Source: Candidatus Gottesmanbacteria bacterium RIFCSPLOWO2_01_FULL_43_11b (GTDB lineage Bacteria; Patescibacteriota; Microgenomatia; UBA10105; UBA927). From it: a DNA stretch of 64,000 nt. The notes below the pieces were generated by a model. The model ran no database searches. It worked only from the letters and a program-made list of their open reading frames with translations, and was not told where the DNA came from. The position numbers were made by a program, and so were the translations under genes. Below are positions 1-64,000 of this stretch, piece by piece. Every line of letters starts with the position of its first letter. Positions within the stretch are counted from its first letter, which is position 1. The stretch spans positions 158,980-222,979 of the forward strand of contig MFJV01000001.1 in the NCBI GenBank assembly GCA_001780985.1, read 5' to 3'.

Positions 1-1276
<1,276 letters not shown>

Positions 1277-1280
<4 letters not shown>

Positions 1281-1540
1281 TGCATGTTTTTTGATATTTC
1301 AGCCAGTTTACCTGCTGCCGCTTTTTGACTCGCTTTAATTGCGTCATTAAACGCTTGTTTGAGTGCTTCGTTTGCTACACCGTCAACCTCAACTGTCTTG
1401 ACGTTTTGATTTCCTGTTATAACTAATCGGACATTGCCTTGGATTACCTCAAATTCTTCCTGTTCCAGTGCAGCCTGAATTTGTGCCGCTTGCTTACGCA
1501 TCTGATTCACATCCCCTAACATCTTAAATGGATTCATCAT
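1277..1540 (-). CDS. ybaB: YbaB/EbfC nucleoid-associated protein
   Basis: 87 aa. Typical YbaB length and N-terminus (MMNPFKMLGDVNQMRKQAAQIQ...). Lies immediately downstream of dnaX, the classic arrangement. Confidence 0.8.
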
Positions 1541-1542
1541 AA

Positions 1543-2832
1543 TTAATTCCTTCCTAAGACAACCTCTACTTTTGTTTTTTCACCAAACAATTTTTTAAAC
1601 GTCGCTACCAACACTTCCTTTGTCTTTGGTTCAGATAACTTATCGAGGTGAAACTTGTAGAATGCCTCAATCGTTACTATACCATTCTTTACCTCTTTTG
1701 GTCTAGAAGATCGTAAGACGCCTGCAACAGAATGATTGTAGGACTTGAGTGAAGCAATCACATCTGTCCAATGCTCCGTGAGTTTTTCAGTTGTGAGTAA
1801 TCCTGTCTGTGAGGGTGTTGCATATGTTTGCTCTCCACAAAATTCAATGACTGCAAGTTCAAGAGGTAATTGAGGAATAGGTGAAATTCGTAGCTCCGCG
1901 TACGCTTGAGTGAAACGCTTTATTGCCTCACGGATCTCTTCGCTTTCTAAATCGTTCAGTAACTGTGTTTCAAGCTTTTGGAGAATGTCAATGAGAAACT
2001 GTTTCATATCGTGTCCGTTCACCACGAGTTGACCGATGATGGAAAGTCCTCTCTTTACATCTTTTTGCATGAGAGCGTCAATAAATTGATTAAGAATTTT
2101 TTCTTCGCTAAGAACAAGTGTCTTTCGCACGGTGTCTTCTGAAATTTTTCCCCTATGGAAACTTAACTGTTCAAGAAGTTTCGTCGCGTCACGAAATGAT
2201 CCGTCGGCAGCCTGCACAAGGAGTCCAAGTGCCTCTTTATCAATAACAATTTTTTCCTTCTTCACAATACGGACAAGCGCACTGGTCAGTTCATCTTTCC
2301 CTGCGGCAGAAAATGTTAGTCTCATACAGCGGGATTTAATTGTCACGGGAACTTTACCTGCATCAGTTGTTGCTAATACAAATACCGCATGGGGGGGAGG
2401 CTCCTCGAGAGTTTTGAGAAGAGCGTTAAATGCTTCCATCGTAAGCATGTGTACCTCATCAATAATGTAGATTTTGTAATCCCCGGAAACAGGGGTGAGT
2501 CCGATTTGCTCCCGAAGTGTTCGTATATCATCAATACCGCGGTTACTTGCAGCGTCGATTTCGAGCATGTCCATGTTGGTTCCTTTGGCAATACTTACAC
2601 ACTGTTCACATTTGCCGCACGGGCCTTCCCGTTTTGATAATTTTGTGCAATTAAATATTTTTGCAACAATTCTTGCTGCCGTGGTTTTTCCTGTTCCTTT
2701 TGGTCCGCTAAAAAGATACGCATGTGGAAGATCAGATTTGTCTTTGTGAAGAAGGGTTAAAAGCTGTTCCCTCACGGAAACATTATCAATTTCACTAATT
2801 ATTTGTGGTCTATAGATACGATAGAAAGACAT
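1543..2832 (-). CDS. dnaX: DNA polymerase III gamma/tau subunit
   Basis: Walker A GPKGTGKTT, zinc module CGKCEQC, and clamp-loader box architecture. 429 aa. Confidence 0.85.
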   Translation of the reverse strand: MSFYRIYRPQIISEIDNVSVREQLLTLLHKDKSDLPHAYLFSGPKGTGKTTAARIVAKIFNCTKLSKREGPCGKCEQCVSIAKGTNMDMLEIDAASNRGIDDIRTLREQIGLTPVSGDYKIYIIDEVHMLTMEAFNALLKTLEEPPPHAVFVLATTDAGKVPVTIKSRCMRLTFSAAGKDELTSALVRIVKKEKIVIDKEALGLLVQAADGSFRDATKLLEQLSFHRGKISEDTVRKTLVLSEEKILNQFIDALMQKDVKRGLSIIGQLVVNGHDMKQFLIDILQKLETQLLNDLESEEIREAIKRFTQAYAELRISPIPQLPLELAVIEFCGEQTYATPSQTGLLTTEKLTEHWTDVIASLKSYNHSVAGVLRSSRPKEVKNGIVTIEAFYKFHLDKLSEPKTKEVLVATFKKLFGEKTKVEVVLGRN

Positions 2833-2835
2833 AAT

Positions 2836-3231
2836 TTACTCCGGATGGTGCAGCCCGAACAAGTGATCAAGACCATGAAGAGTTAATTCAATTATCTTAT
2901 CATCTACCATTTTATTTTCATCAACAGCTTGGGAAACTGCCTGCGGGTAAGAAACAACGATATCGCCAAATCGCATCACTCCGTCAGGATTATCCACAAA
3001 AGGCATGCCTTTAATTGTTGGATCATTGAGACCGAAAGAAAGAACATCTGTTGTGTCATCCAATTGTCGATAGCGACGGTTGAGTTCACGCATCCTGCGA
3101 TCTCCGACAATGGTTACACTTACCTCCGCATCACTTTTAACTTTTTGGCTGAGTGCTTGCGAAAGAGCAGTTTTTATTTTTTTTCGGTCCACGGGAAAGT
3201 GTGATTCCGTTTGAAAAAGAATGGTAATCAT
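2836..3231 (-). CDS. ybeY: rRNA maturation endoribonuclease YbeY
   Basis: 131 aa. Metal-binding motif HGLDHLFGLHH (HxxxHxxxxxH) near the C-terminus. Confidence 0.7.
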   Translation of the reverse strand: MITILFQTESHFPVDRKKIKTALSQALSQKVKSDAEVSVTIVGDRRMRELNRRYRQLDDTTDVLSFGLNDPTIKGMPFVDNPDGVMRFGDIVVSYPQAVSQAVDENKMVDDKIIELTLHGLDHLFGLHHPE

Positions 3232-3674
3232 TTCGTCATCATTTGTTTAATGAGTCCTGATACACGCCCACCGTCCGCTTTTCCGGATACTTGTGCCATT
3301 GCTTGTTTCATGAGAATTCCGAAGTTCGTTTCACCAGAAGATACTATTGGTTCAAGGAGTTTTTTAAGTTCTTCATCACTTATCTGTTTCGGTAAGTACC
3401 CTTCGAGTATACCGAGTTCTACTTTTTCTTTATCCGCCAACTCCGTTCGTCCTGCCTTTTCAAACGCTTCAATAGATTCTTTGTGCGTCTTTACCTGTTT
3501 TTTAATGACATCCAGTACATCCGCTTCCGTCAGTTTCTTATCGGACTGATTACCGTACTTGGCAATTGCTGCGTTATTTATCGCAGAGAGAAGAAACCGG
3601 AGCGTATCACGGCCGGTTGTATTTCCGCTTTTAATTGCGGTGGTTAGTTCGGTTTTGAGCTGATCGAAAAGCAT
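3228..3674 (-). CDS. GatB/YqeY domain protein
   Basis: 148 aa. YqeY-like N-terminus (MLFDQLKTELTTAIKSGNTTGRDTLRFLLSAINNA). Confidence 0.65.
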   Translation of the reverse strand: MLFDQLKTELTTAIKSGNTTGRDTLRFLLSAINNAAIAKYGNQSDKKLTEADVLDVIKKQVKTHKESIEAFEKAGRTELADKEKVELGILEGYLPKQISDEELKKLLEPIVSSGETNFGILMKQAMAQVSGKADGGRVSGLIKQMMTK

Positions 3675-3679
3675 ATAGG

Positions 3680-3889
3680 TTAGTAATTGCGTCTTCCTGG
3701 ATGCTTCAGTCTTCGTTTGAGTTCTCTCTTTTTTTCTTTTCGGATTTCAGCAGGTTTTTGATAAAATTCTCTTTTTTTTAAATCCTGCAATACTCCTTCA
3801 GCTAAAACTTTGCGGGTAAATTTTCTGATAAGCGAATCGGAAGTATCTCCCGGTTGCGCTTTTACAAACACCATATGATTAAAATACAC
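3680..3889 (-). CDS. rpsU: 30S ribosomal protein S21
   Basis: 69 aa, basic. MVFVKAQPGDTSDSLIRKFTRKV... with a lysine/arginine-rich C-terminus. Confidence 0.8.
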   Translation of the reverse strand: MYFNHMVFVKAQPGDTSDSLIRKFTRKVLAEGVLQDLKKREFYQKPAEIRKEKKRELKRRLKHPGRRNY

Positions 3890-3895
3890 ACCTCC

Positions 3896-4216
3896 TTACA
3901 ACTTCCTCATCTTGTCAACGTTTCCGAGTATATGTATATGCATGTGATCGATAACTGCTGCGCCTTTACCGTTGTTGACTAAACGATACCCCATAATGTT
4001 CTGCTCTGCAATAACCTTTTTAATTGTTTTGACGAGATGCATCAAAATGTCCTCGTCAGCATCGGTCAATTGATCAATATGTTTTTTGGGTAAAACCAAA
4101 AAATGTACCGGTGCTTGAGGATGAATATCTGGAATTACCAAACAATTTTCATCCTCATAGATAGGTTTTGACGGAAGTTCTTTTGCAATAACTTTACAAA
4201 AAATGCAGTCGTTCAT
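3896..4216 (-). CDS. HIT-family (histidine triad) nucleotide hydrolase
   Basis: Histidine triad HMHIHILG. 106 aa. Confidence 0.75.
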   Translation of the reverse strand: MNDCIFCKVIAKELPSKPIYEDENCLVIPDIHPQAPVHFLVLPKKHIDQLTDADEDILMHLVKTIKKVIAEQNIMGYRLVNNGKGAAVIDHMHIHILGNVDKMRKL

Positions 4217-5040
4217 ATTTTTTCTATCGCCTCAATAATTTCCAGTAATGGTCTTTTACTTGGTCGCATGTCAGGATTTTTACTGCTTCCGTTTAATACC
4301 ATATGGCGACTAGCGTGAAGAAACCAAGTCGCCTCGGGTTCATCTTTTTTTAATGTATCATAAAGGTTGGTGAGATCAATCTCCTCTTTGGGCAATGATT
4401 TAATACGTAAATATCCTTTCTTCGGATCTTTACGAACGACAATGACGTACCCCATTTTTTGTGCAAGGTGCACTGCTTCATCATTGATCGTTTCCAATCC
4501 AAGGCCTTTCCCCCATTTTGTCGTAAATTCCTGACCTTTTTCTTTAATATCTTTCTCAGCCCACACTTTGTTTTGAAATAATTTATAGATTCCGTCAAGC
4601 GCTTTCATTCCAAGTTCTACGATTTGAATAGGATTATCCGCATAGAGAAGTCGCCAACCGTCGATCTGTGATACTAACCCCATGTTCCAAAAGTCAGCGG
4701 TCGGATTTGGGAAAAAAACTTCACGAAAATGGTCTATTTCATTAACCACTGCGCAAAGCCTTTCAAGTGCAGGGTCTGCACCGTGTTCCCGTTTGACCTC
4801 TTGATATATAAGAAGTGCTGCACAGGTATCCGCATCAGTCTGGTGATGGTCAAATTTTCCAAATGCCGTGTCAACGTGCAAAATATTTGGGTCACTGTCA
4901 GGATCTTTATTTTCTAATGATTTCCCTGCAGGAACAAATGCAAGACTCGCTTCCTCCCATCCTGGCAAGAAGGTCTTAACAAGCCAAATCGATGTTATAG
5001 CATCCAAATCCGGCCCAATATGCGCTACGATCGTCTTCAT
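4213..5040 (-). CDS. DHH-family phosphoesterase-like protein (NrnA-like N-domain; no obvious DHHA1 GGGH motif)
   Basis: Motif I HIGPDLDAITS (compare NrnA HxxPDxDAxGS). DHH motif KFDHHQT. Confidence 0.5.
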   Translation of the reverse strand: MKTIVAHIGPDLDAITSIWLVKTFLPGWEEASLAFVPAGKSLENKDPDSDPNILHVDTAFGKFDHHQTDADTCAALLIYQEVKREHGADPALERLCAVVNEIDHFREVFFPNPTADFWNMGLVSQIDGWRLLYADNPIQIVELGMKALDGIYKLFQNKVWAEKDIKEKGQEFTTKWGKGLGLETINDEAVHLAQKMGYVIVVRKDPKKGYLRIKSLPKEEIDLTNLYDTLKKDEPEATWFLHASRHMVLNGSSKNPDMRPSKRPLLEIIEAIEKI

Positions 5041-5082
5041 CGACTAAGTATACTGTTTTGGAGATTTGAGAACAAGTGGTTT

Positions 5083-5562
5083 CTATAACAGATCTATAGC
5101 CTTTTTAAGACCATTCCTTAAATCTACAAGCATAAGGGTCACCTCATAATTATGGACCCAGTTATTAGACAAATTCCGTACCTGGTTTTGGTACACTCTC
5201 TCAGACTCTGGAGATTCATCCACACGGAGTATTCGTTCTAGGGCATTGACAAAATCTTCCTTTTTCATTTTATGTTTTGGATGAAGTTTAATTCCAAAAG
5301 TCTCTATGTCTTCCCGATTTATTTCTTTTTGAGGGCTCACCGGCGGTTTGGTAAAAAATTCAGCCTCACATTCATTGCCACTTAGTAAATTCGACATTGC
5401 CTGTGCAAAGATCTTTACTGACTCAATACGGCGTAATTTTCCATTACCCATTTCGGGAAAGTATTTAAGTACTGTAACAGGATTTGGTTTTCCCGAAATT
5501 GCCTCCCGTGCTATTTGCCATAAACTACTCAAACCACCTTCGTTTCCTGGTAAGCGTGCCAT
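5083..5562 (-). CDS. hypothetical protein
   Basis: 159-aa ORF with protein-like composition. No recognisable motif. Preceded by an operator-like palindrome at 5658-5679. Confidence 0.4.
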   Translation of the reverse strand: MARLPGNEGGLSSLWQIAREAISGKPNPVTVLKYFPEMGNGKLRRIESVKIFAQAMSNLLSGNECEAEFFTKPPVSPQKEINREDIETFGIKLHPKHKMKKEDFVNALERILRVDESPESERVYQNQVRNLSNNWVHNYEVTLMLVDLRNGLKKAIDLL

Positions 5563-5657
5563 ATGAGGCGGATTCTAGTACTCCACGTTCTCTCTGTCAA
5601 ATTTAGTACGCTTGAGCAAAAAGGAAATCGGTGAAAAACGCTTCTACCGTAACGAGC

Positions 5658-5679
5658 TTCGATCTATCGATAAATCGAA
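5658..5679. promoter_or_regulatory. palindromic operator-like site TTCGATCTATCGATAAATCGAA + GTATTTTAT (copy B)
   Basis: Near-perfect 22-bp palindrome, 6 nt downstream of the TrpR-like gene's stop and ~100 nt upstream of gene 5083-5562. Confidence 0.45.
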
Positions 5680-5684
5680 GTATT

Positions 5685-6065
5685 TTATTTTCGTAATTTG
5701 CTAATTTTATCAAGTGCTCTATTAACCTTATCCCAAAACACTTCCATCTTTTCCTCATGTATCAACTTTTCTAGAATCCGCTTTACGCCCTCCCCTCCTT
5801 TATCCAACCAATTTCCTACTCTGTTAATCGTTGAAGTGCTCACATGAAGTATAAAGTGTATATCTTCATAGCTGTATTCTTTTTGTATCATAAGAGCAAT
5901 CGCTAATCTTTTTGCCAACATGACTCGTTCTGTTTTCGTAAAAAAATCGTAGAAAAAATCCTTCGCTTCTGATTGAGATCGAATTGCACCTAACACCCAC
6001 AAAAAATCATCTCGAATTGAGTAATAGACATCTTTATGAATCGGATTACGAGAAATTTGTGTCAT
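5685..6065 (-). CDS. TrpR-like YerC/YecD family DNA-binding protein
   Basis: 126 aa. Sequence character typical of YerC/YecD Trp-repressor-like proteins, with a helix-turn-helix. The gene is flanked by two copies of a palindromic site. Confidence 0.6.
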   Translation of the reverse strand: MTQISRNPIHKDVYYSIRDDFLWVLGAIRSQSEAKDFFYDFFTKTERVMLAKRLAIALMIQKEYSYEDIHFILHVSTSTINRVGNWLDKGGEGVKRILEKLIHEEKMEVFWDKVNRALDKISKLRK

Positions 6066-6075
6066 TGCGTTCTAC

Positions 6076-6097
6076 TTTCATCTATCGATAGATGAAA
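6076..6097. promoter_or_regulatory. palindromic operator-like site TTTCATCTATCGATAGATGAAA + GTATTTTAT (copy A)
   Basis: Perfect 22-bp palindrome 11 nt upstream of the TrpR-like gene's start, overlapping a TTGACT/TATAAAAT promoter-like region. Confidence 0.5.
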
Positions 6098-6124
6098 GTA
6101 TTTTATAAGGAAAGTCAACGACTA

Positions 6125-7594
6125 TCAATACGCTTGGGCGAAAAGCCAGCGGTGGGTAGCGGGTTTGCCGCAGTGAACACACGTTCCCTTTTCTTCTTTC
6201 GGCACCTGCCTGCCGGCAGGCAGGTCTAAGGGTAAACAACGGTTTGAAGCTTTGGTTTCTGCTTTAATTTTTGTTTCGCACGAGGCATCCTCACACCAAA
6301 ATGCGGAAATAAATCCCCGCTCCCCCGCCATAATCTTTTTAAAATGATCATACGATTCTACCGTATGTGTATGATCCAGAGTAAATTTCTTGTGAGTTTC
6401 CAATAAATTTTGTTGTATCGTCTCTAACATGCCAGAAATTTCATCGATACTAACTTTCTTTTTTTGCATTGTATCGCGAGCAACAGCAGTAACTATTCCT
6501 TCTTCCGCTTCCTTATCACCAATCTCAAGTCGGATCGGCACACCCCGGACCTCCCATTTATTAAATTTAAAGCCTGCACTTTCCCCATCTTTATCATCGC
6601 ATTTGACGCGAATCCCTATTTTTTTCAGCGCCTCTCTTTGTGCTATTGCATATTTTATGGTTTTAGGGCTCGATCCAGGAATAGGAATAAGGATCACCTG
6701 AATAGGTGCGATATTTGGAGGCATAATGAGCCCTTGATCGTCTCCGTGCGCCATGATGAGCCCGCCGATACTTCTTGTGGAGAATCCCCAACTGTTTTGC
6801 CACGGATAGAGCGGCTGTCCTTTTTCATCCTGCACAGTCCAATGAAATGCTTTTGCAAAATTTTGACCTAAATCGTGTGACGTACAACCTTGAAGCGCCT
6901 TACCATCCGGCATCAACATTTCAAAGGTATACGTTTTCTTAGCACCGGCAAATTTTTCCGATTCGCTCTTAACACCTGCAACACCGTAGAGAGCGAGAAG
7001 ATTCTGGTACGTCTCTTTGTACATATCGAGTGCCCAACGAACCTCGGAAACCGACTCTTTGTGAGTATTATGAGCGCAGTGTCCTTCCTGCCACAGAAAT
7101 TCACTCGTTCGTAAAAAGAGATACGTTCGCTTCTCCCATCGAACAATGTTATTCCATTGATTGATGCGGATTGGCAAATCTCTGTAGCTTTGAGTCCAAC
7201 GTTTGTACATTTCATACATAATCGTTTCACTGGTCGGCCGCACCACTAAGCGTTCTTTGAGTTCTTCTCCGCCAGCAAAAGTCACCACAGCCATATGAGG
7301 AGCAAATCCCTCTACGTGTTCTTTTTCAAGATTAAGGAATTTTTCCGGTATAAAGAGAGGAAAATACGCATTCTCCACTTTATGAGCTTTAATAAGTGGA
7401 TCCATGTAGTGTTGAATTCCTTCCCATAGCGCGAATCCATACGGACGAATAACCATACACCCCTTTATCGGCGCGTAATCGGCAAGTTGGGCTTTCAAAA
7501 TAACGTCTGTATACCAATCCGATAGATTGTCGCTTTTTTTCTTGAGCTCTTTCTTTTCAAATTGCTTTTGCATATTAGTAAAGTTTTCCTCCAA
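6125..7594 (-). CDS. proS: prolyl-tRNA synthetase, archaeal/eukaryotic type
   Basis: 489 aa. Class II aaRS core. C-terminal zinc module CVHCGKPATHRWLFAQAY ending in Tyr. Contains an in-frame copy of the 20-bp palindrome, encoded as DLPAGRQV. Confidence 0.9.
   Translation of the reverse strand: MEENFTNMQKQFEKKELKKKSDNLSDWYTDVILKAQLADYAPIKGCMVIRPYGFALWEGIQHYMDPLIKAHKVENAYFPLFIPEKFLNLEKEHVEGFAPHMAVVTFAGGEELKERLVVRPTSETIMYEMYKRWTQSYRDLPIRINQWNNIVRWEKRTYLFLRTSEFLWQEGHCAHNTHKESVSEVRWALDMYKETYQNLLALYGVAGVKSESEKFAGAKKTYTFEMLMPDGKALQGCTSHDLGQNFAKAFHWTVQDEKGQPLYPWQNSWGFSTRSIGGLIMAHGDDQGLIMPPNIAPIQVILIPIPGSSPKTIKYAIAQREALKKIGIRVKCDDKDGESAGFKFNKWEVRGVPIRLEIGDKEAEEGIVTAVARDTMQKKKVSIDEISGMLETIQQNLLETHKKFTLDHTHTVESYDHFKKIMAGERGFISAFWCEDASCETKIKAETKASNRCLPLDLPAGRQVPKEEKGTCVHCGKPATHRWLFAQAY
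6205..6224. repeat. 20-bp perfect palindrome CCTGCCTGCCGGCAGGCAGG (copy 1 of 3), in-frame in proS
   Basis: Exact self-complementary 20-mer. Flanks a/t extend it to 22 bp here. Confidence 0.9.
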
Positions 7595-7910
7595 TCATTG
7601 CATCATCTTTATCGGGAACAATCAAGATGCACTCGCCATCTTCGTCCGGTACACCCAGTGTCAGGCACTCCGAAAGAAACGGTCCGATTTGGCGTGGTGG
7701 GAAATTTACGACGCCCAATACTTTTTTCCCAACTAATTCATCTTTTTTATAATGTTTGACTATTTGGACGCTCGATCGTTTCTGCCCAATCTCCGGGCCA
7801 AAATCAATCGTGAGCTTATACGCAGGCTTACGCGCCTCTGGAAAATCTTCGACTGCAATAATTTTTCCTACCCGAATATCTAATTTTGCAAAATCATCAT
7901 ATGTTGCCAT
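7575..7910 (-). CDS. csaA: tRNA-binding domain protein (CsaA / EMAP-II-like)
   Basis: 111 aa. MATYDDFAKLDIRVGKIIAVEDFPEARKPAYKLTIDFG is a tRNA-binding OB fold. Confidence 0.75.
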   Translation of the reverse strand: MATYDDFAKLDIRVGKIIAVEDFPEARKPAYKLTIDFGPEIGQKRSSVQIVKHYKKDELVGKKVLGVVNFPPRQIGPFLSECLTLGVPDEDGECILIVPDKDDAMIGGKLY

Positions 7911-7929
7911 AATTGTCAGCTCCTTTCCA

Positions 7930-7965
7930 CAAAAAAACCGTTCTCCTTCATAAGGGTGAACGGTT
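7930..7965 (-). terminator. rho-independent terminator-like hairpin
   Basis: On the minus strand, AACCGTTC-(loop)-GAACGGTT followed by TTTTTTT. Lies between the 8114-8842 gene (plus a 150-nt structured spacer) and csaA. Confidence 0.45.
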
Positions 7966-8113
7966 CGTCCACGGTACCACCTTATTTGATTCTTAATTCA
8001 AGCTATCACGGGCATTCCCGTTTCTGTTCTTAGCAGAACCGCTTGTCCCGTTCGGAGCGGGACTCAAACGCGTTTCAATACTCCATGTAGTCTACCTTGA
8101 TCTGTTGTCCTTG

Positions 8114-8842
8114 TCAATTATCATTACCCTGTCCCTGGCCTTGTCCCTGGCCTTGCCCTTGTCCCTGGCCTTGTGATCCCATGCCTTGAGGATTATTATC
8201 ATTGCTATCATTTTCTTCTTCCAAATCCTCATCGTCGGTCTCCGTAATTTTTTCGAGTTCTTCAATTGTTTCTTCAATCGTTTCCTGGGTATCGGAAATT
8301 TCTTCCTGAATCGTGTCTTCTGTTTCGGGCTCTTGAATTATCGATTGCGTGGATGTTGGCGTAGGTGTCGACACAACGATTTGTGGGGTAAAAAAGGGTG
8401 TGGGCGTGGGGATGGGTGTTGGCATTTGTTGGGGTCTACTGGTTATTTCAGTTCTTTGTTGCTCGAGTTCTTGGGCAACTGTCTTGAGTGTTACCAGATA
8501 GGTTTGCGCAAGCTGTTTTTTCGCAGTTCTATTTGGCGCTCTGTCAATAACAGCTTTGGTTACCGCAACTTGCTTCTCTAAGTACGGCAATCCTTCAATG
8601 GATTGTTTATCCGATAGCAATCGTTTAACCTCCCCAAATCGCCGCTCTGTATACTTCACGTTAAGCGCACCGCTTGCCGCATAGGAAGGTTTTGCTAAAA
8701 ATAACAGTGTCGATTCAAGGGCAAGTTTCGTTGGATACAAGACATTCCCTGGAAGAGCATTCCAGGAAGCAACGATAAGAACACTTGGGACGGCAAAGAG
8801 GAGTAAAAATCCCCACGTAAAATAATCCAAGATTTTCCGCAT
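8114..8842 (-). CDS. hypothetical membrane-anchored protein with a Pro/Thr-rich linker, an acidic segment and a C-terminal (GQ)n repeat
   Basis: N-terminal transmembrane segment. PTPIPTPTP linker. EE/DD-rich block. Ends in GQGQGQGQGQGQGQGNDN, encoded by the imperfect 6/12-nt repeat at 8127-8174. Confidence 0.5.
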   Translation of the reverse strand: MRKILDYFTWGFLLLFAVPSVLIVASWNALPGNVLYPTKLALESTLLFLAKPSYAASGALNVKYTERRFGEVKRLLSDKQSIEGLPYLEKQVAVTKAVIDRAPNRTAKKQLAQTYLVTLKTVAQELEQQRTEITSRPQQMPTPIPTPTPFFTPQIVVSTPTPTSTQSIIQEPETEDTIQEEISDTQETIEETIEELEKITETDDEDLEEENDSNDNNPQGMGSQGQGQGQGQGQGQGQGNDN

Positions 8843-8843
8843 A

Positions 8844-9899
8844 TCAGCCTCGCACTAATCTAAGAATATCATTAATGGAAATCAGGAGAATGAGCGCAAA
8901 CAGAATGACCATGCCGATTTGGTGCGTGGATTTTTCAAACGCGGGTTTAATGCGCCTTCCCAGTATTTTTTCCAAAAACACAAAAGCAAGTCTTCCTCCG
9001 TCAAGGGCAGGAATAGGCAAAACATTGAGAACGGCAAGATTAAGAGAAAGAATGCTCATAAACTCAAGGACAGCTAACAAACCAAATTGGACTGCTTGAC
9101 CTGTTACCTGCGCGATACCAATTGGTCCGGCAACATCTGCTTGCAGTGGCTGCAATGTAATCAGTCTCCAAAATAGAATACCCAGGGAACCAAGCATGTC
9201 CCGACCCCGTAGAAGATTAATTTCTAATGATTTAATAGGTGCAATGGAAATTGGATAAGTCTTTTTTTCGAGGTCTGATATAGCAACCCCCATCGGTCCC
9301 TGACCTTGCGGATATTCTTTTCGAGGGGTCACCGATACTTGAAATTCTCTATTTTCGCGGATAACTGTTAGGGTAACTGCCTGCCCTGCAAGTGACTTTG
9401 TTGCATCAATGAGATCGCTTGGTTTTGTAATTTCTTTATCATCGAGTTTTGCTATCACGTCATTTTCCATAAGTCCCGCAGCCGCTGCCGGTGTTTCCTC
9501 CAACACCCGCTCTATGTGCACTCTTCCCGAAGGCTCCATCACTCCCTGCGTTAAAAGATATGACGTAATTCCAACTGCAAGGAAAAAGTTCATTGCAACA
9601 CCTGCAAGAAGTATCGCTGCCCGCTGTTTTTTGGTCTTTTGCCAAAAAAGAACTTTACCTTTTTGCTGGCCTTTCTCTTCGTCATCTTCTCCCGCAAGTT
9701 TGACAAATCCACCGATCGGAAGCCAGTTAACCGAATACATTGTTCCTCTTACTTTCTTTCCAAAAATCCGCGGCGGGAGTCCCAATCCGAATTCTTCAAC
9801 ATCCACTCCAAAAAAACGTGCAACGAGAAAATGCCCCAGTTCGTGGACAAGGACAAGAATGCTTAAGATGACAAAAAATGTTACGGCAGTGAGGATCAT
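8844..9899 (-). CDS. rseP: RIP (site-2) metalloprotease RseP
   Basis: HELGHF zinc motif in transmembrane segment 1. A PDZ segment. LDGG motif (NVLPIPALDGG). Confidence 0.85.
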   Translation of the reverse strand: MILTAVTFFVILSILVLVHELGHFLVARFFGVDVEEFGLGLPPRIFGKKVRGTMYSVNWLPIGGFVKLAGEDDEEKGQQKGKVLFWQKTKKQRAAILLAGVAMNFFLAVGITSYLLTQGVMEPSGRVHIERVLEETPAAAAGLMENDVIAKLDDKEITKPSDLIDATKSLAGQAVTLTVIRENREFQVSVTPRKEYPQGQGPMGVAISDLEKKTYPISIAPIKSLEINLLRGRDMLGSLGILFWRLITLQPLQADVAGPIGIAQVTGQAVQFGLLAVLEFMSILSLNLAVLNVLPIPALDGGRLAFVFLEKILGRRIKPAFEKSTHQIGMVILFALILLISINDILRLVRG

Positions 9900-9902
9900 A
9901 CT

Positions 9903-9985
9903 TTTGTATTGTCATCCCGGGCTCGACCCGGGATCCCTCTTTTTCAAATACTGGATTCCGGCTCAGGGGCCGGAATGACAAGAAT
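9903..9985. repeat. two tandem GC-rich 8-bp-stem hairpins in the rseP-frr spacer
   Basis: ATCCCGGG-ctcga-CCCGGGAT and ATTCCGGC-tcaggg-GCCGGAAT, bracketed by TGTCAT...ATGACA. Confidence 0.4.
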
Positions 9986-9986
9986 A

Positions 9987-10550
9987 CTAAACCTGTAGTA
10001 ATTCCGCTTCCTTACGTTCCCCAATCGTATCGATTTCTGCAATCATTTCATTAGTGAGTTCCTGAACTACTTTTTCGCCGTGTTTTCGTTCGTCTTCCGA
10101 AATAGTCGCGTCTGATTCTAGTTTTTTAAGGTGTTTCATCGCTTCTGCCCGTACTTGACGCACCATTATGCGTCCTGCTTCAAGTTTTGTACGTGCGAGC
10201 TTAATGTACTCTTGCCGGCGTTCCTCAGATAACGGGGGAAGTGTAATACGAATAATCTCTCCGTCGACGACCGGTGTAAACCCTGCATTTGCTTCCTGTA
10301 ATCCCCGTTCTATTTCAGCAATAATTGAGGGATCAAATGGCGCAATCACAATTGTTTTGGCCTCCATGGTTGTAATTGTCGCTAGTTCCTTAACTTTAAG
10401 TTTTTGCGATCCGCCATAGACGGAAATGATTATATTTTCAACAAGTGCTGATGTAGCACGACCGGAGCGAATTGAGGAAAGATCCGTATGCGTGACCTCG
10501 ATGGCTTTTTTCATCTGGTCACGGGCTTGGTTCGTAACAGGATCGATCAT
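9987..10550 (-). CDS. frr: ribosome recycling factor
   Basis: 187 aa. The pattern ...IISVYGGSQKLKVKELATI... is typical of RRF. Confidence 0.9.
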   Translation of the reverse strand: MIDPVTNQARDQMKKAIEVTHTDLSSIRSGRATSALVENIIISVYGGSQKLKVKELATITTMEAKTIVIAPFDPSIIAEIERGLQEANAGFTPVVDGEIIRITLPPLSEERRQEYIKLARTKLEAGRIMVRQVRAEAMKHLKKLESDATISEDERKHGEKVVQELTNEMIAEIDTIGERKEAELLQV

Positions 10551-11011
10551 TTATCTAATCCTAAAGCAATTCGACTGAATTTAGCAACTGCGATGTTTTC
10601 TCCGACTTTGGCGACGGTTTGTTTGACAAAATCTCCTATTGTCACCTTTGGATCACGGATATATTCTTCTTTGAGAAGTTCCGTGATGTTTTTGGGGTTC
10701 ATGGAGGCAACTTGTAAACAAATCTCGTGAGCAAGATGCTTAAATTCATCAGTTCGTGCAACAAAATCCGTCTCACAACGGAGTTCGACAAGAACACCAA
10801 TTTTACCATTTGCATGAACGTATGACTCAATAATCCCCTGTGATGTTTCTTTCCCTTCTTTCTTAGCAGCTTTCTCAAGCCCTCGTTCTGTGATGAGTTT
10901 CACAGCTTTTTCGAAGTCACCCTTTGCATCCTCAAGTGCCTGCCGGCAGTCAGAAACACCGGCTTGTGTTTTTTCTCTAAGTTTTTTTATATCATCAAGT
11001 TTTACTTGCAT
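10547..11011 (-). CDS. tsf: elongation factor Ts (short form)
   Basis: MQVKLDDIKKLREKTQAGVSDCRQALEDAKGDFEKAV (UBA-like N-terminus) and ...VELRCETDFVARTDEF. The upstream K/R-rich extension in the ORF track is the rpsB tail read in another frame, so the start is set at the internal Met. Confidence 0.85.
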   Translation of the reverse strand: MQVKLDDIKKLREKTQAGVSDCRQALEDAKGDFEKAVKLITERGLEKAAKKEGKETSQGIIESYVHANGKIGVLVELRCETDFVARTDEFKHLAHEICLQVASMNPKNITELLKEEYIRDPKVTIGDFVKQTVAKVGENIAVAKFSRIALGLDK

Positions 11012-11751
11012 CTTTTTTCTCCTTTTCCTTCGTCTCTTTCTTTTCTTCTTTCTTACTTTCTTTCTCTGTTTTTTCCCTTCCTTCTTTATATGCATCAGCG
11101 ATATATTTTGCAATGATTCGAATCGATCCTACCGCATCATCGTTTGCCGGGATGACAAAATTAATATCGGCCGGATCGGAATTAGTGTCAACCACACCGA
11201 CAATCGGGATCTCTCTGCGTTTCCCTTCACGGACTGCCGCGTCCTCTTTTCGTATATCGACGATAAAAAGTGCATCCGGAGGAGCATTGAGAGTAAGAAC
11301 CCCGCCATAAAATACGTTGAGTCTGCTTAGGTAGTGTCCAAGTTTCGTCTGTTCGTGCTTGGGAAACTTTTTCCATGCACCTGTTTTTTGCTCTTCTGCA
11401 AGTCTAATTATTTTTTTAATATTTTTGTGTACCTCATCCCAGTTGGTGAGGAATCCACCGATCCATCGTTGAGTCAGATATGGTGCACCGCAACTCTCTG
11501 CTAACTCTTTGACGATGCCACTTGCCTGGCGTTTGGTTGCGACAAAAAGCACAGTCCCGCCTCGTTGGGCAACTTCTTTGACAAATTGTGCTGCTGCCTC
11601 AAGACCTGTTTTTGTTTTGGCAAGGTCAATTATGTGGATGCCGTCTTTTTCGGCGTAAATAAATTCCGTTGCCTTTGGATTCCAGCGTTCGGCTTTATGC
11701 CCAAAATGGCACCCTGCTTCTAATAATTGTTGTAGTGTTATTTCTTCCATA
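10995..11751 (-). CDS. rpsB: 30S ribosomal protein S2
   Basis: MEEITLQQLLEAGCHFGHKAERWNPK... is the S2 signature. The likely start is the internal Met at 11751. The C-terminal tail is lysine-rich. Confidence 0.9.
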
Positions 11752-11778
11752 AAAAAAGGCGCAACACGCGCCAAAGTA
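11752..11778 (-). terminator. rho-independent terminator/attenuator between glyA and rpsB
   Basis: Minus strand: GGCGCG-tgtt-GCGCC followed by TTTTTTT. Confidence 0.55.
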
Positions 11779-11844
11779 ATTGACTACGTGTTCCTTATCT
11801 CCGCCACTCATGACCCTTTTGGGAGGAACACTTATGAGTGTGAG

Positions 11845-13152
11845 TTATGGGACAGGAAACTTCTTAGTTAATATTATAACATTTTTTCTTATTGTCGCAA
11901 GTTTTTTGTTTTTCATTAGCTCTACACGGGTTTTTTTGAGAAATAAACCGCGGTCTACTTTCTTTTCAGGCAGTCGGTAGTGCGAAACTTCAGCGATAAC
12001 TTGGGCAATCCATTTCCCAATTTGGTTCATTTGTTTTTCCTTCATACCGCGAGTGGTAATTGCCGGTGTTCCGAGACGGATGCCTGAGGGATAAAAGGGC
12101 GGATTCGGGTCATGCGGGACACTATTTTTGTTTACGACAATATTGGCTACCTCAAGCGCTTCTGCAACAATATTACCTACGACTTTTTGGGGACGAAGAT
12201 CAACAACCATAAGATGATTATCCGTGCCATCGGTCGTTAATGTTAACCCCTGATCCATCAACGTTTTTGCTAACACTTTTGCATTCATTACAATTTGCTT
12301 AGCATATGCGCGAAATGCCGGTGTTGATGCTTCTTTGAGCGCGATGGCAATTGCGGCAGTTACATTATCATGCGGCCCGCCCTGGAGAGCCGGGAATACT
12401 GCTTTGTCAATTTTGTCTCCCATCATTGGATCTTTTTTTATACCCTGATCAGTTACCATGAGCATGGCACCTCTTGGACCCCGTAAGGTTTTATGTGTCG
12501 TGGTCATAATAATGTCTGCATACGGAACAGGTGTGGGATGAACACCGCCGATTATCAGCCCCGTAATGTGGGAAATATCTGCAAGGAAATATGCACCAAC
12601 ACTGTCGCAAATTTCCTTCCACCGTTTCCAGTCATAAATCCTTGGATACGCTGTTGTTCCGACAACAATTATCTTAGGCTTTGTCATAATCGCAAGATCT
12701 GCTACTTTGTCCATATTAATTCTGCCGTCTTCTTCAACATCGTACTGTGCTGGTCGGAAATATTTTCCTGAGAACGTTACTTGCGGATGGCCGTGTGTCA
12801 GATGTCCGCCGGCAGAAAGCTTGAGCCCCATTATTACGTCTCCTGGGTTAAGGAGCGCAAAATATACCGCAGCATTTGCAGGTGAACCGGAATAGGGTTG
12901 AACATTAACGTGAGGAACTTTAAATAATTTTTTGGCCCGTTCTATTGCGATATCTTCAATTTCGTCGATATACGTATTCCCCTGGTAGTAACGTTTATGA
13001 GGGTACCCTTCAGAATATTTATTCGTAAGAACCGAACCTGTTGCTTCCCGTACAGCCTTCGAGGTGTAGTTTTCGCTGGGAATCATTTCCAAAACTTCCG
13101 ATTGACGCTTTTCTTCAAGTGCTATTAATGATGATATTTCTGCGTCTGCCAT
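11845..13152 (-). CDS. glyA: serine hydroxymethyltransferase
   Basis: 435 aa. Motifs HLTHGHP and TTTHKTLRGPRG (PLP-lysine region). Confidence 0.9.
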   Translation of the reverse strand: MADAEISSLIALEEKRQSEVLEMIPSENYTSKAVREATGSVLTNKYSEGYPHKRYYQGNTYIDEIEDIAIERAKKLFKVPHVNVQPYSGSPANAAVYFALLNPGDVIMGLKLSAGGHLTHGHPQVTFSGKYFRPAQYDVEEDGRINMDKVADLAIMTKPKIIVVGTTAYPRIYDWKRWKEICDSVGAYFLADISHITGLIIGGVHPTPVPYADIIMTTTHKTLRGPRGAMLMVTDQGIKKDPMMGDKIDKAVFPALQGGPHDNVTAAIAIALKEASTPAFRAYAKQIVMNAKVLAKTLMDQGLTLTTDGTDNHLMVVDLRPQKVVGNIVAEALEVANIVVNKNSVPHDPNPPFYPSGIRLGTPAITTRGMKEKQMNQIGKWIAQVIAEVSHYRLPEKKVDRGLFLKKTRVELMKNKKLATIRKNVIILTKKFPVP

Positions 13153-13190
13153 GTCTCACATCATACGTAATTTCTTGGTACAATACAAAT

Positions 13191-13736
13191 ATGAAATATA
13201 TGGTCATTCTCATATGCGGTGGGTCCTGTTCCGGAAAATCTGTGTTTGCATCACTATTTCAAAACGCAGTGATTTTGCCTCAAGATCACTTTTATTATTC
13301 TAAATCGCAAATGAAATCTGACAACTACGACGTACCTGAGTCAATTGACATTGCTGAGTGCGCGGAAGCTGCGAAAATACTTAGTGAAGGAAAATCCGTA
13401 ACAATTCCTGTGTATGATATGAAAATTTCAGATCGGGTGGGAACGCAGACAATCACACCAAAACCCGATACGAAATTTGTTGTCGTTGAAGGAATTTTTA
13501 CCTTCCATGAGCCGCTCCGTGAACTTGGCGACCTTAAGATTTTCATTGACACACCGACGGAAATTCGAGTGGCTCGGCGAATGCTTCGGGATGAGGAAAA
13601 AGGAAGAAGTGAAATCGATACGCTTTCGTGGTCAATAACAGTAGAAAAATATCATCGCCAACATGTAGAACCCATGAAGAAATTCGCAGATCTTATTATC
13701 CCCTTTTCATATAATCCGGTGCGGTTTGGAGATTGA
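13191..13736 (+). CDS. udk: uridine kinase family (uridine/cytidine kinase-like) protein
   Basis: MKYMVILICGGSCSGKS P-loop, and a UDK-like body. Start chosen at the internal Met; the ORF-track start overlaps the glyA start on the opposite strand. Confidence 0.65.
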   Translation: MKYMVILICGGSCSGKSVFASLFQNAVILPQDHFYYSKSQMKSDNYDVPESIDIAECAEAAKILSEGKSVTIPVYDMKISDRVGTQTITPKPDTKFVVVEGIFTFHEPLRELGDLKIFIDTPTEIRVARRMLRDEEKGRSEIDTLSWSITVEKYHRQHVEPMKKFADLIIPFSYNPVRFGD

Positions 13737-13955
13737 TTAATACTGAACTTCTCGTTTTCCTCCTTTTCCTAATCGTTCCATAAATTGACGGTTATAATCC
13801 TCCGCGATTTTTGGATCGATATATAGAATATCATATCCCGAACCGTCGTCTTTTTGAATAAGATAGGCAACGCCGTTTCCATATCCTAAATCTTGAGGCC
13901 TAGGAAAAATTGTCTGTCCTCCATCCCCTTGTTGCCCTCCAACTTGTCGAGTCAT
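13737..13955 (-). CDS. hypothetical small protein
   Basis: 72-aa ORF between udk and tdk. No motif recognised. Confidence 0.3.
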   Translation of the reverse strand: MTRQVGGQQGDGGQTIFPRPQDLGYGNGVAYLIQKDDGSGYDILYIDPKIAEDYNRQFMERLGKGGKREVQY

Positions 13956-13970
13956 ACTTCTTCCTCCTTT

Positions 13971-14552
13971 CTATCGATAAATTTTGTGATCGGATTCACA
14001 GACAGCGATATATTTATCAGCCGCTCCTACAACCACTTGCCCTTTTCCGCCTTTGAGTCTTTCCGTATGTCTTGCAAGCGATCCGCAGCGCTGGCAAATT
14101 GCAAATAGTTCAAGTCGCTCGTCGGCAAGTCCTAATAGATCCGGTGTTGCACCGAAAGGTTTTCTTTGGTAATCATATAAAAGCCCCGCCGCAATCACAT
14201 GAATACCGGCAGCTTTGAGTTTGAGGGCAACATCAATTATTTTTCTTTTATCAAAAAACTGCACTTCGTCTAATATTACTTTGTTCGCTCCGGAAGAAAG
14301 TATGCTTTCTACAATGGTTGCGGGTTTTTGCCCATCGACGATGATTGCTTTGCTTCTTTTGTTATCATGGCTGTGAATTTCTGACTTTGCTCCATATCGA
14401 TTATCAATGGAGGGTTTGACTGTGAGGACTTTATATCCCATCCGTGTAAATACCTCGACCATCGCAACAAGTTTTCCTGTTTTACCCGAGAACATCGGTC
14501 CGGCAATAACAGTGAGCTTGCCCTTTTTTTTACTTCGCTTCATGTCATTCAC
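13971..14552 (-). CDS. tdk: thymidine kinase
   Basis: P-loop VIAGPMFSGKTGKL. C-terminal zinc ribbon CQRCG...VCESDH. Confidence 0.85.
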   Translation of the reverse strand: MNDMKRSKKKGKLTVIAGPMFSGKTGKLVAMVEVFTRMGYKVLTVKPSIDNRYGAKSEIHSHDNKRSKAIIVDGQKPATIVESILSSGANKVILDEVQFFDKRKIIDVALKLKAAGIHVIAAGLLYDYQRKPFGATPDLLGLADERLELFAICQRCGSLARHTERLKGGKGQVVVGAADKYIAVCESDHKIYR

Positions 14553-15205
14553 AATATCCCGTTTTGGGCAAAAACGTCAAGTACCTCTTTATGAATTTCT
14601 TCACGCGGCCTGATTTGACTATCTTTGGTACATTGAATCATTTTCCAGTGTGGATATCTTGCTACCAATGAAAGGTACAGTGTCTCAACTGTTTTGAGAA
14701 GTTCCGTATCTTTTTCATACGTATCTTTCGTATTTCCCCGTTTATCTATAAGCGACTGAGCTGACTCTACCGGCATGTGAAAATACAAAACAAGATTTTC
14801 TTTGGGAAGTCCGATAATTTCCTGCTCGAGTTTATACACCCACTCAATAAAGCTTTGTTGTTCACTTTGAGGGAGTTTTGCCGCGTGATAGACAGCACTG
14901 CTTGCAGTGTAACGGTTACTTAATACAATCTTCCCTCCTTCAAGCCACGAAATCACGTCATTTTTAATTTGCCACCTATCGCAGGCAAAAGGTAAAACAG
15001 CAAGTTTTGGAGGTATGTTTTCTCCTAATTTTCCAAGGAGAAGGTCTTCGGCAATGCTTCCGAAAAATGATTCTTTATACCTTGGGAAGTCAATTGTCGC
15101 ATGGGAAATATTGTGGTTGGTTAAGTAGCGAACCAAAAATTCCGCTTGAGTTTTCTTCCCCGATCCATCCGTTCCCTCAAAAACAATTAATTTCCCTTGC
15201 GTCAT
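14549..15205 (-). CDS. tmk: thymidylate (dTMP) kinase
   Basis: LIVFEGTDGSGKKTQ P-loop at the N-terminus. 4-nt overlap with tdk. Confidence 0.8.
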   Translation of the reverse strand: MTQGKLIVFEGTDGSGKKTQAEFLVRYLTNHNISHATIDFPRYKESFFGSIAEDLLLGKLGENIPPKLAVLPFACDRWQIKNDVISWLEGGKIVLSNRYTASSAVYHAAKLPQSEQQSFIEWVYKLEQEIIGLPKENLVLYFHMPVESAQSLIDKRGNTKDTYEKDTELLKTVETLYLSLVARYPHWKMIQCTKDSQIRPREEIHKEVLDVFAQNGIL

Positions 15206-15249
15206 AAGGTTATCTTATCATAGATCAATTTAGTGTATAATGGGGCGCC

Positions 15250-16224
15250 ATGACAAACCGTGAGACAATGACGTCGCAAGATGCCGTCGAAAGAGATGCA
15301 AGACTCGACAGCTGGCTTACAGAATTTCATAAAATCGTAGACCCAGAACTAGGAGTTTTGCGCTTCAACTTGAGAAAGTCCTGGGAACGATATGTTGAAG
15401 ACCATATTCACAGTCTTCTGCGCGACTTGCGTGATCCTGAAAATCGAATCAAACCAAAAACAGAAGATAATATAAAAATGATTCGCATACTCACGAGGGC
15501 TGACAGAAAATGGAAGATACTCTCGCAGCTCATTCGTCAGGGAGGGTTTATTGCTATATGGGATAATTCTCCTTTTGATGAAGAAGCTGAACACCGTTGG
15601 TTGAGAACCCGGGACGATTTTCCCAATCATTATTCTTTGAGAGTTGCTCATTCCAAACAATTGTTTGATTTATTGCAAACCCCGGTCTTCACATTGGACA
15701 CGGTCACCTTAGTCGATGGTCTACCGATAGAAAAACCAAAAACCATTGAAGACGCACAGGACAGAATCACACAGATGAGTGACAAGCAAATTTCCACTGA
15801 AACGGGTTGGGTTTTTGGGACCCAAGTAAAGTCCGGCGCATCCGTAACCCTCCTCAACAAAACTGGGATCACCTACCATGTTAAACCTGTTCTTCTATCA
15901 AACATCAATCGTTATCTTCAAACCGCATCATCGATTTTTGATGTGTCTGGAGGAATAGATTTAAGCTCTGTGCAGGCACGGACAGAATTTATTGATATGA
16001 ATGAGCCGGTAATGGTTTATAGTCACAATAATTACGCCGACACGGGGCAATTAACTCTGCGCGGTGAAGATATGAAAAGTCCTCTATTTGACCCTTTTTT
16101 TGCAGGTGTTCCAGTCCATGCTGTCAAAGCACTTCTTCCGCTGATTCCTGCAATTTATTTATTTGGAGACCCGTTTTACATGGAATCATCTTACATGGAA
16201 GCTAAAACCTCAAAAACGTCGTAA
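15250..16224 (+). CDS. hypothetical protein within the nucleoside-salvage cluster
   Basis: 324-aa ORF with non-repetitive, protein-like composition. No family recognised. Confidence 0.45.
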   Translation: MTNRETMTSQDAVERDARLDSWLTEFHKIVDPELGVLRFNLRKSWERYVEDHIHSLLRDLRDPENRIKPKTEDNIKMIRILTRADRKWKILSQLIRQGGFIAIWDNSPFDEEAEHRWLRTRDDFPNHYSLRVAHSKQLFDLLQTPVFTLDTVTLVDGLPIEKPKTIEDAQDRITQMSDKQISTETGWVFGTQVKSGASVTLLNKTGITYHVKPVLLSNINRYLQTASSIFDVSGGIDLSSVQARTEFIDMNEPVMVYSHNNYADTGQLTLRGEDMKSPLFDPFFAGVPVHAVKALLPLIPAIYLFGDPFYMESSYMEAKTSKTS

Positions 16225-16847
16225 ACAGTGGGGATCGAAACATCGGCCGCTGGATGTTTTTCAGTCGACCACACGAGACATGTTTTCATACCGAGTTTTT
16301 TAGCAGGAATCAGATCGACGTCAATCCGGTCGCCTATCATCAGATGTGTTTCAACCGGCTGTTGGGTCTTATCCAAAATATATTGGAATCCTTTCAGGCT
16401 TGGCTTTGTATCTCCAACTAGTTCCGCCGTAACAATCTCTGCAAAAAGTTCTTCCGGGACTCCAAGTGCATGCAAAGCCGGGATAATTTTCTTCTTTATT
16501 CCGTTGACGAATAGGAAATGAGTGTATGACGAAAGATTCATGAGCATTTGAATAAGCCGTTCATCACGTTTGAGATATTTCGTCCGATCATAATATGCTT
16601 CCATTTCAATTGCCGACTGCACTACAGAAAGATGAGATAATTTTGCGACAACCTGGGTAGCGCTCTTAAATTGTTTTTTATAGATCTCGTTGAACTTTTC
16701 GACTACTTTCTCCTTTGACCATCCAGCGTGATCAACAATGACACGGTACTCTGCTTCCCGAACATCGTTTTTGAGAGCTGGTATAAGTTTGTAAAATGTC
16801 CCATCAAAATCCCAAATGATTACTTTTATAGAAAAAAGTTTGGTCAT
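16191..16847 (-). CDS. HAD-superfamily hydrolase (possible nucleotidase)
   Basis: HAD motif I, VIIWDFDGTFY (DxDGT). Confidence 0.7.
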   Translation of the reverse strand: MTKLFSIKVIIWDFDGTFYKLIPALKNDVREAEYRVIVDHAGWSKEKVVEKFNEIYKKQFKSATQVVAKLSHLSVVQSAIEMEAYYDRTKYLKRDERLIQMLMNLSSYTHFLFVNGIKKKIIPALHALGVPEELFAEIVTAELVGDTKPSLKGFQYILDKTQQPVETHLMIGDRIDVDLIPAKKLGMKTCLVWSTEKHPAADVSIPTVYDVFEVLASM

Positions 16848-16851
16848 ACTT

Positions 16852-17532
16852 TTATGCTTCTAATTGTCCAAGGTGGAGTATTTGGCGAGAACTTCCCATA
16901 ATAGGCTTTCCGGCAAGTGCTTTTTTTACAGTTGACACAAGTTTTTCTCTCGCCTTTTTGTAATGCACGATATCTAAATGATTTGTTTTCACAATTAATA
17001 CCCGGATGGATTTATTTTCCCGTAACCATTTGTGATTGAGCATATCGAGGAGCTCTAAATAACTTGTAGAAATCTGCTGTTCGTAGGTCCTCCCGCGTTT
17101 TTTAATGCGAGTTTGTAAAACTTCTGTAGACGTTTCCAAAAAAACAATAAGGTCTGGCGCCCGCATAAATGGCTCGAATGCTTTATACACTTTAAGGTAA
17201 AGCCACCACTCTGCTTCATCCATATTTCCCAACACGTATTGGGCTTTTCCGTACGAGAGTGCATCCTGTTGGATCGGCGTATCCTGGACTATTGAATATT
17301 TCTCTAGAATTTTTATCGTCTCGAGCATTTGTTTTATTTTTTCCATGAGAAAAAACATTTGCGAATGAAACGCCCATCGCTTCATGTCTTTATAAAAACG
17401 GGGCAAAAAAGCATTTTCACCAAAATGTTCTTCTAACAATTTGAATTTCAACTCGTGCGCCAGCAATTTAGCTACTGTGGTTTTCCCGGCGCCAATAGTA
17501 CCCATGATTGAAATGTATATTCTCTTTTTCAT
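16852..17532 (-). CDS. deoxynucleoside kinase (dAK/dGK/dCK family)
   Basis: IYISIMGTIGAGKTTVAKLL P-loop. The dNK-like body includes a DRY-like region. Confidence 0.8.
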   Translation of the reverse strand: MKKRIYISIMGTIGAGKTTVAKLLAHELKFKLLEEHFGENAFLPRFYKDMKRWAFHSQMFFLMEKIKQMLETIKILEKYSIVQDTPIQQDALSYGKAQYVLGNMDEAEWWLYLKVYKAFEPFMRAPDLIVFLETSTEVLQTRIKKRGRTYEQQISTSYLELLDMLNHKWLRENKSIRVLIVKTNHLDIVHYKKAREKLVSTVKKALAGKPIMGSSRQILHLGQLEA

Positions 17533-17611
17533 GTAAAACTTGACAATATTCTAGCATATCTTTAGTATGAAGAGGTTAGGTTCTTTAAAAGAGGGCGGAA
17601 ATTGGAAAATT

Positions 17612-17770
17612 TAAAGCGTGTGGACCAGCCCCTCGCGAGGAGCTGGTATACGAGGAAGGGGAAAATCGAATAGCCCGCCAGTCGGCGGATAAATCTGCGG
17701 ATACCCCTTGGTAGCGCTCTCTACCACAACAATAGACAGAAATGACTATTGAGGAGCCCGTCTCTCTTTC
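17612..17770 (+). ncRNA. glmS ribozyme (GlcN6P-responsive self-cleaving riboswitch), 5' leader of glmS
   Basis: AGCGUGUGGACCAGC...GCUGG is a P1 hairpin. ACGAGGAAGG...AUCGAAUAGCCCGCCAGUCGGCGGAU matches the conserved core GACGAGGA...AUCGAAUU..CGGCGGAUGCC of the B. subtilis glmS ribozyme. It lies directly upstream of glmS. Confidence 0.55.
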
Positions 17771-17778
17771 TAAACTTC

Positions 17779-19551
17779 ATGTGTGGAATATTTGGCTACG
17801 TTGGTCCTAGCCCTCATGGTGCAAAGATAGTTCTTGAAGGTCTCAAACGACTTGAATATCGCGGTTACGATAGTTGGGGAGTTGCTGTTGTACCTGCTTC
17901 AAAGGGTAAAATTGTCGTAAAGAAAAAAGCCGGAAGAATAGGCAAAGCTAGTGTTTCTGATATGCCAAAAGGGTCTGTTGCGTTCGGGCATACCCGCTGG
18001 GCAACCCATGGAGGAGTTACCGATGTTAATGCACACCCTCACCTTGACTGCACAGGAAATCTTGCTGTCATTCACAATGGTATTTTTGAAAACTATGAGA
18101 GTATAAAGCAGGATCTTATTAAAAAAGGGCACCGTTTTATCTCCCAAACAGATACCGAAGTTATCGCCCACCTCATTGAAGAATATGCAAAGACCATGAT
18201 GTTAAGTAAGGCAGTGCAACGGGCGTATAACGAAATGGAAGGTCTTAACGCATTCATAGTTATCCAGACAAAAGAACACCTCCTCCTTGGGGTAAGAAAT
18301 GGGTCACCCTTAGTCGTCGGATTCGGAGATCCGGAAAATTATTTGGCAAGTGATGCTGCAGCGCTCATTCCCCATACCCGGCAGGTTCATTTTCTTGAAG
18401 ATGATCAAATGGTAATTGTTGGAACTGATCAGGTAAACATATTTAACGCAAGAACCGGTGAACGCATTCGTCCGCTTAAACAGAAACTTACCTGGTCAGC
18501 AGAGCAGGCAGAAAAAGGAAAATTCCCTTATTTCATGCTGAAAGAAATTTATGAACAGCCCGGGCTTATTTCAGAAATTGCCGGAGAATCAACGATCCAA
18601 GCCAAAAAAATTGCGGAGGTTCTTAAAAACGCACATGGCGCCTATATCGTTGGCTGCGGAACTGCCGGATATGCTGCTCTTGCTGCTCAATATCTCTTTT
18701 CAGCCATATCAAACAGACACGTTAACTCTGTTATTGGCAGCGAATTTGGCTACCTCCAAAATTTTCTCGTGAAAAGAAGTGCCGTACTTGCCCTTTCACA
18801 ATCCGGCGAAACCATGGATATTCTTGAGGGAGTCAAGAAAGCCAAAGACAAAGGTGCAAAAATTGTTTCTTTGGTTAATGTCGTCGGATCCTCGCTTTGG
18901 CGGTTATCAGATGTAAGACTCCCAATTGGTGTAGGGCCGGAGAAAGGGGTCGCATCTACCAAAGCATTCATCGGGAAACTTACCCATCTCATACTTCTCT
19001 CTTACGCAATGATAGGCAAAATTACCAAGGGTCAGCGGATACTCACGCGGGCTGCAAAAGCAGCAACCGAGGTTCTCAAAGAGCAGCGGGTGAGTAAAAT
19101 AATGAAACTTGCAAAAAAACTCAAAAATACGGAACATATTTTTGTTATCGGGAGAGGGCTTTCATATCCTGCGGCGCTTGAAACAGCGCTAAAAATTAAG
19201 GAAATTTCCTATATCCATGCCGAGGGCTTGGCCGCAGGGGAACTCAAACACGGCCCACTTGCGCTTGTGACGAAAGGCATTCCCTGCATCGTATTTGCAC
19301 CCAACGATGAAACACAGGGAGCAAATCTTGCGGGAGCCATGGAAATGAAAGCACGAGGTGCGTATATTATCGGGATCTCACCCAAAAAGCATGAGGTTTT
19401 TGATTATTATCTGCCGGTTAAAGACGTGGGAGAGGCAACAATTATTCCCAATGTCATCGTTGCCCAGCTTCTGGCGTACTATTTAGCAATAGAGCGCGGC
19501 TTCGACCCCGATATGCCGAGGAATCTAGCAAAAAGTGTAACAGTAAAATGA
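17779..19551 (+). CDS. glmS: glutamine--fructose-6-phosphate aminotransferase
   Basis: Starts MCGIFGYVG (N-terminal Cys nucleophile). Two SIS domains. Ends ...KSVTVK. Confidence 0.9.
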   Translation: MCGIFGYVGPSPHGAKIVLEGLKRLEYRGYDSWGVAVVPASKGKIVVKKKAGRIGKASVSDMPKGSVAFGHTRWATHGGVTDVNAHPHLDCTGNLAVIHNGIFENYESIKQDLIKKGHRFISQTDTEVIAHLIEEYAKTMMLSKAVQRAYNEMEGLNAFIVIQTKEHLLLGVRNGSPLVVGFGDPENYLASDAAALIPHTRQVHFLEDDQMVIVGTDQVNIFNARTGERIRPLKQKLTWSAEQAEKGKFPYFMLKEIYEQPGLISEIAGESTIQAKKIAEVLKNAHGAYIVGCGTAGYAALAAQYLFSAISNRHVNSVIGSEFGYLQNFLVKRSAVLALSQSGETMDILEGVKKAKDKGAKIVSLVNVVGSSLWRLSDVRLPIGVGPEKGVASTKAFIGKLTHLILLSYAMIGKITKGQRILTRAAKAATEVLKEQRVSKIMKLAKKLKNTEHIFVIGRGLSYPAALETALKIKEISYIHAEGLAAGELKHGPLALVTKGIPCIVFAPNDETQGANLAGAMEMKARGAYIIGISPKKHEVFDYYLPVKDVGEATIIPNVIVAQLLAYYLAIERGFDPDMPRNLAKSVTVK

Positions 19552-19554
19552 TAC

Positions 19555-19860
19555 CTAACGGATTTCAGGAGAACCGACAAGTGTGACGTTTCCATACTCC
19601 GGAACTGAAGCATTCAATCGCCCTCCTTCAGTCATTTGTCCGACGCGTCCACCAAAATAGTTAACATTTCCATTATCTGATACCTGTACTTCTTCTCCCC
19701 AATGGAACGTCGCGGTTTCTCCGTCCACGACAACACGCAATCCATCAGCAATTCTTACGTCTCCAAGTAAAAATTCATGAATTCCCTGTAAAAGCTCTTG
19801 GTCAATAGGGGCAAATCCTTCTCCAGTTTGATAAATAGTTCCGCTTATGGTTGTTTTCAT
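19555..19860 (-). CDS. hypothetical protein co-transcribed with the ThyA-like gene
   Basis: 101 aa. 4-nt overlap with the upstream gene. Confidence 0.4.
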   Translation of the reverse strand: MKTTISGTIYQTGEGFAPIDQELLQGIHEFLLGDVRIADGLRVVVDGETATFHWGEEVQVSDNGNVNYFGGRVGQMTEGGRLNASVPEYGNVTLVGSPEIR

Positions 19861-21374
19861 AACTCCTTATTTGCCGCAGGATCCTGATTATATTTTTCCG
19901 CCTTGCCGAGTTTAATATAATATTCTGCACGTTGCAACTCTGTGCCGATGTAGATGAGGTGGCTGGGTAAAACCAAGTAATCGCCAATGTTGATCATTTG
20001 AATGTAGAGTTCCATCGCAGTTTTCCCCCGCCATTCTTTGAGAAGCAATCCTCCCTCTGGCGCGTAGAGCTTCACTACAATTTCATATATTTTTGATTTT
20101 TCGGCATACTTTGTCGGTCTGCCTACTTGATTTGACTGCTCAATTTCTATTGTTATATTTCCACGCCTGTCATCCTCAAACATTTGACGACTCGTATATC
20201 CTAGTTCTTTATCGTAGTTATCTTTGAGTATTTTTTCGACAAGTTCGTAATCGTCGCTATAGATATGGGCTGAATGGGTAATCATGACAAACGGGCCCAT
20301 TGTGTAGTCCGTCTCGTCGCTGACGAGTTTTTGGAGCTTCAAGAGACTAAACACGTTTCGCGGCCACCCGTGCACCATATCCTGACTTCGAAAGTGCGTT
20401 GTACAAAAGAGTTTGCTGTCTTGAATGGAAAATAACACTTGGGTGAGGCAAGGTGTATCACCTTTATTTACCTGATTCCAGTCTTCGCTCACTTTTGCAG
20501 TAAAAGCAACCATTTTTTTGCTAAACGGCCGATTTTTGATAAGTTCAATAATCTTTGCGATCTGATCGACATTGTCATGATTCCGTAATCTCTGACCGTA
20601 TGTATAAGCTATACCGGAAATTTGTTTAGCGGAAAGCACTTGCGGGTAATATTGTAAAAGCTCTGTTTTAGAAAACGGAAAATAGTGCGGTAAATACGGA
20701 TCTTCTGGATTCTCTTTATACACAACTGCCATCACGTTGAGAAGCTCTTTGAGTTCATTTTCCTGGGTATATCGTGTTTGCTTATTTCTCCCGTAACGCA
20801 TAATATTTTGAAGAATTTTAAGCCAGGTTTGGGCCGCTGTATCGCCGTCAATACGAAACCCAATCTGTTCACTGGGGTATGTGAAAGGCTTTGGTCTACT
20901 CGTTGGGAAAACCTTGGGTTTTGTGAAGGGTTGAACACGCTCCTTACTCAATATATCAACCGTCTTTTGGAGCTCACTGACGGGCTTTCCGCGAAGATTG
21001 ATCACTTCTACACTTTTTCGAAACTGGTCAATAGCATCTTTTCCAATCTCTTTTTCTATCTGCCCCTTCTTTTCGTCACCGACGATGAAAAACTCATTGT
21101 CTACCCCATTTTGCATGAGATTTACTAGCGCCTGCCCGCTTCTCGATAAATCAGCACCCCATAGCACTATTTTCCTCACATGCGGGTTTGCATAGATATT
21201 CCGAATCATGGCTGAAATTCCGGCCGACGAGTAGAGATTCCCGATTGCACAGTAATTTGTGGCCTCAAGCATCTTGGCCACTACCTGTCGTTCCGTCCAC
21301 ATAACGGCAACCCCCACGGGATTGTTCGGATCTTTCACTTGGAGCACGTGACGATATAGTATTGGCCAATCCAT
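19857..21374 (-). CDS. thymidylate synthase (ThyA)-like protein with an extra N-terminal domain (~170 aa) and C-terminal domain (~125 aa)
   Basis: Central region, residues ~175-375: YGQRLRNHDNVDQIAKIIELIKNRPFSKKMVAFTA...PCLTQVLFSIQDSKLFCTTHFRSQDMVHGWPRNVFS...ITHSAHIY. This matches the ThyA core (YGxQWR, IDQI..V, PCH, RS.D, GD.HIY). Confidence 0.6.
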   Translation of the reverse strand: MDWPILYRHVLQVKDPNNPVGVAVMWTERQVVAKMLEATNYCAIGNLYSSAGISAMIRNIYANPHVRKIVLWGADLSRSGQALVNLMQNGVDNEFFIVGDEKKGQIEKEIGKDAIDQFRKSVEVINLRGKPVSELQKTVDILSKERVQPFTKPKVFPTSRPKPFTYPSEQIGFRIDGDTAAQTWLKILQNIMRYGRNKQTRYTQENELKELLNVMAVVYKENPEDPYLPHYFPFSKTELLQYYPQVLSAKQISGIAYTYGQRLRNHDNVDQIAKIIELIKNRPFSKKMVAFTAKVSEDWNQVNKGDTPCLTQVLFSIQDSKLFCTTHFRSQDMVHGWPRNVFSLLKLQKLVSDETDYTMGPFVMITHSAHIYSDDYELVEKILKDNYDKELGYTSRQMFEDDRRGNITIEIEQSNQVGRPTKYAEKSKIYEIVVKLYAPEGGLLLKEWRGKTAMELYIQMINIGDYLVLPSHLIYIGTELQRAEYYIKLGKAEKYNQDPAANKEL

Positions 21375-21973
21375 TATCTTTCCATTCCTATCTTACTTGG
21401 CAGGGGCTTACGCTGACCGATATATTTTGCGGTCTTACGCTTGTAGTACGGCATTTGTGCTGGGCTTGTAAGTTCTTCAAATACTATTGAGCAAATACGC
21501 ATCCCGGGGTATAACATGACTGGGATTCTGCCCATATTGGCAAGTTCCAGTGTGATATGCCCCCGAAATCCAGCGTCTATATTTGCTGCTGTTGAGTGCA
21601 CGACTACCCCCATCCGTCCGATTGAAGACCTACCCTCAAGCTCACCGGTCAAATCTGCCGGCATTTCTATGTATTCGCGAGTTACCGCAAGAATAAATTC
21701 GCCGGAGTGGATGGTAAACGCTTCCCCGTTTTTCACTCTCACTTCGTGAGTGAGATCTATAAGTGTTGACGGGTCTTTGGGATCGATATATGGGGTTTTG
21801 CTGTGATTAAATACCCTATACACATTGCCTAACCGTAAATCCAGTTTACAGCTTCCGAGCTGCTCTTCGAAATTTGGCTTCGGCACTATCTTTACTTTTC
21901 CGCTTCTTATTGCCTTTTTAATATCACGGTCGGAGAGAATCATGGAGAAAGTATAGGGAAATTTATTCACCAA
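21374..21973 (-). CDS. dcd: dCTP deaminase (dUTPase superfamily)
   Basis: 199 aa. MILSDRDIKKAI...KLDLRLGN...AANIDAGFRGHITLEL, typical of Dcd. Confidence 0.8.
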   Translation of the reverse strand: MVNKFPYTFSMILSDRDIKKAIRSGKVKIVPKPNFEEQLGSCKLDLRLGNVYRVFNHSKTPYIDPKDPSTLIDLTHEVRVKNGEAFTIHSGEFILAVTREYIEMPADLTGELEGRSSIGRMGVVVHSTAANIDAGFRGHITLELANMGRIPVMLYPGMRICSIVFEELTSPAQMPYYKRKTAKYIGQRKPLPSKIGMER

Positions 21974-22061
21974 TACAAGCTACAATCCAAAAACTAATAG
22001 AAAACGTCTCACCTCAACGATCTCTTGACCCACACATACGCTATGATGTATTATCCCAAAC

Positions 22062-22397
22062 ATGAAAATAGAAACACTAGAACAATTAGCTGAAGACGGT
22101 GCTGCATCTCGAATTGTTCCAGTTGAGCCACTTGAGCTTAAACATTGGAGGGGAATCCTACGACAGCTCGCTTCCAAATTTAAACCGTCGAAGTTTATAG
22201 GAATTCCAAGGTATCACAATGGCAAATTCACAAGGGAAGTGAGACCTTCTATTACCGTCAGGCGGGATCACCATTCACGAGCTGATGGTCACAGAGACGA
22301 TTGGGATAAAGAAAAACAAGCAAGAACAGCTCGTTTCAAAAATACACGAAAAGCTGAACCGGTTGAACCTGAAGATCTTGTATCTGATGGGGATTAA
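22062..22397 (+). CDS. hypothetical protein
   Basis: 111-aa ORF. A promoter-like TTGACC-N18-TATTAT lies upstream. Confidence 0.35.
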   Translation: MKIETLEQLAEDGAASRIVPVEPLELKHWRGILRQLASKFKPSKFIGIPRYHNGKFTREVRPSITVRRDHHSRADGHRDDWDKEKQARTARFKNTRKAEPVEPEDLVSDGD

Positions 22398-23068
22398 TTC
22401 TTCTTGAGGTATTTCCTTCTCTTTTCCTCACTCATTTTCTCAATTGCATAGCGGAGCATTGTGCGGGGCATGGATTTGTAATGTTTCTTCAAAAATCTTT
22501 CCTCTGCTTTTTGATCAATCTTCCCCACTTCCCGAAGCGCCCATCCCACGGCTTTATGCATAAGATCATGGGAGTCGTGCAAAAGTATTTCGGTAAGTTT
22601 GAGGGAATCGGAAATATCTTTCTCACGTAAAAATGCGAATGTAGAAATGACTGCGATTCTTCGTTCCCAGATATTTTTAGATTTTGCCAGTTTGTATAAC
22701 AACGTTCGCGGCTTATCCAAAAGAAAGGTGCCAAGTATTTTATGTGACGATAAATCTACAAGATCCCAGTTGTTTATATATTTTGTGTTACGAAGATAGA
22801 GATCAACAATTTCTTTCGTATTGCCTTTTCCGGTAAGAATAATAAGCGCGGTCAGGCGATACTCATGAATCGGGCTATGGAGTAATTTTTCAATGTCTGA
22901 TAGTGGAAGGTTCGCATACTTCCATGCGATTTTCCTCAATTGCGGTACGGTGAGCCCGATAAACACATCCCCCTCTCCGTACTCCCCCTTCCCCGTCTTA
23001 AAATATTTTGCCAGCAGTTTCGCTTTTTCCGGGTTCTTTTGACTTTGTAAATCTGATTGTATATTCAT
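22394..23068 (-). CDS. DNA alkylation repair protein (AlkD/AlkC-like HEAT-repeat glycosylase)
   Basis: LLAKYFKTGKGEYGEGDVFIGLTVPQLRKIA...NNWDLVDLSSHKILG...KAVGWALREVGK. Start set at the internal Met (MNIQ...) to avoid overlapping the divergent gene. Confidence 0.6.
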   Translation of the reverse strand: MNIQSDLQSQKNPEKAKLLAKYFKTGKGEYGEGDVFIGLTVPQLRKIAWKYANLPLSDIEKLLHSPIHEYRLTALIILTGKGNTKEIVDLYLRNTKYINNWDLVDLSSHKILGTFLLDKPRTLLYKLAKSKNIWERRIAVISTFAFLREKDISDSLKLTEILLHDSHDLMHKAVGWALREVGKIDQKAEERFLKKHYKSMPRTMLRYAIEKMSEEKRRKYLKKN

Positions 23069-23099
23069 AAAAATTCGATTTATTGTATCATTAAATTCT

Positions 23100-23711
23100 G
23101 TGATTGCCGAAATTATCTTTGATCTTGAGACGCAAAAATTGTTTAGTGAAATCGGAAGTTTTAATCCGAGTAAGTTGGGCGTGTCTATTATGTCCATGTA
23201 TGTGCGGGAAGTTTCTGAAAATCAGGAGGAGCTTAACGGCAAATTGTTAAGCTTTTGGGAAAATGAGCTTGAAAAATCGTGGGAAATATTTAAGAAGGCA
23301 AGGAGAATCATCGGTTTTAATTCAATTAAATTTGACAGTGAAGTCCTCAAACCGTATGCGCCGGTTACGTTTTCTCGTCTCCCCCACTTTGACATACTCG
23401 CGTATTTGCGGGAGAAACTTGGTCATGGTGTAAGTTTAGATGCACTTGCCACGGCAACATTAGGCCGGGAAAAAACTGAGGTAGGAACAAAAGCTGTTGC
23501 GTATTGGCAGAGTGGCAAGCCCGAAGACCTCAAGAAACTCCAAGCGTACTGCGAAGCTGATGTGCTGTTAACTCGTGATGTTTATGACTACGCAATTAAA
23601 AACAAAATGCTCAAATACAGAGACAAATGGAATACACTCCGATCTGTTACGGTAGATTTTTCGTATCCGCAAGAGGTACTGGATGCATCGCGGCAGATCG
23701 GGCTGTTTTAG
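23100..23711 (+). CDS. DEDD-type 3'-5' exonuclease (RNase H-like fold)
   Basis: IIFDLETQ (Exo I) ... YCEADVLLTRDVY (Exo III, DEDDy/h-like). Confidence 0.55.
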   Translation: MIAEIIFDLETQKLFSEIGSFNPSKLGVSIMSMYVREVSENQEELNGKLLSFWENELEKSWEIFKKARRIIGFNSIKFDSEVLKPYAPVTFSRLPHFDILAYLREKLGHGVSLDALATATLGREKTEVGTKAVAYWQSGKPEDLKKLQAYCEADVLLTRDVYDYAIKNKMLKYRDKWNTLRSVTVDFSYPQEVLDASRQIGLF

Positions 23712-24906
23712 TCGATCTATGGAGGAGTACTCCGATAAGTATTGGTATAATGGGAAGCACTCGAAGCCATAACCGCGTCACAGCAATTTCGTCTCCAAAC
23801 TGCAGGAAAATGTAAAGCAAAATAAATCCTGCAACTCGAAATACGCTTATCACAACCGACTGTTCAAGTAATAAATGATATTTATTCTTCCATCCTCCGG
23901 GAGATGCATCAAGCACACGATAAACCTCAAGTGTCAGAGCATTCACATAAAAGGCCGCTGTCATTCCTAAAACAAGTATATACACCCATCCGCCAAAAAT
24001 AGTATCGAATGATCCCAATGAATACACTGCGATAACGGTGCCTATTACTCCTATCCAAAACCCATACCGATACCGTTTGAGAAATGCAATCGAGACAATG
24101 CTGCCGATTGCTCCCAAAGCGGAGGCGACTGTTAATGCAAGTCCAAGTGCCGCTTCCCCTCTCAAAAGTATGTACAGCAAGATTCCGGATACTGTTGACA
24201 ATGCAACGTCGAAAAATCCCATAAGCCCTTGCTGCCACAGCACAAGACCCCATCGTGTACTTCGACGGTGGTGTATTACGTGTCTATACGAAAATTGCGG
24301 TGGATCATGAGAAGGAAGTTTCTCTATAAGAATGACCGCTGCAGTCAAAATGGTAAACACGATGAGAAACAAAATCGCGTAACCTGTTGAAATCGATCCT
24401 GATAACTGTCCGATGCCGGCAATTATCCAGCCGCCCAAAACCGGCCCCAATGCGCTGGCAAAATTTATGAGCGCAAGATTCCAACCGATATACTCCGCAC
24501 GTCTTCCGGAATGGGTAAGTATATACTGATTGAGGTTAAACGCGGACCAGTAGTTACCGCCGGAAAATCCGCCTAAGATACCTAATGGCACTAAATACGC
24601 AATGCTCCTTTCCTTGAAGAAAAACAGTAGGAAATAATACAGGGCGCTTGCCAGAAAACTTATTTTCATCATAAGCCCTGATGAAATTTTCCGTAGCGTT
24701 ATTCCTGAAAGTCCGTAGAAAAATGCGAATGATGTAAATGAAACGATGTTATAAAAAATTGTGGTTTTAAGGTCGCTATGGGCAAAGAAAAACACGCTGA
24801 CAAACACCCCTGCAAGGGCGTAGGAGAGAAAGTTTAAAAATTGGATGATTATGAGCTTACGCTCTTCGTTAGATAAATTCCGCATATTTAGCCCATTGTA
24901 ACGCAA
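23647..24906 (-). CDS. MFS transporter
   Basis: 419 aa. Twelve predicted hydrophobic segments and MFS-like loop motifs. Confidence 0.65.
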
Positions 24907-24938
24907 AAAACATTTTTCTCAAAGGTACCGAGCCGCCG

Positions 24939-24958
24939 CCTGCCTGCCGGCAGGCAGG
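24939..24958. repeat. 20-bp perfect palindrome CCTGCCTGCCGGCAGGCAGG (copy 2 of 3)
   Basis: Exact match to copies at 6205-6224 and 37006-37025. Lies 37 nt upstream of the msrB ATG, inside an in-frame extension that lacks an ATG. Confidence 0.9.
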
Positions 24959-24994
24959 TTTAGTGGAAAATACTACAACAACCACGATCCCGGA

Positions 24995-25258
24995 ATGTAT
25001 GTTTGTGTTTCGTGTGGGAATAAATTATTCAGTAGCGACACCAAATACGATAGCGGCACCGGCTGGCCGAGTTTTTGGAAAACTTCGGGAAAAGTAAAAA
25101 CGAGTGAGGATCATTCTATGGGAATGATTCGCACCGAGGTTATGTGCGGAAACTGTAGCGCACACCTCGGACATGTCTTTAATGACGGCCCTCGAGACAA
25201 AACCGGTCTACGCTACTGCATTAATTCCCTCGCCCTCGATTTTCGACCGAAGGAGTGA
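24995..25258 (+). CDS. msrB: peptide-methionine (R)-S-oxide reductase MsrB (short N-terminus)
   Basis: CVSCG...GTGWPSFW...[16 protein letters not shown]...RYCINS. The in-frame upstream extension (..[13 protein letters not shown]) continues MsrB-like sequence. Confidence 0.8.
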
Positions 25259-25266
25259 TATGCACT

Positions 25267-26853
25267 CTAAAGGTAACCACCGTCTCTCAGGTGTGTTTCT
25301 ATATCTTTCTCAGAAAACCCTATTTTTTGGGCTATTTTATCCGCATGACTGGAAGTCGAAATACCAGGAACCAATTTAAAGGTTGGGTGATCACCATCAA
25401 ACTCCACTTGTAGGAACTGTCCTTTCTCTTCTTCTTTGAAATCATAAACCAATTCATGGTTATGGGTAACCAAAACAGTAGTGCCACCTTTTTTCTCGAA
25501 ACCATTCAAAACTGCCTGTGAGACCTGCATTTTCTCCTCTCTTGTTGTTCCTTCTGCCAACTCGTCCAGAACAACTAAACTTTTTGACCCGATAGAAAAA
25601 AAGATGTCGCGGGTTCTTGAAAGTTCGGTCCCAAACCGTCCTTCAGAATCTTCCAGAGCATCAAATTTCGGAGCTTGGTAAGCAATCTTTGTAGCCACAT
25701 TAATGACAGCGTTTTTTGCCAAAATGTCGCATCCTATTTGAGCCATAAGCTGACTCTGCACCACAGTTTTGCAGATTGTGGTTTTACCGCCACTATTTGG
25801 GCCTGTCACAAAGATAAGACCACGTAAGTCTACGGCATTTGGAACAAAATTTTCATCCTCCTTACCTAAAACAGGATTTCTTAGATCTTCAGCCTTAAAA
25901 GAATGACTGTTGTTATCTGTAATTTTGGGCGTAACCGTTGAGCTGGCCGCGGTTTTTGAGAACTCGAGGAAAGAGTTTAATTCATCTACTTTGCCGACTA
26001 CATCAACAGCCTGCAAAAATATTTGATTTTTTTGAGCAAGTTCATTTAAAGGCTGAATAAACGTTCGAAGATCAATTGTTGGTTTGACCCGATTTGCCAT
26101 CATTCCAAACATTGGCAGATATAAATTAATGATAAGGTAAAGGTCCATTTTATCGTCAAAAATGCTTAGTACTTCCTTTTGTTTAAATCCGGTAAACGCT
26201 GAGATTGCAAAAAATCCAAATGGGATCATCGGAATGATTGTTGAAGGACCGAAGCTCGTTGGCCAAAATCTTCTTTTTAGAGTCCAAAATCGAACCTCCT
26301 CTTTTGATTTTAATCCCTGTCTTGTTTTATAGATTGGACCTCTCATGAGCTGATAGACCGAAGACTTTTCGTAACTCTTAATAACGTCGGCTAAATTTTT
26401 AAGATACGCAGATTCAGGTTTTGGGATAACTCTGGATATTTCTTTTAAGTCTGAGGCTGCTTTTGTCGCCAGTTTAAAATCTTTATACGGGAACATCGTA
26501 TCCAAATCGTCATTGATAAATTTAAGAAAAGAATCTTCGAGAGCCTTAAAATTTTCAAGATAATCAATAATTGGTTTTCTGATCCGGTCGTTATTTCTAA
26601 GCTCTGCAACTGCTTCCTGCTTTGCCTGCACCACATTAATATCCTGGGGTGGGTGGGTTAAAGACCGATACAGAGTCAATGAACCCAAAGAAGTTATCGT
26701 GTGGTTCAGAGACTCATGCAAGTCATCTACCTGAATGAGTCGAAGTGATTCGCGGTCAGTGACCCCATCTTCGAGTTCATCAAGTAAGTCGTTGTGAATT
26801 ATTTGTAAAAGAGGTTTCTCACCTCTTGCGGTAAATCTGAGATGCTCAACCAT
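25267..26853 (-). CDS. MutS-family ATPase (MutS domain V; no Smr domain)
   Basis: FVTGPNSGGKTT Walker A ... LVVLDELAEGTT Walker B/DE. Start set at the internal Met, MVEHL. Confidence 0.6.
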   Translation of the reverse strand: MVEHLRFTARGEKPLLQIIHNDLLDELEDGVTDRESLRLIQVDDLHESLNHTITSLGSLTLYRSLTHPPQDINVVQAKQEAVAELRNNDRIRKPIIDYLENFKALEDSFLKFINDDLDTMFPYKDFKLATKAASDLKEISRVIPKPESAYLKNLADVIKSYEKSSVYQLMRGPIYKTRQGLKSKEEVRFWTLKRRFWPTSFGPSTIIPMIPFGFFAISAFTGFKQKEVLSIFDDKMDLYLIINLYLPMFGMMANRVKPTIDLRTFIQPLNELAQKNQIFLQAVDVVGKVDELNSFLEFSKTAASSTVTPKITDNNSHSFKAEDLRNPVLGKEDENFVPNAVDLRGLIFVTGPNSGGKTTICKTVVQSQLMAQIGCDILAKNAVINVATKIAYQAPKFDALEDSEGRFGTELSRTRDIFFSIGSKSLVVLDELAEGTTREEKMQVSQAVLNGFEKKGGTTVLVTHNHELVYDFKEEEKGQFLQVEFDGDHPTFKLVPGISTSSHADKIAQKIGFSEKDIETHLRDGGYL

Positions 26854-26866
26854 AGCGACTGGGGCA

Positions 26867-26894
26867 TTATAGCAGGTCTTTTGCCTTTTGCAAA
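26867..26894 (-). promoter_or_regulatory. sigma-70-like promoter for the MutS-like gene
   Basis: Minus strand: TTGCAA-N16-TATAAT, about 8 nt upstream of the start codon. Confidence 0.4.
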
Positions 26895-27053
26895 AAATCG
26901 GTCGGGGCGCCGAATTGGTAGCGGATTGCGATCCACGCCACCCCCGCAATAAGAGCAATGAGCAGGATTACCAAAAGTGTGAGAGGAAATTTCATCTACT
27001 CGTACAATAGCGGGAAGTAATGACACGTGCAGTTCGATGGAGCACAAAGTGTG

Positions 27054-27252
27054 TGGGTGATCCAGGGATCGAACCTGGGACCTCGTTCTTATATCACCCG
27101 AGTGATATTTCACGCAAAATGATAATGTGGGTGCGCATGGAATCGAACCATGTGCCTCTTTCTTATCAGGAAAGCGTTCTACCAGTGAACTACGCACCCT
27201 TCTTCATTTTGCGTGAACGCAGGAACGCGCTCTACCACTGAGCCAATCACCC
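27054..27252 (-). tRNA. interrupted tRNA-Ile(GAU)-like gene. Exons about 27220-27252 and 27054-27092. The 127-nt insert contains an intact tRNA-Ile.
   Basis: Exon 1: GGGTGATTGGCTCAGTGGTAGAGCGCGTTCCTG. Exon 2: ATAAGAACGAGGTCCCAGGTTCGATCCCTGGATCACCCA. Together they give a perfect cloverleaf (7/7 acceptor, canonical D- and T-arms, loop CUGAUAA). Confidence 0.5.
27128..27199 (-). tRNA. tRNA-Ile (anticodon GAU)
   Basis: GGGTGCGTAGTTCACTGGTAGAACGCTTTCCTGATAAGAAAGAGGCACATGGTTCGATTCCATGCGCACCCA. Confidence 0.9.
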
Positions 27253-27267
27253 TTTAAAACAAATTTG

Positions 27268-27339
27268 AGGTGCGGAGGGGAATCGAACCCCTGTGTTGCG
27301 GTTTTGCAGACCGCCGCGTTACCTCTTCGCCACCGCACC
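27268..27339 (-). tRNA. tRNA-Ala (anticodon UGC)
   Basis: GGTGCGGTGGCGAAGAGGTAACGCGGCGGTCTGCAAAACCGCAACACAGGGGTTCGATTCCCCTCCGCACC. Anticodon loop CTGCAAA. Confidence 0.9.
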
Positions 27340-27363
27340 AATATGACCAATTGTACCAGATAC

Positions 27364-27386
27364 AAAAAATCCCCTCAACGAGGGGT
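27364..27386 (-). terminator. rho-independent terminator
   Basis: Minus strand: ACCCCTCGTTGAGGGG hairpin followed by TTTTTT. Lies between ORF 27391-27702 and tRNA-Ala. Confidence 0.5.
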
Positions 27387-27390
27387 ATTG

Positions 27391-27702
27391 CTAGGATTGA
27401 TTGAAGACTTCTTGAGGAATTTTCTCTATTTCAAAAACAATTGCACCTTTAGGTAGAATGCATTTTGGTGTAACTCCTGCTTCTTTCGTCAGTTCATTAT
27501 TTTCTGCCACTAATCCAGCGGGACCACCGACTGTAACCGCCGAAAGAATTCCCTCTTTATATTTCAACGCTCTCAAAGCACGCATCGTATCAGCGGTTTG
27601 ATCGACAATATAAGAAAGGCTGACGTCGGTACCTCGATGAGATACCCAAACATGACCTTCAATTTCAATATTCCCTCCGCTTGTTAAATGCGCGCGTGGC
27701 AT
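27391..27702 (-). CDS. hypothetical protein encoded between the 16S 3' end and the tRNA cluster
   Basis: 103-aa ORF with non-repetitive composition (…TVGGPAGLVAENNELTKEAGVTPK…). No family recognised. Confidence 0.35.
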   Translation of the reverse strand: MPRAHLTSGGNIEIEGHVWVSHRGTDVSLSYIVDQTADTMRALRALKYKEGILSAVTVGGPAGLVAENNELTKEAGVTPKCILPKGAIVFEIEKIPQEVFNQS

Positions 27703-27966
27703 AGAGGTGTTAGTGTAGCAGGATTTCTTTTCTTTGACAATCGAATGGTGACAGGAAGAAATTGAGAGTTGTCACTCAACCATCTTTTATACACTAAAAG
27801 ACGATTTGCTCGAGAGTGACTTTGTCCCGCTCTCAGCGGGACGGATAATCAATCTCATCTTGAATTCCTCGCTCCGATTAGATCGGAGTGTAAATTCTCA
27901 ATGACACTGATTTTATAAATAGAAAGGAGGTGATCCATCCCCAGCTTCGGCTAGGGATACCTTGTT

Positions 27967-28663
27967 CATGTTTATTCCCGGTTTTCACCGGGGCATGGAC
28001 TATATCTTCATCCGCAAAAATTGACGTTTTTCTGGATGAACCGAACCAATTATTTTTGCAAAATCGTTGTAAGACCTTGCCGAAATATAAAATCTCCAAT
28101 AATTCGGATCAACCGTTTTACTAGGATTATGAATTACTCCACAATGAATACTTAATTCTTCTAAATAGTGTTTTACTTGTAAAAGATCTTGCTTGTCCTT
28201 TTGACAAAAATACAAGTAATACCTCACCGAAGAATTTTTAGCAATACCACCTTCTGCATCGAAATAACCTCGGATATATTCGATTTTGTCGTTCTTAGAA
28301 CGTATTTCAATATCTCGTAAAATCTTTTTCGGAAATTCTACTATCCAAAGATTACGAGACTTTCCTTCTTTATATATCCAAGCTCCAACATGTAATTTAC
28401 GAATTCCTATTTTTAGAAACTGCGCAAATTCTCTACTGTTAGTTGCTATTCGATAGGTAGATTGCCGACTGGTACCATCGTGAGCCATTCCCAATAAATA
28501 TGGTTTCGTCATATGCGGCGCCAACGTGTAGTCTCTACGGAGTCCCCGATATAATCAGGGTTCCCTCGGTATTCCCATATGTTGATTATAAACCAAGCAT
28601 GAAGGGTTCACCGATACAGTTGGATTTTCCCATACCCTTACGGATATGGGTCGCAACAAACTT
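27967..28663 (-). mobile_element. group-I-like intron in 16S rRNA between AAGTCGT and AACAAGG (about E. coli position 1498/1499)
   Basis: The conserved 16S sequence CCTTGTT|ACGACTT is split by 697 nt. The 5' exon ends in U and the intron ends in G (omega-G). It contains a LAGLIDADG ORF. Confidence 0.6.
28000..28524 (-). CDS. intron-encoded LAGLIDADG homing endonuclease
   Basis: 174 aa. LAGLIDADG-type motif YIRGYFDAEGGIA. Basic, inside the 16S intron. Confidence 0.65.
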   Translation of the reverse strand: MAPHMTKPYLLGMAHDGTSRQSTYRIATNSREFAQFLKIGIRKLHVGAWIYKEGKSRNLWIVEFPKKILRDIEIRSKNDKIEYIRGYFDAEGGIAKNSSVRYYLYFCQKDKQDLLQVKHYLEELSIHCGVIHNPSKTVDPNYWRFYISARSYNDFAKIIGSVHPEKRQFLRMKI

Positions 28664-29056
28664 ACGACTTAGTCCCCATCGCTGAGTTCGGCTTCGACCG
28701 TAAAAACGGCCTTCAGCCGCCCCCAACTTTGTTGGCTTGACGGGCGGTGTGTACAAGACCCGAGAACGTATTCACCGCAGCCTTCTGATCTGCGATTACT
28801 ACCGATTCCGACTTCATGAGGGCGGGTTGCAGCCCTCAATCTGAACTGAGGCGAAATTTCAGGGATTTGCTTGCCATTACTAGTTTGCATCCCATTGTTT
28901 TTCGCCATTGTAGGGTGTGTGTTACCCAGGGTATAAGCGCCGTGCTGACTTGACGTCGTCCGTTCCTTCCTCCCCGATACATATCGGGGCAGTCTCCGAT
29001 GACACTTATAACATCGGATACGGGTTGCGCTCGTTCTCCTACTTAAAGGAACACCC

Positions 29057-29087
<31 letters not shown>

Positions 29088-29202
29088 GCTGTGATACCAT
29101 CCTTGCGGATAGCCTACTATTTCTAGCGGGTTAAAACGGTACCATGTCAAACCCTGGTAAGGTTTTTCGCTTTGTCTCGAATTGAACCACACGCTCCACC
29201 GG

Positions 29203-29234
<32 letters not shown>

Positions 29235-30286
29235 TAATCTTGCGATCGTACTCCCCAGGCGGTCTGCTTAACGCGTTAGCTTACGTCAGTCCCCCTTGCG
29301 GCGGACCAACTAGCAGACATGCGTTTAGGGCTAGGACTACGCAGGTCTCTAATCTGCTTCGCTCCCCTAGCTTTCGTGTCTCAGCGTTAGGTGTGGGCCA
29401 GAAAGGTGCCTTCGCCTTTGGTGTTCCTCATGATATCAACGCATTTCACTGCTTCACCATGAGTTCCCCTTTCCTCTCCCATCCTCAAAGACTCCCCATC
29501 TCGAACCCAACGCCGAGGTTAAGCCTCGGGCTTTCAGGTTCGATGCGGAAATCCGCCTACACGACACTTTACGCCCAGTGAATCCGGATAACGCTTGCAC
29601 CCTACGTATTACCGCGACTGCTGGCCCGCCACAATTTTTTGTAGCGAACTTTGGACTATATCATCACCCCACAGATTGGGGGTCTCGCGTGTAGTCTCTG
29701 AGGACTCTCCCCGCCATCCTTTCATTATAAATGAAGGCGGAGGTTGCCTGCTGATTGTCTTGATACATGCTTGCTTTCGCAAAACTATTTCGCGGACATA
29801 TCAAGGTGTTCCAGCATATAGCGAGATTTTCTTTTACCGTATTACTACAGTAACTACGCACCATCCGATTACATCGAATCACGTAGTTTGTAGGTGCTTA
29901 TTCGCCAAACCTCGATGATCTGGCAAAAGAGGTTTACATACCGAAATACTTCATCCCTCACGCGGCGTCGCTCGGTCAGGCTTTCGCCCATTGCCGAATA
30001 TTCCTAGTTGCTGCCATCCGTAGATGTATAGCCCGTGTCTCAGTGCTATTGTGGGGGGTCGCGCTCTCACGCCCCCTACCCGTCATCGCCTTGGTAGGCC
30101 ATTACCCCACCAACAAGCTGATAGGAGCAAGGCCGCTCTTCCTCCGTGCCGTTACGCACTTTGATCTTACGACCTCATGGAATATTACCCCGTCTTTCGA
30201 CGAGCTATGTTCCAGAAAAAGGTACGTTCCTTGCTTATACTCACCCGTCCGCCACTAATCTTTCGACCGTTCAACTTGCATGCCTA

Positions 30287-30329
<43 letters not shown>

Positions 30330-30470
30330 AAAAAAAATTAACGTCCCGGATATCATGATTCGCTTACGCTCATCACCATCCGGGTCCGGCTGATGTCGCA
30401 ACGCGACATAATAGCCGGATTCCTATCACCATTCGTTTGTCAAATGTTAATGTGCGACTCTCAATGAGCG

Positions 30471-30500
30471 AAAAAAAGCCCCGCCATGCGGGGTTTTGTT
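30471..30500 (-). terminator. rho-independent terminator of the 30575-31828 gene (bidirectional hairpin upstream of the 16S promoter region)
   Basis: GCCCCGC-atg-GCGGGGC flanked by A-run and T-run. Confidence 0.5.
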
Positions 30501-30574
30501 ACGAACCACACCTTTGGCGTTTGCGCTTCATTCACTCATTGCTTTTGTATTATATGAGGCTCAACTAGGTTACG

Positions 30575-31828
30575 TCAAGAGCCTTGAGGATTTAGCCTTG
30601 TGCTATTTAAATAAGGAAGTCGTTTTGCGGCATCCGTTAAATCCCAATCTTTCGTTTCTTTGTTAAAATGAAGCAGTGTCCACGGAAGAAAATCGATTTT
30701 CCCAGGCGCGTATGTTTGCACTGCAGCGTGGTCCCCTCCACAAAAAAGACCTACATGCGATATAAAATCTTCTGCTTTTCCACCCTGTCGTTCCCATTGA
30801 AGCATGACATGGTCTATCGCACGGTAGTAAAGATCATATCCGATTTGCGCAAACCAATCGTTATAAACTGGAAAATCTGATTTTTGGAATACCGGCATTC
30901 CCATTTCCGCAATAAGTACTTCTTTATCACGGAGAAATCCCGTACTTTTTTGTTCTAACAACCATTCAAATACTTCTTTCTTATCCTTGTATAAATCAAA
31001 CACTGATTGCGGCATAAGCGGTTCAAGAGGATGATCATAGGCAAAGTAATAATCAAAACCGACGGCTTCTAACGCATCCCCCGCTCGTTTAACGAGCGTT
31101 TCAACATCTTTACGCCATTTCGAGCGGTCTGCAAATGCGGTATTAGTAATTATCGTCGTCATTATTTTAGGCTTATCTGTTCGTAAAGAATATGCTTGGT
31201 GCGTTACATCAATCATCTTGACAATTGTGGACTGCTCAAAATTTTTAAAGAATGAATTGTTGACCTCATTCATAACTTGCACAAATGTTGGTTGCAAGCC
31301 TGCTTGGTCACAGATCATTTGCGCTTTTTCAATAAATGATTGATAGACTAAAAGAAAAGCAGTTTCATCGTGTTGGGCAAGATCAACCATCCATTCTGCC
31401 GGAGAAAATAAAACGAGAGCTGATAAAGAAAGTCCTGCTTCTTTCATTGCTTTGAGGCTTTCTCGATACGACTTTTCGATATTCAAGTCAAACGACCCAT
31501 CGTCTCGCATGAGTTTTCCAAGTCGAAACTCAGTCCGCACCCCAGCTACTCCGAGTTCTTTCAGTTTCGTATAAAAACTCAACCTTTGGTCAAGGGTATA
31601 TTCCAACTCATCGGGTAGATAATCAGAAACAAACGGCACAACGCGACGCTTCGCCCGAAACTCAGCTGCGTCAGTCCTCATATACATCGGCGCTTCTTTA
31701 CTACCCCCGGTAGTCTCACTTCCACGTAAATTAAACATAATAGAAGACGCTACTGCTAGTTTTGCCCCTTTTCCCAGTAATCGCAAAAAGTCTCTTCTAG
31801 AAAAACGAGGCTGTTCAGGAACGCCCAT
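30575..31828 (-). CDS. secreted clan GH-A-like glycoside hydrolase with a twin-arginine signal
   Basis: Tat motif SRRDFLRLLG. VQVMNEVNN (candidate acid/base NE). LIAEMGMP (candidate nucleophile E). Confidence 0.45.
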   Translation of the reverse strand: MGVPEQPRFSRRDFLRLLGKGAKLAVASSIMFNLRGSETTGGSKEAPMYMRTDAAEFRAKRRVVPFVSDYLPDELEYTLDQRLSFYTKLKELGVAGVRTEFRLGKLMRDDGSFDLNIEKSYRESLKAMKEAGLSLSALVLFSPAEWMVDLAQHDETAFLLVYQSFIEKAQMICDQAGLQPTFVQVMNEVNNSFFKNFEQSTIVKMIDVTHQAYSLRTDKPKIMTTIITNTAFADRSKWRKDVETLVKRAGDALEAVGFDYYFAYDHPLEPLMPQSVFDLYKDKKEVFEWLLEQKSTGFLRDKEVLIAEMGMPVFQKSDFPVYNDWFAQIGYDLYYRAIDHVMLQWERQGGKAEDFISHVGLFCGGDHAAVQTYAPGKIDFLPWTLLHFNKETKDWDLTDAAKRLPYLNSTRLNPQGS

Positions 31829-31842
31829 TAGAGCCCATTATA

Positions 31843-32433
31843 CTATAGGGTGATAAAAAATGCTGTCCCAGCGCCCAACAACCATCCTCCAACTACATCC
31901 GAGAACCAGTGGTGGCCGAGGTAGATACGGCTAAACGATATAAGTCCAATATATGCTGCCAACCCAAATCCTATCCACGATTTCTTTTTTATAAATGGAT
32001 AAGCAAGTAGTGCTAGAAACATTGCCCTTGCTGCGTGGCCGGAGGGGTAGGAAAATTCCTGCCAAACATGATATGTCGGGAATATTGTTGTCGGATTTTT
32101 GAGCATGAAAAATGGCGGCGCCGGATGACCGACGATAGTTTTTCCATACATTTCAGCAAGAGTTAAAAGAGCAAAAAGAACGGGGATGAGCAAAGATTTT
32201 CGTTTTGTTGCGAAGACAATAATTGCGGCTATAGAAAATAACGGGCTTGCGAAAAATCCTATATCTTCAAACAGTCCATCGCACCTCGTTGTACAGAATT
32301 TCCCAATAAAATCCTGTACCTTCACTGTTACAGTAAAATCCAGATTTCGGATTATCGCACGATCTTCATATTTTGAAAGAAGTGCAAAAGCAAAAAGAAA
32401 AAAGATAGAGAGAAACAAAAAGACACGCTTCAT
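31843..32433 (-). CDS. PAP2-family phosphatase
   Basis: PSGHAARA ... SRIYLGHHWFSDVVGG (PAP2 motifs 2 and 3). Membrane protein. Confidence 0.7.
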   Translation of the reverse strand: MKRVFLFLSIFFLFAFALLSKYEDRAIIRNLDFTVTVKVQDFIGKFCTTRCDGLFEDIGFFASPLFSIAAIIVFATKRKSLLIPVLFALLTLAEMYGKTIVGHPAPPFFMLKNPTTIFPTYHVWQEFSYPSGHAARAMFLALLAYPFIKKKSWIGFGLAAYIGLISFSRIYLGHHWFSDVVGGWLLGAGTAFFITL

Positions 32434-32648
32434 ATTAACGTATTACCATGTTGATATAAGAATTTATACTGTAAGTAAATTGATACCAAAGAGGACAAAG
32501 AAAACACGAATTATGATTGCAATAACGATCAGAACAAAAATAGCAATAAGAAGAATCGGAAATGAAACAAATGGCGATGAGTATTGTTTCTGTTGTTCCC
32601 GTTCTCGCCACTTTTGATATTCGCTTCCAAGCCAAAAATGAAAAAGGC

Positions 32649-34235
32649 TCATTGTGCTCCCTTCGGGTAATACACATTCCAAATTGTGTTTTTATAAAAA
32701 TCGCGGATGACGTGGTCCGGTTCTTCCTGGTCAAAACAATTCGGTCTCCCGAACACAATACTATACACTTTCGTGTCTAATACATCTGCCATAAGATGCG
32801 TGTCATTACAGTTTCCCCCAAACACAACGTTTTCCAACTCTAACTTTTGTGATGGATTTACTTGAGCATTTTTCCAAACTTCCTGCACGGTAGTCGGAGA
32901 AACGTGCGCATAAAACGCATACTGAAGCAGATCCGCAAGCGTTGTGCCCGTAAGTAGTGCTTTTTTAGTAGGAGTTGGCTGAGTTGCAATATCATGTTGT
33001 ACTTGCTTCATGTCAGAAACCCACACATCGGCTCGCTGATACGCGTACCTCAGGTAATAATCAAAAAGAAAATGGGTAAAACTAAAGAGGTATATTCCAA
33101 ATAAACCAATCGCAATCAACTTTCCGTAATTCCGTATATGGATCAAGCCATCTATACCCGTGGCTATAAGAAGTGCGAACGGAATCGTCATCGGAAGCGT
33201 CCGTGTTGCATATGGTTCGCCAACAATCGCTCCGGGAATTCCGGAAACTGCAAGCAGTCCGAAGACGAAAATGACCGCGCCCTTTTCTTGTTTTTTTCGA
33301 ATAAGAAAAAATGCACCTGCCAGAAGTAACAATAAATCAACAAGGTATAATTTCCCCCGCATGTACATAGTGTAAATTTGGCTTGCCTCTCCGTGAAGAA
33401 ACAGATGTCCGACTGAATACGAATAGAGATAATTCGACGTCCATCGACCCAATACGCTCATTGGTTTATTTATGAACGCCTGTTTGAGTTTTTCGGGCCC
33501 CATTGTGTCACGGCGCATGAGTTCAATTTCCCAAGCAACCTTACCCACATCAATTTTTGTTTCAGCGAGAAATCCCCGATTCTTATTTGCAAAAGAAACA
33601 GCGGCAAACAGGACAATAACAACCAAAAAGCCAACCATTATCCGCACCGGAGTTTTTTTATAGATAAGGAGCAGTGCCATTAATGGAATTGATATTGGAG
33701 CCATACCACGATAACTAAGCAGTGCGAAGAGAAAACTTAACATGCTCAAAATCGGATATCTAAAAAACGCAACGACAGCAAGGAGATAAAAAAACGCCGC
33801 TGTGCCGATATCATAAGCTGTTCTGCTGAAAAATATATGCCATGGCATAATCGCAAGAGAAAGCGCGGATAAAAGTGCCACAGACTCTTTTTTGAAAATC
33901 TGTTTAGCCAAAAAATAAATAAGTGCAATGCTTATCGTTCCCATGAGCGCGTTGGGGAGCCTGCCGGCAAACGCAGAAAGGGGTAAGAATTTAAATACGA
34001 TCACCGATATATATGTCGTGACAGGCATGAATGGGTAACCAGCCCGAACGAGGTAGTTGAGGAACGGGTATGATTCTCCCAAAACATTTTTCCCGGTTTG
34101 TGCGAGCGAATAAGAATTAAAAATGTACCCTATTTCGTCGTGTGTAATACCATGGGGCACTTCACCTAATTGATATATCCGCAATATAAAACCAAATAAA
34201 ACAATCCCCAAAAGAAAAATGTTCATTTTTTTCAT
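32649..34235 (-). CDS. GT-C family glycosyltransferase (GT39/ArnT/PMT-like)
   Basis: 528 aa, polytopic. N-terminal ...RIYQLGEVPHGITHDEIGY... is typical of ArnT/PMT. Confidence 0.6.
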   Translation of the reverse strand: MKKMNIFLLGIVLFGFILRIYQLGEVPHGITHDEIGYIFNSYSLAQTGKNVLGESYPFLNYLVRAGYPFMPVTTYISVIVFKFLPLSAFAGRLPNALMGTISIALIYFLAKQIFKKESVALLSALSLAIMPWHIFFSRTAYDIGTAAFFYLLAVVAFFRYPILSMLSFLFALLSYRGMAPISIPLMALLLIYKKTPVRIMVGFLVVIVLFAAVSFANKNRGFLAETKIDVGKVAWEIELMRRDTMGPEKLKQAFINKPMSVLGRWTSNYLYSYSVGHLFLHGEASQIYTMYMRGKLYLVDLLLLLAGAFFLIRKKQEKGAVIFVFGLLAVSGIPGAIVGEPYATRTLPMTIPFALLIATGIDGLIHIRNYGKLIAIGLFGIYLFSFTHFLFDYYLRYAYQRADVWVSDMKQVQHDIATQPTPTKKALLTGTTLADLLQYAFYAHVSPTTVQEVWKNAQVNPSQKLELENVVFGGNCNDTHLMADVLDTKVYSIVFGRPNCFDQEEPDHVIRDFYKNTIWNVYYPKGAQ

Positions 34236-34771
34236 ATGTGTTTCATAATCTCATAGAGTACTATTCCCAACGATACCATAACGTTAAGACTTTTATTTAC
34301 TCCCCACATGGGAAGTTCCACAATTGCGTCAGCTATATCGAGGACTTCCTTTGATACTCCATGTGTCTCATGACCGACAACTATTGCTAGGGGGAATTCA
34401 TATGTTACCTTGTAAAACGGTTTACTGCGCTTGTCTTGCTCGACAGCAATGATTTTTACCCCGTCACTATGTAGTTTTTTTACGATATCAATCGTATTTT
34501 TCTGATATTCCCAATTCACCCATCCGGTTGTATTAATTGAAGCTTTTTTAATCCGTGAATTCGGTGGTGTTAATGTCTCACCGCAAAGGATTACTTTCTC
34601 TGCAGCAACTGCATCTGCGAGTCTAAAAATCGACCCAACATTATATGTATCAAGTACATTATCGAGAATTATATATATTGGATTTTTCTTAATGGATTTT
34701 GCCTTCTCTGGATCGACTTCAGTCGTCCGAAGTTCCCGCGCATTGAGCTTCACCATGAAGCTATTATACAC
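34232..34771 (-). CDS. SPOUT (TrmH/SpoU) RNA 2'-O-methyltransferase
   Basis: YIILDNVLDTYNVGSIFRLADAV ... IVVGHETHGVS ... SLNVMVSLGIVLYE. Confidence 0.75.
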   Translation of the reverse strand: MYNSFMVKLNARELRTTEVDPEKAKSIKKNPIYIILDNVLDTYNVGSIFRLADAVAAEKVILCGETLTPPNSRIKKASINTTGWVNWEYQKNTIDIVKKLHSDGVKIIAVEQDKRSKPFYKVTYEFPLAIVVGHETHGVSKEVLDIADAIVELPMWGVNKSLNVMVSLGIVLYEIMKHI

Positions 34772-34783
34772 GAAGCTCTTTTC

Positions 34784-35089
34784 CTAAGCCTTTGGTTGAA
34801 CCGAGAATTCTGGGGGCGCTAGTGTTATCCCCTTCTCTTCAACGAATTTAAGCGCCTTTTCGAGATCTTCTGGTTTTACTACAGCCGGCAAAGGCAACAT
34901 TGACGTTTCTGTATACATTGTTCCATTTGTATGATCAACCCAAGCTTCCATAGTTAATGGAACTTGAGCACCTTTAATTGTTGCCACTACATCCCAATCT
35001 CCCACTAGATAATACCTAGTACCATCACCAATTGGTTTACCTACCACCGATAATGGCGTTCCGGGAACAGAAAGATTTTCAAACCTCAT
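34784..35089 (-). CDS. hypothetical protein
   Basis: 101-aa ORF. Confidence 0.4.
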   Translation of the reverse strand: MRFENLSVPGTPLSVVGKPIGDGTRYYLVGDWDVVATIKGAQVPLTMEAWVDHTNGTMYTETSMLPLPAVVKPEDLEKALKFVEEKGITLAPPEFSVQPKA

Positions 35090-35113
35090 AACTTAATCCC
35101 TTCTTTCTTTATT

Positions 35114-35923
35114 ATGGACGGATATTACTCTCCCTCTCTGCCAAAGTCAACTTTTGCTATGATACGGTATATGTCAAGTTTTCAAGCGATTGTTCTTTCT
35201 ATTATTGAGGGAATTACTGAATTTCTTCCCGTCTCATCGACGGGACATCTTATTTTGGCCTCAAAACTTCTGCACATTCAACCTACGGAGTTTACAAAAA
35301 GCTTTGAAATTTTCATTCAGTTAGGTGCAATTATGGCTGTTGCTACACTGTACGGGCGCGTACTTCTGATAAACCGTAAACTTTGGCTTCCTCTTATCTC
35401 TGCTTTTATTCCGACTGCAATTGTCGGATTTACATTCTATCCGTTAATTAAAACCTATTTGTTGGAAAGCACAACAATTACAACGATCAGTTTATTTGTC
35501 GGAGGATTTGTTCTCATTTTTTTTGAACGAATTGGTTTCAAAAAAGATAAAACTCTGACATGGCAAAACGCAATAATTATTGGTTTATGTCAATCCGTAT
35601 CAATTATCCCGGGAGTATCGCGGGCTGCTGCAACTATAGTCGGTGGACTTGCGATCGGACTACCGCGAAAAGAGGCAGTTGAATTCTCATTTCTTTTAGC
35701 TCTCCCCACAATGGCTGCTGCGTCTGGATTGGATCTTATAAAAAGTGCTGGGAATTTTACTCAATCAGAGTTATGGATACTTGTTGTCGGATTTATCGGG
35801 GCTTGGGTTGTTGCCCATGTAACAATCAAAGCGTTCTTACGCTTCATTAAAACAAATACATTCACTTCTTTCGGTGTCTATAGGATTTTACTTGCATTAA
35901 TCTTCTGGCTTCTATACCGATAA
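35114..35923 (+). CDS. uppP: undecaprenyl-diphosphatase (BacA/UppP)
   Basis: EGITEFLPVSSTGHLIL ... PGVSRAAATIVGGLAIGL. Confidence 0.8.
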   Translation: MDGYYSPSLPKSTFAMIRYMSSFQAIVLSIIEGITEFLPVSSTGHLILASKLLHIQPTEFTKSFEIFIQLGAIMAVATLYGRVLLINRKLWLPLISAFIPTAIVGFTFYPLIKTYLLESTTITTISLFVGGFVLIFFERIGFKKDKTLTWQNAIIIGLCQSVSIIPGVSRAAATIVGGLAIGLPRKEAVEFSFLLALPTMAAASGLDLIKSAGNFTQSELWILVVGFIGAWVVAHVTIKAFLRFIKTNTFTSFGVYRILLALIFWLLYR

Positions 35924-36350
35924 TCCAACCCAATCCTGCACCGATTATGACATCAGATGGATAATGAACTCCTAAGTAAATTCGTGATATTCCAATAATC
36001 GTTGCCAGAAAATAAAGCGATCTTTTCCATCGCGGTTCAAAACCGGATAACACAGTCGCAAGAGTAAAAGCAACCATAGCGTGCGATGACGGAAATGAAA
36101 ATCCCGCATACACACTTGGCCGTGGGCGAGCAAAAAAGGGTTTGATAATAAATTCAGAAAAAATCCAGCTTACTCCGGCGGTAATCATGAGTGGGAAAAA
36201 AACTTTGTGTTTCCTCAATACATACCAGAGAAACCAACCTGCGCCAACGCCGGTAATAAGCATTGCAAATCCATCAAAAAAATCGTTATGCGGGAGACCA
36301 TTAATGATCGCAAATAGCCGTTGGTCGAGGGCAAGGAGCGTTTCGATCAT
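35862..36350 (-). CDS. PAP2-family phosphatase
   Basis: FPSSHAMVAF ... SRIYLGVHYPSDVIIGAGLG. Confidence 0.7.
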   Translation of the reverse strand: MIETLLALDQRLFAIINGLPHNDFFDGFAMLITGVGAGWFLWYVLRKHKVFFPLMITAGVSWIFSEFIIKPFFARPRPSVYAGFSFPSSHAMVAFTLATVLSGFEPRWKRSLYFLATIIGISRIYLGVHYPSDVIIGAGLGWIIGIEARRLMQVKSYRHRKK

Positions 36351-36513
36351 GGCGTGGGTGTTGGCGTGATAAAAATTATTTTAATTGCATCATCTTCCGG
36401 TACCGGTGAAATCACCCGTCTTGCTGATACAATAACACCGATAATGATAATTGCGAGGATAAGAATCCCAACAAGAACTGTAATGGCAGCAAGCGTCCGT
36501 TTGCGATCATCCA
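36345..36513 (-). CDS. possible small (~55 aa) membrane protein. It is below the ORF-track size cutoff.
   Basis: MDDRKRTLAAITVLVGILILAIIIIGVIVSARRV... Its stop overlaps the PAP2 ATG (ATGA). It lies just downstream of topA. Confidence 0.3.
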
Positions 36514-36520
36514 TACAGAG

Positions 36521-38524
36521 TTATTTTATATCTTCTTTCTTCCATGCTGCAAATGTGCAGTTGGGGTAGTTTGAACAACCGTAAAATGTTTTGCCGCGGC
36601 GGGTCTTTTTAATCACAATATCTCCCCCATCCCTCGGGCATTTCATATCAATTTTTTCTGCAAATTGGCGCGTATATTTGCACGCTGGAAAGTTACTGCA
36701 GGCGATAAATTTCCCGTATCTTCCCACACGCAAAACGAGCTGATGACCGCAGTCCGGGCACTTTTCATCAAGTAATTCAACCGGCGTTTTTACTTTTTCT
36801 GCCTGATCGAAAGCTGCGTCAAGCTCTTTGGCAAAAGGCGTATAAAAATCTCTTATTACAGGCACCCACTCTACTTGCCCGTCGGCAATAGCGTCTAAGT
36901 TATCCTCCATAGTTGCGGTAAAGGGGATATCAATAATATTCGGAAAATATTTTATTAGGAAATCGTTGACCAAAAAGCCCAATTCAGTTGGTTTCAACTT
37001 TTTTCCCTGCCTGCCGGCAGGCAGGTCTTCCCGCACTATGTACTGGCGTTCCTGAATTGTTGAAATAACCGGCGCATAGGTAGAAGGGCGTCCGATCCCT
37101 TTTTCCTCAAGCGTTTTAATTAGCGAAGCCTCATTGTAGCGAGGGGGTGGATTTGTAAAATGTTGTTCTGGTATGGCTTGGTTAAATCCTATTTCTTGCC
37201 CCTGTGTAACCTCGGGAAGAACAACTTCCCCGTTATCTTTTCCGAGAATTTTCAAAAACCCCTCAAATTTTATAACCGATCCCTGGGCTTCAAAAAGATA
37301 CGTATTGCTACTTGTAATTTTTATCGTTGTGGAATCAAAAATCGCTTCAGCTGCCTGGCTTGCGAGCGCCCGTATCCAAATAAGCTCATAGAGTCTGATA
37401 TGGTCACGGTTAAGTTCTGCGCTGTCGATCGTAAGCTGAGCGCCTTGTACAGTTGCATCTGTGGGTCTAATTGCTTCGTGAGCCTCCTGGGCTGATTTTG
37501 ATTTTGTTTTGTATCGACGCGCCTCTGCCGGTACATACTCTTTGCCGTATTCTTTTTCTATATAATCCCGCGCTTCACTAATAAATTTCTCAGACAGGTT
37601 AAAACTGTCGGTTCTGTGGTAGCTTATCAAACCCTCTTCGTAGAGTTTTTGAGCAAGTTGCATTGTGCGTTTCGCAGAAAAGTATAATCTTCGGCCCGCA
37701 TCCTGCTGGAGTGTGCTTGTCGTATAGGGAGGGGCCGGAAACCGTCTCACTTCTTTTTTGTCTACTGAAGAGACGATATAGGGTGATTTTAAATCTTTGA
37801 TTATGGTATCTGCTGCGTTTTGGTCAGTTATTGTCGAGGAAGCCGTAGTATATTTTCCGTCAAAAAGATCAAATTCAAGATTTTTTTCATACAAAACACC
37901 CTCTTTGGAAACCAGGTGTGCATGAATTTCCCCGAATACCCCTTCAATTGTCCAGAACTCTTCTTTTTGAAATTTTTCTATTTCTCTTTCCCGCTCAACG
38001 ATAAACCGTACGGCGACTGATTGAACCCTTCCTGCTGAAAGCCAACGGCGGGAAAGTTTCTGCCAAAGGAGTGGGGACAATTTGTATCCAACAAGTCGAT
38101 CTAATATCCTTCTAGCCTGCTGCGCGTTTACGAGTTTTTGGTCAATTTCACGCGGATGCGTTAGCGCTTCGGCAATCGCGTGTTCCGTTATCTCATGGAA
38201 TACTATTCGAGTAAACTTCGACTTTTTTAGTGTGTCCGCAACGTGCCAGGCAATTGCCTCTCCCTCCCGATCCGGGTCGGTTGCAAGAATAATCGAATCT
38301 GCCTTCTTTGCTGCGTCTTTGAGTTCTTTGGCGCGCTTTGCTTTCGCACGCGGGGTGACATATCTGGGGGTAAAGTCATGATCGACATCAACCCCGAGTT
38401 CGGATTTCGGCAAATCACGAATATGCCCCATCGATGCTTCAATTCGATAATCTTTACCGAGAAATCTCGACAGAGTTTTAGCTTTTGTTGGTGATTCAAC
38501 AATAATGAGATGATAATTTTTCAT
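36521..38524 (-). CDS. topA: DNA topoisomerase I
   Basis: TOPRIM N-terminus. Active-site region ...LISYHRTDS.... C-terminal Cys4 zinc ribbons. Contains palindrome copy 3, encoded as EDLPAGRQG. Confidence 0.9.
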   Translation of the reverse strand: MKNYHLIIVESPTKAKTLSRFLGKDYRIEASMGHIRDLPKSELGVDVDHDFTPRYVTPRAKAKRAKELKDAAKKADSIILATDPDREGEAIAWHVADTLKKSKFTRIVFHEITEHAIAEALTHPREIDQKLVNAQQARRILDRLVGYKLSPLLWQKLSRRWLSAGRVQSVAVRFIVEREREIEKFQKEEFWTIEGVFGEIHAHLVSKEGVLYEKNLEFDLFDGKYTTASSTITDQNAADTIIKDLKSPYIVSSVDKKEVRRFPAPPYTTSTLQQDAGRRLYFSAKRTMQLAQKLYEEGLISYHRTDSFNLSEKFISEARDYIEKEYGKEYVPAEARRYKTKSKSAQEAHEAIRPTDATVQGAQLTIDSAELNRDHIRLYELIWIRALASQAAEAIFDSTTIKITSSNTYLFEAQGSVIKFEGFLKILGKDNGEVVLPEVTQGQEIGFNQAIPEQHFTNPPPRYNEASLIKTLEEKGIGRPSTYAPVISTIQERQYIVREDLPAGRQGKKLKPTELGFLVNDFLIKYFPNIIDIPFTATMEDNLDAIADGQVEWVPVIRDFYTPFAKELDAAFDQAEKVKTPVELLDEKCPDCGHQLVLRVGRYGKFIACSNFPACKYTRQFAEKIDMKCPRDGGDIVIKKTRRGKTFYGCSNYPNCTFAAWKKEDIK
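37006..37025. repeat. 20-bp perfect palindrome CCTGCCTGCCGGCAGGCAGG (copy 3 of 3), in-frame in topA
   Basis: Exact match to copies 1 and 2. Confidence 0.9.
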
Positions 38525-39144
38525 AATTCCTCAATAATGTCATCCGCGGATTCTACCAGTTTCGCACCGTTTTTCAAAAGTATGTTCGTTGCCTGACTCA
38601 TTTTACTTGTAATCGGACCCGGTACAGCAAACACCTCTCTCCCTTGCTCTGCTGCGTATTTTGCTGTAATGAGTGCTCCGCTATGATCTGATCCTTCAAT
38701 CACAACAACACCCAAAGATAATCCGCTAATAATTCTATTTCTGGTTACGAACTGTTCCTTACTGGTTCTGGTACCGGGCGGTATCTCAGAAACAACAACG
38801 CCATTGCCATTAACAATATTCCAGTACAACCTAGCATTACTTGGTGGAAAGATAATGTCAACCCCGCATCCTAAAACTGCAATTGTTTTTCCTCCTTTAT
38901 CAATTGCGCTTTGGTGAGCAATAGAGTCGACGCCAATAGCCATTCCCGATACAATCGTAAATCCCTTTTTAACTAAATCAGTTACAAGATGCTTTGTAAT
39001 TTTTCTCCCATACGGGGTCATTGTCCGCGTGCCAACAACCGCAATAGTTTTTTCAAGATTTACCGTGGCTAAATCCCCCTTCACGTACAACACATCCGGG
39101 GGATCAGAAATTTCGGCAAGTAACCGCGGGTAGGTAGTAACCAT
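38521..39144 (-). CDS. dprA: DNA processing protein DprA (Smf)
   Basis: ...VVGTRTMTPYGRKIT...IVSGMAIGVDSIAHQ...IAVLGCGVDIIFP is a Rossmann-like DprA core. Confidence 0.8.
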   Translation of the reverse strand: MVTTYPRLLAEISDPPDVLYVKGDLATVNLEKTIAVVGTRTMTPYGRKITKHLVTDLVKKGFTIVSGMAIGVDSIAHQSAIDKGGKTIAVLGCGVDIIFPPSNARLYWNIVNGNGVVVSEIPPGTRTSKEQFVTRNRIISGLSLGVVVIEGSDHSGALITAKYAAEQGREVFAVPGPITSKMSQATNILLKNGAKLVESADDIIEEL

Positions 39145-39878
39145 TACGTCCCTAGCGTAGCATATTTGAGGTATTCGAGAATCATCTTGTAAAGTCTTTT
39201 TATATGGGGAGTAACATTTCCGGTCTGCTGCTTTGCAACTTCTCTGGTCAAATCAATCGCCTCCTTAATGTATGAAACGGTTCCCTCCTGGAAGGTCTGT
39301 TTTTCATATTTTGTGAGAATTGAGACAAAGGGCATATTCACGTACCGAACATCTCTTTTTTTAAAATAGTTATTGAGAAATAGTTCCACACCGTATCCTA
39401 AATGTTTAATCTCTCCTAAAATCGGAAGAAGGTCATCGCGTTTGATCGCGCGTTCTCCCCCGATTGGCTTTGCGAGATTCGGCCGCTTTTTATTTGTCTG
39501 TCGGACGCCAATTGTCATGACTGCCTGCTTTCGGATAACGGGAGCAATAAGTCGATCGAGATCGCGATGCGTGAGACCAATCAGATCCCCGTCGAGAAAG
39601 AGGACATACCTGGCTTTAGCTATCTTAACGCCTGCGACCATCGCAAACGCTTTCCCTTTATTTTTCTTATACGAAATAACCTGTACCGTTTTTCCGAACT
39701 GCTTTACTGAGGCAACCGTATCGTCCGTTGATCCGTCGTTCACCACAATAATTTCGGCGGCTTTCCCCCAGGTCCTCACAATCTCAACAACTCCCGGCAG
39801 GGTCCGCTCCTCATTGTAAACGGGAATTATTACTGATAGAGTTGGTGTGGTCATTTGGGAAAGTATACCATGATTCAA
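39144..39878 (-). CDS. GT2-family glycosyltransferase (polyprenol-phosphate sugar transferase-like)
   Basis: LSVIIPVYNEERTL ... IIVVNDGSTDDT ... DGD. Confidence 0.75.
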   Translation of the reverse strand: MNHGILSQMTTPTLSVIIPVYNEERTLPGVVEIVRTWGKAAEIIVVNDGSTDDTVASVKQFGKTVQVISYKKNKGKAFAMVAGVKIAKARYVLFLDGDLIGLTHRDLDRLIAPVIRKQAVMTIGVRQTNKKRPNLAKPIGGERAIKRDDLLPILGEIKHLGYGVELFLNNYFKKRDVRYVNMPFVSILTKYEKQTFQEGTVSYIKEAIDLTREVAKQQTGNVTPHIKRLYKMILEYLKYATLGT

Positions 39879-40310
39879 AGAGACATTATTATTTTTGTTG
39901 TCATTCAGCTTGCCATGGCACTATTTGCCTTCGCTGAGGCGTACATGGAGGGTCCGAACGGGTGGAAATGGAATCCAAAGTGGTGGCGCATTAATCTGCC
40001 CGGTGGATTTACCCTCAATAGCTATCACGTCTTTGTTTTCGCAGGTGTGTTTCCTCTTCTCCTTTCTTTACCATTAATAGTCAACGGCTGGAACAACCAT
40101 CTGTTTCTCGTTCTTCTTTTATCCTATGTGGTAGGGTTAATAGTAGAAGATTTTCTCTGGTTTGTCGTTAATCCTGACTATCCATTTCGAAAATGGAATC
40201 CGAAAGAGACGCGCTGGTATCCGTGGGTGATAATCGGAAAATTTGCCATCCCCCTCCCCTACGTTTTTGTCCTATTTGTTTCCGGTCTACTCATCTCGCT
40301 TATTTTGTAA
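39855..40310 (+). CDS. hypothetical integral membrane protein
   Basis: 151 aa, four hydrophobic segments. Confidence 0.4.
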   Translation: MGKYTMIQRDIIIFVVIQLAMALFAFAEAYMEGPNGWKWNPKWWRINLPGGFTLNSYHVFVFAGVFPLLLSLPLIVNGWNNHLFLVLLLSYVVGLIVEDFLWFVVNPDYPFRKWNPKETRWYPWVIIGKFAIPLPYVFVLFVSGLLISLIL

Positions 40311-41437
40311 ACATCCATAAGTTGGCTCCAGGATACTTTGCTATCATACTTTTGTCTTGCCTCTTTCTGACCGTTTGATGCGAGAAACAAGCGTTTTTCT
40401 CTATCACTCATAAGTTCCAGGACGCGTTGTGCAAAAACTTTGGGTGAGTGCTTAAAAACAATTCGACCCGTAACTCCATCCTGTAAAAGATCGATGATCG
40501 ACGGGCCTTTGAGAGCAATCACGCATAGCCCTGCTGCCATCGCCTCAACAATCACCCGTCCGTATGTTTCGGTTTGTGACGCATAGACAAACGAATCTGC
40601 AACTGCGTATATGTCCGGAATTGTTTTTATATTCTCATTCGTTGCGAAGAGGACATTGTTTGCAAATTTATGTTTTCTCGCGTATTCTTTCAACTTCGTC
40701 TCTTCCAATCCGTTACCCGCGAGCAAAAGTTTGATCTTCGGTGCTTTCTTATGAATGTAGGAGAATGCTCGTACAAGAAAATAGATATTTTTCTCTCTTG
40801 CAAGCCTGCCAACATAGAGAAGCACCATATCATCTTTATCTATCCCCAATCTCTGTCGGGCAACTCTTCTGTTGCCACTGGCAAATTCAACGGTGTCAAT
40901 TCCGGGAGGAACGACAAAAATAGGCGTACGCACCCCTCCTTGTAAGAGTTCTTGTTTGAGTGTTTCATTGGCAGCAGTTACTGCATCACATTTATTTATA
41001 AAATTAACCATGATTTTTGTCACAAAATGAGAAAGTGCCGTACCTGAAACCCAGGGTAAATATGACCTAAAGTAATCTGAATAGCGTGTGTGGTAAGTAA
41101 AAACAACAGGAATATGAAATTTCTTTTTCATTTTCAATGCAAGTTTTCCGATATAAAAGGGGTGGTGAACATGAAAAAGTGTAATGTGACGTCTTCGAAT
41201 TTCATTTTCAATCGTCGTTTCCGGAAACATGGGTATGGTTATGCCGATTTTTTTATAAAGCGGTATGGCGGGATACTCTACAACATCGGGCTGGTTTGAC
41301 TTTTTCCAATCTGCCTGTGAAGTAAATACGGTCATGTCAACACCACTCTGTTTTGCCTGGCTTTTCCAGTCACCGATGGTAATAACTACCCCGTTAATAA
41401 TCGGATAGTAATAGTATGTAAATACGCCAACGTGCAT
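40259..41437 (-). CDS. GT4-family glycosyltransferase
   Basis: GT-B fold. ...VVPPGIDTVEF... and an E-x7-E-like C-terminal region. Confidence 0.75.
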   Translation of the reverse strand: MHVGVFTYYYYPIINGVVITIGDWKSQAKQSGVDMTVFTSQADWKKSNQPDVVEYPAIPLYKKIGITIPMFPETTIENEIRRRHITLFHVHHPFYIGKLALKMKKKFHIPVVFTYHTRYSDYFRSYLPWVSGTALSHFVTKIMVNFINKCDAVTAANETLKQELLQGGVRTPIFVVPPGIDTVEFASGNRRVARQRLGIDKDDMVLLYVGRLAREKNIYFLVRAFSYIHKKAPKIKLLLAGNGLEETKLKEYARKHKFANNVLFATNENIKTIPDIYAVADSFVYASQTETYGRVIVEAMAAGLCVIALKGPSIIDLLQDGVTGRIVFKHSPKVFAQRVLELMSDREKRLFLASNGQKEARQKYDSKVSWSQLMDVYKISEMSRPETNRTKT

Positions 41438-41440
41438 TTT

Positions 41441-41497
41441 TTACCTCCCAAACCACGTTTCCAAAATTTTCTTCGCGATGGGAGCTGCGACATTAAT
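41441..41497 (-). pseudogene. remnant copy of the PBP2 3' end (encodes ..NVAAPIAKKILETWFGR*)
   Basis: About 80% nucleotide identity to 42239-42296, the true PBP2 C-terminus AAPIAKKILEAWFGR*. Lies directly upstream of the GT4 ATG. Confidence 0.5.
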
Positions 41498-41514
41498 TGT
41501 TTTTTTGCAGCACT

Positions 41515-41916
41515 TCAATCGCTTCTTTGGGTATCATTAATTTCCTTTGGTTTAAGGAATTTTTTTACTTTTTCCGTCATAAAATGCTTGCGGTCAAGAG
41601 TGACGAGAGCGTCACATGAGGCTTTTTTAGCTTCAGCAAGAATAATCGCGTCTTTTTCTACAATAATCCTTCTTGCCTTACTCATTGCCGTATGGTCGGG
41701 TTTTTGGTCAATAATGGAAAGTTTTTCTGCCAGAAGAAAAAATCGCTCGAGGTGATACGTTTGCAGTTTTTTTCGGACATTTCGTTCAACCTCTGTGAGC
41801 ACGACCTTGGAAGTGACAAGTTCTACGCCATGAAGAGTAAACAGTTTTGCCGACCCGCCTGTCGGAGAGTTCACTGCAGTAAAAAAGACGCTTGAGTCCA
41901 AAAACAGGCGTTTCAT
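41515..41916 (-). CDS. PIN-domain toxin (VapC-like)
   Basis: MKRLFLDSSVFF (first acidic residue). Further conserved Asp residues. 133 aa. 1-nt junction with the upstream antitoxin. Confidence 0.6.
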   Translation of the reverse strand: MKRLFLDSSVFFTAVNSPTGGSAKLFTLHGVELVTSKVVLTEVERNVRKKLQTYHLERFFLLAEKLSIIDQKPDHTAMSKARRIIVEKDAIILAEAKKASCDALVTLDRKHFMTEKVKKFLKPKEINDTQRSD

Positions 41917-42174
41917 TTAGAGGACGTCGTTTTTCTCCCACTCGGCAATCTCTCGATCACTAAATATTCGCGTGAACGGAAGAAGTACGGGATCGATAAA
42001 CGTTTTTTTGTAGAGTTTGCTCAGGTCTTTTTGGAGTTTGGCAAGGTAAGCAACATCAACGAGCGCTGCTTTTGGCATGCCGCCCTTGGTGAGAATAATA
42101 TAATCATCACCCTGCACTTTATCAACAAGATCACCCAGTTTCCCTCGTGCTTTCGTGATAGGAAGAATATTCAT
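41917..42174 (-). CDS. Phd/YefM-type antitoxin
   Basis: 85 aa. MNILPITKARGKLGDLVDKVQGDDYIILTKGGMPKAALVDV is typical of YefM/Phd. Confidence 0.6.
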   Translation of the reverse strand: MNILPITKARGKLGDLVDKVQGDDYIILTKGGMPKAALVDVAYLAKLQKDLSKLYKKTFIDPVLLPFTRIFSDREIAEWEKNDVL

Positions 42175-42235
42175 AGAAACAAAGCATACTATACGTTACA
42201 TATTTTGTCAAGTATTATGTAACAAATAATGTACA
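42175..42235 (-). promoter_or_regulatory. promoter/operator of the toxin–antitoxin operon
   Basis: Minus strand: TTGACA-N17-TATGCT, embedded in the inverted repeat TTACATAATA...TATGTAA. Confidence 0.4.
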
Positions 42236-43942
42236 TTACCTCCCAAACCACGCTTCTAAAATCTTTTTTGCAATGGGGGCAGCAACATTACTTCCCTCGC
42301 CCGCACCCTCTACTAATACTGTAACAGAAATTTCGGGATCTTCTGCCGGAGCAAACGTTGTAAACCAGGCATGGGTTCGATTATTAGGATCACCGAATTC
42401 AGCTGTTCCGGTTTTACAGGCAACGGAAATTTGAAAATCAAATAATGGCCAACCGGTCCCGCCCGAAGTACATGCTTCCTTCATCCCTTGCGTAATAAGA
42501 TCGATCGTTTCTTTTTGAATATTTAAACCCTTACACTCACTTTTGAGCTTCCGTATCGTTGGCTTACACACAATACCTCCATTGGCAACAATATTTGTCC
42601 ATGTATTTACCTGTAGGGGGGTTGTAAGTAAATATCCTTGTCCGATTGCGACATGATACGTATCTCCCAGGTACCATTCGTTATTTCGTAACTCCCGATC
42701 TACTTCCGTATTAAATTGGAGATTCTTCCAGGAAGGATCCGGCATGAGACCGGCAGCTTCTCCGCTTATTTCTATTCCCAATGGTTTTCCTATACCGATG
42801 TTTCGTGCCCATGCAGCAAGTTTGGTTATCCCTAACCATTCTCCTGTTTTATAAAAGAAAATGTCATTACTCCGTTGAATTGCCTTGACAATATCTACCA
42901 TTCCCTCAGTTTTCCCGTACTCCCGAAAGTACCAATTGGGAAATGTGAACGGCGGGATGCGTATAACACCCGTATCTTCTACTTTTGTATCTTTATCTAT
43001 CGCCCCCTCTTCAAGAGCAGCGATTGCCGTGACTATCTTAAATGTAGACCCGGGAGGATACACACCGCCTATTGCACGGTTAAAAAGCGGCTCATCAGGA
43101 CTATTTAAAACTGTTTCTACGTGTTCGGGAACAAATGATGGGCTTGAGAAAAGAACAAGTATTTCGCCGGTCGATGGTTTGCTGACAACCACCGCGCCTT
43201 TTGAGCCTAAGGGAAATTCTTTGGCAACAATTTGCGCAAGTCCTGCGTCGACAGAGAGCGTGACATCTTCGCCCGGACTTGCCTCTTCTCCTCCCAAACT
43301 TCGTACTATATCACCGTTTGCTTCTATTTCTACTAATTCCCTCCCGTCACGACCGCGCAGCCGCTCTTCAAACGCTGATTCGGCACCCATTCTGCCGATA
43401 AATGAACCGGGAAGGTAGTTTCTGAGCACGTAGTAATCATCTGCGAATTCTTTTGGACTGAGTTCCCCCATGTAACCAAGGACGTGTGCGAGTGCTTCTC
43501 CATATGGATACTGGCGGATATATTCACTTTCCAAAAACCAACCCTTTGGGAGTCCTTCGTTGGAAAGCTGATCTCCTTCTTCCTGACTTATTCTCTCTGT
43601 ACATACCTCTCCTTCTCTACATAGTTTTGTGAGTATGTACCGGGGAATATTAACGGTCAGAGCTTTCCCCGTGCGATCAAGTAAGACCCCTCGTGCAGCA
43701 TGTCTGATAAGATCGCGTGTTCTATTGGTATCGGCAAGCAACCTGTATCTGTGTCCTTGTACGAGGGTCAGTTCAAATAATCGCCAAACGAGAATAAAAA
43801 AGGCAACAAGAAAAACTGTCGTAAAAAAGAGAGCACGGCCTTTTCCGAACCACCAGCTTACCTCTTCTTCTTTCACCACACGCCGTTTCACTTTTTCTTC
43901 AAGGATTAGGTTATCGGAAAAAGCTTTTCCAAGTTTCAACAT
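42236..43942 (-). CDS. mrdA: penicillin-binding protein 2 (peptidoglycan D,D-transpeptidase)
   Basis: N-terminal transmembrane anchor, dimerisation domain, and the motifs STFK, SND/SGT-like and KTGTAE. Confidence 0.85.
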   Translation of the reverse strand: MLKLGKAFSDNLILEEKVKRRVVKEEEVSWWFGKGRALFFTTVFLVAFFILVWRLFELTLVQGHRYRLLADTNRTRDLIRHAARGVLLDRTGKALTVNIPRYILTKLCREGEVCTERISQEEGDQLSNEGLPKGWFLESEYIRQYPYGEALAHVLGYMGELSPKEFADDYYVLRNYLPGSFIGRMGAESAFEERLRGRDGRELVEIEANGDIVRSLGGEEASPGEDVTLSVDAGLAQIVAKEFPLGSKGAVVVSKPSTGEILVLFSSPSFVPEHVETVLNSPDEPLFNRAIGGVYPPGSTFKIVTAIAALEEGAIDKDTKVEDTGVIRIPPFTFPNWYFREYGKTEGMVDIVKAIQRSNDIFFYKTGEWLGITKLAAWARNIGIGKPLGIEISGEAAGLMPDPSWKNLQFNTEVDRELRNNEWYLGDTYHVAIGQGYLLTTPLQVNTWTNIVANGGIVCKPTIRKLKSECKGLNIQKETIDLITQGMKEACTSGGTGWPLFDFQISVACKTGTAEFGDPNNRTHAWFTTFAPAEDPEISVTVLVEGAGEGSNVAAPIAKKILEAWFGR

Positions 43943-43981
43943 TGTTCTCTTGATTAAAATAGCCTATAATAATAGAAAACT

Positions 43982-45121
43982 ATGAATCATGAATGCAGTC
44001 CGATGCACGAACAACCGGCCGAGTGGCTGGTCACCAGTCTCCCTAAAATAAGAAAAGTAAATTCGCTATTACCGAAAAACCTTCATTCTAATAATCTGCG
44101 TTCTTTCGAGCATGCTCGTCTTACCACGCTCGAAGAAAGTTGGCTTGACACGACTGGTATCCGGCCACAGGAAACCCATTGTACTATTATCATACCAGTC
44201 CACAATGAGCACCGTAGTCTCCCCTCGTTTTTACGTGCATTAATGGCTTCCCAAATTCCCTCGAGTGCGGATTTACACTTTGTATTTGTCGTAAATGGAT
44301 CTAATGATGATAGCGCTGCTATTATATACGACCGGTTATCTGACTTTCATTCTTTTGGTGACATCCGCTATACCGTTATGGAAACCGTAATCGCTGGCAA
44401 AGCAAATGCATTAAACATTGGAAACGACATCGCTCTAAAAAACCACCACACGATCGCAATGAACATTGATGCGAACAACTGGGTTGAACCCGATACAATA
44501 CCGTTGTTGTTTAAAAGAGCGCATCAAGAATTCAGCGATAATCCCGGTGATGTTGTTTTAGTAGATGCAAAGGCGATCTACGCGATCAAAAATAATACGC
44601 AGAGCCCCATTGATCGTTTCTGGTTTCGAGTAAAAGGTAATAACGTTCATACCCCACTTCTGACAGGATGGATGTATGCTTGGAATCCTGAGTGGATAAA
44701 TGAGGTGGGAGGATTCCCTTCCACGGTAACCGAAGACAGCGCTATAGCGATAGAAGCTCTCGCTCGAGGCCGACGTATTGTACATTCGTCGGCTCGAATC
44801 TGGGGATATATTTCTTCGACACTTGTTGATCGACAAAAAGAATTTACCAGGTATCTTCTCGGTGCAGTACAGCTTCTTCGCCACTTTGGTCGAACTTCGC
44901 TTCTACAAAACGCCATCAGTCCCGAGTATCCTCTTGATAAATCTATGTGGGAAACACTGCAATATTTTTTTGATGATTCTACACGTGGCAAAAACATCGC
45001 GCACTTTCCCTTGAGTCTCATAAAATGGATACGATATGAATATAGCCTTCTTATCGCTACATTGATACTTCGAAAAAAACCGGATATTCAAACGTGGGCT
45101 CCCATTAAATCGACGAAGTGA
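43982..45121 (+). CDS. GT2-like glycosyltransferase
   Basis: CTIIIPVHNEHRSL...FVFVVNGSNDDS... is a GT-A DxD-type N-domain. Confidence 0.55.
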   Translation: MNHECSPMHEQPAEWLVTSLPKIRKVNSLLPKNLHSNNLRSFEHARLTTLEESWLDTTGIRPQETHCTIIIPVHNEHRSLPSFLRALMASQIPSSADLHFVFVVNGSNDDSAAIIYDRLSDFHSFGDIRYTVMETVIAGKANALNIGNDIALKNHHTIAMNIDANNWVEPDTIPLLFKRAHQEFSDNPGDVVLVDAKAIYAIKNNTQSPIDRFWFRVKGNNVHTPLLTGWMYAWNPEWINEVGGFPSTVTEDSAIAIEALARGRRIVHSSARIWGYISSTLVDRQKEFTRYLLGAVQLLRHFGRTSLLQNAISPEYPLDKSMWETLQYFFDDSTRGKNIAHFPLSLIKWIRYEYSLLIATLILRKKPDIQTWAPIKSTK

Positions 45122-45659
45122 ACATAACGAGCATCCACGAGTAGATTGCTCCCAAAATAACCTGCAATACCGTATGATTTTTCGTTTCCACCCTCGCCCA
45201 AGCAATTAATGGAATCATCAAAAATACCTGCCACCACCCAAACCACTGGGTTACAACTCCTGCTGCTAACGTCGCAATCCCCACGTGTCCTGAAATTTTA
45301 TACTTCAATGTGATGAGGAAAAATCCCAAGAACCAGATGAAAAAAAGTATAAAAAGATTGATGAGTATTTCATTATTCCATGTTCGGATAAGGAAGAAAT
45401 TTCCTATAGTAACAGCGAGAAGTACAAGAAGCGGGAGGATTCTTTTCTTCCGCTCACGAATGTCCCAATCGGTTTTTAGTCGGAGCATTATAAAGAATTT
45501 AAAAATGAAAATAGCGCCAAAAAAAATCGAAATATACAAAATATAGAAGGATAATTGTGAAGCAATGAGATTGCTCCGAAACCCCCCGATGATAGAAAGT
45601 GCATAAAGCACTAACATCGGCTCGAAAAGGCGGGAAATAAAAGACGCAAGAAAAACCAT
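45105..45659 (-). CDS. hypothetical integral membrane protein
   Basis: 184 aa, five or six hydrophobic segments. Confidence 0.4.
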   Translation of the reverse strand: MVFLASFISRLFEPMLVLYALSIIGGFRSNLIASQLSFYILYISIFFGAIFIFKFFIMLRLKTDWDIRERKKRILPLLVLLAVTIGNFFLIRTWNNEILINLFILFFIWFLGFFLITLKYKISGHVGIATLAAGVVTQWFGWWQVFLMIPLIAWARVETKNHTVLQVILGAIYSWMLVMFTSSI

Positions 45660-45667
45660 TGATTCTA

Positions 45668-46723
45668 TTATACCCTGCGGGACGCAATTTTGACTTTATT
45701 CAAAAGCGCGTCGTCGTCGAGGAGTTTTCCTGCGCCGCGAACAACTGCTGTCTGAGGATCATCGGTGACCCAGACCGGCATCCGGAGTTCCGAGGCAATC
45801 AGCTTATCAATTCCCCGGAGTTTTGATCCGCCTCCGGCAAGCATAATTCCGTGTTCAACAATATCGGCAATTAACTCCGGAGGTGTCTCTTCAATTGTTT
45901 CAGCCAGAGCCTCGATAATTTCATGGACAATTGGAGATACTGCTTCCCGTACCTCTGATTCACTCACCCGAATTGACTTGGGTAGTCCAGTTTCTAAATC
46001 ACGACCTCGTACCACAGCTTGTTTCTCGGTTTTGTCAACAGGATAAGCACTTCCGACAGAAATTTTAAGGTTCTCAGCTGTTTGTTCGCCTATAAGAACC
46101 GAGTGTTTGAGCCGGACAAAGGATACGATAGCCTCATCCATTTCGTCACCGGCAATACGGATACTCCGATTAACGACAATTCCGCCTAAAGAAAGCACTG
46201 CAATTTCAGCAGTCCCCCCGCCGATATCGCAAATAAATGATCCCTGGCTCTCTTCAATGGGAAGTCCGGCTCCTATTGCTGCTGCCATTGGCTCTTCAAT
46301 GAGCCAGGCAGCCCGTGCACCAGCCAGAATCGCTGCTTCCTGGACGGCGCGCCTTTCAACTTCGGTCACCCCACTTGGAATTCCGATAACGACTTTTGGC
46401 CGGGGAATACTCGGAAGTCCTCTCCTTTTGGGACTTTCGTGGACAAGTTTTATGTAATGGGTGAGCATTGCTGCGGCTGCGTCAAAGTCTGCAATCACCC
46501 CGTCTTTTAATGGTCTAATCGCCTCAATAGTTGCCGGAGTTTTCCCTAGCATCTGTTTGGCTTCCCGGCCAATAGCCACAATCTGTTTTGACTTTTTGTG
46601 CCGTGCAACAACTGATGGCTCGCGGATAATTATTCCCTTATTCCGTACCCATACCAACGTATTTGCCGTCCCCAAATCAATTCCTAAATCATGGGAGAGT
46701 AATCCAAACAAAAAGTCAAACAT
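45668..46723 (-). CDS. mreB: rod-shape-determining protein MreB
   Basis: LGIDLGTANTLV phosphate-1 motif. Actin-fold motifs throughout. Confidence 0.9.
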   Translation of the reverse strand: MFDFLFGLLSHDLGIDLGTANTLVWVRNKGIIIREPSVVARHKKSKQIVAIGREAKQMLGKTPATIEAIRPLKDGVIADFDAAAAMLTHYIKLVHESPKRRGLPSIPRPKVVIGIPSGVTEVERRAVQEAAILAGARAAWLIEEPMAAAIGAGLPIEESQGSFICDIGGGTAEIAVLSLGGIVVNRSIRIAGDEMDEAIVSFVRLKHSVLIGEQTAENLKISVGSAYPVDKTEKQAVVRGRDLETGLPKSIRVSESEVREAVSPIVHEIIEALAETIEETPPELIADIVEHGIMLAGGGSKLRGIDKLIASELRMPVWVTDDPQTAVVRGAGKLLDDDALLNKVKIASRRV

Positions 46724-46773
46724 TGCTCGACCATTCTATCACAGCAGTGGATCGAACGTGATAAAATAGTGGT

Positions 46774-47292
46774 ATGAGAATTTTAAGTTTTGCAAAGAGA
46801 AAAGAAGGATCAATACGTGTGCAAGCTCAGGTCGTCGGACATACTCGTTGGCTCCAGGTTGGACGCGGGAGACAAGGACCAATTGAGGTAACATTTCATC
46901 AACCCCAACGAACCGATAAAACGCTTGCGCTTGATGAAACTGCCGGAGAAACGATCTTTGTTAGATCACAACAGGCAGAAAAAAAGAGTGGAAATTTCCA
47001 TGCTGTTGATTTTCCTAAACTATCACCCGGGGAAGTTCGAAAAAAAATTGACGTTGCCAATGTTTCTGGAGGTCAAGTACAGAATATTCGAGGGTCCAGC
47101 AGAGAAAATTGGCCGATAGGAGAAAAGCGGGATCCTGAATTTACACTCAAAAAATTGGCTCTTGGAGGATTTAAAACCAATCTCGGTGACCGTTATCAAC
47201 GCAGGTTGAAAGCATTGGATAGACTGAAAAAGAAAAGAGAAGAAGCAAAAAAAAGAAGTAAACAAGAAAGTAATGATGGCATCCCTTTCTAA
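46774..47292 (+). CDS. hypothetical basic protein
   Basis: 172 aa with a K/R/E-rich tail. Confidence 0.35.
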   Translation: MRILSFAKRKEGSIRVQAQVVGHTRWLQVGRGRQGPIEVTFHQPQRTDKTLALDETAGETIFVRSQQAEKKSGNFHAVDFPKLSPGEVRKKIDVANVSGGQVQNIRGSSRENWPIGEKRDPEFTLKKLALGGFKTNLGDRYQRRLKALDRLKKKREEAKKRSKQESNDGIPF

Positions 47293-47346
47293 GACGAACC
47301 TGCCTATAAACGTCAAGAGCGTAAAAAAGATGTTGGAGAAGTTTAA

Positions 47347-47835
47347 TTAAGTAGCTCGTCTACCAAGAAGAAACTCACATAATTGAGTAAGGGACTCTCC
47401 TATTAGAAAATTTTTAACATTTTTACCTGCATCAGGGCCGAAGCACGCGATAACATAGCGTTGTAACTCCTGGGGTTGTTCCTTTGCCATATGGGCAAGT
47501 TGGACGGCTTTCCTGTAGAGGTCTCCATCAAATTTTCCATTGTCGATTCCTCTCCACTGTTTTGGCAGGTTTATACCGTTTATAACATCCGGCAATCGAT
47601 TGACTGTGTCTGTTTCATCAGTGTTGGAACTCTTTAACTTCTCTTTTTTGGCGTTATCGAGCGATCGCAGATAGCCGAGTACACTCTTTTCCGGTGGTGT
47701 ATCATCCGGAAATATATGCAAATTTGCCTTTTGCCTCAATGACAAAGGATTACCAGGAATTCTTTTCTTATTCTCGTCATTTAGCCTCGGCAATCTGCCA
47801 TAATTTCTCAATCTTTCATATATTTTTATTGACAT
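47347..47835 (-). CDS. hypothetical protein
   Basis: 162-aa ORF. Confidence 0.35.
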   Translation of the reverse strand: MSIKIYERLRNYGRLPRLNDENKKRIPGNPLSLRQKANLHIFPDDTPPEKSVLGYLRSLDNAKKEKLKSSNTDETDTVNRLPDVINGINLPKQWRGIDNGKFDGDLYRKAVQLAHMAKEQPQELQRYVIACFGPDAGKNVKNFLIGESLTQLCEFLLGRRAT

Positions 47836-47893
47836 ATAAACTATCCTATAATATTTAGCTCATAAAATCAAGTTCTTATGCTATACTAACTCC

Positions 47894-49864
47894 ATGTCAA
47901 CTGAACTTATTATCCGTATGTGTAATCGGGTAATACACGTAGGATTCTTTCTACTCTTTGCTCTTGTTCCTTTACTTTTAACCCCCTGGAATTACGAACT
48001 GTTTGAATACAACAAGATGATGGCTGTTTATTTTGTAACAGCGTTTGTCGTAACTTCGTGGATTATAAAATCCCTTGCTCAAAAAGAATTTCGAATTACA
48101 AGAACACCTCTTGATATCCCCATTGTTCTATTTGTTATTTCACAATTAATAAGTTCCATTTTCTCCATGGATCCGCACGTATCCTGGTTTGGGTACTACT
48201 CACGCTTTAACGGCGGCATGTGGTCAATTGTCTCATACGCACTTCTCTACTATGCGTTCGTATCAAATATTGAAAATATTACCCTTTTTATTAAAGCTTC
48301 CCTTTCAACTGCAATTGTTATTTCTCTCTACGGAGTTGCTGAAAGGTTAGGGATTGACAAACACCTGTGGGTGCAGGATGTGCAAAATCGCGTGTTCTCA
48401 ACCCTTGGACAACCGAATTGGCTTGCTGCCTACCTTGTTGCATTATCTCCAATTGCACTTACCTTGCGTTCTCCGTTTAGTTATATTCTTTCGTTTCTCT
48501 TATTTGCTGTCCTTCTTTTTACCCGTTCCCGCTCAGGCCTTTTGGGGTTTGCGGTTGCCGATGGTATATATTGGGTAATTTTGTATTTGAAAACCAAAAA
48601 AAAATTATCTCTCCGTCTTCCATTTATCATTTATCATTTATCATTTATCATTCTTTTCGCTCTCTTTAGCCCGAATTTCATTCTAAAACAGGTAGCCCCG
48701 ACTACCCCGTCTCCCACATATACTGCTCCACTTCTCGAATCCGGAGGGACGGAATCCGGAACAATTCGCAAATATGTCTGGGAAGGAGCAGTGAATGTTT
48801 GGAAAAGCTCAACAAAAACAATGCTCATCGGAACCGGAACCGAAACATTTGCGTTTGCGTTCTACCAATTCCGCCCCGCAGGGCACAATATGACGAGCGA
48901 ATGGGATTTTTTATACAACAAAGCACACAATGAATATCTCAATTCCCTTGCAACAACAGGACTGCTTGGATTAGGAAGTTATGTCTTTTTCCTTGGATTA
49001 TTTATTTGGTGGTTTATACACCAAAAGAAACAGTCAACGCTCGACTATGCGCTATTTACCGGGTGGCTTTCAATCCTCGTCACGAACTTTTTTGGTTTCT
49101 CCGTCGTCGTCACACAACTATTTCTCTTTCTCTTTCCTGCGATGATTTTTGTTCAACAATTAAACAATGCAACAATAAAACAATTGAGATTGCCATCATG
49201 GACTATCTGGATTCTCATTATTGGAGGTGCTTATGTATTGATCAAGATTGGCAGTTTTTGGTACGCAGATACACTTTTTGCCGCAGGGTATAGGTTTAAT
49301 CGAGCTGGTTCCTATGAGAAATCCCGCATATATCTCACTCAAGCAACCAAGGTAAATCCCAATGAACCGTTTTACCATGATGAGTTAGGAAGTGCGCTTT
49401 CAGGATTAGCTGTTCTTGCTATTGAGTCTCAGGATGCAACAGGAGCCTCAAAACTTGCCCAAGAAAGCATTAAAGAAAATGATAGAGCCCTTACTATTAG
49501 TCCGAATAATGTTAATTTTTGGAAATCGAGGACGAAGATATTTTACTCTTTTGCCACATTTGATCCTCAGTTTAATAGAGCGGCAATTGGAGCTTTAGAA
49601 AAGGCACTCTCGCTATCTCCCAACGACCCTAAAATCATGTATAATCTCGCAATTCTTTTCGGTCGTGAGGGAAATAATGAAAAAGCTATCGAGCTTTTGC
49701 AGCAGTCAGTTGAACTCAAACGCAATTATCGCGATGCGTACTACGCGTTGTTTATCTTTTACAATGAAACCAAACAGCCTGATGCTGCCCGGGCAATCCT
49801 CCAGTCGTACCTAGATAATGTCGACCCATCAGATAGCGACTTCCAAGAAAGAATAAAGCAATGA
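47894..49864 (+). CDS. O-antigen ligase (Wzy_C)-like polytopic membrane protein with C-terminal TPR repeats
   Basis: More than ten transmembrane segments, then TPR-like repeats (…NPNEPFYHDELGSAL…, …SPNDPKIMYNLAILFGREGNNEKAIELLQQSVELK…). Contains (ATTTATC)x4 at 48621-48651. Confidence 0.6.
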   Translation: MSTELIIRMCNRVIHVGFFLLFALVPLLLTPWNYELFEYNKMMAVYFVTAFVVTSWIIKSLAQKEFRITRTPLDIPIVLFVISQLISSIFSMDPHVSWFGYYSRFNGGMWSIVSYALLYYAFVSNIENITLFIKASLSTAIVISLYGVAERLGIDKHLWVQDVQNRVFSTLGQPNWLAAYLVALSPIALTLRSPFSYILSFLLFAVLLFTRSRSGLLGFAVADGIYWVILYLKTKKKLSLRLPFIIYHLSFIILFALFSPNFILKQVAPTTPSPTYTAPLLESGGTESGTIRKYVWEGAVNVWKSSTKTMLIGTGTETFAFAFYQFRPAGHNMTSEWDFLYNKAHNEYLNSLATTGLLGLGSYVFFLGLFIWWFIHQKKQSTLDYALFTGWLSILVTNFFGFSVVVTQLFLFLFPAMIFVQQLNNATIKQLRLPSWTIWILIIGGAYVLIKIGSFWYADTLFAAGYRFNRAGSYEKSRIYLTQATKVNPNEPFYHDELGSALSGLAVLAIESQDATGASKLAQESIKENDRALTISPNNVNFWKSRTKIFYSFATFDPQFNRAAIGALEKALSLSPNDPKIMYNLAILFGREGNNEKAIELLQQSVELKRNYRDAYYALFIFYNETKQPDAARAILQSYLDNVDPSDSDFQERIKQ

Positions 49865-50403
49865 AACCGATCGTTCATGTCCCCAATGCTGTTCTCACCA
49901 CCCCAAGTAAAACTGTAACATCATTTGATAAACGGCTCGCACAACTTATTTCTGATATGAAAAAAATTCTTCTTGGTGCGAGTAATCCTAAGGGAGTCGG
50001 GCTTGCCGCACCACAAATCGGAGAAAATTGGCGCATATTTATTACAAAACCATGGGAAAGGTCCAGAATCCGGGTGTTTATTAATCCGGAAATTATTAAA
50101 AGTTCAATAGAACGTACAGACGGCGTTCCGGGAAGAGATAACAAATTTGAAGGGTGCCTTTCCATTCTAAAAATTTGGGGGAAAGTGAAACGGATTGCAA
50201 CTATTTCGCTCCGTTATTACGACCAAAAAGGCCAGAAGCACGAAGAAGAATTCAAAGGATTTCTCGCAACCATTATCCAGCACGAAACTGATCACACCAA
50301 TGGCATTCTTTTTACCCAACGCGTTCTTGAACAGAAGGGAAAGCTCTATCAAACCGACAAAGATAAAGAAGGAAAAGAAATTCTCGAAGAAATTTCAATT
50401 TAA
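49861..50403 (+). CDS. def: peptide deformylase
   Basis: GVGLAAPQIG, EGCLS, QHETDH. Confidence 0.9.
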   Translation: MKPIVHVPNAVLTTPSKTVTSFDKRLAQLISDMKKILLGASNPKGVGLAAPQIGENWRIFITKPWERSRIRVFINPEIIKSSIERTDGVPGRDNKFEGCLSILKIWGKVKRIATISLRYYDQKGQKHEEEFKGFLATIIQHETDHTNGILFTQRVLEQKGKLYQTDKDKEGKEILEEISI

Positions 50404-51237
50404 ATGACCATTATTTTTTTCGGCTCATTTCAAAAGTACTCGGTTCAGGTTTTAGAAAAACTTACCAATAATTTTTCCGTTACTGCTGTTATTACTACAC
50501 CCCCAAAACCTGCTGGGCGACACATGGAACTTAAACCAACTGAGGTTGCTCTGTATGCGCGGTCCAACAAACTTCCACTTTATGAACTTTATGAACTTTC
50601 TACTATTCCCGACATTCCTCGTCCTGATTTTATCGTTGTTGCTGGTTACGGCAGGCTTATTCCTCCGCTTTGGCTCGAATTTCCCAAAATTATGGCAGTC
50701 AATATGCACCCGTCGCTCTTGCCGCAATACCGCGGCGCATTCCCTGCTGAATGGGCAATACTCAATATGGAAAAAGAAACAGGGGTAACTCTCGTTAAAA
50801 TGTCTGCGGAATTTGATAAAGGGGACATCATTGCTCAAAAAAAATTTGTAATTGAACCGAGCGATACCCGCGAAACGCTCTATAAAAAACTTTATGATAT
50901 GGGAGCAAAGCTTTTGGTCGATACGTTACCTGCCAAAATTACTCCCCGTCCTCAAGCAAGCGGTGATTTTTTCTACGCGCGAAGGCTCACAAGAGACGAC
51001 GGCTTTGTGCCGTGGGAAGAATTTACGAAGGATATCTCTAAACTTGAAAGGAAACTGCGCGCGCTAACCCCATGGCCCGGCGTTTGGACCCGCCTGCCAG
51101 CGCCTGAGCGCAGCGATGGCGGGCAGGCCAAAACCCCACAGGGAAAAAGGCTAAAACTCCTCTCTCTTAATCCTCCAACTGTTCAGCTTGAAGGCAAAAA
51201 GCCTTCCCTCTTGACAGACCTATCACACTTATCCTAG
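50404..51237 (+). CDS. fmt: methionyl-tRNA formyltransferase
   Basis: MTIIFFGSFQ..., NMHPSLLPQYRG (formyltransferase SLLP motif). Confidence 0.85.
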   Translation: MTIIFFGSFQKYSVQVLEKLTNNFSVTAVITTPPKPAGRHMELKPTEVALYARSNKLPLYELYELSTIPDIPRPDFIVVAGYGRLIPPLWLEFPKIMAVNMHPSLLPQYRGAFPAEWAILNMEKETGVTLVKMSAEFDKGDIIAQKKFVIEPSDTRETLYKKLYDMGAKLLVDTLPAKITPRPQASGDFFYARRLTRDDGFVPWEEFTKDISKLERKLRALTPWPGVWTRLPAPERSDGGQAKTPQGKRLKLLSLNPPTVQLEGKKPSLLTDLSHLS

Positions 51238-51246
51238 TCTGAATAT

Positions 51247-51504
51247 ATGGCCCGCCGAAGACCTGCATTATTGCGACAAAAAGACATTGCTTCATGGAAT
51301 TTCATCATATTCCTCACTCTTGCTTTTATTCTTCTGGTTATCGTTTTGACTGCAAGTAACCGTATCGCTCTCGATGTTCGTAGTCGTGCAGCCGGAGCCT
51401 GTCCGTCTGTGACACTGCCGCGAGCAGAAGATTGTCCTGACGGATGGACGTTTAAGCGTGATACAACGGGTTGTGTGGCTTTTTTCTGCGAAGCTAAGCC
51501 TTAA
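51247..51504 (+). CDS. hypothetical small membrane-anchored Cys-containing protein
   Basis: 85 aa. Transmembrane segment, then CPSVTLPRAEDCPDG...CVAFFC. Confidence 0.35.
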   Translation: MARRRPALLRQKDIASWNFIIFLTLAFILLVIVLTASNRIALDVRSRAAGACPSVTLPRAEDCPDGWTFKRDTTGCVAFFCEAKP

Positions 51505-51777
51505 TTGTCATGGATCCTGAATCAAGTTCAGGATGACAAACTGCGGTCAAATCTCACCCTCTTAATACACCGTGTGCATAGATGCATTCTTTGAAGAGTT
51601 CCGTCAATAGGTAACGACACCCAGTGGAGGTTCGGAGCAAAGCGTCGGGAAGTAACCTGTGCCCGCTTTTTCCACTGACCTCCCGCAACTCCCGCATGGT
51701 GCGTGTGTTGCCGACCAGCAGATGAGTGTTTTTCGCAGATATCGCAAATCACCGCCATAGATTGTATACTATACCAC

Positions 51778-52446
51778 ATGATCGACACGCTCTTCAATAA
51801 TCCGTTAGGTTTTCTCTTCTGGCTTGTCGCCTTAGCAGTTGCGATTACAATTCACGAGTTTTCCCATGCGTACTGGGCTGACAGGCTTGGAGATCCCACC
51901 CCACGGCTCCAGGGAAGATTGACGCTTAATCCTCTCGCTCATCTGGATCCTCTTGGCACCCTGATGCTTCTTATTGTCCGTTTTGGTTGGGGAAAGCCGG
52001 TTGTTTTTGACCCGTTTAATCTTCGTCATCCCCGACGCGATGCCGCAATTATTTCCCTTGCCGGACCTGTATCAAACCTTATTCTGGCATTTGTATGCGC
52101 GGTTCTTTTGCGCATCTTATTTTCGTATCGGCTTACCGCACTATCGTCCGCAAGTACACTCGTCTATATGGCTATTGGCCTGTTACAACCCGTGATTATT
52201 TTAAACGTTGTTCTTGCCGTATTTAACCTTATTCCCATCCATCCTCTTGATGGATTTAAAATCGTCGGAGGCATTCTTCCGGCAGACAAAGCGAGAGAAT
52301 GGTATCAGCTTGAGTCCTACGGCATGATTTTTCTTATTTTCCTTATCTTCCCCTTCTTCGGCGGTGTCTCCCCAATCAGCCAACTCATCTCTCCTGTTAT
52401 CAACTTCCTCCTCAGTTTTCTCTTACCATCTCCCGCGATTATTTAA
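51778..52446 (+). CDS. site-2 protease family (M50) zinc metalloprotease
   Basis: HEFSHAYWA HExxH motif in a transmembrane helix. Start set at the internal Met, MIDTLF. Confidence 0.65.
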   Translation: MIDTLFNNPLGFLFWLVALAVAITIHEFSHAYWADRLGDPTPRLQGRLTLNPLAHLDPLGTLMLLIVRFGWGKPVVFDPFNLRHPRRDAAIISLAGPVSNLILAFVCAVLLRILFSYRLTALSSASTLVYMAIGLLQPVIILNVVLAVFNLIPIHPLDGFKIVGGILPADKAREWYQLESYGMIFLIFLIFPFFGGVSPISQLISPVINFLLSFLLPSPAII

Positions 52447-52725
52447 CCCCGCGAGCACTTGACAGACACTATTCTCTTGTTCTACCATCATAAATGCCCG
52501 TGTGGATTGGAGAATATTTTCCTCCACAAGTTCAAACCAAATGAGGTATCCCGCACCATACGGTGCAGGAAACAGGGTCAGGTGTCTCTCTACTGTTGTA
52601 TTGAGGCCAGCCCTTCCGATTTAAACAGTCGGGGAAAATACTTCACCACCGGGCGGAATTATTTTTCTTCTTGACACCTCCAACGGTTTCGCATTCTCTC
52701 ACACTTTTGATACAATAGTTTTCGT

Positions 52726-52797
52726 GCCGGAGTAACTCAGTGGTAGAGTAACTGTTTTGTAAACAGTAAGTCGCGGGTTCGAATCCCGCCTCCGGCT
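52726..52797 (+). tRNA. tRNA-Thr (anticodon UGU)
   Basis: GCCGGAGTAACTCAGTGGTAGAGTAACTGTTTTGTAAACAGTAAGTCGCGGGTTCGAATCCCGCCTCCGGCT. Confidence 0.9.
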
Positions 52798-53120
52798 CAC
52801 TTGGAATATTTTGACAGCACCTGTCGGTCAAAAGGTGTGTCTGAAAGAAAACGGTTAAACTCGAAAAACGCTTTGTCGTTTAAACGGTAGGTGACATTCC
52901 TCCCCTCTCTTGTTTTGAGAACCCATCCGGATAGATACATTTGTTTGAGGTGATGTGCGATTAAATTTTCGGGGAGATTGAGGTGATCAACAATATCTCT
53001 CACCCACATGGGATCATTAGCCAGAAGGTAGATAATTGCTAACCGGTGGGGATGCGCAATCCCGCGGTATTTTTTTGCAAACAATTTTGCTTTTTCTTTG
53101 AGTCTACCTCCCGTCACCAT
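52797..53120 (-). CDS. ArsR/SmtB-family transcriptional regulator
   Basis: …HPHRLAIIYLLANDPMWVRDIVDHLNLPENLIAHHLKQMYLSGWVL… winged helix-turn-helix. The ORF-track N-terminal extension is antisense to tRNA-Tyr. Confidence 0.6.
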   Translation of the reverse strand: MVTGGRLKEKAKLFAKKYRGIAHPHRLAIIYLLANDPMWVRDIVDHLNLPENLIAHHLKQMYLSGWVLKTREGRNVTYRLNDKAFFEFNRFLSDTPFDRQVLSKYSK

Positions 53121-53163
53121 GGTAAAGTCACTATAGCAAAAATGAGGTATAATACAACAACAA

Positions 53164-53248
53164 GCCAGGATGGCGGAGTGGCCAATCGCAACAGACTGTA
53201 AATCTGTCGCCCGTTCGGGCTGCCTAGGTTCGAATCCTAGTCCTGGCA
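53164..53248 (+). tRNA. tRNA-Tyr (anticodon GUA), long variable arm
   Basis: GCCAGGATGGCGGAGTGGCCAATCGCAACAGACTGTAAATCTGTCGCCCGTTCGGGCTGCCTAGGTTCGAATCCTAGTCCTGGCA. Confidence 0.9.
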
Positions 53249-53491
53249 CAGGCTATGAAAATGACAAAAGAAACAAACGCCATACTTTTATTAACAACGT
53301 TATCTGCATTCGCAAATCGTGACATCACCGGAATTCCAACCCCTCAATCAATAGAGCCTCTTCCATTTCATCCAAAAGGACCGATTATCAAACTTCCGGA
53401 AAAACCTAAACTATACGTTCGGACAAAAAATAAAGGACCACACAAACGCGGTACTTGACAGGATTGTACGTATCTTCTACTATTTCTCTCA

Positions 53492-53875
53492 ATGGACGGA
53501 GAACCGACGTCTGCCCCAATTTCTTCTGCCCCATCAATATCTCCAAAAGGCAAAAAGGCCGGATGGAAGCTGATTCTCTTAGGTGTCCTTCTTTTGGCTG
53601 CACTTAGTCTTGGAGGAACAGCCGTCTACCAGGCAATTCGTGGCGCACAACCTACCCCGACCCCAACACCGGCTCCCACGCCAACTCCTGAGCCGACTCC
53701 AACACCGCAGCCCTCACCGACAAAGAAACCAACGCCGACGCCAACCAAAAAACCAACGCCGACAGCAACACCAACATCAGCGCCAACCGGAACACCAACT
53801 CCCACACCAACTGAAGGCCCTACGCCAACACCGACACCGACCGGCACGCCTGCGCCCACTCCGACTGGCACATAA
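53492..53875 (+). CDS. membrane-anchored Pro/Thr-rich protein
   Basis: Transmembrane segment, then a ~90-aa ([14 protein letters not shown]...) low-complexity tail. Confidence 0.45.
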
Positions 53876-53924
53876 ATTTTTCTCCCCTCTTGATTTTTTC
53901 ACACTATGATGTTTAACTTATTCT

Positions 53925-54440
53925 ATGGAAGAAAAGACAAAAGCAGGTGAAGGAGAAAATTCAGCACTGTATTACGGCATTGGAGCTGCAGTTTTGGTTA
54001 TCTTGGTTGCCGGAATTTATATTTTCCGTCCGAAAACATCTCCCACCACATCTCCTGTTTCTCCTGGTGCACAAGTAACTGATATCCCCCTTGTACGGCC
54101 AACCGGCCCAATCACTGGCTTAGCCTGTGAACTCCAATATTACAACCCGGTTGTGGGAAAGAAAGAATTCTACGTGAGTGTTGAGGGAGCGGCGCTACCT
54201 GATGCTAAATCAGTCGACTGCAACTTTACTTTTAGCGTTGCAGGAAGCGTTGTGAAGACAGACAGTATTACTGATGCAAAACTTGTTGAAGAAAAATCCC
54301 GAAACGGAAAACTATTCACCTGCACGACAGTGCCGCTTGAACTGGAACCTAGTGTACCTACAACAGTTGACTTTGCCCTCTCTGATGATCTGAAAAATAC
54401 AGCCACCTGTTCCTCCACCTTCCTCTTCCCCGCCCCCTAA
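53925..54440 (+). CDS. hypothetical membrane-anchored 4-Cys protein
   Basis: 171 aa. N-terminal transmembrane segment, then a beta-rich domain. Confidence 0.45.
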   Translation: MEEKTKAGEGENSALYYGIGAAVLVILVAGIYIFRPKTSPTTSPVSPGAQVTDIPLVRPTGPITGLACELQYYNPVVGKKEFYVSVEGAALPDAKSVDCNFTFSVAGSVVKTDSITDAKLVEEKSRNGKLFTCTTVPLELEPSVPTTVDFALSDDLKNTATCSSTFLFPAP

Positions 54441-54518
54441 AGCAGTCCGTATCCTATATTACACTCCTTTTCTACGGAACTCATATAATGGATATGCGTC
54501 TATGATTGGGCAATAAAA

Positions 54519-55733
54519 ATGAAAAAGTATGGGCTTGTAGTTCTCATATTTTTACCGTTAGTCTTCCTTTTTCCTACCAGGGCGTTTGCCGAAGATTCCT
54601 CTTACTCCTGCTCCGTCACTCATCAGACAGTTTCCACAATTCCAAGGAGCTTCTTTGGCATGTTCACTCCCATCAACCGCATACCCGTGTCCGGGGATCA
54701 ACAACTGAAACTTTTTCAACGAATCAAGGATTCGGGTATTTATTCCGTCCGGGTGCAAATACAATGGCACAGAATTGAAAGGGTTGAGAATGAATATCAA
54801 TGGGAAAATTACGATTCCATCCTCCAAACTATCGAGAGTGTTGGCCTTAGAGCCTTGCCGGTACTTATTGGTGTACCTTCATGGGCCCGCCCATCAACGG
54901 GTCCAATGGCCAGAAAAATCGTCATAGATCCCGAACGCTATGAAGATTGGCAAGATTTCGTTGCTGAAGCAACCAGACGATACGGTGTAAACGGCGGCAC
55001 GGTTGCAAACGTTGCGTCTGACTGGGAAATCTGGAATGAGCCGAATGGGGAAAATTTCTTTCAAGGAACCCCGCAGGACATGGTCACAACCCTCAACCTG
55101 GCCTATCAGACAATCAAAAGCATCGATCCGCAATCAAAAGTCTGGTCGCAGGCTGCTTCCACCACAGGCTTAACCGGCACGAGAGATTTTTTTGAAGCGA
55201 TAGTCAAAGACGGATATTTCGATGTTCTTACCATCCATCTTTATGCAACCACCGAAAAAGCAATCGAACTTGCAACTTCAGCCCAACAATACCTTCGAGA
55301 AAACGGCAACAGCGTCAACAAAGAGGCAAAACTGTCAATTACCGAAACCAATCCCCTGCCTGTCGGGCACCAATGCGAATCCGTCAACAGTCTTAGTGAA
55401 CAGGAAATGGCCGATATAATAACTAATCACTATGCTTGTCTTTCCCAGGCGGGTGCCGATTCTGTCTACTATTTCATGGCGCTGGATTTACCTGATCCGT
55501 CATGTTCAGGAGGTACGGTTAAAGTAGGTATCCTAAACCCGGATCTGACCCCGCGCGCTTTATACAGTGCAATCAAAGAAATGATAACAATCGTCAGTCC
55601 GCAAACCCCTTTAGGCGACCTCAATTCTGACGGGAAAGTAGACATTTTCGACTACAACATCCTCGTTGAGAATTTCGGCAATCCGTACACAATTTTCGAC
55701 TATAATACACTTGTAGAGCGTTTTGGTACGTAA
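54519..55733 (+). CDS. secreted GH5-like glycoside hydrolase with a C-terminal dockerin module
   Basis: Signal peptide. WEIWNEPN (acid/base). SITETNP (nucleophile). C-terminus GDLNSDGKVDIFDYNILVENFG...TIFDYNTLVERFG (dockerin Ca-binding repeats). Confidence 0.6.
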   Translation: MKKYGLVVLIFLPLVFLFPTRAFAEDSSYSCSVTHQTVSTIPRSFFGMFTPINRIPVSGDQQLKLFQRIKDSGIYSVRVQIQWHRIERVENEYQWENYDSILQTIESVGLRALPVLIGVPSWARPSTGPMARKIVIDPERYEDWQDFVAEATRRYGVNGGTVANVASDWEIWNEPNGENFFQGTPQDMVTTLNLAYQTIKSIDPQSKVWSQAASTTGLTGTRDFFEAIVKDGYFDVLTIHLYATTEKAIELATSAQQYLRENGNSVNKEAKLSITETNPLPVGHQCESVNSLSEQEMADIITNHYACLSQAGADSVYYFMALDLPDPSCSGGTVKVGILNPDLTPRALYSAIKEMITIVSPQTPLGDLNSDGKVDIFDYNILVENFGNPYTIFDYNTLVERFGT

Positions 55734-56316
55734 AGGAAAATTTATGATGCCACCTTCACCAAGTTCTGAAGACCTCACGGAGATTACTGAGGTACAAAAG
55801 CCAAAACGGAGATGGTGGGTTGTCGTGGCGATTCCTCTGGGAATATTCGTTCTGCTGGGAATTGGTTTTTACCCGTTGATACAAACTACTGCTCCAACTC
55901 CAACACCCAAACCCACACCGATACTGCAAGAGTCCAATGCGTCAACTGTCCTTTCGGTAGATAGCGACAACGCAACAAGCACTCCTCTACTAGTTTCCGT
56001 CCCAATTACTATTAATACAGGAAAAAATACAGTGTCTGCTGTCGAACTTCATCTCTCTTTCGACCCCCAAAAGTCAAAGAATGCGAGCGTCTCCGCAGGG
56101 GCATTTTTTACCGACCCGACAATTTTAAAAAATGAAGTTGACCAAACAAACGGAAAAATCACCTTCATCCTTGGCTCTCTCACCCCCAAGCAAGGAACCG
56201 GTGTCGTCGCCATTCTCTCTCTCGAGCCCGTCGGAACGATCACTCTAGCTATAGATCCTGAGACGAAAGTTGCGGCTATCGGAGAAAAAGAAAATGTTCT
56301 CAAAAGCTACAAATGA
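55723..56316 (+). CDS. membrane-anchored cohesin-like domain protein
   Basis: Transmembrane segment, PT linker, then GKNTVSAVELHLSFDPQK...GTGVVAILSLEPV, which resembles type-I cohesin (…DFVFRYDPNVLEI…). Confidence 0.45.
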   Translation: MVRKGKFMMPPSPSSEDLTEITEVQKPKRRWWVVVAIPLGIFVLLGIGFYPLIQTTAPTPTPKPTPILQESNASTVLSVDSDNATSTPLLVSVPITINTGKNTVSAVELHLSFDPQKSKNASVSAGAFFTDPTILKNEVDQTNGKITFILGSLTPKQGTGVVAILSLEPVGTITLAIDPETKVAAIGEKENVLKSYK

Positions 56317-57284
56317 AACGATTCGCGCTCTTGCTTCCGTTACTTTTGCTTATCATAGCCATTCCGATCGGAGTCTACTATATTGGGCAAAGACAAGATA
56401 TTCGAGATCGGGCTGCTCCATCAACAACGCTCTCACTGTCTCCTTCATCCATATCAAAACAACAGGGTAATACTCTTTCCCTCGATGTAACTATCGACAC
56501 GGGAGAAAATACAGTCTCTGCGATTGAACTTGTCGTCAACACCGATCCGGCAAAAGTAAAAATAACAGGTATCGCTGCCGATGATTTTTTTAGCCAATCC
56601 CTCATTGAACCGGCGTTCACCGACAGCCGTGCCACCATGACCCGCGGTACACCACCGACATCTCCGCGTCAAGGAACCGGAACGGTGGCTACAGTCACAT
56701 TAGAAGTCGTCGCGGGAAACGGAACCGCCCAGATTACACTGGCAGGATCTCAAGTTGCTGGCATTGGTGAGCAGGGAAATGTTTTGAGTGGTACGGCGCC
56801 TGCAACGGTCACGATCACCTCTTCGACAAATCCGACTCCGACGCCCACTCCAACATCAGCTCCCGGGAGCACACCCACGCCCACACCCACCCCAACTCCA
56901 ACCCCAACAGAATCAGGGGAAACAGGAGCTGTTTCTCTTACAAGTCCGGTAAGCGGAGCAACGGTAACGACTGATACACCCACGCTTAAGGGAACCGCGC
57001 CTGCCGGCAGCACGGTCACGATTACTATTTACAGTGATCCGATCACGGTCACCGTAACCGCAGATAGTAATGGACGTTGGACCTATACTCCAACCCAATC
57101 ACTTTCCGATGGACAGCATCAGGTCGTCATATCAACAGCGGCAGAAGACGGATCGACGCTGACAGAGTCATCATCCTTTTATGTCCAAACGCAGGATATT
57201 CCGGTAACCGGAAATAACTGGCTTTACATAACCCTGATTGTCGCAGGGTTATTTTTCATTGGTTCTGGTATGCTGATACTGTGA
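56313..57284 (+). CDS. cohesin-like + PT-linker + Ig-like domain protein with a C-terminal hydrophobic anchor
   Basis: GENTVSAIELVVNTDPAKVKITGIAADDF...QGTGTVATVTLEV. PTPTPTS linker. Ig-like repeat. Ends ..IPVTGNNWLYITLIVAGLFFIGSGMLIL. Confidence 0.45.
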   Translation: MKRFALLLPLLLLIIAIPIGVYYIGQRQDIRDRAAPSTTLSLSPSSISKQQGNTLSLDVTIDTGENTVSAIELVVNTDPAKVKITGIAADDFFSQSLIEPAFTDSRATMTRGTPPTSPRQGTGTVATVTLEVVAGNGTAQITLAGSQVAGIGEQGNVLSGTAPATVTITSSTNPTPTPTPTSAPGSTPTPTPTPTPTPTESGETGAVSLTSPVSGATVTTDTPTLKGTAPAGSTVTITIYSDPITVTVTADSNGRWTYTPTQSLSDGQHQVVISTAAEDGSTLTESSSFYVQTQDIPVTGNNWLYITLIVAGLFFIGSGMLIL

Positions 57285-58066
57285 AGAAACTATCGATCAT
57301 TGTCCTTTTTATTTCTCTCTTGTTTCTGGCTGTAGTCGCCCTGACTGTATCTCTCGTCCAGCGAAGGCAGGAGGTGCGCACACGGGCAACCGCCGCTACC
57401 ACACTCTCCATTATCCCAAGCTCCGTCCAGGCACATATTGGCGATACGTTCTCCGTCGACGTGTGGATTAACACCGGAGAAAATACGGTCTCCGCTGCAA
57501 CCGTTGTTGTAACGTTTAACAGCAACGTGCTTACTGGGGTTTCAATTCAGCCGGGAACATTCCTCAGCGTGCCCCTTGAACCAGGCAGTTTCTCCGCAGG
57601 TGTCGCTCGCATAAGCCTCGGAAGTCAACCGACTGCGCCGGTCCAAGGAAGTGGGGCTTTATTTACCCTCACGTTTCAGGCAACCGGTGTTGGCACGACA
57701 ACTATCACATTTGATCCAACCACCGTCGTTGCCGCTCTCGGACACACAACGAGTGTCCTGACGGGAACGACCCCCGGCTCAATCACCGTCTCCCTTGTTC
57801 CCACTCCAACTCCCACACCAACAATCACGCCTACCCCAACCCCATCTCCAACACCCACGCCCACAGCAACACCTACCCCAACACCGCTGCCTCCTCGTCC
57901 TGGAGATCTAGATCTTGATAGAGATGTCGACATTTACGATTACAATCTCCTCGTTACTGATTTTGGAAAAACGGGGACAGCGGGTTTTATTGCGGCTGAC
58001 ATTGACAAAAACGGCAAAGTGGATATTTTTGACTACAATATTCTTGTGGAAGAATTCGGGAAATAA
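57281..58066 (+). CDS. cohesin-like + PT-linker + dockerin protein (adaptor scaffoldin-like)
   Basis: GENTVSAATVVVTFNSNVLTGVSIQPGTF...GSGALFTLTFQA. C-terminal GDLDLDRDVDIYDYNLLVTDFG...ADIDKNGKVDIFDYNILVEEFGK. Confidence 0.5.
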   Translation: MKKLSIIVLFISLLFLAVVALTVSLVQRRQEVRTRATAATTLSIIPSSVQAHIGDTFSVDVWINTGENTVSAATVVVTFNSNVLTGVSIQPGTFLSVPLEPGSFSAGVARISLGSQPTAPVQGSGALFTLTFQATGVGTTTITFDPTTVVAALGHTTSVLTGTTPGSITVSLVPTPTPTPTITPTPTPSPTPTPTATPTPTPLPPRPGDLDLDRDVDIYDYNLLVTDFGKTGTAGFIAADIDKNGKVDIFDYNILVEEFGK

Positions 58067-58072
58067 CCCACA

Positions 58073-59266
58073 CTAAATAACGCCAAGTTCTTTCCCAACT
58101 TTTTCAAAAATCTTCAAACCGAAATCCAAATCCTTCTTTGAGTGCCCAGCCGAAGGCATGACGCGAATCCTTGCTTTACCTAATGGCACCATTGGATACT
58201 TAATTGGGGTAGCAAACACTTTGTGTTCAAATAATTTACTGGAGAAGGTTTTGGCGAGATTTTCGTCTCCGAGCATTACTGGTGTAATTGGTGTTTGCGT
58301 ACTCCCGGTGTTAAATCCGAGTTTTTGAAAACTTTCCCTTAAATATTTTGCATTATCCCAAAGTTTTTTAACCAAAGATTTGGATCGGGACAAAATTTTT
58401 ACTCCTTCAATGACTGCAGCTGTGTCTGCAACAGTCAGTCCTGTCGAAAAAAGGTATGGTCTGCCTTTTTGACGGTAGTATTCAATCAGTTCTTTTTTTC
58501 CGGCAATAACCCCACCTAATACTCCGAATGCTTTTGAAAGTGTTCCAACTTCGATATCAATCTTCCCATGGAGCTTAAAGTGATGCGCTATACCGCGGCC
58601 TTGCCCCAAAACTCCTTCACCGTGGGCATCATCGACCATCGTAATGGCTCCGTATTTTTTTGCCAGGCGCACAATATCGGGCATCGGCGCAATATCGCCA
58701 TCCATGCTAAATACGCCGTCTGTGACGATGAGCATGAGATGATTCCCTTGAATTTTTTTTGCTTCATTCAAAACCCGCTCCAAATCAGTCATATCCAAAT
58801 GCTTATAGATAAATTTGTTTTTAATTTGAGCTAGCCGTATTGCATCGATAATGCTTGCGTGATTAAGTTCATCCGAGATGACAATATCTTCTTTCCCTAA
58901 AATCGTCTGGATGGCAACAATATTGCCGATAAATCCTCCCTGAAGGAGAAATGCCGCCTCAGCTCCCTTAAACTTGGCAAGAGCTGCTTCAGCCTCCATA
59001 TGGAGCTTCAGATTCCCTGAAATCGGCCGTACTGCCCCAGGACCTACCCCGTATTTTTTAACAGCTTTAATCACAGCACTAACGAGGCGTTTATCCTGTG
59101 CAAGCCCTAGGTAGTTATTCGAGCAGAAGTTGAGAACTTTTTTGCCGTCAATCGTAAACCAGGGGCCCTGCGGAGATTCCAAAACGCGAACAGGGGTATA
59201 CAACCCCTTTTGTTTCATTTCGTCAAGCGTTTTGTAATACGGTTCAAGTGGATCGTTCATACTCAA
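58073..59266 (-). CDS. alpha-oxoamine synthase family PLP enzyme (KBL / 8-amino-7-oxononanoate synthase / serine palmitoyltransferase-like)
   Basis: 397 aa. …[13 protein letters not shown]…, …GTLSKAFG… (PLP-Lys). Class-II aminotransferase fold. Confidence 0.75.
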
Positions 59267-59560
59267 GCTTTTTCCACTGGCGATGGACTATCATTAGGTG
59301 GATTAATTGATTCACTGATTTCAACACGTTTTGGAACCGAAGATTGAACCGACGAAAACTGTATTGCTGCAAGTTCATCACTTGCCCCTCCCTGTTCGGC
59401 AATTCCGGCTAATGTCTCAAGACTAAGCTCTTTTGCTCCTCCTGTCATATCACAACCACCTCCTTAAGTAAAAAATGACTATATAGCCTCAGTCGGAAGT
59501 CACCTCAAAATCCTTCACTATATTTTTTAATAAAGCTTAGTCTATAATAGATATTACTGT

Positions 59561-60166
59561 ATGAATAAATCTCATCCCCTTTCAAAGAAAAAACTTCAAC
59601 AATTCTATGGACAGGGAAATTCACTGTCTGAAATTGCGACTCTGTTCGATTGTTCTGTTCATAAAGTGATTTATTGGATGCAACGTTACGCAATTGCACG
59701 TCGTTCTAGAAGTGATGCGGCGTATATAAAATTAAATCCTAACGGCGACCCATTCTTTATTCAAAAAGAAAAATCGTTATTTCTCTACGGTCTTGGATTA
59801 GGAATCTATTGGGGTGAGGGAACAAAAGTAACTGGTCTTGTTCGAGTGACCAATTCTGATCCTGCGATGATCAAGGTTTTTAGAGAATTCTTGATACAAA
59901 TATGCGGAGTGCGAGATGATAAAATTCATTACAGCATTGTTGCGTTCAATGATAGTCATATTCCGACAGTTCAATCATTCTGGGCGACCTATCTGAAGAT
60001 TTCTCCTGACAAATTTGGTAAAATCGTACAGATACCGCCGCAAGGCAAAGGCTCATATAAGCGAAAGTCTCAATTTGGCGTCTGCTCTATTTCAGTAGGT
60101 AATATTAAACTGAAACATTGGATCATGCAGGAGCTGGAAAAAATTAAAGAAGCCCGGATAGTTTAG
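59561..60166 (+). CDS. helix-turn-helix + LAGLIDADG-like protein (possible free-standing homing endonuclease), 3' end overlapping tRNA-Thr
   Basis: N-terminal sigma-70 region-4-like helix-turn-helix (GNSLSEIATLFDCSVHKVIYWMQRY). FLYGLGLGIYWGEGTK resembles a single LAGLIDADG motif. Confidence 0.4.
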   Translation: MNKSHPLSKKKLQQFYGQGNSLSEIATLFDCSVHKVIYWMQRYAIARRSRSDAAYIKLNPNGDPFFIQKEKSLFLYGLGLGIYWGEGTKVTGLVRVTNSDPAMIKVFREFLIQICGVRDDKIHYSIVAFNDSHIPTVQSFWATYLKISPDKFGKIVQIPPQGKGSYKRKSQFGVCSISVGNIKLKHWIMQELEKIKEARIV

Positions 60167-60223
60167 TGGCAAAACGTTCCCTTGGTAAGGGAATGAGCGG
60201 GGGTTCGATTCCCCCTCCGGGCT
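60152..60223 (+). tRNA. tRNA-Thr (anticodon GGU)
   Basis: GCCCGGATAGTTTAGTGGCAAAACGTTCCCTTGGTAAGGGAATGAGCGGGGGTTCGATTCCCCCTCCGGGCT. Confidence 0.9.
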
Positions 60224-60224
60224 C

Positions 60225-60611
60225 ATGTCCAAACTGCCCAAAAAACAAATTCAAAAATCATTCGGTCGGGAGCTCGTGCTCGATCTCTACGATTGCGACC
60301 TCAAGAAAATTTCATCAAAGAGGGAAATCCACAAGTTTGTTATAGAGCTTTGCGATAATGTCATCAAAATGAAGCGGTATGGCAGAGCGCTCATCCCTCA
60401 CTTTGGCCATGCCGATCCCGTAACAAGCGGCTACTCACTCGTCCAACTTATTGAAACAAGCTCCGTGTCCGCCCATTTTTCGGAACTGAAGCGAAGCGTG
60501 TATCTCAACATCTTCTCTTGCGCACCTTTTGATGCCAAAAAAACAACAGCCTTTTGCAAAAAATTCTTTAGGGCAAAGCGCGTGAAATTACATCTTATTA
60601 AAAGAAGCTAA
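60225..60611 (+). CDS. speH: S-adenosylmethionine decarboxylase proenzyme (small SpeH type)
   Basis: …LVQLIETSSVSAHFSELKRSVYLNIFSC… matches the AdoMetDC self-processing ES|S site and FxCG region. Starts 2 nt after the tRNA. Confidence 0.65.
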   Translation: MSKLPKKQIQKSFGRELVLDLYDCDLKKISSKREIHKFVIELCDNVIKMKRYGRALIPHFGHADPVTSGYSLVQLIETSSVSAHFSELKRSVYLNIFSCAPFDAKKTTAFCKKFFRAKRVKLHLIKRS

Positions 60612-61471
60612 ACGGATAACTTCAGTGCGGCAAAAAACATGATTGCAGCCCCGGTAAAACGCACTGCATAAACTTTCAACGTATGTTTTTCCAAAAGTTC
60701 TGGTGCAACGCGGGAAAATATAAACGCAATAATCATCGAAAACGGCAGCGATAGTATCGTACTGGTTATGCCTACGTTTTGGGCAAGAGCCCGATTTGCA
60801 GCAATATATCCTAATACAAAAAAGAGTGATGAAAATGCGATCCCACCCATACCGGCAGGTCGTACTTTTTTTAAATCCTTTATAAACAGAGGAACAAGCA
60901 CCAAGAGTGAAATTTGTGCCACTACAGCTGTGAAGAGTGTCACTTCCCAATATCCGTTTGTTTGAAGAGCCTGATGGAGAGCAACGTTCATCACTGCCGA
61001 GATGAATATAGCTAGTAATGCTACCATCACCCCTTTTTGGAAAAACGTTGAGAGCTTCATCCGCTCATCCATGCTCACTAAAAACCCACAAAACGAAATG
61101 AGTGCGATAAGTCCGATTTGCATCGGTGTCAATCTTTCCCCTAAGACAAAAACACCTAAAAGTACGCTAAACGGACCGCGGAAGTTATAAAGCGATCCGA
61201 GCGTAGATACATCAAGCATATAGAGTGACAAAACGTAAACTATGCCAGCAAGAGCGTAAGTCAATCCTGAAAAAATAATTGGTCCCCATTGTTGGGGCCA
61301 AGTTACGCCGTAGACGAGGGCGACTGGAAGAATGAAAAACAAGGAACACGCCTCCCAAAAAAATTCGTACATCCATGGGTTTTTTATTGCGTGTTTTGTG
61401 GTCAGCTTGCCGGCAACGAGCGTTGCACCATAGAATAAAGATGCAATCCAGGCAAAGGAAATAGACGACAT
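60608..61471 (-). CDS. EamA/DMT-family transporter
   Basis: 287 aa, ten hydrophobic segments, duplicated EamA halves. Confidence 0.65.
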   Translation of the reverse strand: MSSISFAWIASLFYGATLVAGKLTTKHAIKNPWMYEFFWEACSLFFILPVALVYGVTWPQQWGPIIFSGLTYALAGIVYVLSLYMLDVSTLGSLYNFRGPFSVLLGVFVLGERLTPMQIGLIALISFCGFLVSMDERMKLSTFFQKGVMVALLAIFISAVMNVALHQALQTNGYWEVTLFTAVVAQISLLVLVPLFIKDLKKVRPAGMGGIAFSSLFFVLGYIAANRALAQNVGITSTILSLPFSMIIAFIFSRVAPELLEKHTLKVYAVRFTGAAIMFFAALKLSV

Positions 61472-61505
61472 AGGCGAAGTATAACAAATCAGGTATGATG
61501 ACTAT

Positions 61506-62354
61506 ATGAGTATTTTTTCGCTGTTTACATTCGCCGTCTTTGCTTTTGAAACTGTGCTTTCGCCGCTACCCGATGATGGTATTGCTATACCGGTGCCTGA
61601 GCCAACTCCTGAGATCTCATTTGGACAACTTCTCAATTACACCCCTCCAGCGGTCTTGGGCGCCGCGACAGAAGAACCGCCAACTCCTTCGCTGACTCCT
61701 CGGCGAAGCCGCAAAGATAACTTTACGATTGCCGTTTTGGGTGATTCTATGGTTGATACGCTGGGTCCGGATATCGGACATCTAAAAGCGGAGCTAAAAG
61801 ATGCCTACACCAGTGTCGCCTTTGCGATCCTAAACTACGGCGTTGGTGGAGAAAATATCGACAGTGGTATATCTCGCCTGACGAATGACTATACGTATCT
61901 GGGCCAATACGTCCCGTCACTTGTCTCTCAACGACCTGACGTTGTTGTGGTGGAATCGTTCGGGTATAACCCATATATTGACCCGACGAACGAACTCGAT
62001 CGTCATTGGTTAGCACTTGCAAAAATAGTCGATACGCTCAAAAAATCATTGCCAGATGTAAAAATCGTGATTGCATCAACGATTGCTCCGAATGCGGCGA
62101 TATTCGGCGACGGAGCGCTTAACTGGGACTCAACGCAAAAGCAAGAAAAAGTTGCTCGTATTAAAAGCTACTTGGAAAGTACTATTAAATTCGCCCAAAG
62201 CCAAAGGATCCCAGTCGCAGATGTCTATACACCTAGTGGCGGAAGAAGCGAATTCATTAATCCCGGCGACCATATACACTACTCTGACGCGGGAAGAGAA
62301 CTCTTCAGCAAAGTTGTTTCTGATACAATTGTAACGGCAAAACTTCTTGAGTAA
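61506..62354 (+). CDS. SGNH/GDSL-family hydrolase
   Basis: IAVLGDSMVDT (GDS block I). GG and DHIH-like C-terminal catalytic blocks. Confidence 0.65.
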   Translation: MSIFSLFTFAVFAFETVLSPLPDDGIAIPVPEPTPEISFGQLLNYTPPAVLGAATEEPPTPSLTPRRSRKDNFTIAVLGDSMVDTLGPDIGHLKAELKDAYTSVAFAILNYGVGGENIDSGISRLTNDYTYLGQYVPSLVSQRPDVVVVESFGYNPYIDPTNELDRHWLALAKIVDTLKKSLPDVKIVIASTIAPNAAIFGDGALNWDSTQKQEKVARIKSYLESTIKFAQSQRIPVADVYTPSGGRSEFINPGDHIHYSDAGRELFSKVVSDTIVTAKLLE

Positions 62355-62390
62355 GGTATAGATTTACAGTATAATCTCCACATTACGCCA

Positions 62391-62528
62391 GGTAGTAGAA
62401 TTTCGACATGGTTTTTATTCTTTGCCCGATAACACATAAACTATTTGGTTGTAAACATATTTTTATAAAGAAAGGACCGTAAAATTTCGAAAACCATAAA
62501 AGGCAAAGGTCGAAATTTCACTACCTGG
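62391..62528. repeat. 20-bp inverted repeat (CCAGGTAGTAGAATTTCGAC / GTCGAAATTTCACTACCTGG) bracketing ~100 nt, immediately upstream of rpmG
   Basis: 19/20 complementary arms at 62391-62410 and 62509-62528. Confidence 0.5.
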
Positions 62529-62529
62529 T

Positions 62530-62703
62530 ATGGCTCAAAAAGATCAACGGTTACTTGTAGCTTTAATTTGTACGGTGTGTAAAAGCCAAAATTACATTAC
62601 TGACAGGAATAAAATCAACACTCCGGAAAAAATAGTGCTTAAAAAGTACTGCCGTCACTGCCGAAAACACACAGAACACAAGGAAACAAGTAAACTTGAT
62701 TAA
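62530..62703 (+). CDS. rpmG: 50S ribosomal protein L33. It is below the ORF-track size cutoff.
   Basis: MAQKDQRLLVALICTVCKSQNYITDRNKINTPEKIVLKKYCRHCRKHTEHKETSKLD is an L33 zinc-ribbon signature (C..C ... C..C). Confidence 0.8.
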   Translation: MAQKDQRLLVALICTVCKSQNYITDRNKINTPEKIVLKKYCRHCRKHTEHKETSKLD

Positions 62704-62706
62704 GTC

Positions 62707-63210
62707 ATGCGAAATACAATCCTCTTTATTTCAGTTCTTGCGGTTGTCGCAGCGCTTCTTTTAGGATTTAATTTAGGCCGTAATCTAAAACCTACAACCT
62801 ACAACCTACAACCTACCCCAACCCCTCTCGCTTTACCGTCACCTACAATATCTCAATACACAAACACTATCTGCGGTATATCTCTAAACTACCCCGGTTC
62901 ACTGACGAAACTTGAGGCAACAGCTGGTGCTATGTTTATCGATTCGCAAAACGCCTCAAATTCAGTTGCACTTGCTTGCCAAGAAGAGATTCCCCGACCG
63001 CCTCTCACCCTCGAAAATATTGAAGAAGTGACGCTTATTTCAACGAGTGGAGCAAGTATTTCGGGGAGTCTCTATCATGATGCATCAGCAAAAGACGGAG
63101 CACCAGTTGACGAACTCATCTTCACACATCCGACAACTGGCCTGGACGTGTTTCTCGCCGGATTCGGTGCTACCTTCCAACAGATCCTCTCTTCGCTTAA
63201 AGTGTTATAA
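62707..63210 (+). CDS. hypothetical secreted protein
   Basis: Signal peptide. Contains (CCTACAA)x3.7 at 62791-62816. Confidence 0.4.
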   Translation: MRNTILFISVLAVVAALLLGFNLGRNLKPTTYNLQPTPTPLALPSPTISQYTNTICGISLNYPGSLTKLEATAGAMFIDSQNASNSVALACQEEIPRPPLTLENIEEVTLISTSGASISGSLYHDASAKDGAPVDELIFTHPTTGLDVFLAGFGATFQQILSSLKVL

Positions 63211-63214
63211 TATA

Positions 63215-63285
63215 TCCCAATTCTAGGGACGTAGGTTAATGGTAGACCTGAGCTCTCCAAAAGCTCTAGTGGGGGTTCGATTCCC
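63215..63285 (+). tRNA. tRNA-Trp (anticodon CCA)
   Basis: AGGGACGTAGGTTAATGGTAGACCTGAGCTCTCCAAAAGCTCTAGTGGGGGTTCGATTCCCTCCGTCCCTG. Confidence 0.85.
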
Positions 63286-63305
63286 TCCGTCCCTGCTCTC
63301 TTTTT

Positions 63306-63605
63306 ATGATAGAATCCATATCTCCATTCAGTAAATCTCAGACTATCGTTGGCGGAAAACTGGGATCGTGCGACTTATATGTCATGAAGCCTGGTGGAGT
63401 GGAAAACAAACACTTCCACAATGGAATTGAAATTGTCCTCGTTCTTAAAGGCAACTGCCAAACACATAAACAGGGGCATGGATATATGTATAGAAAAGGG
63501 CAAATTCACGAAGTAATCAATGACTCAAAAAATGAACTTATTTTTATTTGTCTGACTATCCCCGCAGAATCACAAAAAAACACACACTATATTTCCTCTA
63601 TTTGA
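63306..63605 (+). CDS. cupin-domain protein
   Basis: …HFHNGIEIVLVLKGN…GQIHEV… are cupin motifs 1 and 2. Confidence 0.55.
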   Translation: MIESISPFSKSQTIVGGKLGSCDLYVMKPGGVENKHFHNGIEIVLVLKGNCQTHKQGHGYMYRKGQIHEVINDSKNELIFICLTIPAESQKNTHYISSI

Positions 63606-63638
63606 TCTTTTTGTCAGTTCGCGCTAAACTCTACACCT

Positions 63639-63986
63639 ATGTCTCCAGAATACCAACGATGGAATCAGGTGCCGGAAGAGTTAAGAGCTCAACTAAAACA
63701 ATTAGCCGCAGCTTCAATTTCCCGACTTATTAATGAAGGTTTTTCTTTTATTGTGAATGGTCATGGCATTAAGATAGAACACGACTTAACACTGTTATCA
63801 GATACACAACGAGCGGATGCACGTAAACAAAATAGCTCTCGACACGTTATGTTGCCGCTTCGTGGTAGTTCGCCGAAAAAAGTAGAAAATCATCCGATAT
63901 TTAATACAGCGCAAGAAACACCATCGTTTAAAACCGGACACAATGTGAAACCCCGAAATCCTTGGCATCGCAGACGAATTATATAA
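63639..63986 (+). CDS. hypothetical protein
   Basis: 115-aa ORF near the window end. Confidence 0.35.
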   Translation: MSPEYQRWNQVPEELRAQLKQLAAASISRLINEGFSFIVNGHGIKIEHDLTLLSDTQRADARKQNSSRHVMLPLRGSSPKKVENHPIFNTAQETPSFKTGHNVKPRNPWHRRRII

Positions 63987-64000
63987 TCAATCCTCTTGAT

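Follow-up and report, generated by a model that had tools for sequence, protein, structure and literature searches.

Copies of the palindrome in the window

The window, that is, the whole analyzed 64-kb stretch of DNA, contains three exact copies of the palindrome CCTGCCTGCCGGCAGGCAGG, at 6205-6224, 24939-24958 and 37006-37025, where none is expected. The preliminary description, made from the sequence alone, had given the same three positions and had held that such recurrence exceeds chance, which is confirmed here, since none of 100 dinucleotide-preserving shuffles of the window yields a match, and more than 120 matches are found in GTDB genomes against ~0.5 expected by chance in 596 Gb. Copy 1 lies in proS (6125..7573, minus strand), encoding an archaeal/eukaryal-type ProRS, and is translated as LPAGRQ(V); together with the flanking A and T it forms a 22-nt perfect palindrome (6204-6225). 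Copy 2 is inserted within the frame of msrB (24873..25258, plus strand), and copy 3, with one extra base (37005..37025), is a 21-nt in-frame insertion in topA (36521..38524, minus strand); no strand is assigned to the palindromes themselves. The sequences flanking the three copies are unrelated to one another.

The 20-mer is a perfect palindrome beginning with CCTG, which as DNA folds (dG about -8 kcal/mol) into a hairpin with a stem of 8 bp and the loop CCGG and has no match in Rfam. A search of the window allowing up to 3 mismatches produced no copies beyond the three exact ones, and no other repeated perfect palindromes were found in the window, except for a single 28-mer. The partial copies previously suggested in tsf and in a cohesin gene do not hold: the core 10-mer CTGCCGGCAG is present at 10940-10949 (tsf) and 57001-57010 (cohesin gene), but 4-5 of the 20 positions at these sites do not match the element, and the tsf site encodes the conserved EF-Ts motif SDCRQALE without insertion. 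Judging by this comparison, both sites are native or chance sequence rather than demonstrated copies. A role as a restriction site was also considered (NaeI/NgoMIV center; BspMI-like ACCTGC in the 22-mer form), with no support for either variant.

Frameshifting copy in msrB

Copy 2, initially placed 5' of msrB, lies inside the coding sequence of this gene (SelR), between KGTEPP and FSGKYY, where its 20 nt shift the frame, the N-terminal and C-terminal parts being in different frames. The N-terminal piece extends to 24938, has no canonical start codon and overlaps the start of a divergent MFS gene at 24885, while the C-terminal ORF comprises 87 aa (24995-25258). With the copy deleted in silico, the Pfam SelR match, otherwise confined to profile positions 30-116, covers 11-116. 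The palindrome-containing msrB is probably a pseudogene.

In-frame insertions in topA and proS

Translation runs in frame through both minus-strand copies and yields DLPAGRQ. In topA the insert is located between ...ERQY(I/V)V(R/K)E and KKLKPTELG, at a position corresponding to a gap relative to solved TopA structures, with DLPAGRQG replacing E in the protein. The filled site is 21 nt longer than the empty one, by the 20-mer and a G on the coding strand: empty sites GAAGA|AAAG are observed in loci L125, L126 and L128, and filled sites GAAGA+CCTGCCTGCCGGCAGGCAGGG+AAAG in the window and in loci L121, L122 and L123. The proS insertion is also 21 nt, or 7 residues, long and directly precedes the C-terminal zinc module; ProRS orthologues, which match Pfam PF00587, PF03129 and PF09180, have RCLPLDAKEEKG uninterrupted, with the 7 residues absent. 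Orthologues of TopA and ProRS with 76-82% identity lack the insert, in agreement with the suggestion that the LPAGRQ segment is an insertion, and the 20-mer in both genes is a derived insertion.

Moreover, the insertion recurs. At least six separate Gottesmanbacteria lineages have it at the identical TopA nucleotide, their closest relatives having the empty site. In other lineages, inserts occupy two further positions in TopA and a second position in ProRS. The distribution of the TopA insert is patchy and polyphyletic. Decayed TopA fillings (DLPDGRQG, DLSDGRQG, DLHAGRQG) keep the frame. The idea of in-frame residence in essential genes thus stands for proS and topA, with the correction that one base joins the 20-mer in a unit of 21 nt, since 20 nt alone cannot preserve the frame. 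Short target duplications, for which a check of the flanks had been proposed, are absent from the sites comparable in the filled and empty states. Simple independent insertion of 20 nt does not account for the same additional G in six TopA lineages.

Two other origins of the in-frame copies were considered and rejected. A P-element-like excision footprint of a larger transposon would imply a kilobase insertion in topA or proS, which would be lethal, and no target duplication is present. Removal of the copies in TopA and ProRS from RNA disagrees with the decayed variants, which hold the frame yet change the encoded residues.

Distribution of the 20-mer across phyla and phages

The exact 20-mer is spread over ~8 phyla, its hosts belonging to Patescibacteria, Bacteroidota (including four cultured isolates), Omnitrophota, Planctomycetota, Bdellovibrionota, Gamma- and Delta-proteobacteria, Nitrospirota and Chloroflexi, and it is also present on 35 viral contigs. 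Cultured carriers include Winogradskyella echinorum KCTC 22026, Flagellimonas yonaguniensis, Longitalea luteola and Flavivirga sp. No cyanobacterial genomes are among the 120 loci listed with the 20-mer. The copies outside the window (~170) always have different flanks and occur in arbitrary contexts, on either coding strand of ORFs and in intergenic DNA. All-against-all BLAST of the +/-400-nt flanks revealed no longer shared element. A parent IS with these termini was rejected, since the 10-nt halves that stand alone in the fetched loci (1.3 Mb) proved to be full elements, decayed or hybrid, rather than termini of longer units.

The Pfam survey of 150 ORFs adjoining the copies identified no recurrent transposase or recombinase family; these ORFs include two reverse transcriptases of the diversity-generating retroelement (DGR) type and a pair of 23S-IVP proteins. 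Element-dense viral contigs yielded no enzyme candidate, having only phage structural genes and one HNH domain, and no Y1/HUH, DDE or recombinase gene is recurrent either near the copies or in these contigs. In the literature full text, no mention of the 20-mer, its sub-strings or LPAGRQ was found.

Insertion sites and target structure

Insertion is biased towards particular target structures. In particular, 6.6% of copies are enclosed by a host stem of 7 bp or more, compared to 1.1% of control positions, and ~4% of copies are nested near the center of an older copy (L018, L042, L021, L028, L133/L155). Comparison of pseudo-tRNAs with intact tRNAs (~20 cases) shows an addition of exactly 20 nt after an A, with no duplication or loss. 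The part of the pseudo-tRNA to the left of the palindrome has 1 mismatch in 276 positions, and the right part has 10 in 221. The association with pseudo-tRNAs could stem from target preference and tolerance alone, with the nuclease discussed below uninvolved. Among solo copies, A at position -1 in either orientation is observed in 56% of cases against about 48% expected, and hence the sequence preference outside tRNA contexts is weak.

Period-7 runs are enriched 16-fold around copies, though the heptamer context applies to only 3-5% of them. Exact 7-bp direct repeats flank 5 of 166 copies (3%, compared to 0.09% of controls), which is at odds with the no-duplication rule observed elsewhere. There are also hybrid elements with two halves of different types, and 21-mers composed of a 10-nt and an 11-nt half, CCGTGCCTGCC|GGCAGGCAGG and CCATGCCTACC|GGCAGGCAGG.

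Association with GIY-YIG genes and tRNA fragments

Among copies from the genome scan, ~95% are solo and distant from any GIY-YIG gene. The linked GIY-YIG genes form a cassette consisting of a 5' tRNA copy interrupted by the palindrome, a GIY-YIG ORF and an intact tRNA; element-ORF-element layouts are also observed (L231, L239, L207). In the reciprocal test, 73 loci were fetched by GIY-YIG protein similarity alone. The palindrome or its near variant is present in 22 of 25 loci where the stand-alone GIY-YIG gene is tRNA-linked, that is, located just upstream of a tRNA (15 exact), compared to 3 of the remaining 48 (Fisher p = 1.7e-12). It occupies the duplicated tRNA fragment upstream of the GIY-YIG gene, and the occupancy of this fragment, ~35 nt long, is 88%. 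Palindromes in tRNA fragments without an adjoining GIY-YIG ORF have been identified as well (L015, L030, L130/L153, the T-loop copy in L039, the second tRNA of L239).

The link between the 20-mer and the GIY-YIG/tRNA cassettes is both physical and clade-specific. GIY-YIG clades with REKYLKSGIG(K/R)E(F/Y)LK carry the palindrome; the REKYLKSGMGKRYLK clade lacks it, some of its members having other palindromes, and further clades have other palindromes at the same tRNA position (L039, L208, L210). The palindrome-linked proteins are 36-85% identical, with the 20-mer still matching at 20/20 positions. Each clade keeps to one tRNA type, and the ORFs sit in tRNA genes or, in L093, in 23S rRNA.

The partner ORFs (~80 aa) consist of the GIY-YIG domain only, with no DNA-binding extension. 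They match PF01541 at E = 1e-14 to 1e-17 and have invariant Y5, Y16, R26, H30 and E62, their nearest solved relatives being UPF0213 proteins, followed by the structure-specific nuclease SLX1; by its domain, conserved residues and relatives, the partner protein looks like an active nuclease. Of the companion genes considered in the preliminary description, a nuclease of the homing type is thus represented in related loci by a stand-alone GIY-YIG family, while no restriction-modification link was found. There is no GIY-YIG gene within the 64-kb window, and its three copies are orphan (solo) copies of the mobile palindrome, for which we assume a trans-acting GIY-YIG copy in the same organism. The literature on GIY-YIG and tRNA in CPR (Candidate Phyla Radiation) bacteria, and on mobile palindromes with GIY-YIG and tRNA genes, provided nothing relevant for bacteria.

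Proposed mechanism and alternative explanations

These observations suggest, with a probability of about 0.6, that the 20-mer is an ultra-small non-autonomous mobile palindrome, the cognate element of UPF0213/Slx1-like GIY-YIG nuclease clades. It appears to be among the smallest mobile DNA elements known, with a likely helper enzyme, and the early notion of a selfish palindromic element entering ORFs in frame at tolerant loops, possibly in connection with a nuclease, gains support. Mobility of the palindrome and its association with the nuclease genes are shown by the comparisons above; we infer that the GIY-YIG protein is the mobilizing enzyme and that insertion could proceed in the following way. 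The element, 20 nt long with 21-22 nt variants and encoding nothing, would enter as an exact block without target duplication, usually just 3' of an A, preferring the loops of DNA hairpins, such as the D, anticodon and T loops of tRNA-gene copies, host palindromes and the centers of older copies. The cognate enzyme, in several phyla a stand-alone ~80-aa GIY-YIG nuclease of particular clades, would act as a homodimer, nicking or cutting stem-loop junctions, and the palindrome would be placed at the break in trans, either as an excised copy that is pasted in or through short repair templated by another copy. To our knowledge, GIY-YIG nucleases do not catalyze strand transfer, and therefore a host ligase or a repair pathway must be invoked. 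In essential genes, selection would retain only rare 21-nt frame-preserving events at surface turns (TopA, ProRS), which would use the LPAGRQ frame, avoiding cysteine, while 20-nt events, which shift the frame, would last nowhere but in intergenic DNA, in dead tRNA copies and in genes that are dispensable or decaying (msrB). More tentatively, the 20-mer and the stand-alone GIY-YIG genes may represent an undescribed class of cross-phylum mobile elements, where the structure-specific nuclease of ~80 aa, housed in tRNA genes behind the interrupted tRNA copy, would act in trans to bring the 20-nt palindrome that it recognizes into hairpin loops genome-wide.

The palindrome could instead be moved by other machinery, such as a transposase or recombinase, single-strand hairpin transposition of the IS200/IS605 or RAYT type, or a conserved host enzyme, with the GIY-YIG cassettes being bystanders and dead tRNA copies the only place that tolerates a strong preference of the element for tRNA-gene loops. 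Solo copies are indeed the majority, the window has no GIY-YIG gene, some tRNA fragments contain the palindrome with no adjoining ORF, and insertion into hairpins without target duplication resembles single-strand HUH transposition (IS608, REP/RAYT), of which it is typical. Still, we consider this rather unlikely, given that no candidate gene of the Y1/HUH, DDE or recombinase type recurs near the copies, and that a fragment of only ~35 nt is occupied in 88% of cases. Moreover, the choice of the palindrome tracks the protein clade, other clades having other palindromes, as expected for a cognate pair, and the 20/20 identity across phyla requires a conserved recognizing protein, the GIY-YIG family being the only one found to co-occur. 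It is less probable still that the 20-mer is not transposed itself but is a repair scar, or "immunity patch", left where breaks made by a nuclease or otherwise were sealed either through microhomology, with a short patch copied from another copy, or through the addition of an identical 10-11-nt tail at each end, so that the sealed site could no longer be cut. Such a scar would agree with the hybrid elements and the 21-mers of unequal halves, with the recurrent filling of one TopA site, and with the location of the palindrome exactly at the boundary between the conserved left and diverged right parts of pseudo-tRNAs; but we know of no bacterial activity adding a defined 10-nt tail, microhomology patching hardly accounts for 20/20 conservation with clean boundaries in ~170 unrelated contexts, and the supposed target site stays uninterrupted in the intact downstream tRNA.

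A selected functional motif (a protein-binding site, an RNA or DNA hairpin regulator, a useful LPAGRQ peptide), or an ancestral sequence lost elsewhere, is very improbable and largely refuted. The stable hairpin of the 20-mer and a variant at the hairpin position of a DGR locus (see below) speak for a function, while the lack of the 20-mer both in the closest orthologues and in distant homologues of solved structure, its patchy, polyphyletic distribution, the frameshift in msrB and the arbitrary contexts, intergenic or on either coding strand, with no Rfam match, speak against it. Although the majority of matches come from metagenome-assembled genomes, a sequencing, adapter or assembly artifact can practically be disregarded: the same TopA insert turns up across independent projects and assemblers (Rifle/ANAN16, a separate NCBI MAG, Logan assemblies of other runs), the 20-mer is found in genomes of cultured isolates, and the copies include nested and hybrid ones as well as ones decayed by point mutations with the reading frame kept.

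Comparison with known repeats and mobile elements

The mobile palindrome behaves like the small dispersed repeats SDR1-8 of heterocystous cyanobacteria, described by Elhai et al. in 2008 (Genome Res 18:1484). SDRs are said to be 21-27 nt long, dispersed, non-coding, with hairpin potential and nested in their own copies, often within tandem heptamer repeats, and their presence or absence reportedly varies among close relatives; we know of no enzyme or mechanism for them. The 20-mer is likewise tiny, dispersed and non-coding, with unrelated flanks, hairpin potential, nesting in its own copies, precise insertion and presence/absence at orthologous sites (TopA, ProRS, tRNA); a heptamer context is found around only the 3-5% of copies mentioned above. 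This likeness is one of behavior. Unlike SDRs, the 20-mer resides in Patescibacteria, Bacteroidota, Planctomycetota, Omnitrophota, other phyla and phages, not in cyanobacteria, is identical across phyla, occurs in frame in essential genes and has a candidate GIY-YIG partner. The 2008 work of Elhai et al. on SDRs is cited in PMC3116915, PMC2884548 and PMC4390886, the last of which states that SDR5 inserts precisely inside HIP1.

REP/REPIN sequences are extragenic, imperfect, 20-40 nt long, with a GTAG or CGTC head, species-specific and served by the Y1 HUH enzyme RAYT (PMC3116915, PMC3733652). As in the REP/RAYT system, we observe short non-autonomous palindromes and a single-copy cognate enzyme gene flanked by repeats, with the repeat type co-varying with the enzyme clade. 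However, the 20-mer is a perfect palindrome with no GTAG/CGTC head, enters ORFs and is identical across phyla, and its recurrent neighbor is a GIY-YIG gene, with no Y1 (HUH) transposase recurring among the 150 ORFs or in element-dense contigs. MITEs differ from the 20-mer in target duplication, as it lacks one of fixed length and adds 20 nt or, in TopA, 21 nt (~20 comparisons), and no parent IS with the 20-mer as terminal inverted repeats was found in the fetched loci.

The preliminary description likened the palindrome to Rickettsia palindromic elements (RPEs), which are 100-150 bp long and restricted to Rickettsia and relatives. The resemblance is valid for behavior, that is, in-frame insertion into protein-coding, including essential, genes at tolerant positions, but not for length or host range: the 20-mer is 20-22 nt long and found in ~8 other phyla, while RPEs show neither cross-phylum identity nor a known GIY-YIG link. 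With free-standing GIY-YIG homing endonucleases (T4 Seg, I-TevI relatives) and UPF0213/Slx1-type proteins, the partner ORFs share the catalytic domain, location in conserved host genes and one tRNA type per clade, but they consist of the domain only, the 5' part of their target is duplicated and interrupted by a fixed palindrome, and the palindrome spreads alone as well. We know of no such companion element described for homing endonucleases. Finally, GC-rich palindromic clusters of fungal mitochondria are mobile in genomes rich in GIY-YIG or LAGLIDADG genes (PMC7218506). They similarly are short GC-rich palindromes spreading in AT-richer genomes, sometimes into coding sequence, but are organellar, longer and variable in sequence, with no defined partner.

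Implications

A fixed 20-nt sequence with hundreds of independent insertions, clean comparisons of filled and empty sites, defined targets (hairpin loops and tRNA-gene loops) and a specific candidate enzyme family, for which structures 1ZG2 and 1YWL have been solved without assigned function, makes a tractable case for studying very small mobile repeats. One 20-mer sequence has crossed phylum boundaries and entered phages, and essential housekeeping proteins of streamlined CPR genomes have been repeatedly remodeled by a 7-residue DNA-driven insert (LPAGRQ). If the more tentative reading of an undescribed element class is true, this would be the smallest autonomous/non-autonomous transposon pair known, with no DDE, HUH, serine or tyrosine transposase; the UPF0213 family would gain a function, and the cyanobacterial SDR and heptamer-repeat phenomena might be explained. 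In genome annotation, the 20-mer flags frameshifted pseudogenes, dead tRNA copies and GIY-YIG cassettes, and a palindrome/nuclease pair able to insert a defined tag with no target duplication would be attractive for tool building.

A variant of the palindrome is also found in the DGR locus L038, a single related locus distinct from the window copies. DGRs need a hairpin or cruciform directly downstream of the variable repeat (VR) with its IMH boundary sequence (PMC3240598). In L038, VR occupies positions 3167-3286, the template repeat (TR), which differs from it by A-to-N changes, 3662-3781, and the reverse transcriptase gene 4233-5219, while the palindrome variant (3289-3309) sits directly 3' of VR, at the position of the DGR hairpin/cruciform, and thus copies can be co-opted.

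Copies of the palindrome in the window

The 20-nt palindrome CCTGCCTGCCGGCAGGCAGG is present in the window in three exact copies, at 6205-6224, 24939-24958 and 37006-37025, and this recurrence is indeed beyond chance, as claimed in the preliminary description (0 in 100 dinucleotide-preserving shuffles). No further copies with three or fewer mismatches were found in the window, whose G+C content is 41-46%. The flanks of the three copies are mutually unrelated, and no Rfam family covers the 20-mer, which as single-stranded DNA folds as a hairpin (8-bp stem, CCGG loop; about -8 kcal/mol). The window TopA shows complete identity to the one in Candidatus Gottesmanbacteria bacterium RIFCSPLOWO2_01_FULL_43_11b, which belongs to CPR/Patescibacteria and has a genome of about 1.02 Mb.

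The first and third copies are located inside the minus-strand genes proS and topA, respectively; consistent with the earlier description, both are translated through in these essential genes, yielding DLPAGRQ. The second copy had been placed 5' of msrB, but it actually lies within the msrB reading frame. The frame upstream of it ends in ...KGTEPP, and the downstream frame is 20 nt away, out of frame. The 87-aa msrB ORF corresponds to positions 30-116 of Pfam SelR, extended to 11-116 by in silico removal of the 20-mer. Since the msrB remnant (24873-25258) carries a 20-nt frameshift, and its N-terminal piece, without a canonical start, adjoins a divergent MFS transporter gene (starting at 24885 and overlapped by the 5' end of the remnant), msrB is most likely a pseudogene. 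The partial copies reported earlier in tsf and in the cohesin/Ig gene are each 4-5 positions off the element and were not counted as copies; the tsf near-match encodes the conserved EF-Ts motif SDCRQALE.

Insertion in TopA and ProRS

The palindrome has been repeatedly inserted as a block. The closest TopA orthologues (76-82% identity, 120 compared) read ...YV(V/I)(K/R)EEKKLKPTELG, while the window TopA reads ...YIVREDLPAGRQGKKLKPTELG, and the same 7-residue gap is seen in solved TopA structures. Similarly, ProRS orthologues have RCLPLDAKEEKG, with seven additional residues in the window ProRS. Judging by these alignments, the 20-mer in both genes is a derived insertion, as had been proposed for the LPAGRQ segment. 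At the DNA level, sites without the insertion have GAAGA|AAAG (loci L125, L126, L128), and filled sites have GAAGA + CCTGCCTGCCGGCAGGCAGGG + AAAG (the window, L121, L122, L123). The net topA insert consists of the 20-mer and an added G, 21 nt in total, and the target bases are not duplicated, so the short target duplication considered earlier is absent at these sites.

At least six lineages (proteins P0001/2, P0025+P0043, P0041, P0102, P0077, P0010) have the insert at this one TopA site, the nearest relatives of each being empty, and three of the six have decayed, still in-frame variants. Other lineages have the element at two further TopA positions (P0056, P0087) and at another place in ProRS (P0170). 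The LPAGRQ frame is used at all these additional positions and is also predominant among copies in long ORFs elsewhere, in keeping with counter-selection of the two frames that contain cysteine.

Distribution and landing sites

The 20-mer has spread across phyla and into phages. When each GTDB species was scanned through one genome (596 Gb), more than 120 loci among the matches listed carried the exact 20-mer, compared to about 0.5 expected by chance according to our own calculation. The hosts among these matches are Patescibacteria, Bacteroidota (including cultured Winogradskyella, Flagellimonas, Longitalea and Flavivirga), Omnitrophota, Planctomycetota, Bdellovibrionales, Gamma- and Deltaproteobacteria, Thermodesulfovibrionales and Chloroflexi; moreover, the 20-mer is found in 35 viral contigs, in some of them in several copies. 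The flanks of copies outside the window have nothing in common. A sequencing or assembly artefact is ruled out by the independent projects, the isolate genomes and the mutated copies.

The palindrome prefers hairpin loops: 6.6% of copies are bracketed by a host stem (7 bp or longer), compared to 1.1% of controls (20 positions chosen at random for each copy). In 5 of 166 copies the flanks form an exact direct repeat of 7 bp (0.09% of controls), and period-7 tandem repeats spanning the junction are 16-fold enriched. About 4% of copies are nested close to the middle of an older one (L018, L042, L021, L028, L133/L155), and A...T flanks extend 27% of copies to a 22-nt palindrome. Decayed and hybrid variants are numerous, including 21-mers in which a 10-nt half is joined to one of 11 nt.

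Short tandem repeats, mostly heptamers (AATTACG, TCTAAAA, GGTGAGA), sometimes in three or four units, bracket copies in Bacteroidota, Planctomycetota and viral contigs (L101, L082, L080, L045, L147, L131, L137, L129, L152); they might be accumulated insertion/excision footprints. In L162 (IMG/VR contig 3300025106_000007), at least ten tandem copies of the 21-nt hybrid CCATGCCTACCGGCAGGCAGG occupy approximately 3915-4142, reaching the end of the stretch fetched, and several other element variants are present. L038 (Candidatus Uhrbacteria) contains a complete diversity-generating retroelement (3167-5219) with variable repeat 3167-3286, template repeat 3662-3781 (adenine-specific differences) and reverse transcriptase 4233-5219. 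The one-mismatch variant CCTGCCTGCCGGTAGGCAGGG (3289-3309) is exactly at the expected position of the target hairpin/cruciform and includes the stop codon of the target gene; an exact 20-mer follows at 3449. In L010, a reverse transcriptase of this type is near a 20-mer copy.

Association with GIY-YIG/tRNA cassettes

The 20-mer is tied physically and phylogenetically to a family of GIY-YIG/tRNA cassettes. Several copies lie in tRNA-like sequence not called by ARAGORN, with an intact tRNA just downstream. In the recurrent order, the palindrome separates tRNA nucleotides 1 to p from nucleotides p+1 to about p+5..30, followed by a GIY-YIG ORF of about 80 aa and then by the intact tRNA, as in L037 (Lys), L106 (Gly), L118 and L160 (viral). 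In L077 a palindrome variant substitutes for 19 nt; the cassette is degenerate and lacks the ORF in L030, L015 and at the second tRNA of L239, and element-ORF-element arrangements are seen in L231, L239 and L207. The ORFs encode the GIY-YIG catalytic domain, in which the Y, Y, R, H and E columns are invariant, the nearest solved relatives being UPF0213 proteins 1ZG2 and 1YWL, then SLX1. A co-occurring nuclease gene, anticipated in the preliminary description, is thus found beside copies in related loci.

The reciprocal test included 80 metagenome loci fetched by GIY-YIG protein similarity alone, 73 of which had sufficient flank to be scored for the palindrome (three edits or fewer, within 170 nt upstream of the ORF). 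It was present in 22 of 25 loci with a tRNA immediately downstream (15 exact), compared to 3 of 48 without (Fisher p = 1.7e-12). Protein clustering shows that the link is clade-specific: nearly all members of the REKYLKSGIG(K/R)E(F/Y)LK clades have the palindrome, with one tRNA type per clade, while the large REKYLKSGMGKRYLK clade never has the 20-mer, some members having other palindromes. The linked proteins are only 36-85% identical and the 20-mer is invariant, which implies that its DNA sequence is under constraint, in the simplest case through protein recognition.

Insertions in tRNA fragments add exactly 20 nt, nothing being lost or duplicated, and almost always follow an A. The insertion point is D-loop position 14/15 in tRNA-Leu (GGCGAA^ACTGG) and 21/22 in tRNA-Arg (GGATA^GAGC); anticodon and T loops are also used, and some fragments have two copies. 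Compared to the intact tRNA, fragments have 1 mismatch in 276 positions 5' of the palindrome and 10 in 221 positions 3' of it (a rough count near the end of homology), so the palindrome marks a boundary in the fragment.

Different GC-rich palindromes occupy equivalent positions in L039 (CCCGCCCGTACCGAACGGGTACGTTCGGGCGGG, 880-912, a 33-nt palindrome at the D-loop position of a cassette) and upstream of the ORF in L208 and L210 (AACGGGCC..GGCCCGTT); another, AGCACGTCTGACGTGCT, is found in L175, L186 and L229. As these belong to other GIY-YIG clades, they suggest a broader range of nuclease/palindrome pairs. In L093, a GIY-YIG ORF from the same general family forms an intervening sequence within a 23S rRNA gene (4758-5042, minus strand).

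Possible mechanism and known systems

We infer that the breaks would be made by the small GIY-YIG nuclease, which probably acts on the palindrome as a dimer and, like the related SLX1, is specific for structure; the palindrome would be mobilised in trans. The window copies would then be orphans filtered by selection, 21-nt frame-preserving versions persisting at TopA and ProRS surface turns and the 20-nt frameshifting copy in the decaying msrB. This reading does not account for the 7-bp flanking repeats (a minority of copies), the weak sequence preference of solo copies far from any GIY-YIG gene, the recurrence of one and the same extra G at the TopA hot spot, or the fact that no GIY-YIG gene was found in the 64-kb window.

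Cyanobacterial small dispersed repeats are reportedly tiny, nested in their own copies, found in heptamer contexts and precisely inserted, and no enzyme is known for them; the 20-mer behaves similarly in size, nesting and precise insertion, and heptamer contexts are seen for 3-5% of its copies. These repeats were described by Elhai et al. (2008), cited in PMC3116915, PMC2884548 and PMC4390886. The pairing of element and enzyme resembles REP/RAYT, but the defining GTAG head, extragenic location and Y1 transposase are lacking. The likeness to Rickettsia palindromic elements proposed earlier holds for behaviour and does not extend beyond it. Of the MITE hallmarks, neither target-site duplication nor a parent IS was seen. 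Our literature search yielded no description of the 20-mer sequence or of the GIY-YIG/tRNA/palindrome cassette.

Other features of the window

A 28-nt perfect palindrome TACTTTCATCTATCGATAGATGAAAGTA (6073-6100), AT-rich, occurring once and unrelated to the 20-mer, lies in the short gap between the proS 3' end and a Trp-repressor-family gene (5685-6065) and could serve as an operator or terminate transcription in both directions. The 16S rRNA gene (28616-30335, minus strand, about 1720 nt) contains a group I intron (29631-29890; Rfam gathering-score matches), which is typical of CPR bacteria. A glmS ribozyme/riboswitch match (17604-17761) is immediately 5' of a 600-aa ORF (17749-19551), and a PhdYeFM antitoxin/PIN toxin pair is located among cell-wall genes (41515-42174, corresponding to L164 6351-7010). 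Near the 3' end of ORF 50404-51237, an imperfect GC-rich inverted repeat CCCGCCTGCC ... GGCGGGCAGG with a 19-nt spacer (51089-51127) resembles the element halves with one mismatch each; it may act as a terminator or match by chance.

Follow-up and report, generated by a model that had tools for sequence, protein, structure and literature searches.

Thymidylate synthesis is an essential process and one of the classic drug targets, and to our knowledge only two classes of thymidylate synthase (TS), ThyA and ThyX, are recognised. The members of the methanogen-type TS family TIGR03283, of which MJ0757 is presumably an example, are stand-alone proteins of ~200 aa. These stand-alone enzymes are poorly characterised and their cofactor use is unsettled (PMC9012536, PMC9931769). 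The protein described here shares with classical ThyA (EC 2.1.1.45; PF00303; E. coli, L. casei) the fold, the Cys nucleophile, the RSxD and H-x-Y motifs, the uracil-specifying Asn, Tyr94, the DQI helix and the C-terminal β-hairpin, in which DPRG takes the place of EPRP. It differs from classical ThyA in its low identity (only ~20–27%), in the lack of the DRTGTGT loop and of the small domain, in the pair R126/R127, in a tail replaced by a module of ~64 aa, and in an MtrA-like domain of ~145 aa ahead of the fold. With the methanogen-type TS it shares the same compact core, and TIGR03283 is its best-scoring TS model; the 201 positions of that model, however, include none for either flanking module. 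Like the protist bifunctional DHFR-TS, it has a length of ~510 aa and an extra N-terminal domain before the TS domain. That domain has the Rossmann-type fold of MtrA, the corrinoid subunit of the methyl-H4MPT:CoM methyltransferase (5laa, 5l8x, 8q3v), and of its cytoplasmic homologues.

The gene lies in a 64-kb window, by which we mean the whole stretch of DNA that was analysed, and its parts are as follows.

19857..21374, minus strand: three-domain thymidylate synthase gene, 505 aa (ORF list; OGG23787.1 / UniProt A0A1F6AHP9 by exact-sequence look-up)
20940..21374, minus strand: N-terminal MtrA-like Rossmann-type domain, residues 1–145 (PF04208, 44 bits, cutoff 25)
20865..20939, minus strand: conserved Pro-rich linker, residues 146–170 (F156, P157 and P167 conserved in alignment A2)
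20052..20864, minus strand: ThyA-fold catalytic domain, residues ~171–441 (PF00303, 75.7 bits, cutoff 24.3)
20448..20450, minus strand: codon of the catalytic Cys309, in TPCL (computed coordinates)
20091..20135, minus strand: clade-specific insertion, residues 414–428, SNQVGRPTKYAEKSK, in the C-terminal β-hairpin of the TS fold
19860..20051, minus strand: extra C-terminal module, residues 442–505, the conserved core of PF14251 (PterinBD-DUF4346)

The initial annotation had read this ORF as a multi-domain, divergent ThyA-type protein encoded in an operon with dcd, and as an uncharacterised fusion. The ORF is real, its motifs TPCL, FRSQD (residues 328–332) and HSAHIY (residues 367–372) were all found, and these points of the reading were supported, though the reading as a whole was so only in part. 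Pfam places PF04208, PF00303 and PF14251 in this order in one 505-aa product, and the AF2 model of the full-length protein (pLDDT 91.5, pTM 0.87) points to a compact arrangement. UniProt labels A0A1F6AHP9, from Candidatus Gottesmanbacteria, as an “uncharacterized protein”, and we found no published description of a three-domain TS fusion in the literature on TS with MtrA, on CPR and DHFR, and on DPANN; a literature search by the names DUF4346, PterinBD, MJ0107 and MJ0757 gave no paper. We estimate a probability of about 0.75 that the protein is a thymidylate synthase of the ThyA type with a housekeeping role, built in a variant architecture that is uncharacterised.

The ThyA-type catalytic domain

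Sequence search against PDB thymidylate synthases gave E values down to 7.5e-13, Foldseek found the TS fold with E ~1e-12 against PDB TS, and hhalign against the E. coli, human and L. casei ThyA proteins returned a probability of 99.2 and covered E. coli residues 2–259. The methanogen-type model TIGR03283 matched over positions 4–199 of 201 (E 1.4e-39), with a score of 135.7 bits that lies below the equivalog cutoff of 174.55. The fold had been placed at about residues 175–375, which proved too short: alignment of the family profile to canonical TS runs on through the motif DRRGN (DPRGN in the family consensus; EPRP in the canonical counterpart) and two strands to residue ~440. The insertion at residues 414–428 is present only in Gottesmanbacteria-type sequences in alignment A2 and is modelled with a pLDDT of 68–78.

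Most residues that serve catalysis and substrate binding in E. coli ThyA have equivalents here, namely Y259 (Y94), K286/K287 (R126/R127), C309 (C146), R329/S330/D332 (R166/S167/D169), N340 (N177) and H370/Y372 (H207/Y209). We counted their conservation in 202 sequences drawn from diverse representatives, species genomes and viral contigs. C309, R329, S330 and Y259 are each kept in 200/202, N340 in 199/202, D332 and H370 in 198/202, and Y372 in 196/202; split by sample, the count for the catalytic Cys is 55/57, 76/76 and 69/69.

The phosphate-binding positions behave differently. As had been noted, the canonical R-x-GTGT loop is missing: DRTGTGT is absent, and the column of E. coli R21, occupied by R201 here, is variable and holds E, Q, H or G in relatives. 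The R126/R127 pair is K-K in this protein and R-R in most of its relatives; phage copies have A-S there, and G at the R21 position. The TS domain is divergent in its N-terminal half, to which the R21 loop and the E58 region belong.

A TS fold is also used by pyrimidine hydroxymethylases, and we considered whether the enzyme might carry out another reaction, that is, pyrimidine hydroxymethylation, hydroxylation or some other nucleotide modification instead of dTMP synthesis. The top Foldseek matches include the CMP hydroxymethylase MilA and the phage dCMP hydroxylase 9iqu, which is the closest small structure (TM 0.81, 18% identity). The family profile scores MilA at 72 bits, about the same as E. 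coli TS and against 72–94 bits for thymidylate synthases, so the score does not separate TS from pyrimidine hydroxymethylase. The divergence of the N-terminal half and the many copies in phages fit such an activity as well. In dCMP hydroxymethylase (T4 gp42) the position of E. coli N177 holds an Asp. Here, however, this position holds the uracil-specifying Asn as N340, and the His and Tyr that bind the deoxyribose 3'-OH of dUMP are conserved. The earlier suggestion of a different substrate, such as that of a hydroxymethylase, is supported neither by these residues nor by the genomic partners given below, and we regard another reaction as quite improbable.

The flanking modules

Both flanks had been described as matching nothing recognisable, but Pfam identifies PF04208 (MtrA) on residues 2–128 and PF14251 on residues 430–498. 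The N-domain aligned with the MtrA structure 5laa with E values of 9e-10 for the single sequence and 7e-23 for the family profile. It retains MtrA core positions in the WP start, the pattern G..GI...I.N..xNPxIR..vLCG, and the NG.D and EIP regions, and its conserved motifs are W26, GNLYS (45–49), G52 and IRN (57–59). On TIGR01111 it reached 47–50 bits, which is below the equivalog cutoff of 249.15. In the AF2 model the linker that follows is without secondary structure, with pLDDT dipping to 70.

The observation that this domain lacks DHFR motifs held up, because no DHFR family in Pfam or NCBIfam matched it. A DHFR-like N-domain was rejected because the domain is MtrA-like by PF04208 and 5laa, with no match to PF00186. 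Foldseek does list the T. cruzi DHFR-TS first, but the match runs through the TS half only (TM 0.33, rmsd 21 Å). The protein thus differs from DHFR-TS in the nature of its N-domain, and also in its extra C-terminal module.

Homology to a corrinoid subunit raises the question of a corrinoid-dependent synthase, in which the MtrA-like domain would bind a cobamide in the His-off state, the cobamide would be methylated from a methyl-pterin near DUF4346, and the methyl group would be passed to Cys-activated dUMP, so that no dihydrofolate would be made. The N-domain is a genuine homologue of MtrA and retains part of its nucleotide-tail pocket, with MtrA G57 aligned with G52 and N64 with N59. Its module co-occurs with pterin-binding, methyltransferase-like proteins, and the long ribonucleotide reductase present at some related loci would also fit if it is B12-dependent. 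The ligands themselves, however, are missing. The column of the cobalt ligand His84 holds S, T, A, M, G or D in 57/57 family members and His in none; Glu54 of the His-Glu relay is Ser and Thr53 is deleted; the meander with the GAIPF/YxEN segment is absent; and the N-domain is followed by the TS fold in the AF2 model, not by the transmembrane helix of MtrA. MtrA-type corrinoid binding by the N-domain was set aside because of these missing ligands. The retention of D332 and Y259, which serve the classical methylene and hydride chemistry, also speaks against a corrinoid-dependent reaction, which we consider highly improbable.

The extra C-terminal module consists of one strand and two helices and stands in place of the canonical ThyA C-terminal tail. 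It is ~64 aa long, and not ~125 aa as initially estimated, because the ThyA fold continues to residue ~440. The alternative that the flanks are merely insertions in a TS fold thus fails for the N-domain; for the supposed C-domain it is borne out in part, over its initial 40 residues. PF14251 scored 37.4 bits on the whole protein and 41.3 bits on the isolated C-region (cutoff 29.6), and 32/32 family C-regions matched it, with a best E of 2e-23. The model of the isolated C-region (pLDDT 84.7) has a β-β-β-α-α topology, and neither the sequence-profile search nor the structure search found a relative of the module among PDB structures. Residues H472, E479, Q497 and D498 of the module are invariant. 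Over the whole protein, W26, Y48, G52, R58, D402, H472 and Q497 are invariant or nearly so, phage copies included, which, as judged from the alignments, indicates that the accessory modules are under selection.

The two modules also occur together outside TS. The 'MtrA' homologues of the NF002128 type contain both, the MtrA-like part corresponding to model positions 127–275 and the DUF4346 part to 304–371; there the modules are adjacent, whereas here the TS fold is inserted between them. In the archaeal DHPS-like family TIGR00284 only the DUF4346-like C-terminus is matched (positions 447–494), after the DHPS-like domain. The stretch in common with these non-TS families comprises residues 430–501 for NF002128 and 448–498 for TIGR00284, with scores far below those families' cutoffs. 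Archaeal DHPS-like proteins also appear to be accompanied by PF14251 and by MtrA-like domains of the non-corrinoid kind.

These modules could in principle form a pterin reductase, and the enzyme would then be a bifunctional analogue of DHFR-TS that re-reduces dihydropterin in place. The Rossmann-type fold of the N-domain (PMC4915002) and the presence of a module of this kind in another pterin enzyme, the DHPS-like TIGR00284, are consistent with this idea, as is the occurrence of folA in only 54.8% of 4581 CPR genomes (PMC11974145). On the other hand, no DHFR, flavin or NAD(P)-binding family in Pfam or NCBIfam gave a match, a GxGxxG-type motif is absent, and the C-module has no structural match to any reductase. 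The earlier proposal of a partner reductase or flavin domain is accordingly disfavoured by an N-domain of MtrA fold and a C-module without a relative of solved structure. The neighbourhood bears on it further.

Genomic neighbourhood and distribution

The genes that surround the TS gene or that bear on its pathway in the window are listed here.

21374..21973, minus strand: dcd, dCTP deaminase (TIGR02274, 205.7 bits, cutoff 92.8; PF22769, 154 bits)
19555..19860, minus strand: 101-aa ORF, overlapping the TS stop (ATGA); orphan
16852..17532, minus strand: deoxynucleoside kinase (PF01712, 151 bits)
14549..15205, minus strand: tmk, thymidylate kinase (PF02223, 80.6 bits)
13971..14552, minus strand: tdk, thymidine kinase (PF00265, 141 bits)
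11845..13152, minus strand: glyA, serine hydroxymethyltransferase (PF00464, 512.6 bits; 47% identity to E. coli GlyA)

The overlaps expected from the translational coupling described for both neighbours of the TS gene were confirmed: at the junction with dcd, TAATG, stop and start share 1 nt, and the TS stop overlaps the start of the 101-aa ORF in ATGA. The dcd gene probably begins at 21943 (MILSDRDI...), 30 nt downstream of its annotated start. A scan for promoters and terminators around the operon gave counts within chance. The 101-aa ORF was rejected as a conserved partner and placed outside the conserved unit because it is an orphan: it matched only its own 3-member cluster among 5.8 billion proteins, had no homolog in 79 related loci and no Pfam or NCBIfam match, and its GC3 is 0.30 against 0.455 in the TS gene. 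The glyA gene is indeed nearby, ~6.7 kb from the TS gene, and its product is likely the source of methylene-tetrahydrofolate.

In 76 related loci the TS gene is adjoined by dcd in 42 and by tmk in 26. Ribonucleotide reductase adjoins it at 8 genome loci and 32 viral loci, and one family member is fused to a dCMP deaminase. The linkage to tmk and dcd recurs in bacteria and archaea, in three unrelated groups, and argues against a reaction other than dTMP synthesis. No second TS was found in the 64-kb window of this ~1-Mb genome, where tblastn with E. coli FolA, FolD and Dut and with T. maritima ThyX came back empty and a scan for the ThyX motif gave one match, in a non-coding frame.

The search for folA was carried to related loci. 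With E. coli FolA as the query, tblastn found no homolog in 79 related loci (±6 kb) and blastp none among the ORFs of 80 viral loci, and the conserved neighbours include no reductase-like cluster. These results are in line with a reductase built into the synthase, but a stretch of ±6 kb reveals little about what each genome encodes elsewhere, and divergent DHFRs are easily missed with E. coli FolA as the probe. We therefore consider a bifunctional TS-reductase unlikely; if it were true, the organism would be independent of FolA.

The family comprises 279 clusters at 50% identity. The three-domain TS is encoded in at least 574 species genomes of Patescibacteria, Chloroflexota and DPANN archaea and on at least 108 viral contigs of uncultured phages, whereas the full three-domain architecture occurred in no record among GenBank phages. 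The question whether this is a common, characterised ThyA subfamily thus has a divided answer: it is very common, but we found no characterisation in the literature. Judged by these sequence matches, much of the Patescibacteria seems to rely on the three-domain TS as its standard thymidylate synthase. Such a broad spread among reduced genomes is most simply explained by a housekeeping role and weighs against a nucleotide-modifying enzyme.

Proposed reaction and role of the modules

We conclude that the three-domain protein is probably the ThyA-class thymidylate synthase of the cell, encoded in a dcd-thyA operon. Its overall reaction would be dUMP + 5,10-methylene-tetrahydropterin/folate → dTMP + dihydropterin, with the one-carbon unit supplied by GlyA, the uracil nucleotide by Dcd, and dTMP passed on through Tmk. 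The chemical steps are inferred by homology. Cys309 would attack C6 of dUMP, while R329/S330 and N340 hold uracil O4/N3 and H370/Y372 hold the 3'-OH; K286/K287 of the partner subunit probably also hold dUMP. C5 would then attack the methylene of the pterin cofactor, which D332 is expected to position, Y259 would aid removal of the C5 proton, and hydride transfer would yield dTMP.

In this proposal a compact catalytic fold like that of archaeal ('methanogen-type') enzymes is set between two modules that are adjacent in non-TS proteins. The N-domain has lost the corrinoid ligands of MtrA, with the same loops still highly conserved, and the C-module is predicted to sit where the canonical ThyA tail closes over folate. 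Most likely, the accessory modules are part of the cofactor and substrate pocket. They may provide a surface on which the pterin cofactor binds and a lid in place of the canonical one, and may possibly stand in for the non-conserved phosphate-binding arginines, for example through the invariant R58.

It is also conceivable, though improbable, that the MtrA-like and DUF4346 modules give the synthase a cofactor chemistry that is foreign to classical ThyA. For example, the enzyme might hold a pterin tightly, or a corrinoid in the His-off state, and recycle it in place; dTMP would then be made without release of dihydrofolate and without FolA. Such recycling, if true, would explain why reduced CPR and DPANN genomes and phages favour the architecture, and it would in effect add a third mechanistic class to ThyA and ThyX. 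Once known, the role of the modules would provide PF14251 and the MtrA-like domains of the non-corrinoid kind with their first assigned function, would bear on the cofactor use of archaeal thymidylate synthases, and would show how reduced organisms bind and recycle their one-carbon carrier.

Domain content and catalytic fold

The protein is encoded on the minus strand by a gene that overlaps its neighbours at both ends, with the dcd stop at its start (TAATG) and the start of a 101-aa ORF at its stop (ATGA).

19857..21374, minus strand: three-domain thymidylate synthase (TS) gene, an ORF of 505 aa

An exact-sequence look-up identified the product as OGG23787.1 / UniProt A0A1F6AHP9, labelled 'hypothetical/uncharacterized protein' of Candidatus Gottesmanbacteria bacterium RIFCSPLOWO2_01_FULL_43 (contig of 1.02 Mb); across sources, the three-domain protein is called either 'hypothetical protein' or 'thymidylate synthase'. 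The initial annotation had matched the flanks of the ThyA core to nothing recognised. However, Pfam places both in catalogued families, and all three domains exceed their gathering scores.

Residues 2-128: MtrA, PF04208, 44 bits
Residues 255-387: Thymidylat_synt, PF00303, 75.7 bits
Residues 430-498: PterinBD-DUF4346, PF14251, 37.4 bits

The top NCBIfam TS model was the methanogen-type TIGR03283, which aligned over its full length to residues 176-377 with 135.7 bits, below its equivalog cutoff of 174.55 and ahead of the bacterial ThyA models at ~65 bits. The AlphaFold2 model, built from a 57-sequence alignment, had a pLDDT of 91.5 and a pTM of 0.87, and the protein is therefore predicted to be a single compact body.

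The family profile matched E. coli, human and L. casei ThyA with an hhalign probability of 99.2.

Residues of E. coli ThyA and their counterparts in the 505-aa protein (profile alignment)
Y94: Y259
D110-Q111: D270-Q271
R126/R127: K286/K287
C146: C309
R166/S167/D169: R329/S330/D332
N177: N340
H207/Y209: H370/Y372

Across 202 aligned family sequences, drawn from 57 representatives (<=50% identity), 76 species genomes and 69 viral contigs, the nucleophile and each residue that binds dUMP or the pterin were kept in at least 196. The family departs from canonical ThyA in three respects: conservation of the R21 loop is lost, the N-terminal half of the TS domain aligns with difficulty, and the R126/R127 pair is K-K in the 505-aa protein, R-R in most members and A-S in phage copies. 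The core had been thought to end near residue 375, but the family-profile alignments to canonical TS run past HSAHIY, take in DRRGN (DPRGN in the family consensus, EPRP in canonical TS) and two beta strands, and extend to about residue 440, which is ~5-15 residues short of the C-terminus in the longest-aligning canonical chains. In relatives, the Pfam TS model and PF14251 overlap by ~27 residues. Together, the alignments and the overlap place the TS fold at residues ~171-441, of which 414-428 are a clade-specific insertion.

We consider it probable, at roughly three chances in four, that the protein is a genuine thymidylate synthase of the ThyA class, compact and archaeal in type, set within an MtrA-like/DUF4346 module. 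The family assignment, the residue conservation, the distribution and the gene context are shown directly; the catalytic steps would be those expected by homology. Profile scores fail to split TS from hydroxymethylases, and the top compact structural match is a phage dCMP hydroxylase, as might be expected of an enzyme catalysing a non-TS reaction, but the Asn at the E. coli N177 position and the linkage to tmk and dcd make such a reaction quite unlikely.

Accessory modules

Sequence comparison shows the N-terminal domain to be a homologue of MtrA, a corrinoid-binding subunit (PDB 5laa; E 9e-10 for the single sequence, 7e-23 for the family profile). The cobalamin site of MtrA comprises the cobalt ligand His84, a hydrogen-bond relay through Glu54 and a GAIPF/YxEN segment, and the nucleotide tail is surrounded by Thr53, Asn55, Gly57, Val61 and Asn64 (Wagner et al., PMC4915002). 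In contrast, none of 57 three-domain members has His at the His84 column, which is S/T/A/M/G/D in 57/57; Ser replaces Glu54, Thr53 is deleted and the GAIPF/YxEN meander motif is absent, whereas Gly57 (G52) and Asn64 (N59) are kept. These losses indicate an MtrA fold without the MtrA-type His-on corrinoid site and, with the cobalt-site ligands missing, a methyl relay through a His-off corrinoid is very unlikely. Conservation within the domain nevertheless peaks in the counterparts of MtrA's corrinoid-holding loops (GNLYS, G52, IRN and CGxD..SG), and this points to a binding surface retained for a ligand other than an MtrA-type corrinoid.

The extra C-terminal module, residues 442-505, consists of one strand and two helices with invariant H472, E479, Q497 and D498, and is the part common to the non-TS families NF002128 (positions 304-371) and TIGR00284 (positions 447-494). 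The C-terminal tail of ThyA closes over the folate; in the three-domain TS this tail is replaced by the module. Folded alone, the C-region gave a confident model (pLDDT 84.7), and neither sequence profile nor Foldseek found a relative of the module among solved structures. Judging from where they lie, how well they are conserved and how the canonical arginines vary, the accessory modules may serve as a cofactor lid or binding surface, perhaps forming part of the phosphate site.

Genomic context

In the window, the TS gene is surrounded by glyA, tdk, tmk, a deoxynucleoside kinase gene and dcd. No second TS, folA, folD, dut or thyX was detectable by tblastn in the 64-kb window. The absence of folA nearby, together with its presence in only 54.8% of CPR genomes (PMC11974145), would suit a synthase with its own on-enzyme pterin reductase, which is nevertheless unlikely given that the protein is without a reductase signature.

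Across 76 genomic loci with the three-domain TS, dcd is a neighbour in 42, mostly directly upstream on the same strand, followed by tmk (26), topA (16), a ~180-aa P-loop kinase (10) and a long ribonucleotide reductase (8); these loci showed no reductase-like or otherwise unknown conserved partner. At viral loci, the gene is often near genes for ribonucleotide-reductase-like large and small subunits, as named from sequence. One relative from the search of representatives (P0154, 733 aa) has a dCMP/cytidine deaminase domain appended at its C-terminus (PF00383, residues 568-675), a fusion that ties the family to dUMP supply. Another (P0200, 837 aa) carries the three domains followed by a second TS and DUF4346 in tandem duplication; the second TS reads PSL instead of PCL, with Ser for the nucleophile Cys, and is presumably a pseudo-enzyme. 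All of these context links point to dUMP supply and dTMP use.

19555..19860, minus strand: 101-aa ORF overlapping the TS stop, an orphan
15250..16224, plus strand: Maf-like protein (PF02545, residues 93-240)
17604..17761, plus strand: glmS ribozyme/riboswitch (RF00234, 43.7 bits), just upstream of glmS
28616..30335, minus strand: bacterial 16S rRNA, 1720 nt, interrupted by a group I intron at 29631..29890 (Rfam RF00028, 57 bits)

The proposed coupling of TS to the 101-aa ORF holds as far as the ATGA overlap, but not as a conserved partnership, the ORF being absent downstream of TS from all 79 related loci. Among 5.8 billion proteins it matches its own three-member cluster alone; it has no Pfam or NCBIfam match, and its GC3 of 0.30 is atypical (0.455 in neighbours and TS). 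It belongs to no conserved system and is possibly a spurious gene call.

The Maf-like gene, whose product has unexplained N- and C-terminal extensions, lies amid the clustered deoxynucleotide genes (tdk, tmk, HAD, dNK). Homologues of dcd start at MILSDRDI..., 10 codons downstream of the TTG at which the listed ORF begins (21943..21973, minus strand), and the exact long form is absent from the protein collection. The mechanical glmS start, TTG at 17749, falls inside the ribozyme, so the true start is probably the MCGIFGY methionine. Group I introns are common in the 16S rRNA genes of CPR bacteria; here tRNA-Cys and tRNA-Ile follow downstream of the gene, and no 23S rRNA gene adjoins it in the window.

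Distribution and standing of the family

Searched exhaustively with HMMER (E<=1e-30), 1.84 billion cluster representatives yielded 279 clusters of the three-domain TS, nearly all of 460-530 aa and matching end to end. In GTDB, scanned at one genome per species, relatives were confirmed at at least 574 species-genome stretches (574/600 pattern-matched stretches among the matches listed); the matches listed span many Patescibacteria lineages, Chloroflexota and DPANN (Woese-, Nano-, Micr- and Aenigmatarchaeota). The full architecture is present on at least 108 IMG/VR viral contigs of up to ~200 kb (loci L080-L159) and in none of 50,697 GenBank phage records, that is, in no cultured GenBank phage. 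At the E. coli R126/R127 positions the viral copies read A-S, and at R404 they read A/V; one (L110) has a ~30-aa insertion ahead of the PCL motif. Many 'binchicken' MAGs titled 'uncultured Gammaproteobacteria/Pseudomonadales' (L001, L008, L010, L011 and others) carry Gottesmanbacteria-like copies at ~80% identity in Patescibacteria-like contexts, and their titles look like placeholder taxonomy.

The published full text searched contained nothing on the three-domain fusion or on PF14251, and the biochemistry of archaeal and methanogen ThyA is described as largely unexplored in its own right (PMC9012536, PMC9931769). We therefore class the three-domain TS as an uncharacterised variant that is already visible in databases and widespread.

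What the first reader, a model, noticed from the sequence alone, without database searches (positions are those of the whole stretch)
27054..27252. An intact tRNA-Ile(GAU) nested in the anticodon loop of a second, split tRNA-Ile-like gene, bounded by a 14-bp inverted repeat
On the minus strand, 27252-27220 and 27092-27054 are the two halves of a cloverleaf tRNA. They give a 7/7-bp acceptor stem (GGGTGAT/ATCACCC), the canonical D-arm GCTCAGTGGTAGAGC, an anticodon stem CGTTC/GAACG, the T-arm CCAGGTTCGATCCCTGG, discriminator A, and the anticodon loop CUG|AUAA.

The halves are separated by 127 nt. That insert carries a complete, canonical tRNA-Ile(GAU) at 27128-27199, about 80% identical to the outer exons. 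The insert starts and ends with a perfect 14-bp inverted repeat (TTCACGCAAAATGA at 27204-27217; its complement at 27109-27122). It also has a 7-bp hairpin, ATATCAC-tcgg-GTGATAT, at 27091-27108.

Bacteria are not known to splice tRNA introns of this kind: it is far too small for a group I intron and has no BHB motif. Three readings are possible:
(a) a MITE-like or integrative element that disrupted a tRNA-Ile gene while delivering a replacement copy;
(b) a novel processed, split or nested tRNA, where RNase P/Z excision of the inner tRNA would leave two halves held together by the 14-bp helix;
(c) a pseudogene.

The whole structure sits in the 16S-proximal tRNA-Ile/tRNA-Ala spacer context, but with no 23S rRNA downstream.
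Basis: seen in the sequence. Interest (0 to 1): 0.8.

Follow-up and report, generated by a model that had tools for sequence, protein, structure and literature searches.

The report
Replacement tRNA nested inside broken tRNA
A tRNA-Ile gene of a tiny-genome (Patescibacteria) bacterium has been split exactly in its anticodon by a 127-base hairpin-armed insert that carries a complete substitute tRNA-Ile, and the same layout recurs, sometimes in layers, in many related genomes, which points to an undescribed kind of mobile cassette that replaces tRNA genes.

Summary
On the minus strand, 27252-27220 plus 27092-27054 rejoin into a perfect tRNA-Ile(GAU). The 127 nt between them hold a second, intact tRNA-Ile(GAU) (76% identical) closed by a perfect 14-bp inverted repeat.

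It is not a one-off. In a scan not selected for nesting, 25 of 120 Microgenomates/Gottesmanbacteria loci carry tRNA-Ile fragments beside the live gene. A pattern built to find nests returned 36 metagenome contigs. Over all 153 contexts, 28 of 43 fragment ends fall at anticodon positions 33-36.

- Nests can be two or three layers deep.
- Eleven distinct outer genes are still intact; most others are decayed.
- One cassette (arms plus inner tRNA) sits in three different outer alleles.
- A related genome has an uninterrupted gene at the orthologous site.

Best reading: the outer halves are a fresh relic, the inner gene is the working copy, and the insert is a mobile, self-substituting cassette. 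Its helix-forming arms probably keep the inner tRNA foldable in the shared transcript.

Larger relatives of the cassette enclose a small GIY-YIG nuclease gene fused to the tRNA. That suggests homing, but the window has no such gene, so the enzyme is inferred. A spliced or split functional outer tRNA is not supported. I found no description in the literature.

The parts
27220..27252 (-). Outer tRNA-Ile(GAU) 5' half, positions 1-34 (GGGTGATTGGCTCAGTGGTAGAGCGCGTTCCTG). Read as a relic.
   Evidence: Joins with 27092-27054 into an ARAGORN tRNA-Ile(gat). 100% identical to positions 1-33 of the native tRNA-Ile of L010.
27200..27219 (-). Left arm of the insert (CGTTCACGCAAAATGAAGAA). Contains the left copy of the inverted repeat at 27204-27217.
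   Evidence: Homologous to the left arm of the L139 nest (..ACAAAATGAAT..).
27128..27199 (-). Inner, complete tRNA-Ile(GAU). Presumed to be the working gene.
   Evidence: ARAGORN. Rfam tRNA 67.9 bits. Identical to the un-nested tRNA-Ile of Gottesmanbacteria GW2011_GWA2_43_14 (L120).
27093..27127 (-). Right arm of the insert (CATTATCATTTTGCGTGAAATATCACTCGGGTGAT). Contains the right copy of the inverted repeat at 27109-27122 and most of a 7-bp hairpin.
27091..27108 (-). 7-bp hairpin ATATCAC-TCGG-GTGATAT that straddles the right junction.
   Evidence: Present in the minimum-free-energy fold. It has the same TC..GA hairpin style as the hairpins of the GIY-YIG cassettes in relatives.
27054..27092 (-). 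Outer tRNA-Ile(GAU) 3' half, positions 35-73. Read as a relic.
   Evidence: 100% identical to positions 34-65 of the tRNA-Ile of L097.
27267..27339 (-). tRNA-Cys(GCA), immediately upstream and probably co-transcribed with the nest.
   Evidence: Promoter-like site at 27378-27350 and no terminator before the nest. The same tRNA-Cys then tRNA-Ile order occurs in L117, L146, L033, L120.
27350..27385 (-). Terminator of the upstream ORF (27385-27371), overlapping a promoter-like site (27378-27350) that would drive tRNA-Cys and the nest.
   Evidence: Consensus scan. The motif TTTGTATCTGGTACAAT is shared with the orthologous locus L146.

Best explanation
A resident tRNA-Ile(GAU) gene was split between anticodon bases 34 and 35 by a 127-bp non-coding cassette. 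The cassette consists of two mutually complementary arms that enclose a complete tRNA-Ile(GAU) of a different allele.

The inner gene now supplies tRNA-Ile(GAU). The outer halves are a still-undecayed relic. The whole unit is transcribed from the promoter-like site upstream of tRNA-Cys. The 14-bp arm helix isolates the inner cloverleaf from its near-identical outer halves, so that RNase P and the 3'-end nucleases can release it.

The cassette belongs to a family that moves as a unit between tRNA-Ile genes of Microgenomates/Gottesmanbacteria. Repeated invasions leave layered relics on both sides of the live gene. Recombination between the repeated halves can later erase one or both relics, with the net effect that the tRNA allele has been replaced.

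The most likely way in is homing: a break in the target's anticodon region is repaired from a nested donor, with the two tRNA halves serving as homology arms. Candidate nucleases are the small GIY-YIG proteins found inside larger cassettes of the same architecture.

What is shown: the anatomy; the recurrence; the site specificity; the layering; the decay series; cassette sharing between different outer alleles; one filled-versus-empty site pair; and the GIY-YIG-to-tRNA fusion in relatives.

What is inferred: co-transcription; the folding role of the arms; homing; and the identity of the nuclease.
For: Anatomy and significance:
- (see the observation check).

Recurrence:
- A genome scan keyed only on the intact anticodon arm gave 120 loci, nearly all Patescibacteria.
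- 25 of them carry tRNA-Ile fragments beside the live gene, and 9-10 of those have anticodon breaks.
- A nest-shaped pattern found 36 metagenome contigs and no viral contigs.
- Over 153 distinct contexts, 24 have fragments on both sides, 19 only on the 5' side and 14 only on the 3' side.
- 5' fragments end at positions 33-36 in 28 of 43 cases. 3' fragments start at 34-36 in 28 of 43 cases.

Layering:
- L092 has two successive 3' halves. L131 has three levels. L133 and L117 also show several layers.

Decay series:
- ARAGORN still accepts the rejoined outer gene in 11 distinct nests. The rest carry mismatched acceptor stems, deletions or further inserts.

The cassette moves as a unit:
- The same arms plus the same inner allele (GGGCTGC..TTCAATTCC) sit in outer alleles GGGTGAC (L031), GGGTCGC (L146) and GGGTCAG (L152). 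Each of these outer alleles has its own compensated acceptor stem.
- Outer-inner pairs are no more alike than random allele pairs (0.84 against 0.81).

Filled versus empty site:
- L139 carries a nest whose arms are homologous to the window's.
- L110 has the same flanking genes (71-76% identity) but a plain tRNA-Ile followed by tRNA-Ala.

Orthologous locus:
- L146 shares the 16S end and intron at 81% identity and the same promoter motif. It carries a nest of a different arm class.

The arms:
- Inverted repeats of 8-14 bp next to the tRNA occur in nests only. Plain tRNA-Ile flanks give 3-4 nt, the shuffled level.
- The arm sequences differ between nests but stay complementary.
- In silico, the native arms keep the inner cloverleaf in 7 of 8 nests. 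Shuffled arms do so in only 13-67% of trials, 31 of 60 for the window.

Nuclease link:
- L117 has the same architecture with a GIY-YIG gene inside it. Its order is: 5' relic, hairpins, GIY-YIG ORF, complete tRNA-Ile, inverted copies of the hairpins, 3' relics. The outermost relic matches the 5' relic.
- Pfam GIY-YIG matches have E-values of 1e-14 to 1e-17.
- Ten of 13 GIY-YIG ORFs in the loci abut the 5' end of a tRNA.
- All five homologs at 74% identity or more that I looked up are fused to tRNA-Ile. Four of the five are preceded by a 12-nt 5' relic and the hairpin pair; L160 follows tRNA-Cys directly and has the hairpins only downstream.
- The window's repeat core, TCACGC..GCGTGA, equals the stem of one of those hairpins.
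- GIY-YIG is the most recurrent Pfam family within 2.5 kb of 31 nests. No transposase or integrase appears among the 25 most recurrent families, which are all that the tool lists.
Against: - No GIY-YIG gene, nor any other nuclease gene inside the insert, exists in the window (tblastn E<10). The only homing endonuclease nearby is the LAGLIDADG gene in the 16S intron.
- The GIY-YIG cassettes I could read enter mainly at positions 12/13 and 26/27, not at 34-36. They usually restore the gene with a 12-nt repeat rather than a whole tRNA. Their link to the anticodon nests therefore rests on architecture and shared hairpin style, not on demonstration.
- The inner tRNA carries the same anticodon arm as the target. 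A nuclease that recognises that arm alone would also cut the cassette.
- Three arm classes show a 2-nt AT redundancy at the junctions. That would also fit a transposase making a 2-bp stagger.
- No second copy of the window's arms occurs in the 64 kb or in the metagenome and viral collections.
- The window's inner allele is the one typical of Gottesmanbacteria (L120), while the outer allele is typical of Levybacteria-like genomes. Which one was 'native' is therefore unclear.
- There are no expression data.
Confidence: 0.6

Rival explanations
1. The cassette is a non-autonomous transposon. It could be MITE-like with a 2-bp stagger, or an IS200/IS605-like element that moves as single-stranded DNA and recognises hairpins. 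A transposase encoded elsewhere would move it into hairpin loops of tRNA genes; no homing would be involved.
For: - Arm classes 1, 3 and 4 (class 4 includes L139, the window's closest relative) show an AT..AT redundancy at the two junctions.
- Class-1 left arms carry a conserved imperfect hairpin, ATGAC-stem-GACAT, with a covarying upper stem. This resembles the subterminal hairpins recognised by Y1 transposases.
- 'Empty' hairpin inserts without a tRNA exist in D-loops, in T-loops and at 26/27.
- Break points fall in the loops of the cloverleaf.
Against: - No transposase family appears among the 25 most recurrent Pfam families in 126 ORFs around 31 nests.
- The window itself has no duplication at the junctions (CCTG|CG .. 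GAT|AT) and no other copy of its arms in 64 kb.
- The complementary stretches are not terminal, and the two ends do not carry similar hairpins.
Confidence: 0.2
2. No dedicated enzyme is involved. Nests spread by DNA uptake and ordinary homologous recombination, with the conserved tRNA halves acting as portable homology arms. They persist because the insert is neutral, since the inner tRNA substitutes for the outer one.
For: - The same cassette occurs in different outer alleles.
- Outer-inner pairs look like random allele pairs.
- Relics on only one side (33 of 57 fragment-bearing contexts) are what recombination between the repeated halves would leave.
- tRNA halves of 33-39 nt are up to 100% identical between distant genomes.
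Against: - This does not explain how the first nest arose, nor why breaks cluster at 33-36.
- Homology arms of about 35 bp are very short for RecA-dependent exchange (general knowledge).
- A neutral insert without drive would not be expected to produce repeated layers at one locus.
Confidence: 0.12
3. The outer tRNA is functional. RNase P and RNase Z release the inner tRNA. The outer halves, held together by the 14-bp helix, are then trimmed and ligated, or work as a two-piece tRNA. This would be a bacterial counterpart of the archaeal split or intron-containing tRNAs.
For: - The window's outer halves are flawless.
- 11 nests keep an intact outer gene.
- Arm helices of 8-14 bp covary and resemble the helix that joins the split-tRNA halves of Nanoarchaeum (my own knowledge).
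- In class-2 arms the 3' end of the insert pairs with exon bases CCTG.
Against: - Most outer genes are decayed.
- Every nest already contains a complete tRNA with the same anticodon.
- In the predicted fold the 3' junction lies inside a 7-bp hairpin stem, not in a bulge, and there is no 3-4-3 bulge-helix-bulge.
- No group I core or any Rfam ribozyme is found.
- RNase P and RNase Z cuts would leave the arms attached and the anticodon loop open.
- No splicing endonuclease is known in Bacteria (my own knowledge; the only paper holding both 'bulge-helix-bulge' and 'Patescibacteria' is the group I intron paper).
Confidence: 0.04
4. A one-off local rearrangement or an assembly chimera produced a meaningless pseudogene.
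For: The window's exact arms were found nowhere else.
Against: - The same architecture occurs in dozens of independent assemblies from different studies. These include identical nests in several metagenomes (L123=L148=L153=L155; L135=L140=L144, L141 nearly identical; L136=L149) and contigs of 0.27-0.77 Mb.
- Break points are site-specific.
Confidence: 0.02

Closest known systems
Free-standing homing-endonuclease genes that bring their own copy of the gene segment they displace. Examples: the GIY-YIG element in Allomyces mitochondrial atp6, which leaves the old C-terminus as a pseudogene, and phage T4 SegB in the tRNA gene cluster. This comparison rests on my own knowledge; the T4 mobile-element review PMC2988022 and the SegB paper PMC13096335 appeared but were not read.
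   Same: An insertion into an essential gene is made harmless by an element-borne substitute. The displaced part is left as a relic. GIY-YIG genes are present in larger relatives. A filled and an empty site exist.
   Different: Here the substitute is a whole gene nested inside the target's anticodon. Most cassettes, including the window's, carry no endonuclease gene. The arms form a helix around the cargo. Invasions are stacked in layers.
Group I introns in bacterial tRNA anticodon loops, including those at position 35/36 of tRNA-Asn and tRNA-Asp in Patescibacteria (PMC13011429).
   Same: Same phylum, same loop, almost the same position (34/35 to 36/37). The host genome is also rich in group I introns; the window's 16S gene has two.
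   Different: There is no ribozyme core and the insert is only 127 nt. Harm is avoided by substitution rather than by splicing. tRNA-Ile(GAU) is not among the intron hosts that the paper describes.
Archaeal disrupted tRNA genes: the split tRNAs of Nanoarchaeum and the multi-intron and permuted tRNAs of Thermoproteales and others (reviews PMC4390854, PMC4090602 and PMC4033280 were listed; the details are from my own knowledge).
   Same: tRNA halves are separated in the DNA. A helix of 12-14 bp lies next to the break. Extra inserts occur in D- and T-loops of the same genes.
   Different: No bulge-helix-bulge motif and no known endonuclease. Outer genes decay. The 'intron' contains a complete tRNA with the same anticodon.
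Integrative elements in tRNA genes, which leave partial duplications of the tRNA gene (PMC9897764).
   Same: tRNA gene fragments lie beside an intact gene, and the target is restored by element-borne sequence.
   Different: The fragment is not a direct repeat of the 3' part flanking a kilobase-scale element. No integrase is present. Here a 5' relic and a 3' relic flank a 127-bp insert.
Small palindromic or hairpin mobile elements such as MITEs, REP/REPIN and Rickettsia palindromic elements (my own knowledge).
   Same: Short and non-coding, hairpin-forming, and able to sit inside RNA genes.
   Different: This one carries a functional tRNA as cargo. It targets one position of one tRNA species. 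No multi-copy family is seen in the 64-kb window.

Membership tests
Bacterial group I intron in a tRNA gene | Conserved catalytic core (P3-P9) detectable by the Rfam model RF00028 | tested here: not met
   No RF00028 match over 27030-27270, even at E<=10. The same model does find both introns of the neighbouring 16S gene.
Bacterial group I intron in a tRNA gene | Insertion in the anticodon loop | tested here: met
   The junction lies between positions 34 and 35.
Archaeal-type BHB intron or split tRNA | Both junctions lie in 3-nt bulges separated by a 4-bp helix | tested here: not met
   In the minimum-free-energy and centroid folds the 5' junction lies in an open strand and the 3' junction lies inside the 7-bp hairpin stem. 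Class-2 relatives show bulges of 1 nt and 4 nt separated by 3 bp (my reading).
Archaeal-type BHB intron or split tRNA | A splicing endonuclease and an RNA ligase encoded by the organism | not testable with these tools
   Only 64 kb of the genome is available.
Archaeal-type BHB intron or split tRNA | Exons kept intact by selection across relatives | tested here: not met
   Only 11 distinct nests have an outer gene that ARAGORN accepts. Most of the rest are decayed.
Integrative element at a tRNA gene (tyrosine integrase) | An integrase gene and a direct repeat of the tRNA 3' part at the two ends of a large element | tested here: not met
   The insert is 127 bp with no ORF. The relics are a 5' half and a 3' half, not direct repeats. 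No integrase appears among the 25 most recurrent families near nests.
MITE | Terminal inverted repeats | tested here: inconclusive
   The 14-bp repeat is perfect, but it starts 2 nt from the left end and ends 16 nt before the right end.
MITE | Target-site duplication | tested here: not met
   There is none in the window (CCTG|CG .. GAT|AT). Relatives of arm classes 1, 3 and 4 show an AT..AT redundancy.
MITE | Many copies in the genome | tested here: not met
   No other copy of the arms in 64 kb with up to 2 mismatches. None in the metagenome or viral collections. The rest of the genome was not seen.
Homing cassette (endonuclease gene plus a substitute for the displaced gene part) | A homing endonuclease gene inside or beside the insert | tested here: not met
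   No GIY-YIG gene in the window. The feature is met in relatives L117, L013, L010, L032, L079, L152 and L157-L163.
Homing cassette (endonuclease gene plus a substitute for the displaced gene part) | The element supplies a working replacement for what it disrupts | tested here: met
   The inner tRNA-Ile(GAU) is complete and scores 67.9 bits.
Homing cassette (endonuclease gene plus a substitute for the displaced gene part) | Filled and empty alleles of the same site; the same element in different target alleles | tested here: met
   L139 against L110. L031, L146 and L152 share one cassette in three outer alleles. Both tests were made on relatives, not on the window's own species.
Homing cassette (endonuclease gene plus a substitute for the displaced gene part) | Site-specific cleavage of the empty allele by the encoded nuclease | not testable with these tools
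   This needs biochemistry.
IS200/IS605-type non-autonomous element | Similar subterminal hairpins at both ends, insertion 3' of a fixed 4-5 nt target, and a Y1 transposase in the genome | tested here: inconclusive
   The window has a hairpin at one end only. Class-1 relatives have a conserved imperfect left hairpin. No Y1 transposase appears among the 25 most recurrent families near nests.

The most novel reading that the evidence does not exclude
Patescibacteria harbour a class of selfish 'introns that do not splice'. These are hairpin-armed homing cassettes that cut into the anticodon or other loops of an essential tRNA gene. They make themselves indispensable by carrying the only working copy. 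They are driven by tiny structure-specific GIY-YIG nucleases that are translationally fused to tRNA genes. Successive invasions would continually replace tRNA-Ile, tRNA-Cys and tRNA-Ala alleles across species and leave layered relics.

A still bolder variant is that outer genes carrying only D- or T-loop inserts work as fragmented tRNAs. The evidence does not exclude this, but nothing specifically supports it.
Probability: 0.35. Interest if true: 0.85.

Novelty: new variant of a known kind. Interest (0 to 1): 0.72.

Why it matters
- If these cassettes are mobile, they are a third way for an insertion in an essential RNA gene to be tolerated. The two known ways are self-splicing (group I and II introns) and protein-mediated splicing. 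This one is substitution by a carried copy.
- It would explain why tRNA-Ile alleles are scattered across Microgenomates lineages without regard to taxonomy.
- It has a practical side for annotation. Standard tRNA finders see only the inner gene, so the relics and layers go unannotated.
- It offers a natural example of a gene-replacement drive in organisms with minimal genomes. It also provides a set of about 80-aa GIY-YIG nucleases whose targets can be read off from the relics.
- The covarying arms make a testable prediction about how nested, near-identical RNAs avoid misfolding.

Tried and rejected
- ARAGORN intron modes on the native sequence report only the inner gene.
- I searched the metagenome and viral collections for the window's own repeat pair with a 70-100 nt gap and found nothing. 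That gap would have missed a version carrying an ORF.
- Rfam searches of the window nest, a class-1 nest and eight whole loci found no ribozyme or intron family in the arms. Class-1 arms read CUGAUGA-stem-GACAUAU and look superficially like a hammerhead core. However, they have C where the invariant A14 should be, extra nucleotides, and no Rfam hit. I rejected this reading.
- I considered the TTGACA in class-1 arms as a promoter for the inner tRNA. I rejected it because only GACAT(A/G)T is conserved, and any -10 element would put the transcription start inside the tRNA.
- I asked whether the arms are simply the donor gene's native flanks. They are not: un-nested tRNA-Ile genes have no flanking complementarity, and the flanks of L120 do not match the window's arms.
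- I looked for a co-conversion signature, meaning the outer gene being more like the inner gene near the break. It is not general, although L146 and L143 look like it.
- The MutS-like neighbour gave no close relative (best hit 56% identity), so the source genome is not in the protein collection. No same-species comparison was possible.
- I searched for transposases or integrases around nests. None is recurrent.
Full report
**1.

Read on the minus strand, 27252-27054 consists of five parts:

| Part | Sequence | Length |
|---|---|---|
| Outer 5' half | GGGTGATTGGCTCAGTGGTAGAGCGCGTTCCTG | 33 nt |
| Left arm | CGTTCACGCAAAATGAAGAA | 20 nt |
| Inner tRNA-Ile(GAU) | complete gene | 72 nt |
| Right arm | CATTATCATTTTGCGTGAAATATCACTCGGGTGAT | 35 nt |
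| Outer 3' half | ATAAGAACGAGGTCCCAGGTTCGATCCCTGGATCACCCA | 39 nt |

- ARAGORN calls the joined halves a canonical tRNA-Ile(GAU) and calls the inner gene as well. On the native sequence it sees only the inner gene, even in intron mode. Rfam gives the inner gene 67.9 bits.
- Only the G34|A35 junction restores the loop CTGATAA.
- The two genes are 55/72 identical. All 17 differences leave both cloverleaves fully paired.
- The 14-bp inverted repeat is perfect and unique in the window.
- Positions 1-33 and 34-65 of the outer gene are each 100% identical to native tRNA-Ile genes of other genomes. The halves are therefore real gene halves.

**2.

- The 16S gene carries two group I introns.
  - Rfam finds one at 29631-29890.
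  - The second is about 697 nt (28661-27965), with a LAGLIDADG ORF at 28000-28524. It made Rfam place the 16S 3' end wrongly. The true end, GGATCACCTCCTTTCT, is at 27921.
- After the 16S come a 103-aa ORF with no Pfam match, a terminator, a promoter-like site, tRNA-Cys, the nest, and a MutS-like gene with its own promoter-like site.
- There is no tRNA-Ala and no 23S gene.
- The organism is a Patescibacterium close to Gottesmanbacteria.
  - Its MsrB is 81% identical to that of a Gottesmanbacteria chromosome.
  - The locus L146 shares the 16S end and intron at 81% identity and the promoter motif before tRNA-Cys.
  - The best MutS-like hit in 5.8 billion proteins is 56% identical, so no same-species genome was available.

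**3. The layout is recurrent and site-specific**

I scanned one genome per species with a pattern that matches only an intact tRNA-Ile anticodon arm of either allele type. This returned 120 loci, nearly all Patescibacteria. Both allele types are ordinary native genes there.

- Masking all tRNAs and searching for leftovers showed tRNA-Ile fragments beside the live gene in 25 of these loci. Nine or ten of them have breaks in the anticodon.
- A second scan with a nest-shaped pattern found 36 metagenome contigs and no viral contigs.
- Over all 153 distinct contexts:

| Fragments beside the live gene | Contexts |
|---|---|
| Both sides | 24 |
| 5' side only | 19 |
| 3' side only | 14 |
| None | 96 |

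- The 5' fragments end at positions 33-36 in 28 of 43 cases. The 3' fragments start at 34-36 in 28 of 43 cases. Minor clusters lie at 20-26 and at 55.
- Some nests are layered. L092 has two successive 3' halves. L131 has three levels. L133 and L117 hold several relic layers.
- tRNA-Cys and tRNA-Ala show the same kind of relics.

**4. The outer gene is a relic and the inner gene is the working copy**

- After computational excision, ARAGORN still accepts the outer gene in 11 distinct nests: window, L031, L123, L124, L133, L135/L141, L136, L139, L142, L146 and L152.
- The others show mismatched acceptor stems, deletions, or further small inserts in the D- and T-loops.
- This graded series is what neutral decay after inactivation predicts. 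It is not what a spliced gene predicts.
- Every nest already has a complete tRNA with the same anticodon.
- Nothing in the window's insert resembles a group I core or any Rfam family. The predicted fold puts the 3' junction inside a hairpin stem, not in a bulge.

**5. The insert behaves as a mobile unit**

- The same arms with the same inner allele are found in three different outer alleles (L031, L146, L152). Each outer allele has its own compensated acceptor stem.
- Outer-inner pairs are no more similar than random allele pairs, so inner genes are generally foreign to their hosts.
- L139 carries the nest whose arms are homologous to the window's. L110 has the same flanking genes at 71-76% identity and an uninterrupted tRNA-Ile followed by tRNA-Ala.
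- The window and its orthologous locus L146 both carry nests, but of different arm classes and alleles. This implies turnover at one locus.
- At least four arm classes exist.
  - Class 1: CCTG|ATGAC-hairpin-GACATAT-repeat .. repeat-(C/T)TA|TAAG.
  - Class 2: CCTGA|CCCGCC .. GGCGGGCAGG|TAAG.
  - Class 3: repeat CGTGCCGAC plus an extra hairpin in the right arm.
  - Class 4: the window and L139.
- In all classes the arms pair with each other right next to the inner tRNA. The paired sequences differ from nest to nest.
- Un-nested tRNA-Ile genes have no such complementarity.

**6. What the arms may do (inference)**

- Transcription most likely starts at the promoter-like site before tRNA-Cys and reads through the nest.
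- The outer halves are 76-100% identical to the inner gene and could mispair with it.
- In folding simulations the native arms preserve the inner cloverleaf in 7 of 8 nests. Shuffled arms do so in 13-67% of trials, 31 of 60 for the window.
- An insulating helix would explain the covariation without requiring any function for the outer gene. The arms could also be the structure that the mobilising enzyme recognises.

**7. How it gets in (inference, with leads)**

L117 shows the same architecture with a gene inside it. In order:

1. a 5' relic;
2. two hairpins;
3. an 82-aa GIY-YIG ORF;
4. a complete tRNA-Ile;
5. the same two hairpins, inverted;
6. 3' relics, the outermost of which matches the 5' relic.

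- Pfam confirms the GIY-YIG domain.
- Ten of 13 such ORFs in the loci abut the 5' end of a tRNA: Ile, Cys or Tyr.
- All five homologs at 74% identity or more that I looked up are fused to tRNA-Ile. Their stop codon is the TAG at tRNA positions 9-11.
- Four of those five are preceded by a 12-nt relic ending in TAGTT and by the hairpin pair. L160 follows tRNA-Cys directly and carries the hairpins only downstream.
- The hairpin pair alone also sits in a T-loop after ATAGTT, and inverted at 26/27.
- The core of the window's repeat, TCACGC..GCGTGA, is the stem of one of these hairpins.
- GIY-YIG is the most recurrent Pfam family near nests. No transposase or integrase appears among the 25 most recurrent families.

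This makes homing the leading model: a break in the target tRNA gene is repaired from a nested donor through the two tRNA halves. The case is not proven:

- The window has no GIY-YIG gene.
- The GIY-YIG cassettes I read enter mostly at 12/13 and 26/27.
- Three arm classes show an AT..AT junction redundancy that a transposase could also produce.

**8. Comparison with what is known**

- The closest principle is the homing-endonuclease element that brings its own copy of the gene part it displaces and leaves the old part as a pseudogene. Examples are the fungal mitochondrial atp6 element and T4 SegB in a tRNA cluster (my own knowledge; related papers were listed).
- The closest neighbours in location are the group I introns at 35/36 of tRNA-Asn and tRNA-Asp in Patescibacteria (PMC13011429). 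These splice, whereas this insert substitutes.
- Archaeal split and multi-intron tRNAs look similar on paper, but their defining bulge-helix-bulge is absent.
- Fragments left by integrases (PMC9897764) differ in geometry and scale.
- Five full-text searches returned no title or abstract describing a tRNA nested in a tRNA or a GIY-YIG-to-tRNA fusion in this phylum. The term 'nested tRNA' occurred in none of the papers listed.

**9. Verdict**

The thing is one member of a previously undescribed family.
- I rate it a new variant of a known kind: a self-complementing mobile insertion.
- Confidence by step:
  - about 0.85 that the structure is an insertion with a relic outer gene and a functional inner gene;
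  - about 0.7 that the cassette is mobile as a unit;
  - about 0.3 that GIY-YIG nucleases drive it.

Noticed in passing
window 27921-30335 (minus strand): The 16S rRNA gene carries two group I introns. One is at 29631-29890 (Rfam 57.2 bits). The second is about 697 nt (28661-27965), scores below Rfam's threshold (38.3 bits) and encodes a LAGLIDADG endonuclease (28000-28524). Because of the second intron, Rfam placed the 16S 3' end at 28616. The real end, GGATCACCTCCTTTCT, is at 27921.
   Followed up: partly
L117 4448-4203(-); L157-L163, L169-L170; L010, L032, L079, L013, L105, L069, L081: GIY-YIG ORFs of about 80 aa are fused to the 5' end of tRNA genes (Ile, Cys, Tyr). In the L117-like subfamily the stop codon is the TAG at tRNA positions 9-11. 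In most of that subfamily the ORF is preceded by a 12-nt repeat of the tRNA start plus two hairpins; L160 is the exception. This looks like a homing element that restores the gene it splits.
   Followed up: partly
L158 about 1829-1870; L117, L133, L160 (position 26/27 of relic tRNAs): A 30-nt pair of hairpins (TCTGGC-NNN-GCCAGA plus TCAGGC or TCACGC-NNN-GCCTGA or GCGTGA) occurs without any ORF. It sits in a T-loop after ATAGTT, and inverted between the D and anticodon arms. These may be miniature derivatives of the GIY-YIG element.
   Followed up: partly
L145, L131, L137, L143, L130, L121, L154 (upstream of the class-1 nests): The outer tRNA-Ile genes of many class-1 nests also carry a 28-nt D-loop insert, GGTAAGC(A/G)(A/T)AGCTTGGCCAATCAGAATT, flanked by GGTA on both sides. 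In L154 and L121 it is repeated in tandem.
   Followed up: no
L021 minus strand about 1200-1310 (coordinates on the reverse complement); L058 minus strand about 7740-7860 (same convention): A structured insert of about 100 nt lies in the D-loop of partial tRNA-Ile copies. It shares the motifs GCCTGGC and CCTCCGC and shows compensatory stem changes between the two loci. It has no Rfam match apart from a weak tRNA hit.
   Followed up: no
L171/L172 1501-1761 and flanks: A GIY-YIG ORF is enclosed by an 11-bp inverted repeat (CCCCGCACCTT / AAGGTGCGGGG). It sits just downstream of smpB, inside what looks like the tmRNA gene (a tRNA-like 3' end, GACGCGGGTTCAATTCCCGCCATCTCCACA, follows). ARAGORN finds no tmRNA there.
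   Followed up: no
L105 1950-2700; L146 (reverse complement) 1340-1690; L099; L101: tRNA-Cys shows the same phenomena as tRNA-Ile. 5' relics, GIY-YIG ORFs and 3' relics starting at position 34-36 are present. The relics are preceded by hairpins built partly from the exon's own anticodon-loop bases (TCTGCC-GCAG-GCAGA).
   Followed up: partly
L022, L101, L105, L111, L156 (T-loops of relic halves): GC-rich hairpin inserts of about 38 nt (CCTGCCCGC ... GCAGGCGGG) sit at T-loop position 55/56 of relic tRNA pieces. They resemble the class-2 nest arms but carry no tRNA.
   Followed up: no
window 17604-17761 (+) and 17749-19551 (+): A glmS ribozyme (Rfam 43.7 bits) lies directly upstream of a 600-aa ORF in the glmS position. 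This is ordinary and is noted only for completeness.
   Followed up: no
L001-L120 record titles: Many of the small-genome assemblies that carry these Patescibacteria-type tRNA-Ile genes are labelled 'uncultured Gammaproteobacteria' in their records. Examples are chromosomes of 0.81 and 1.61 Mb. The labels look wrong.
   Followed up: no
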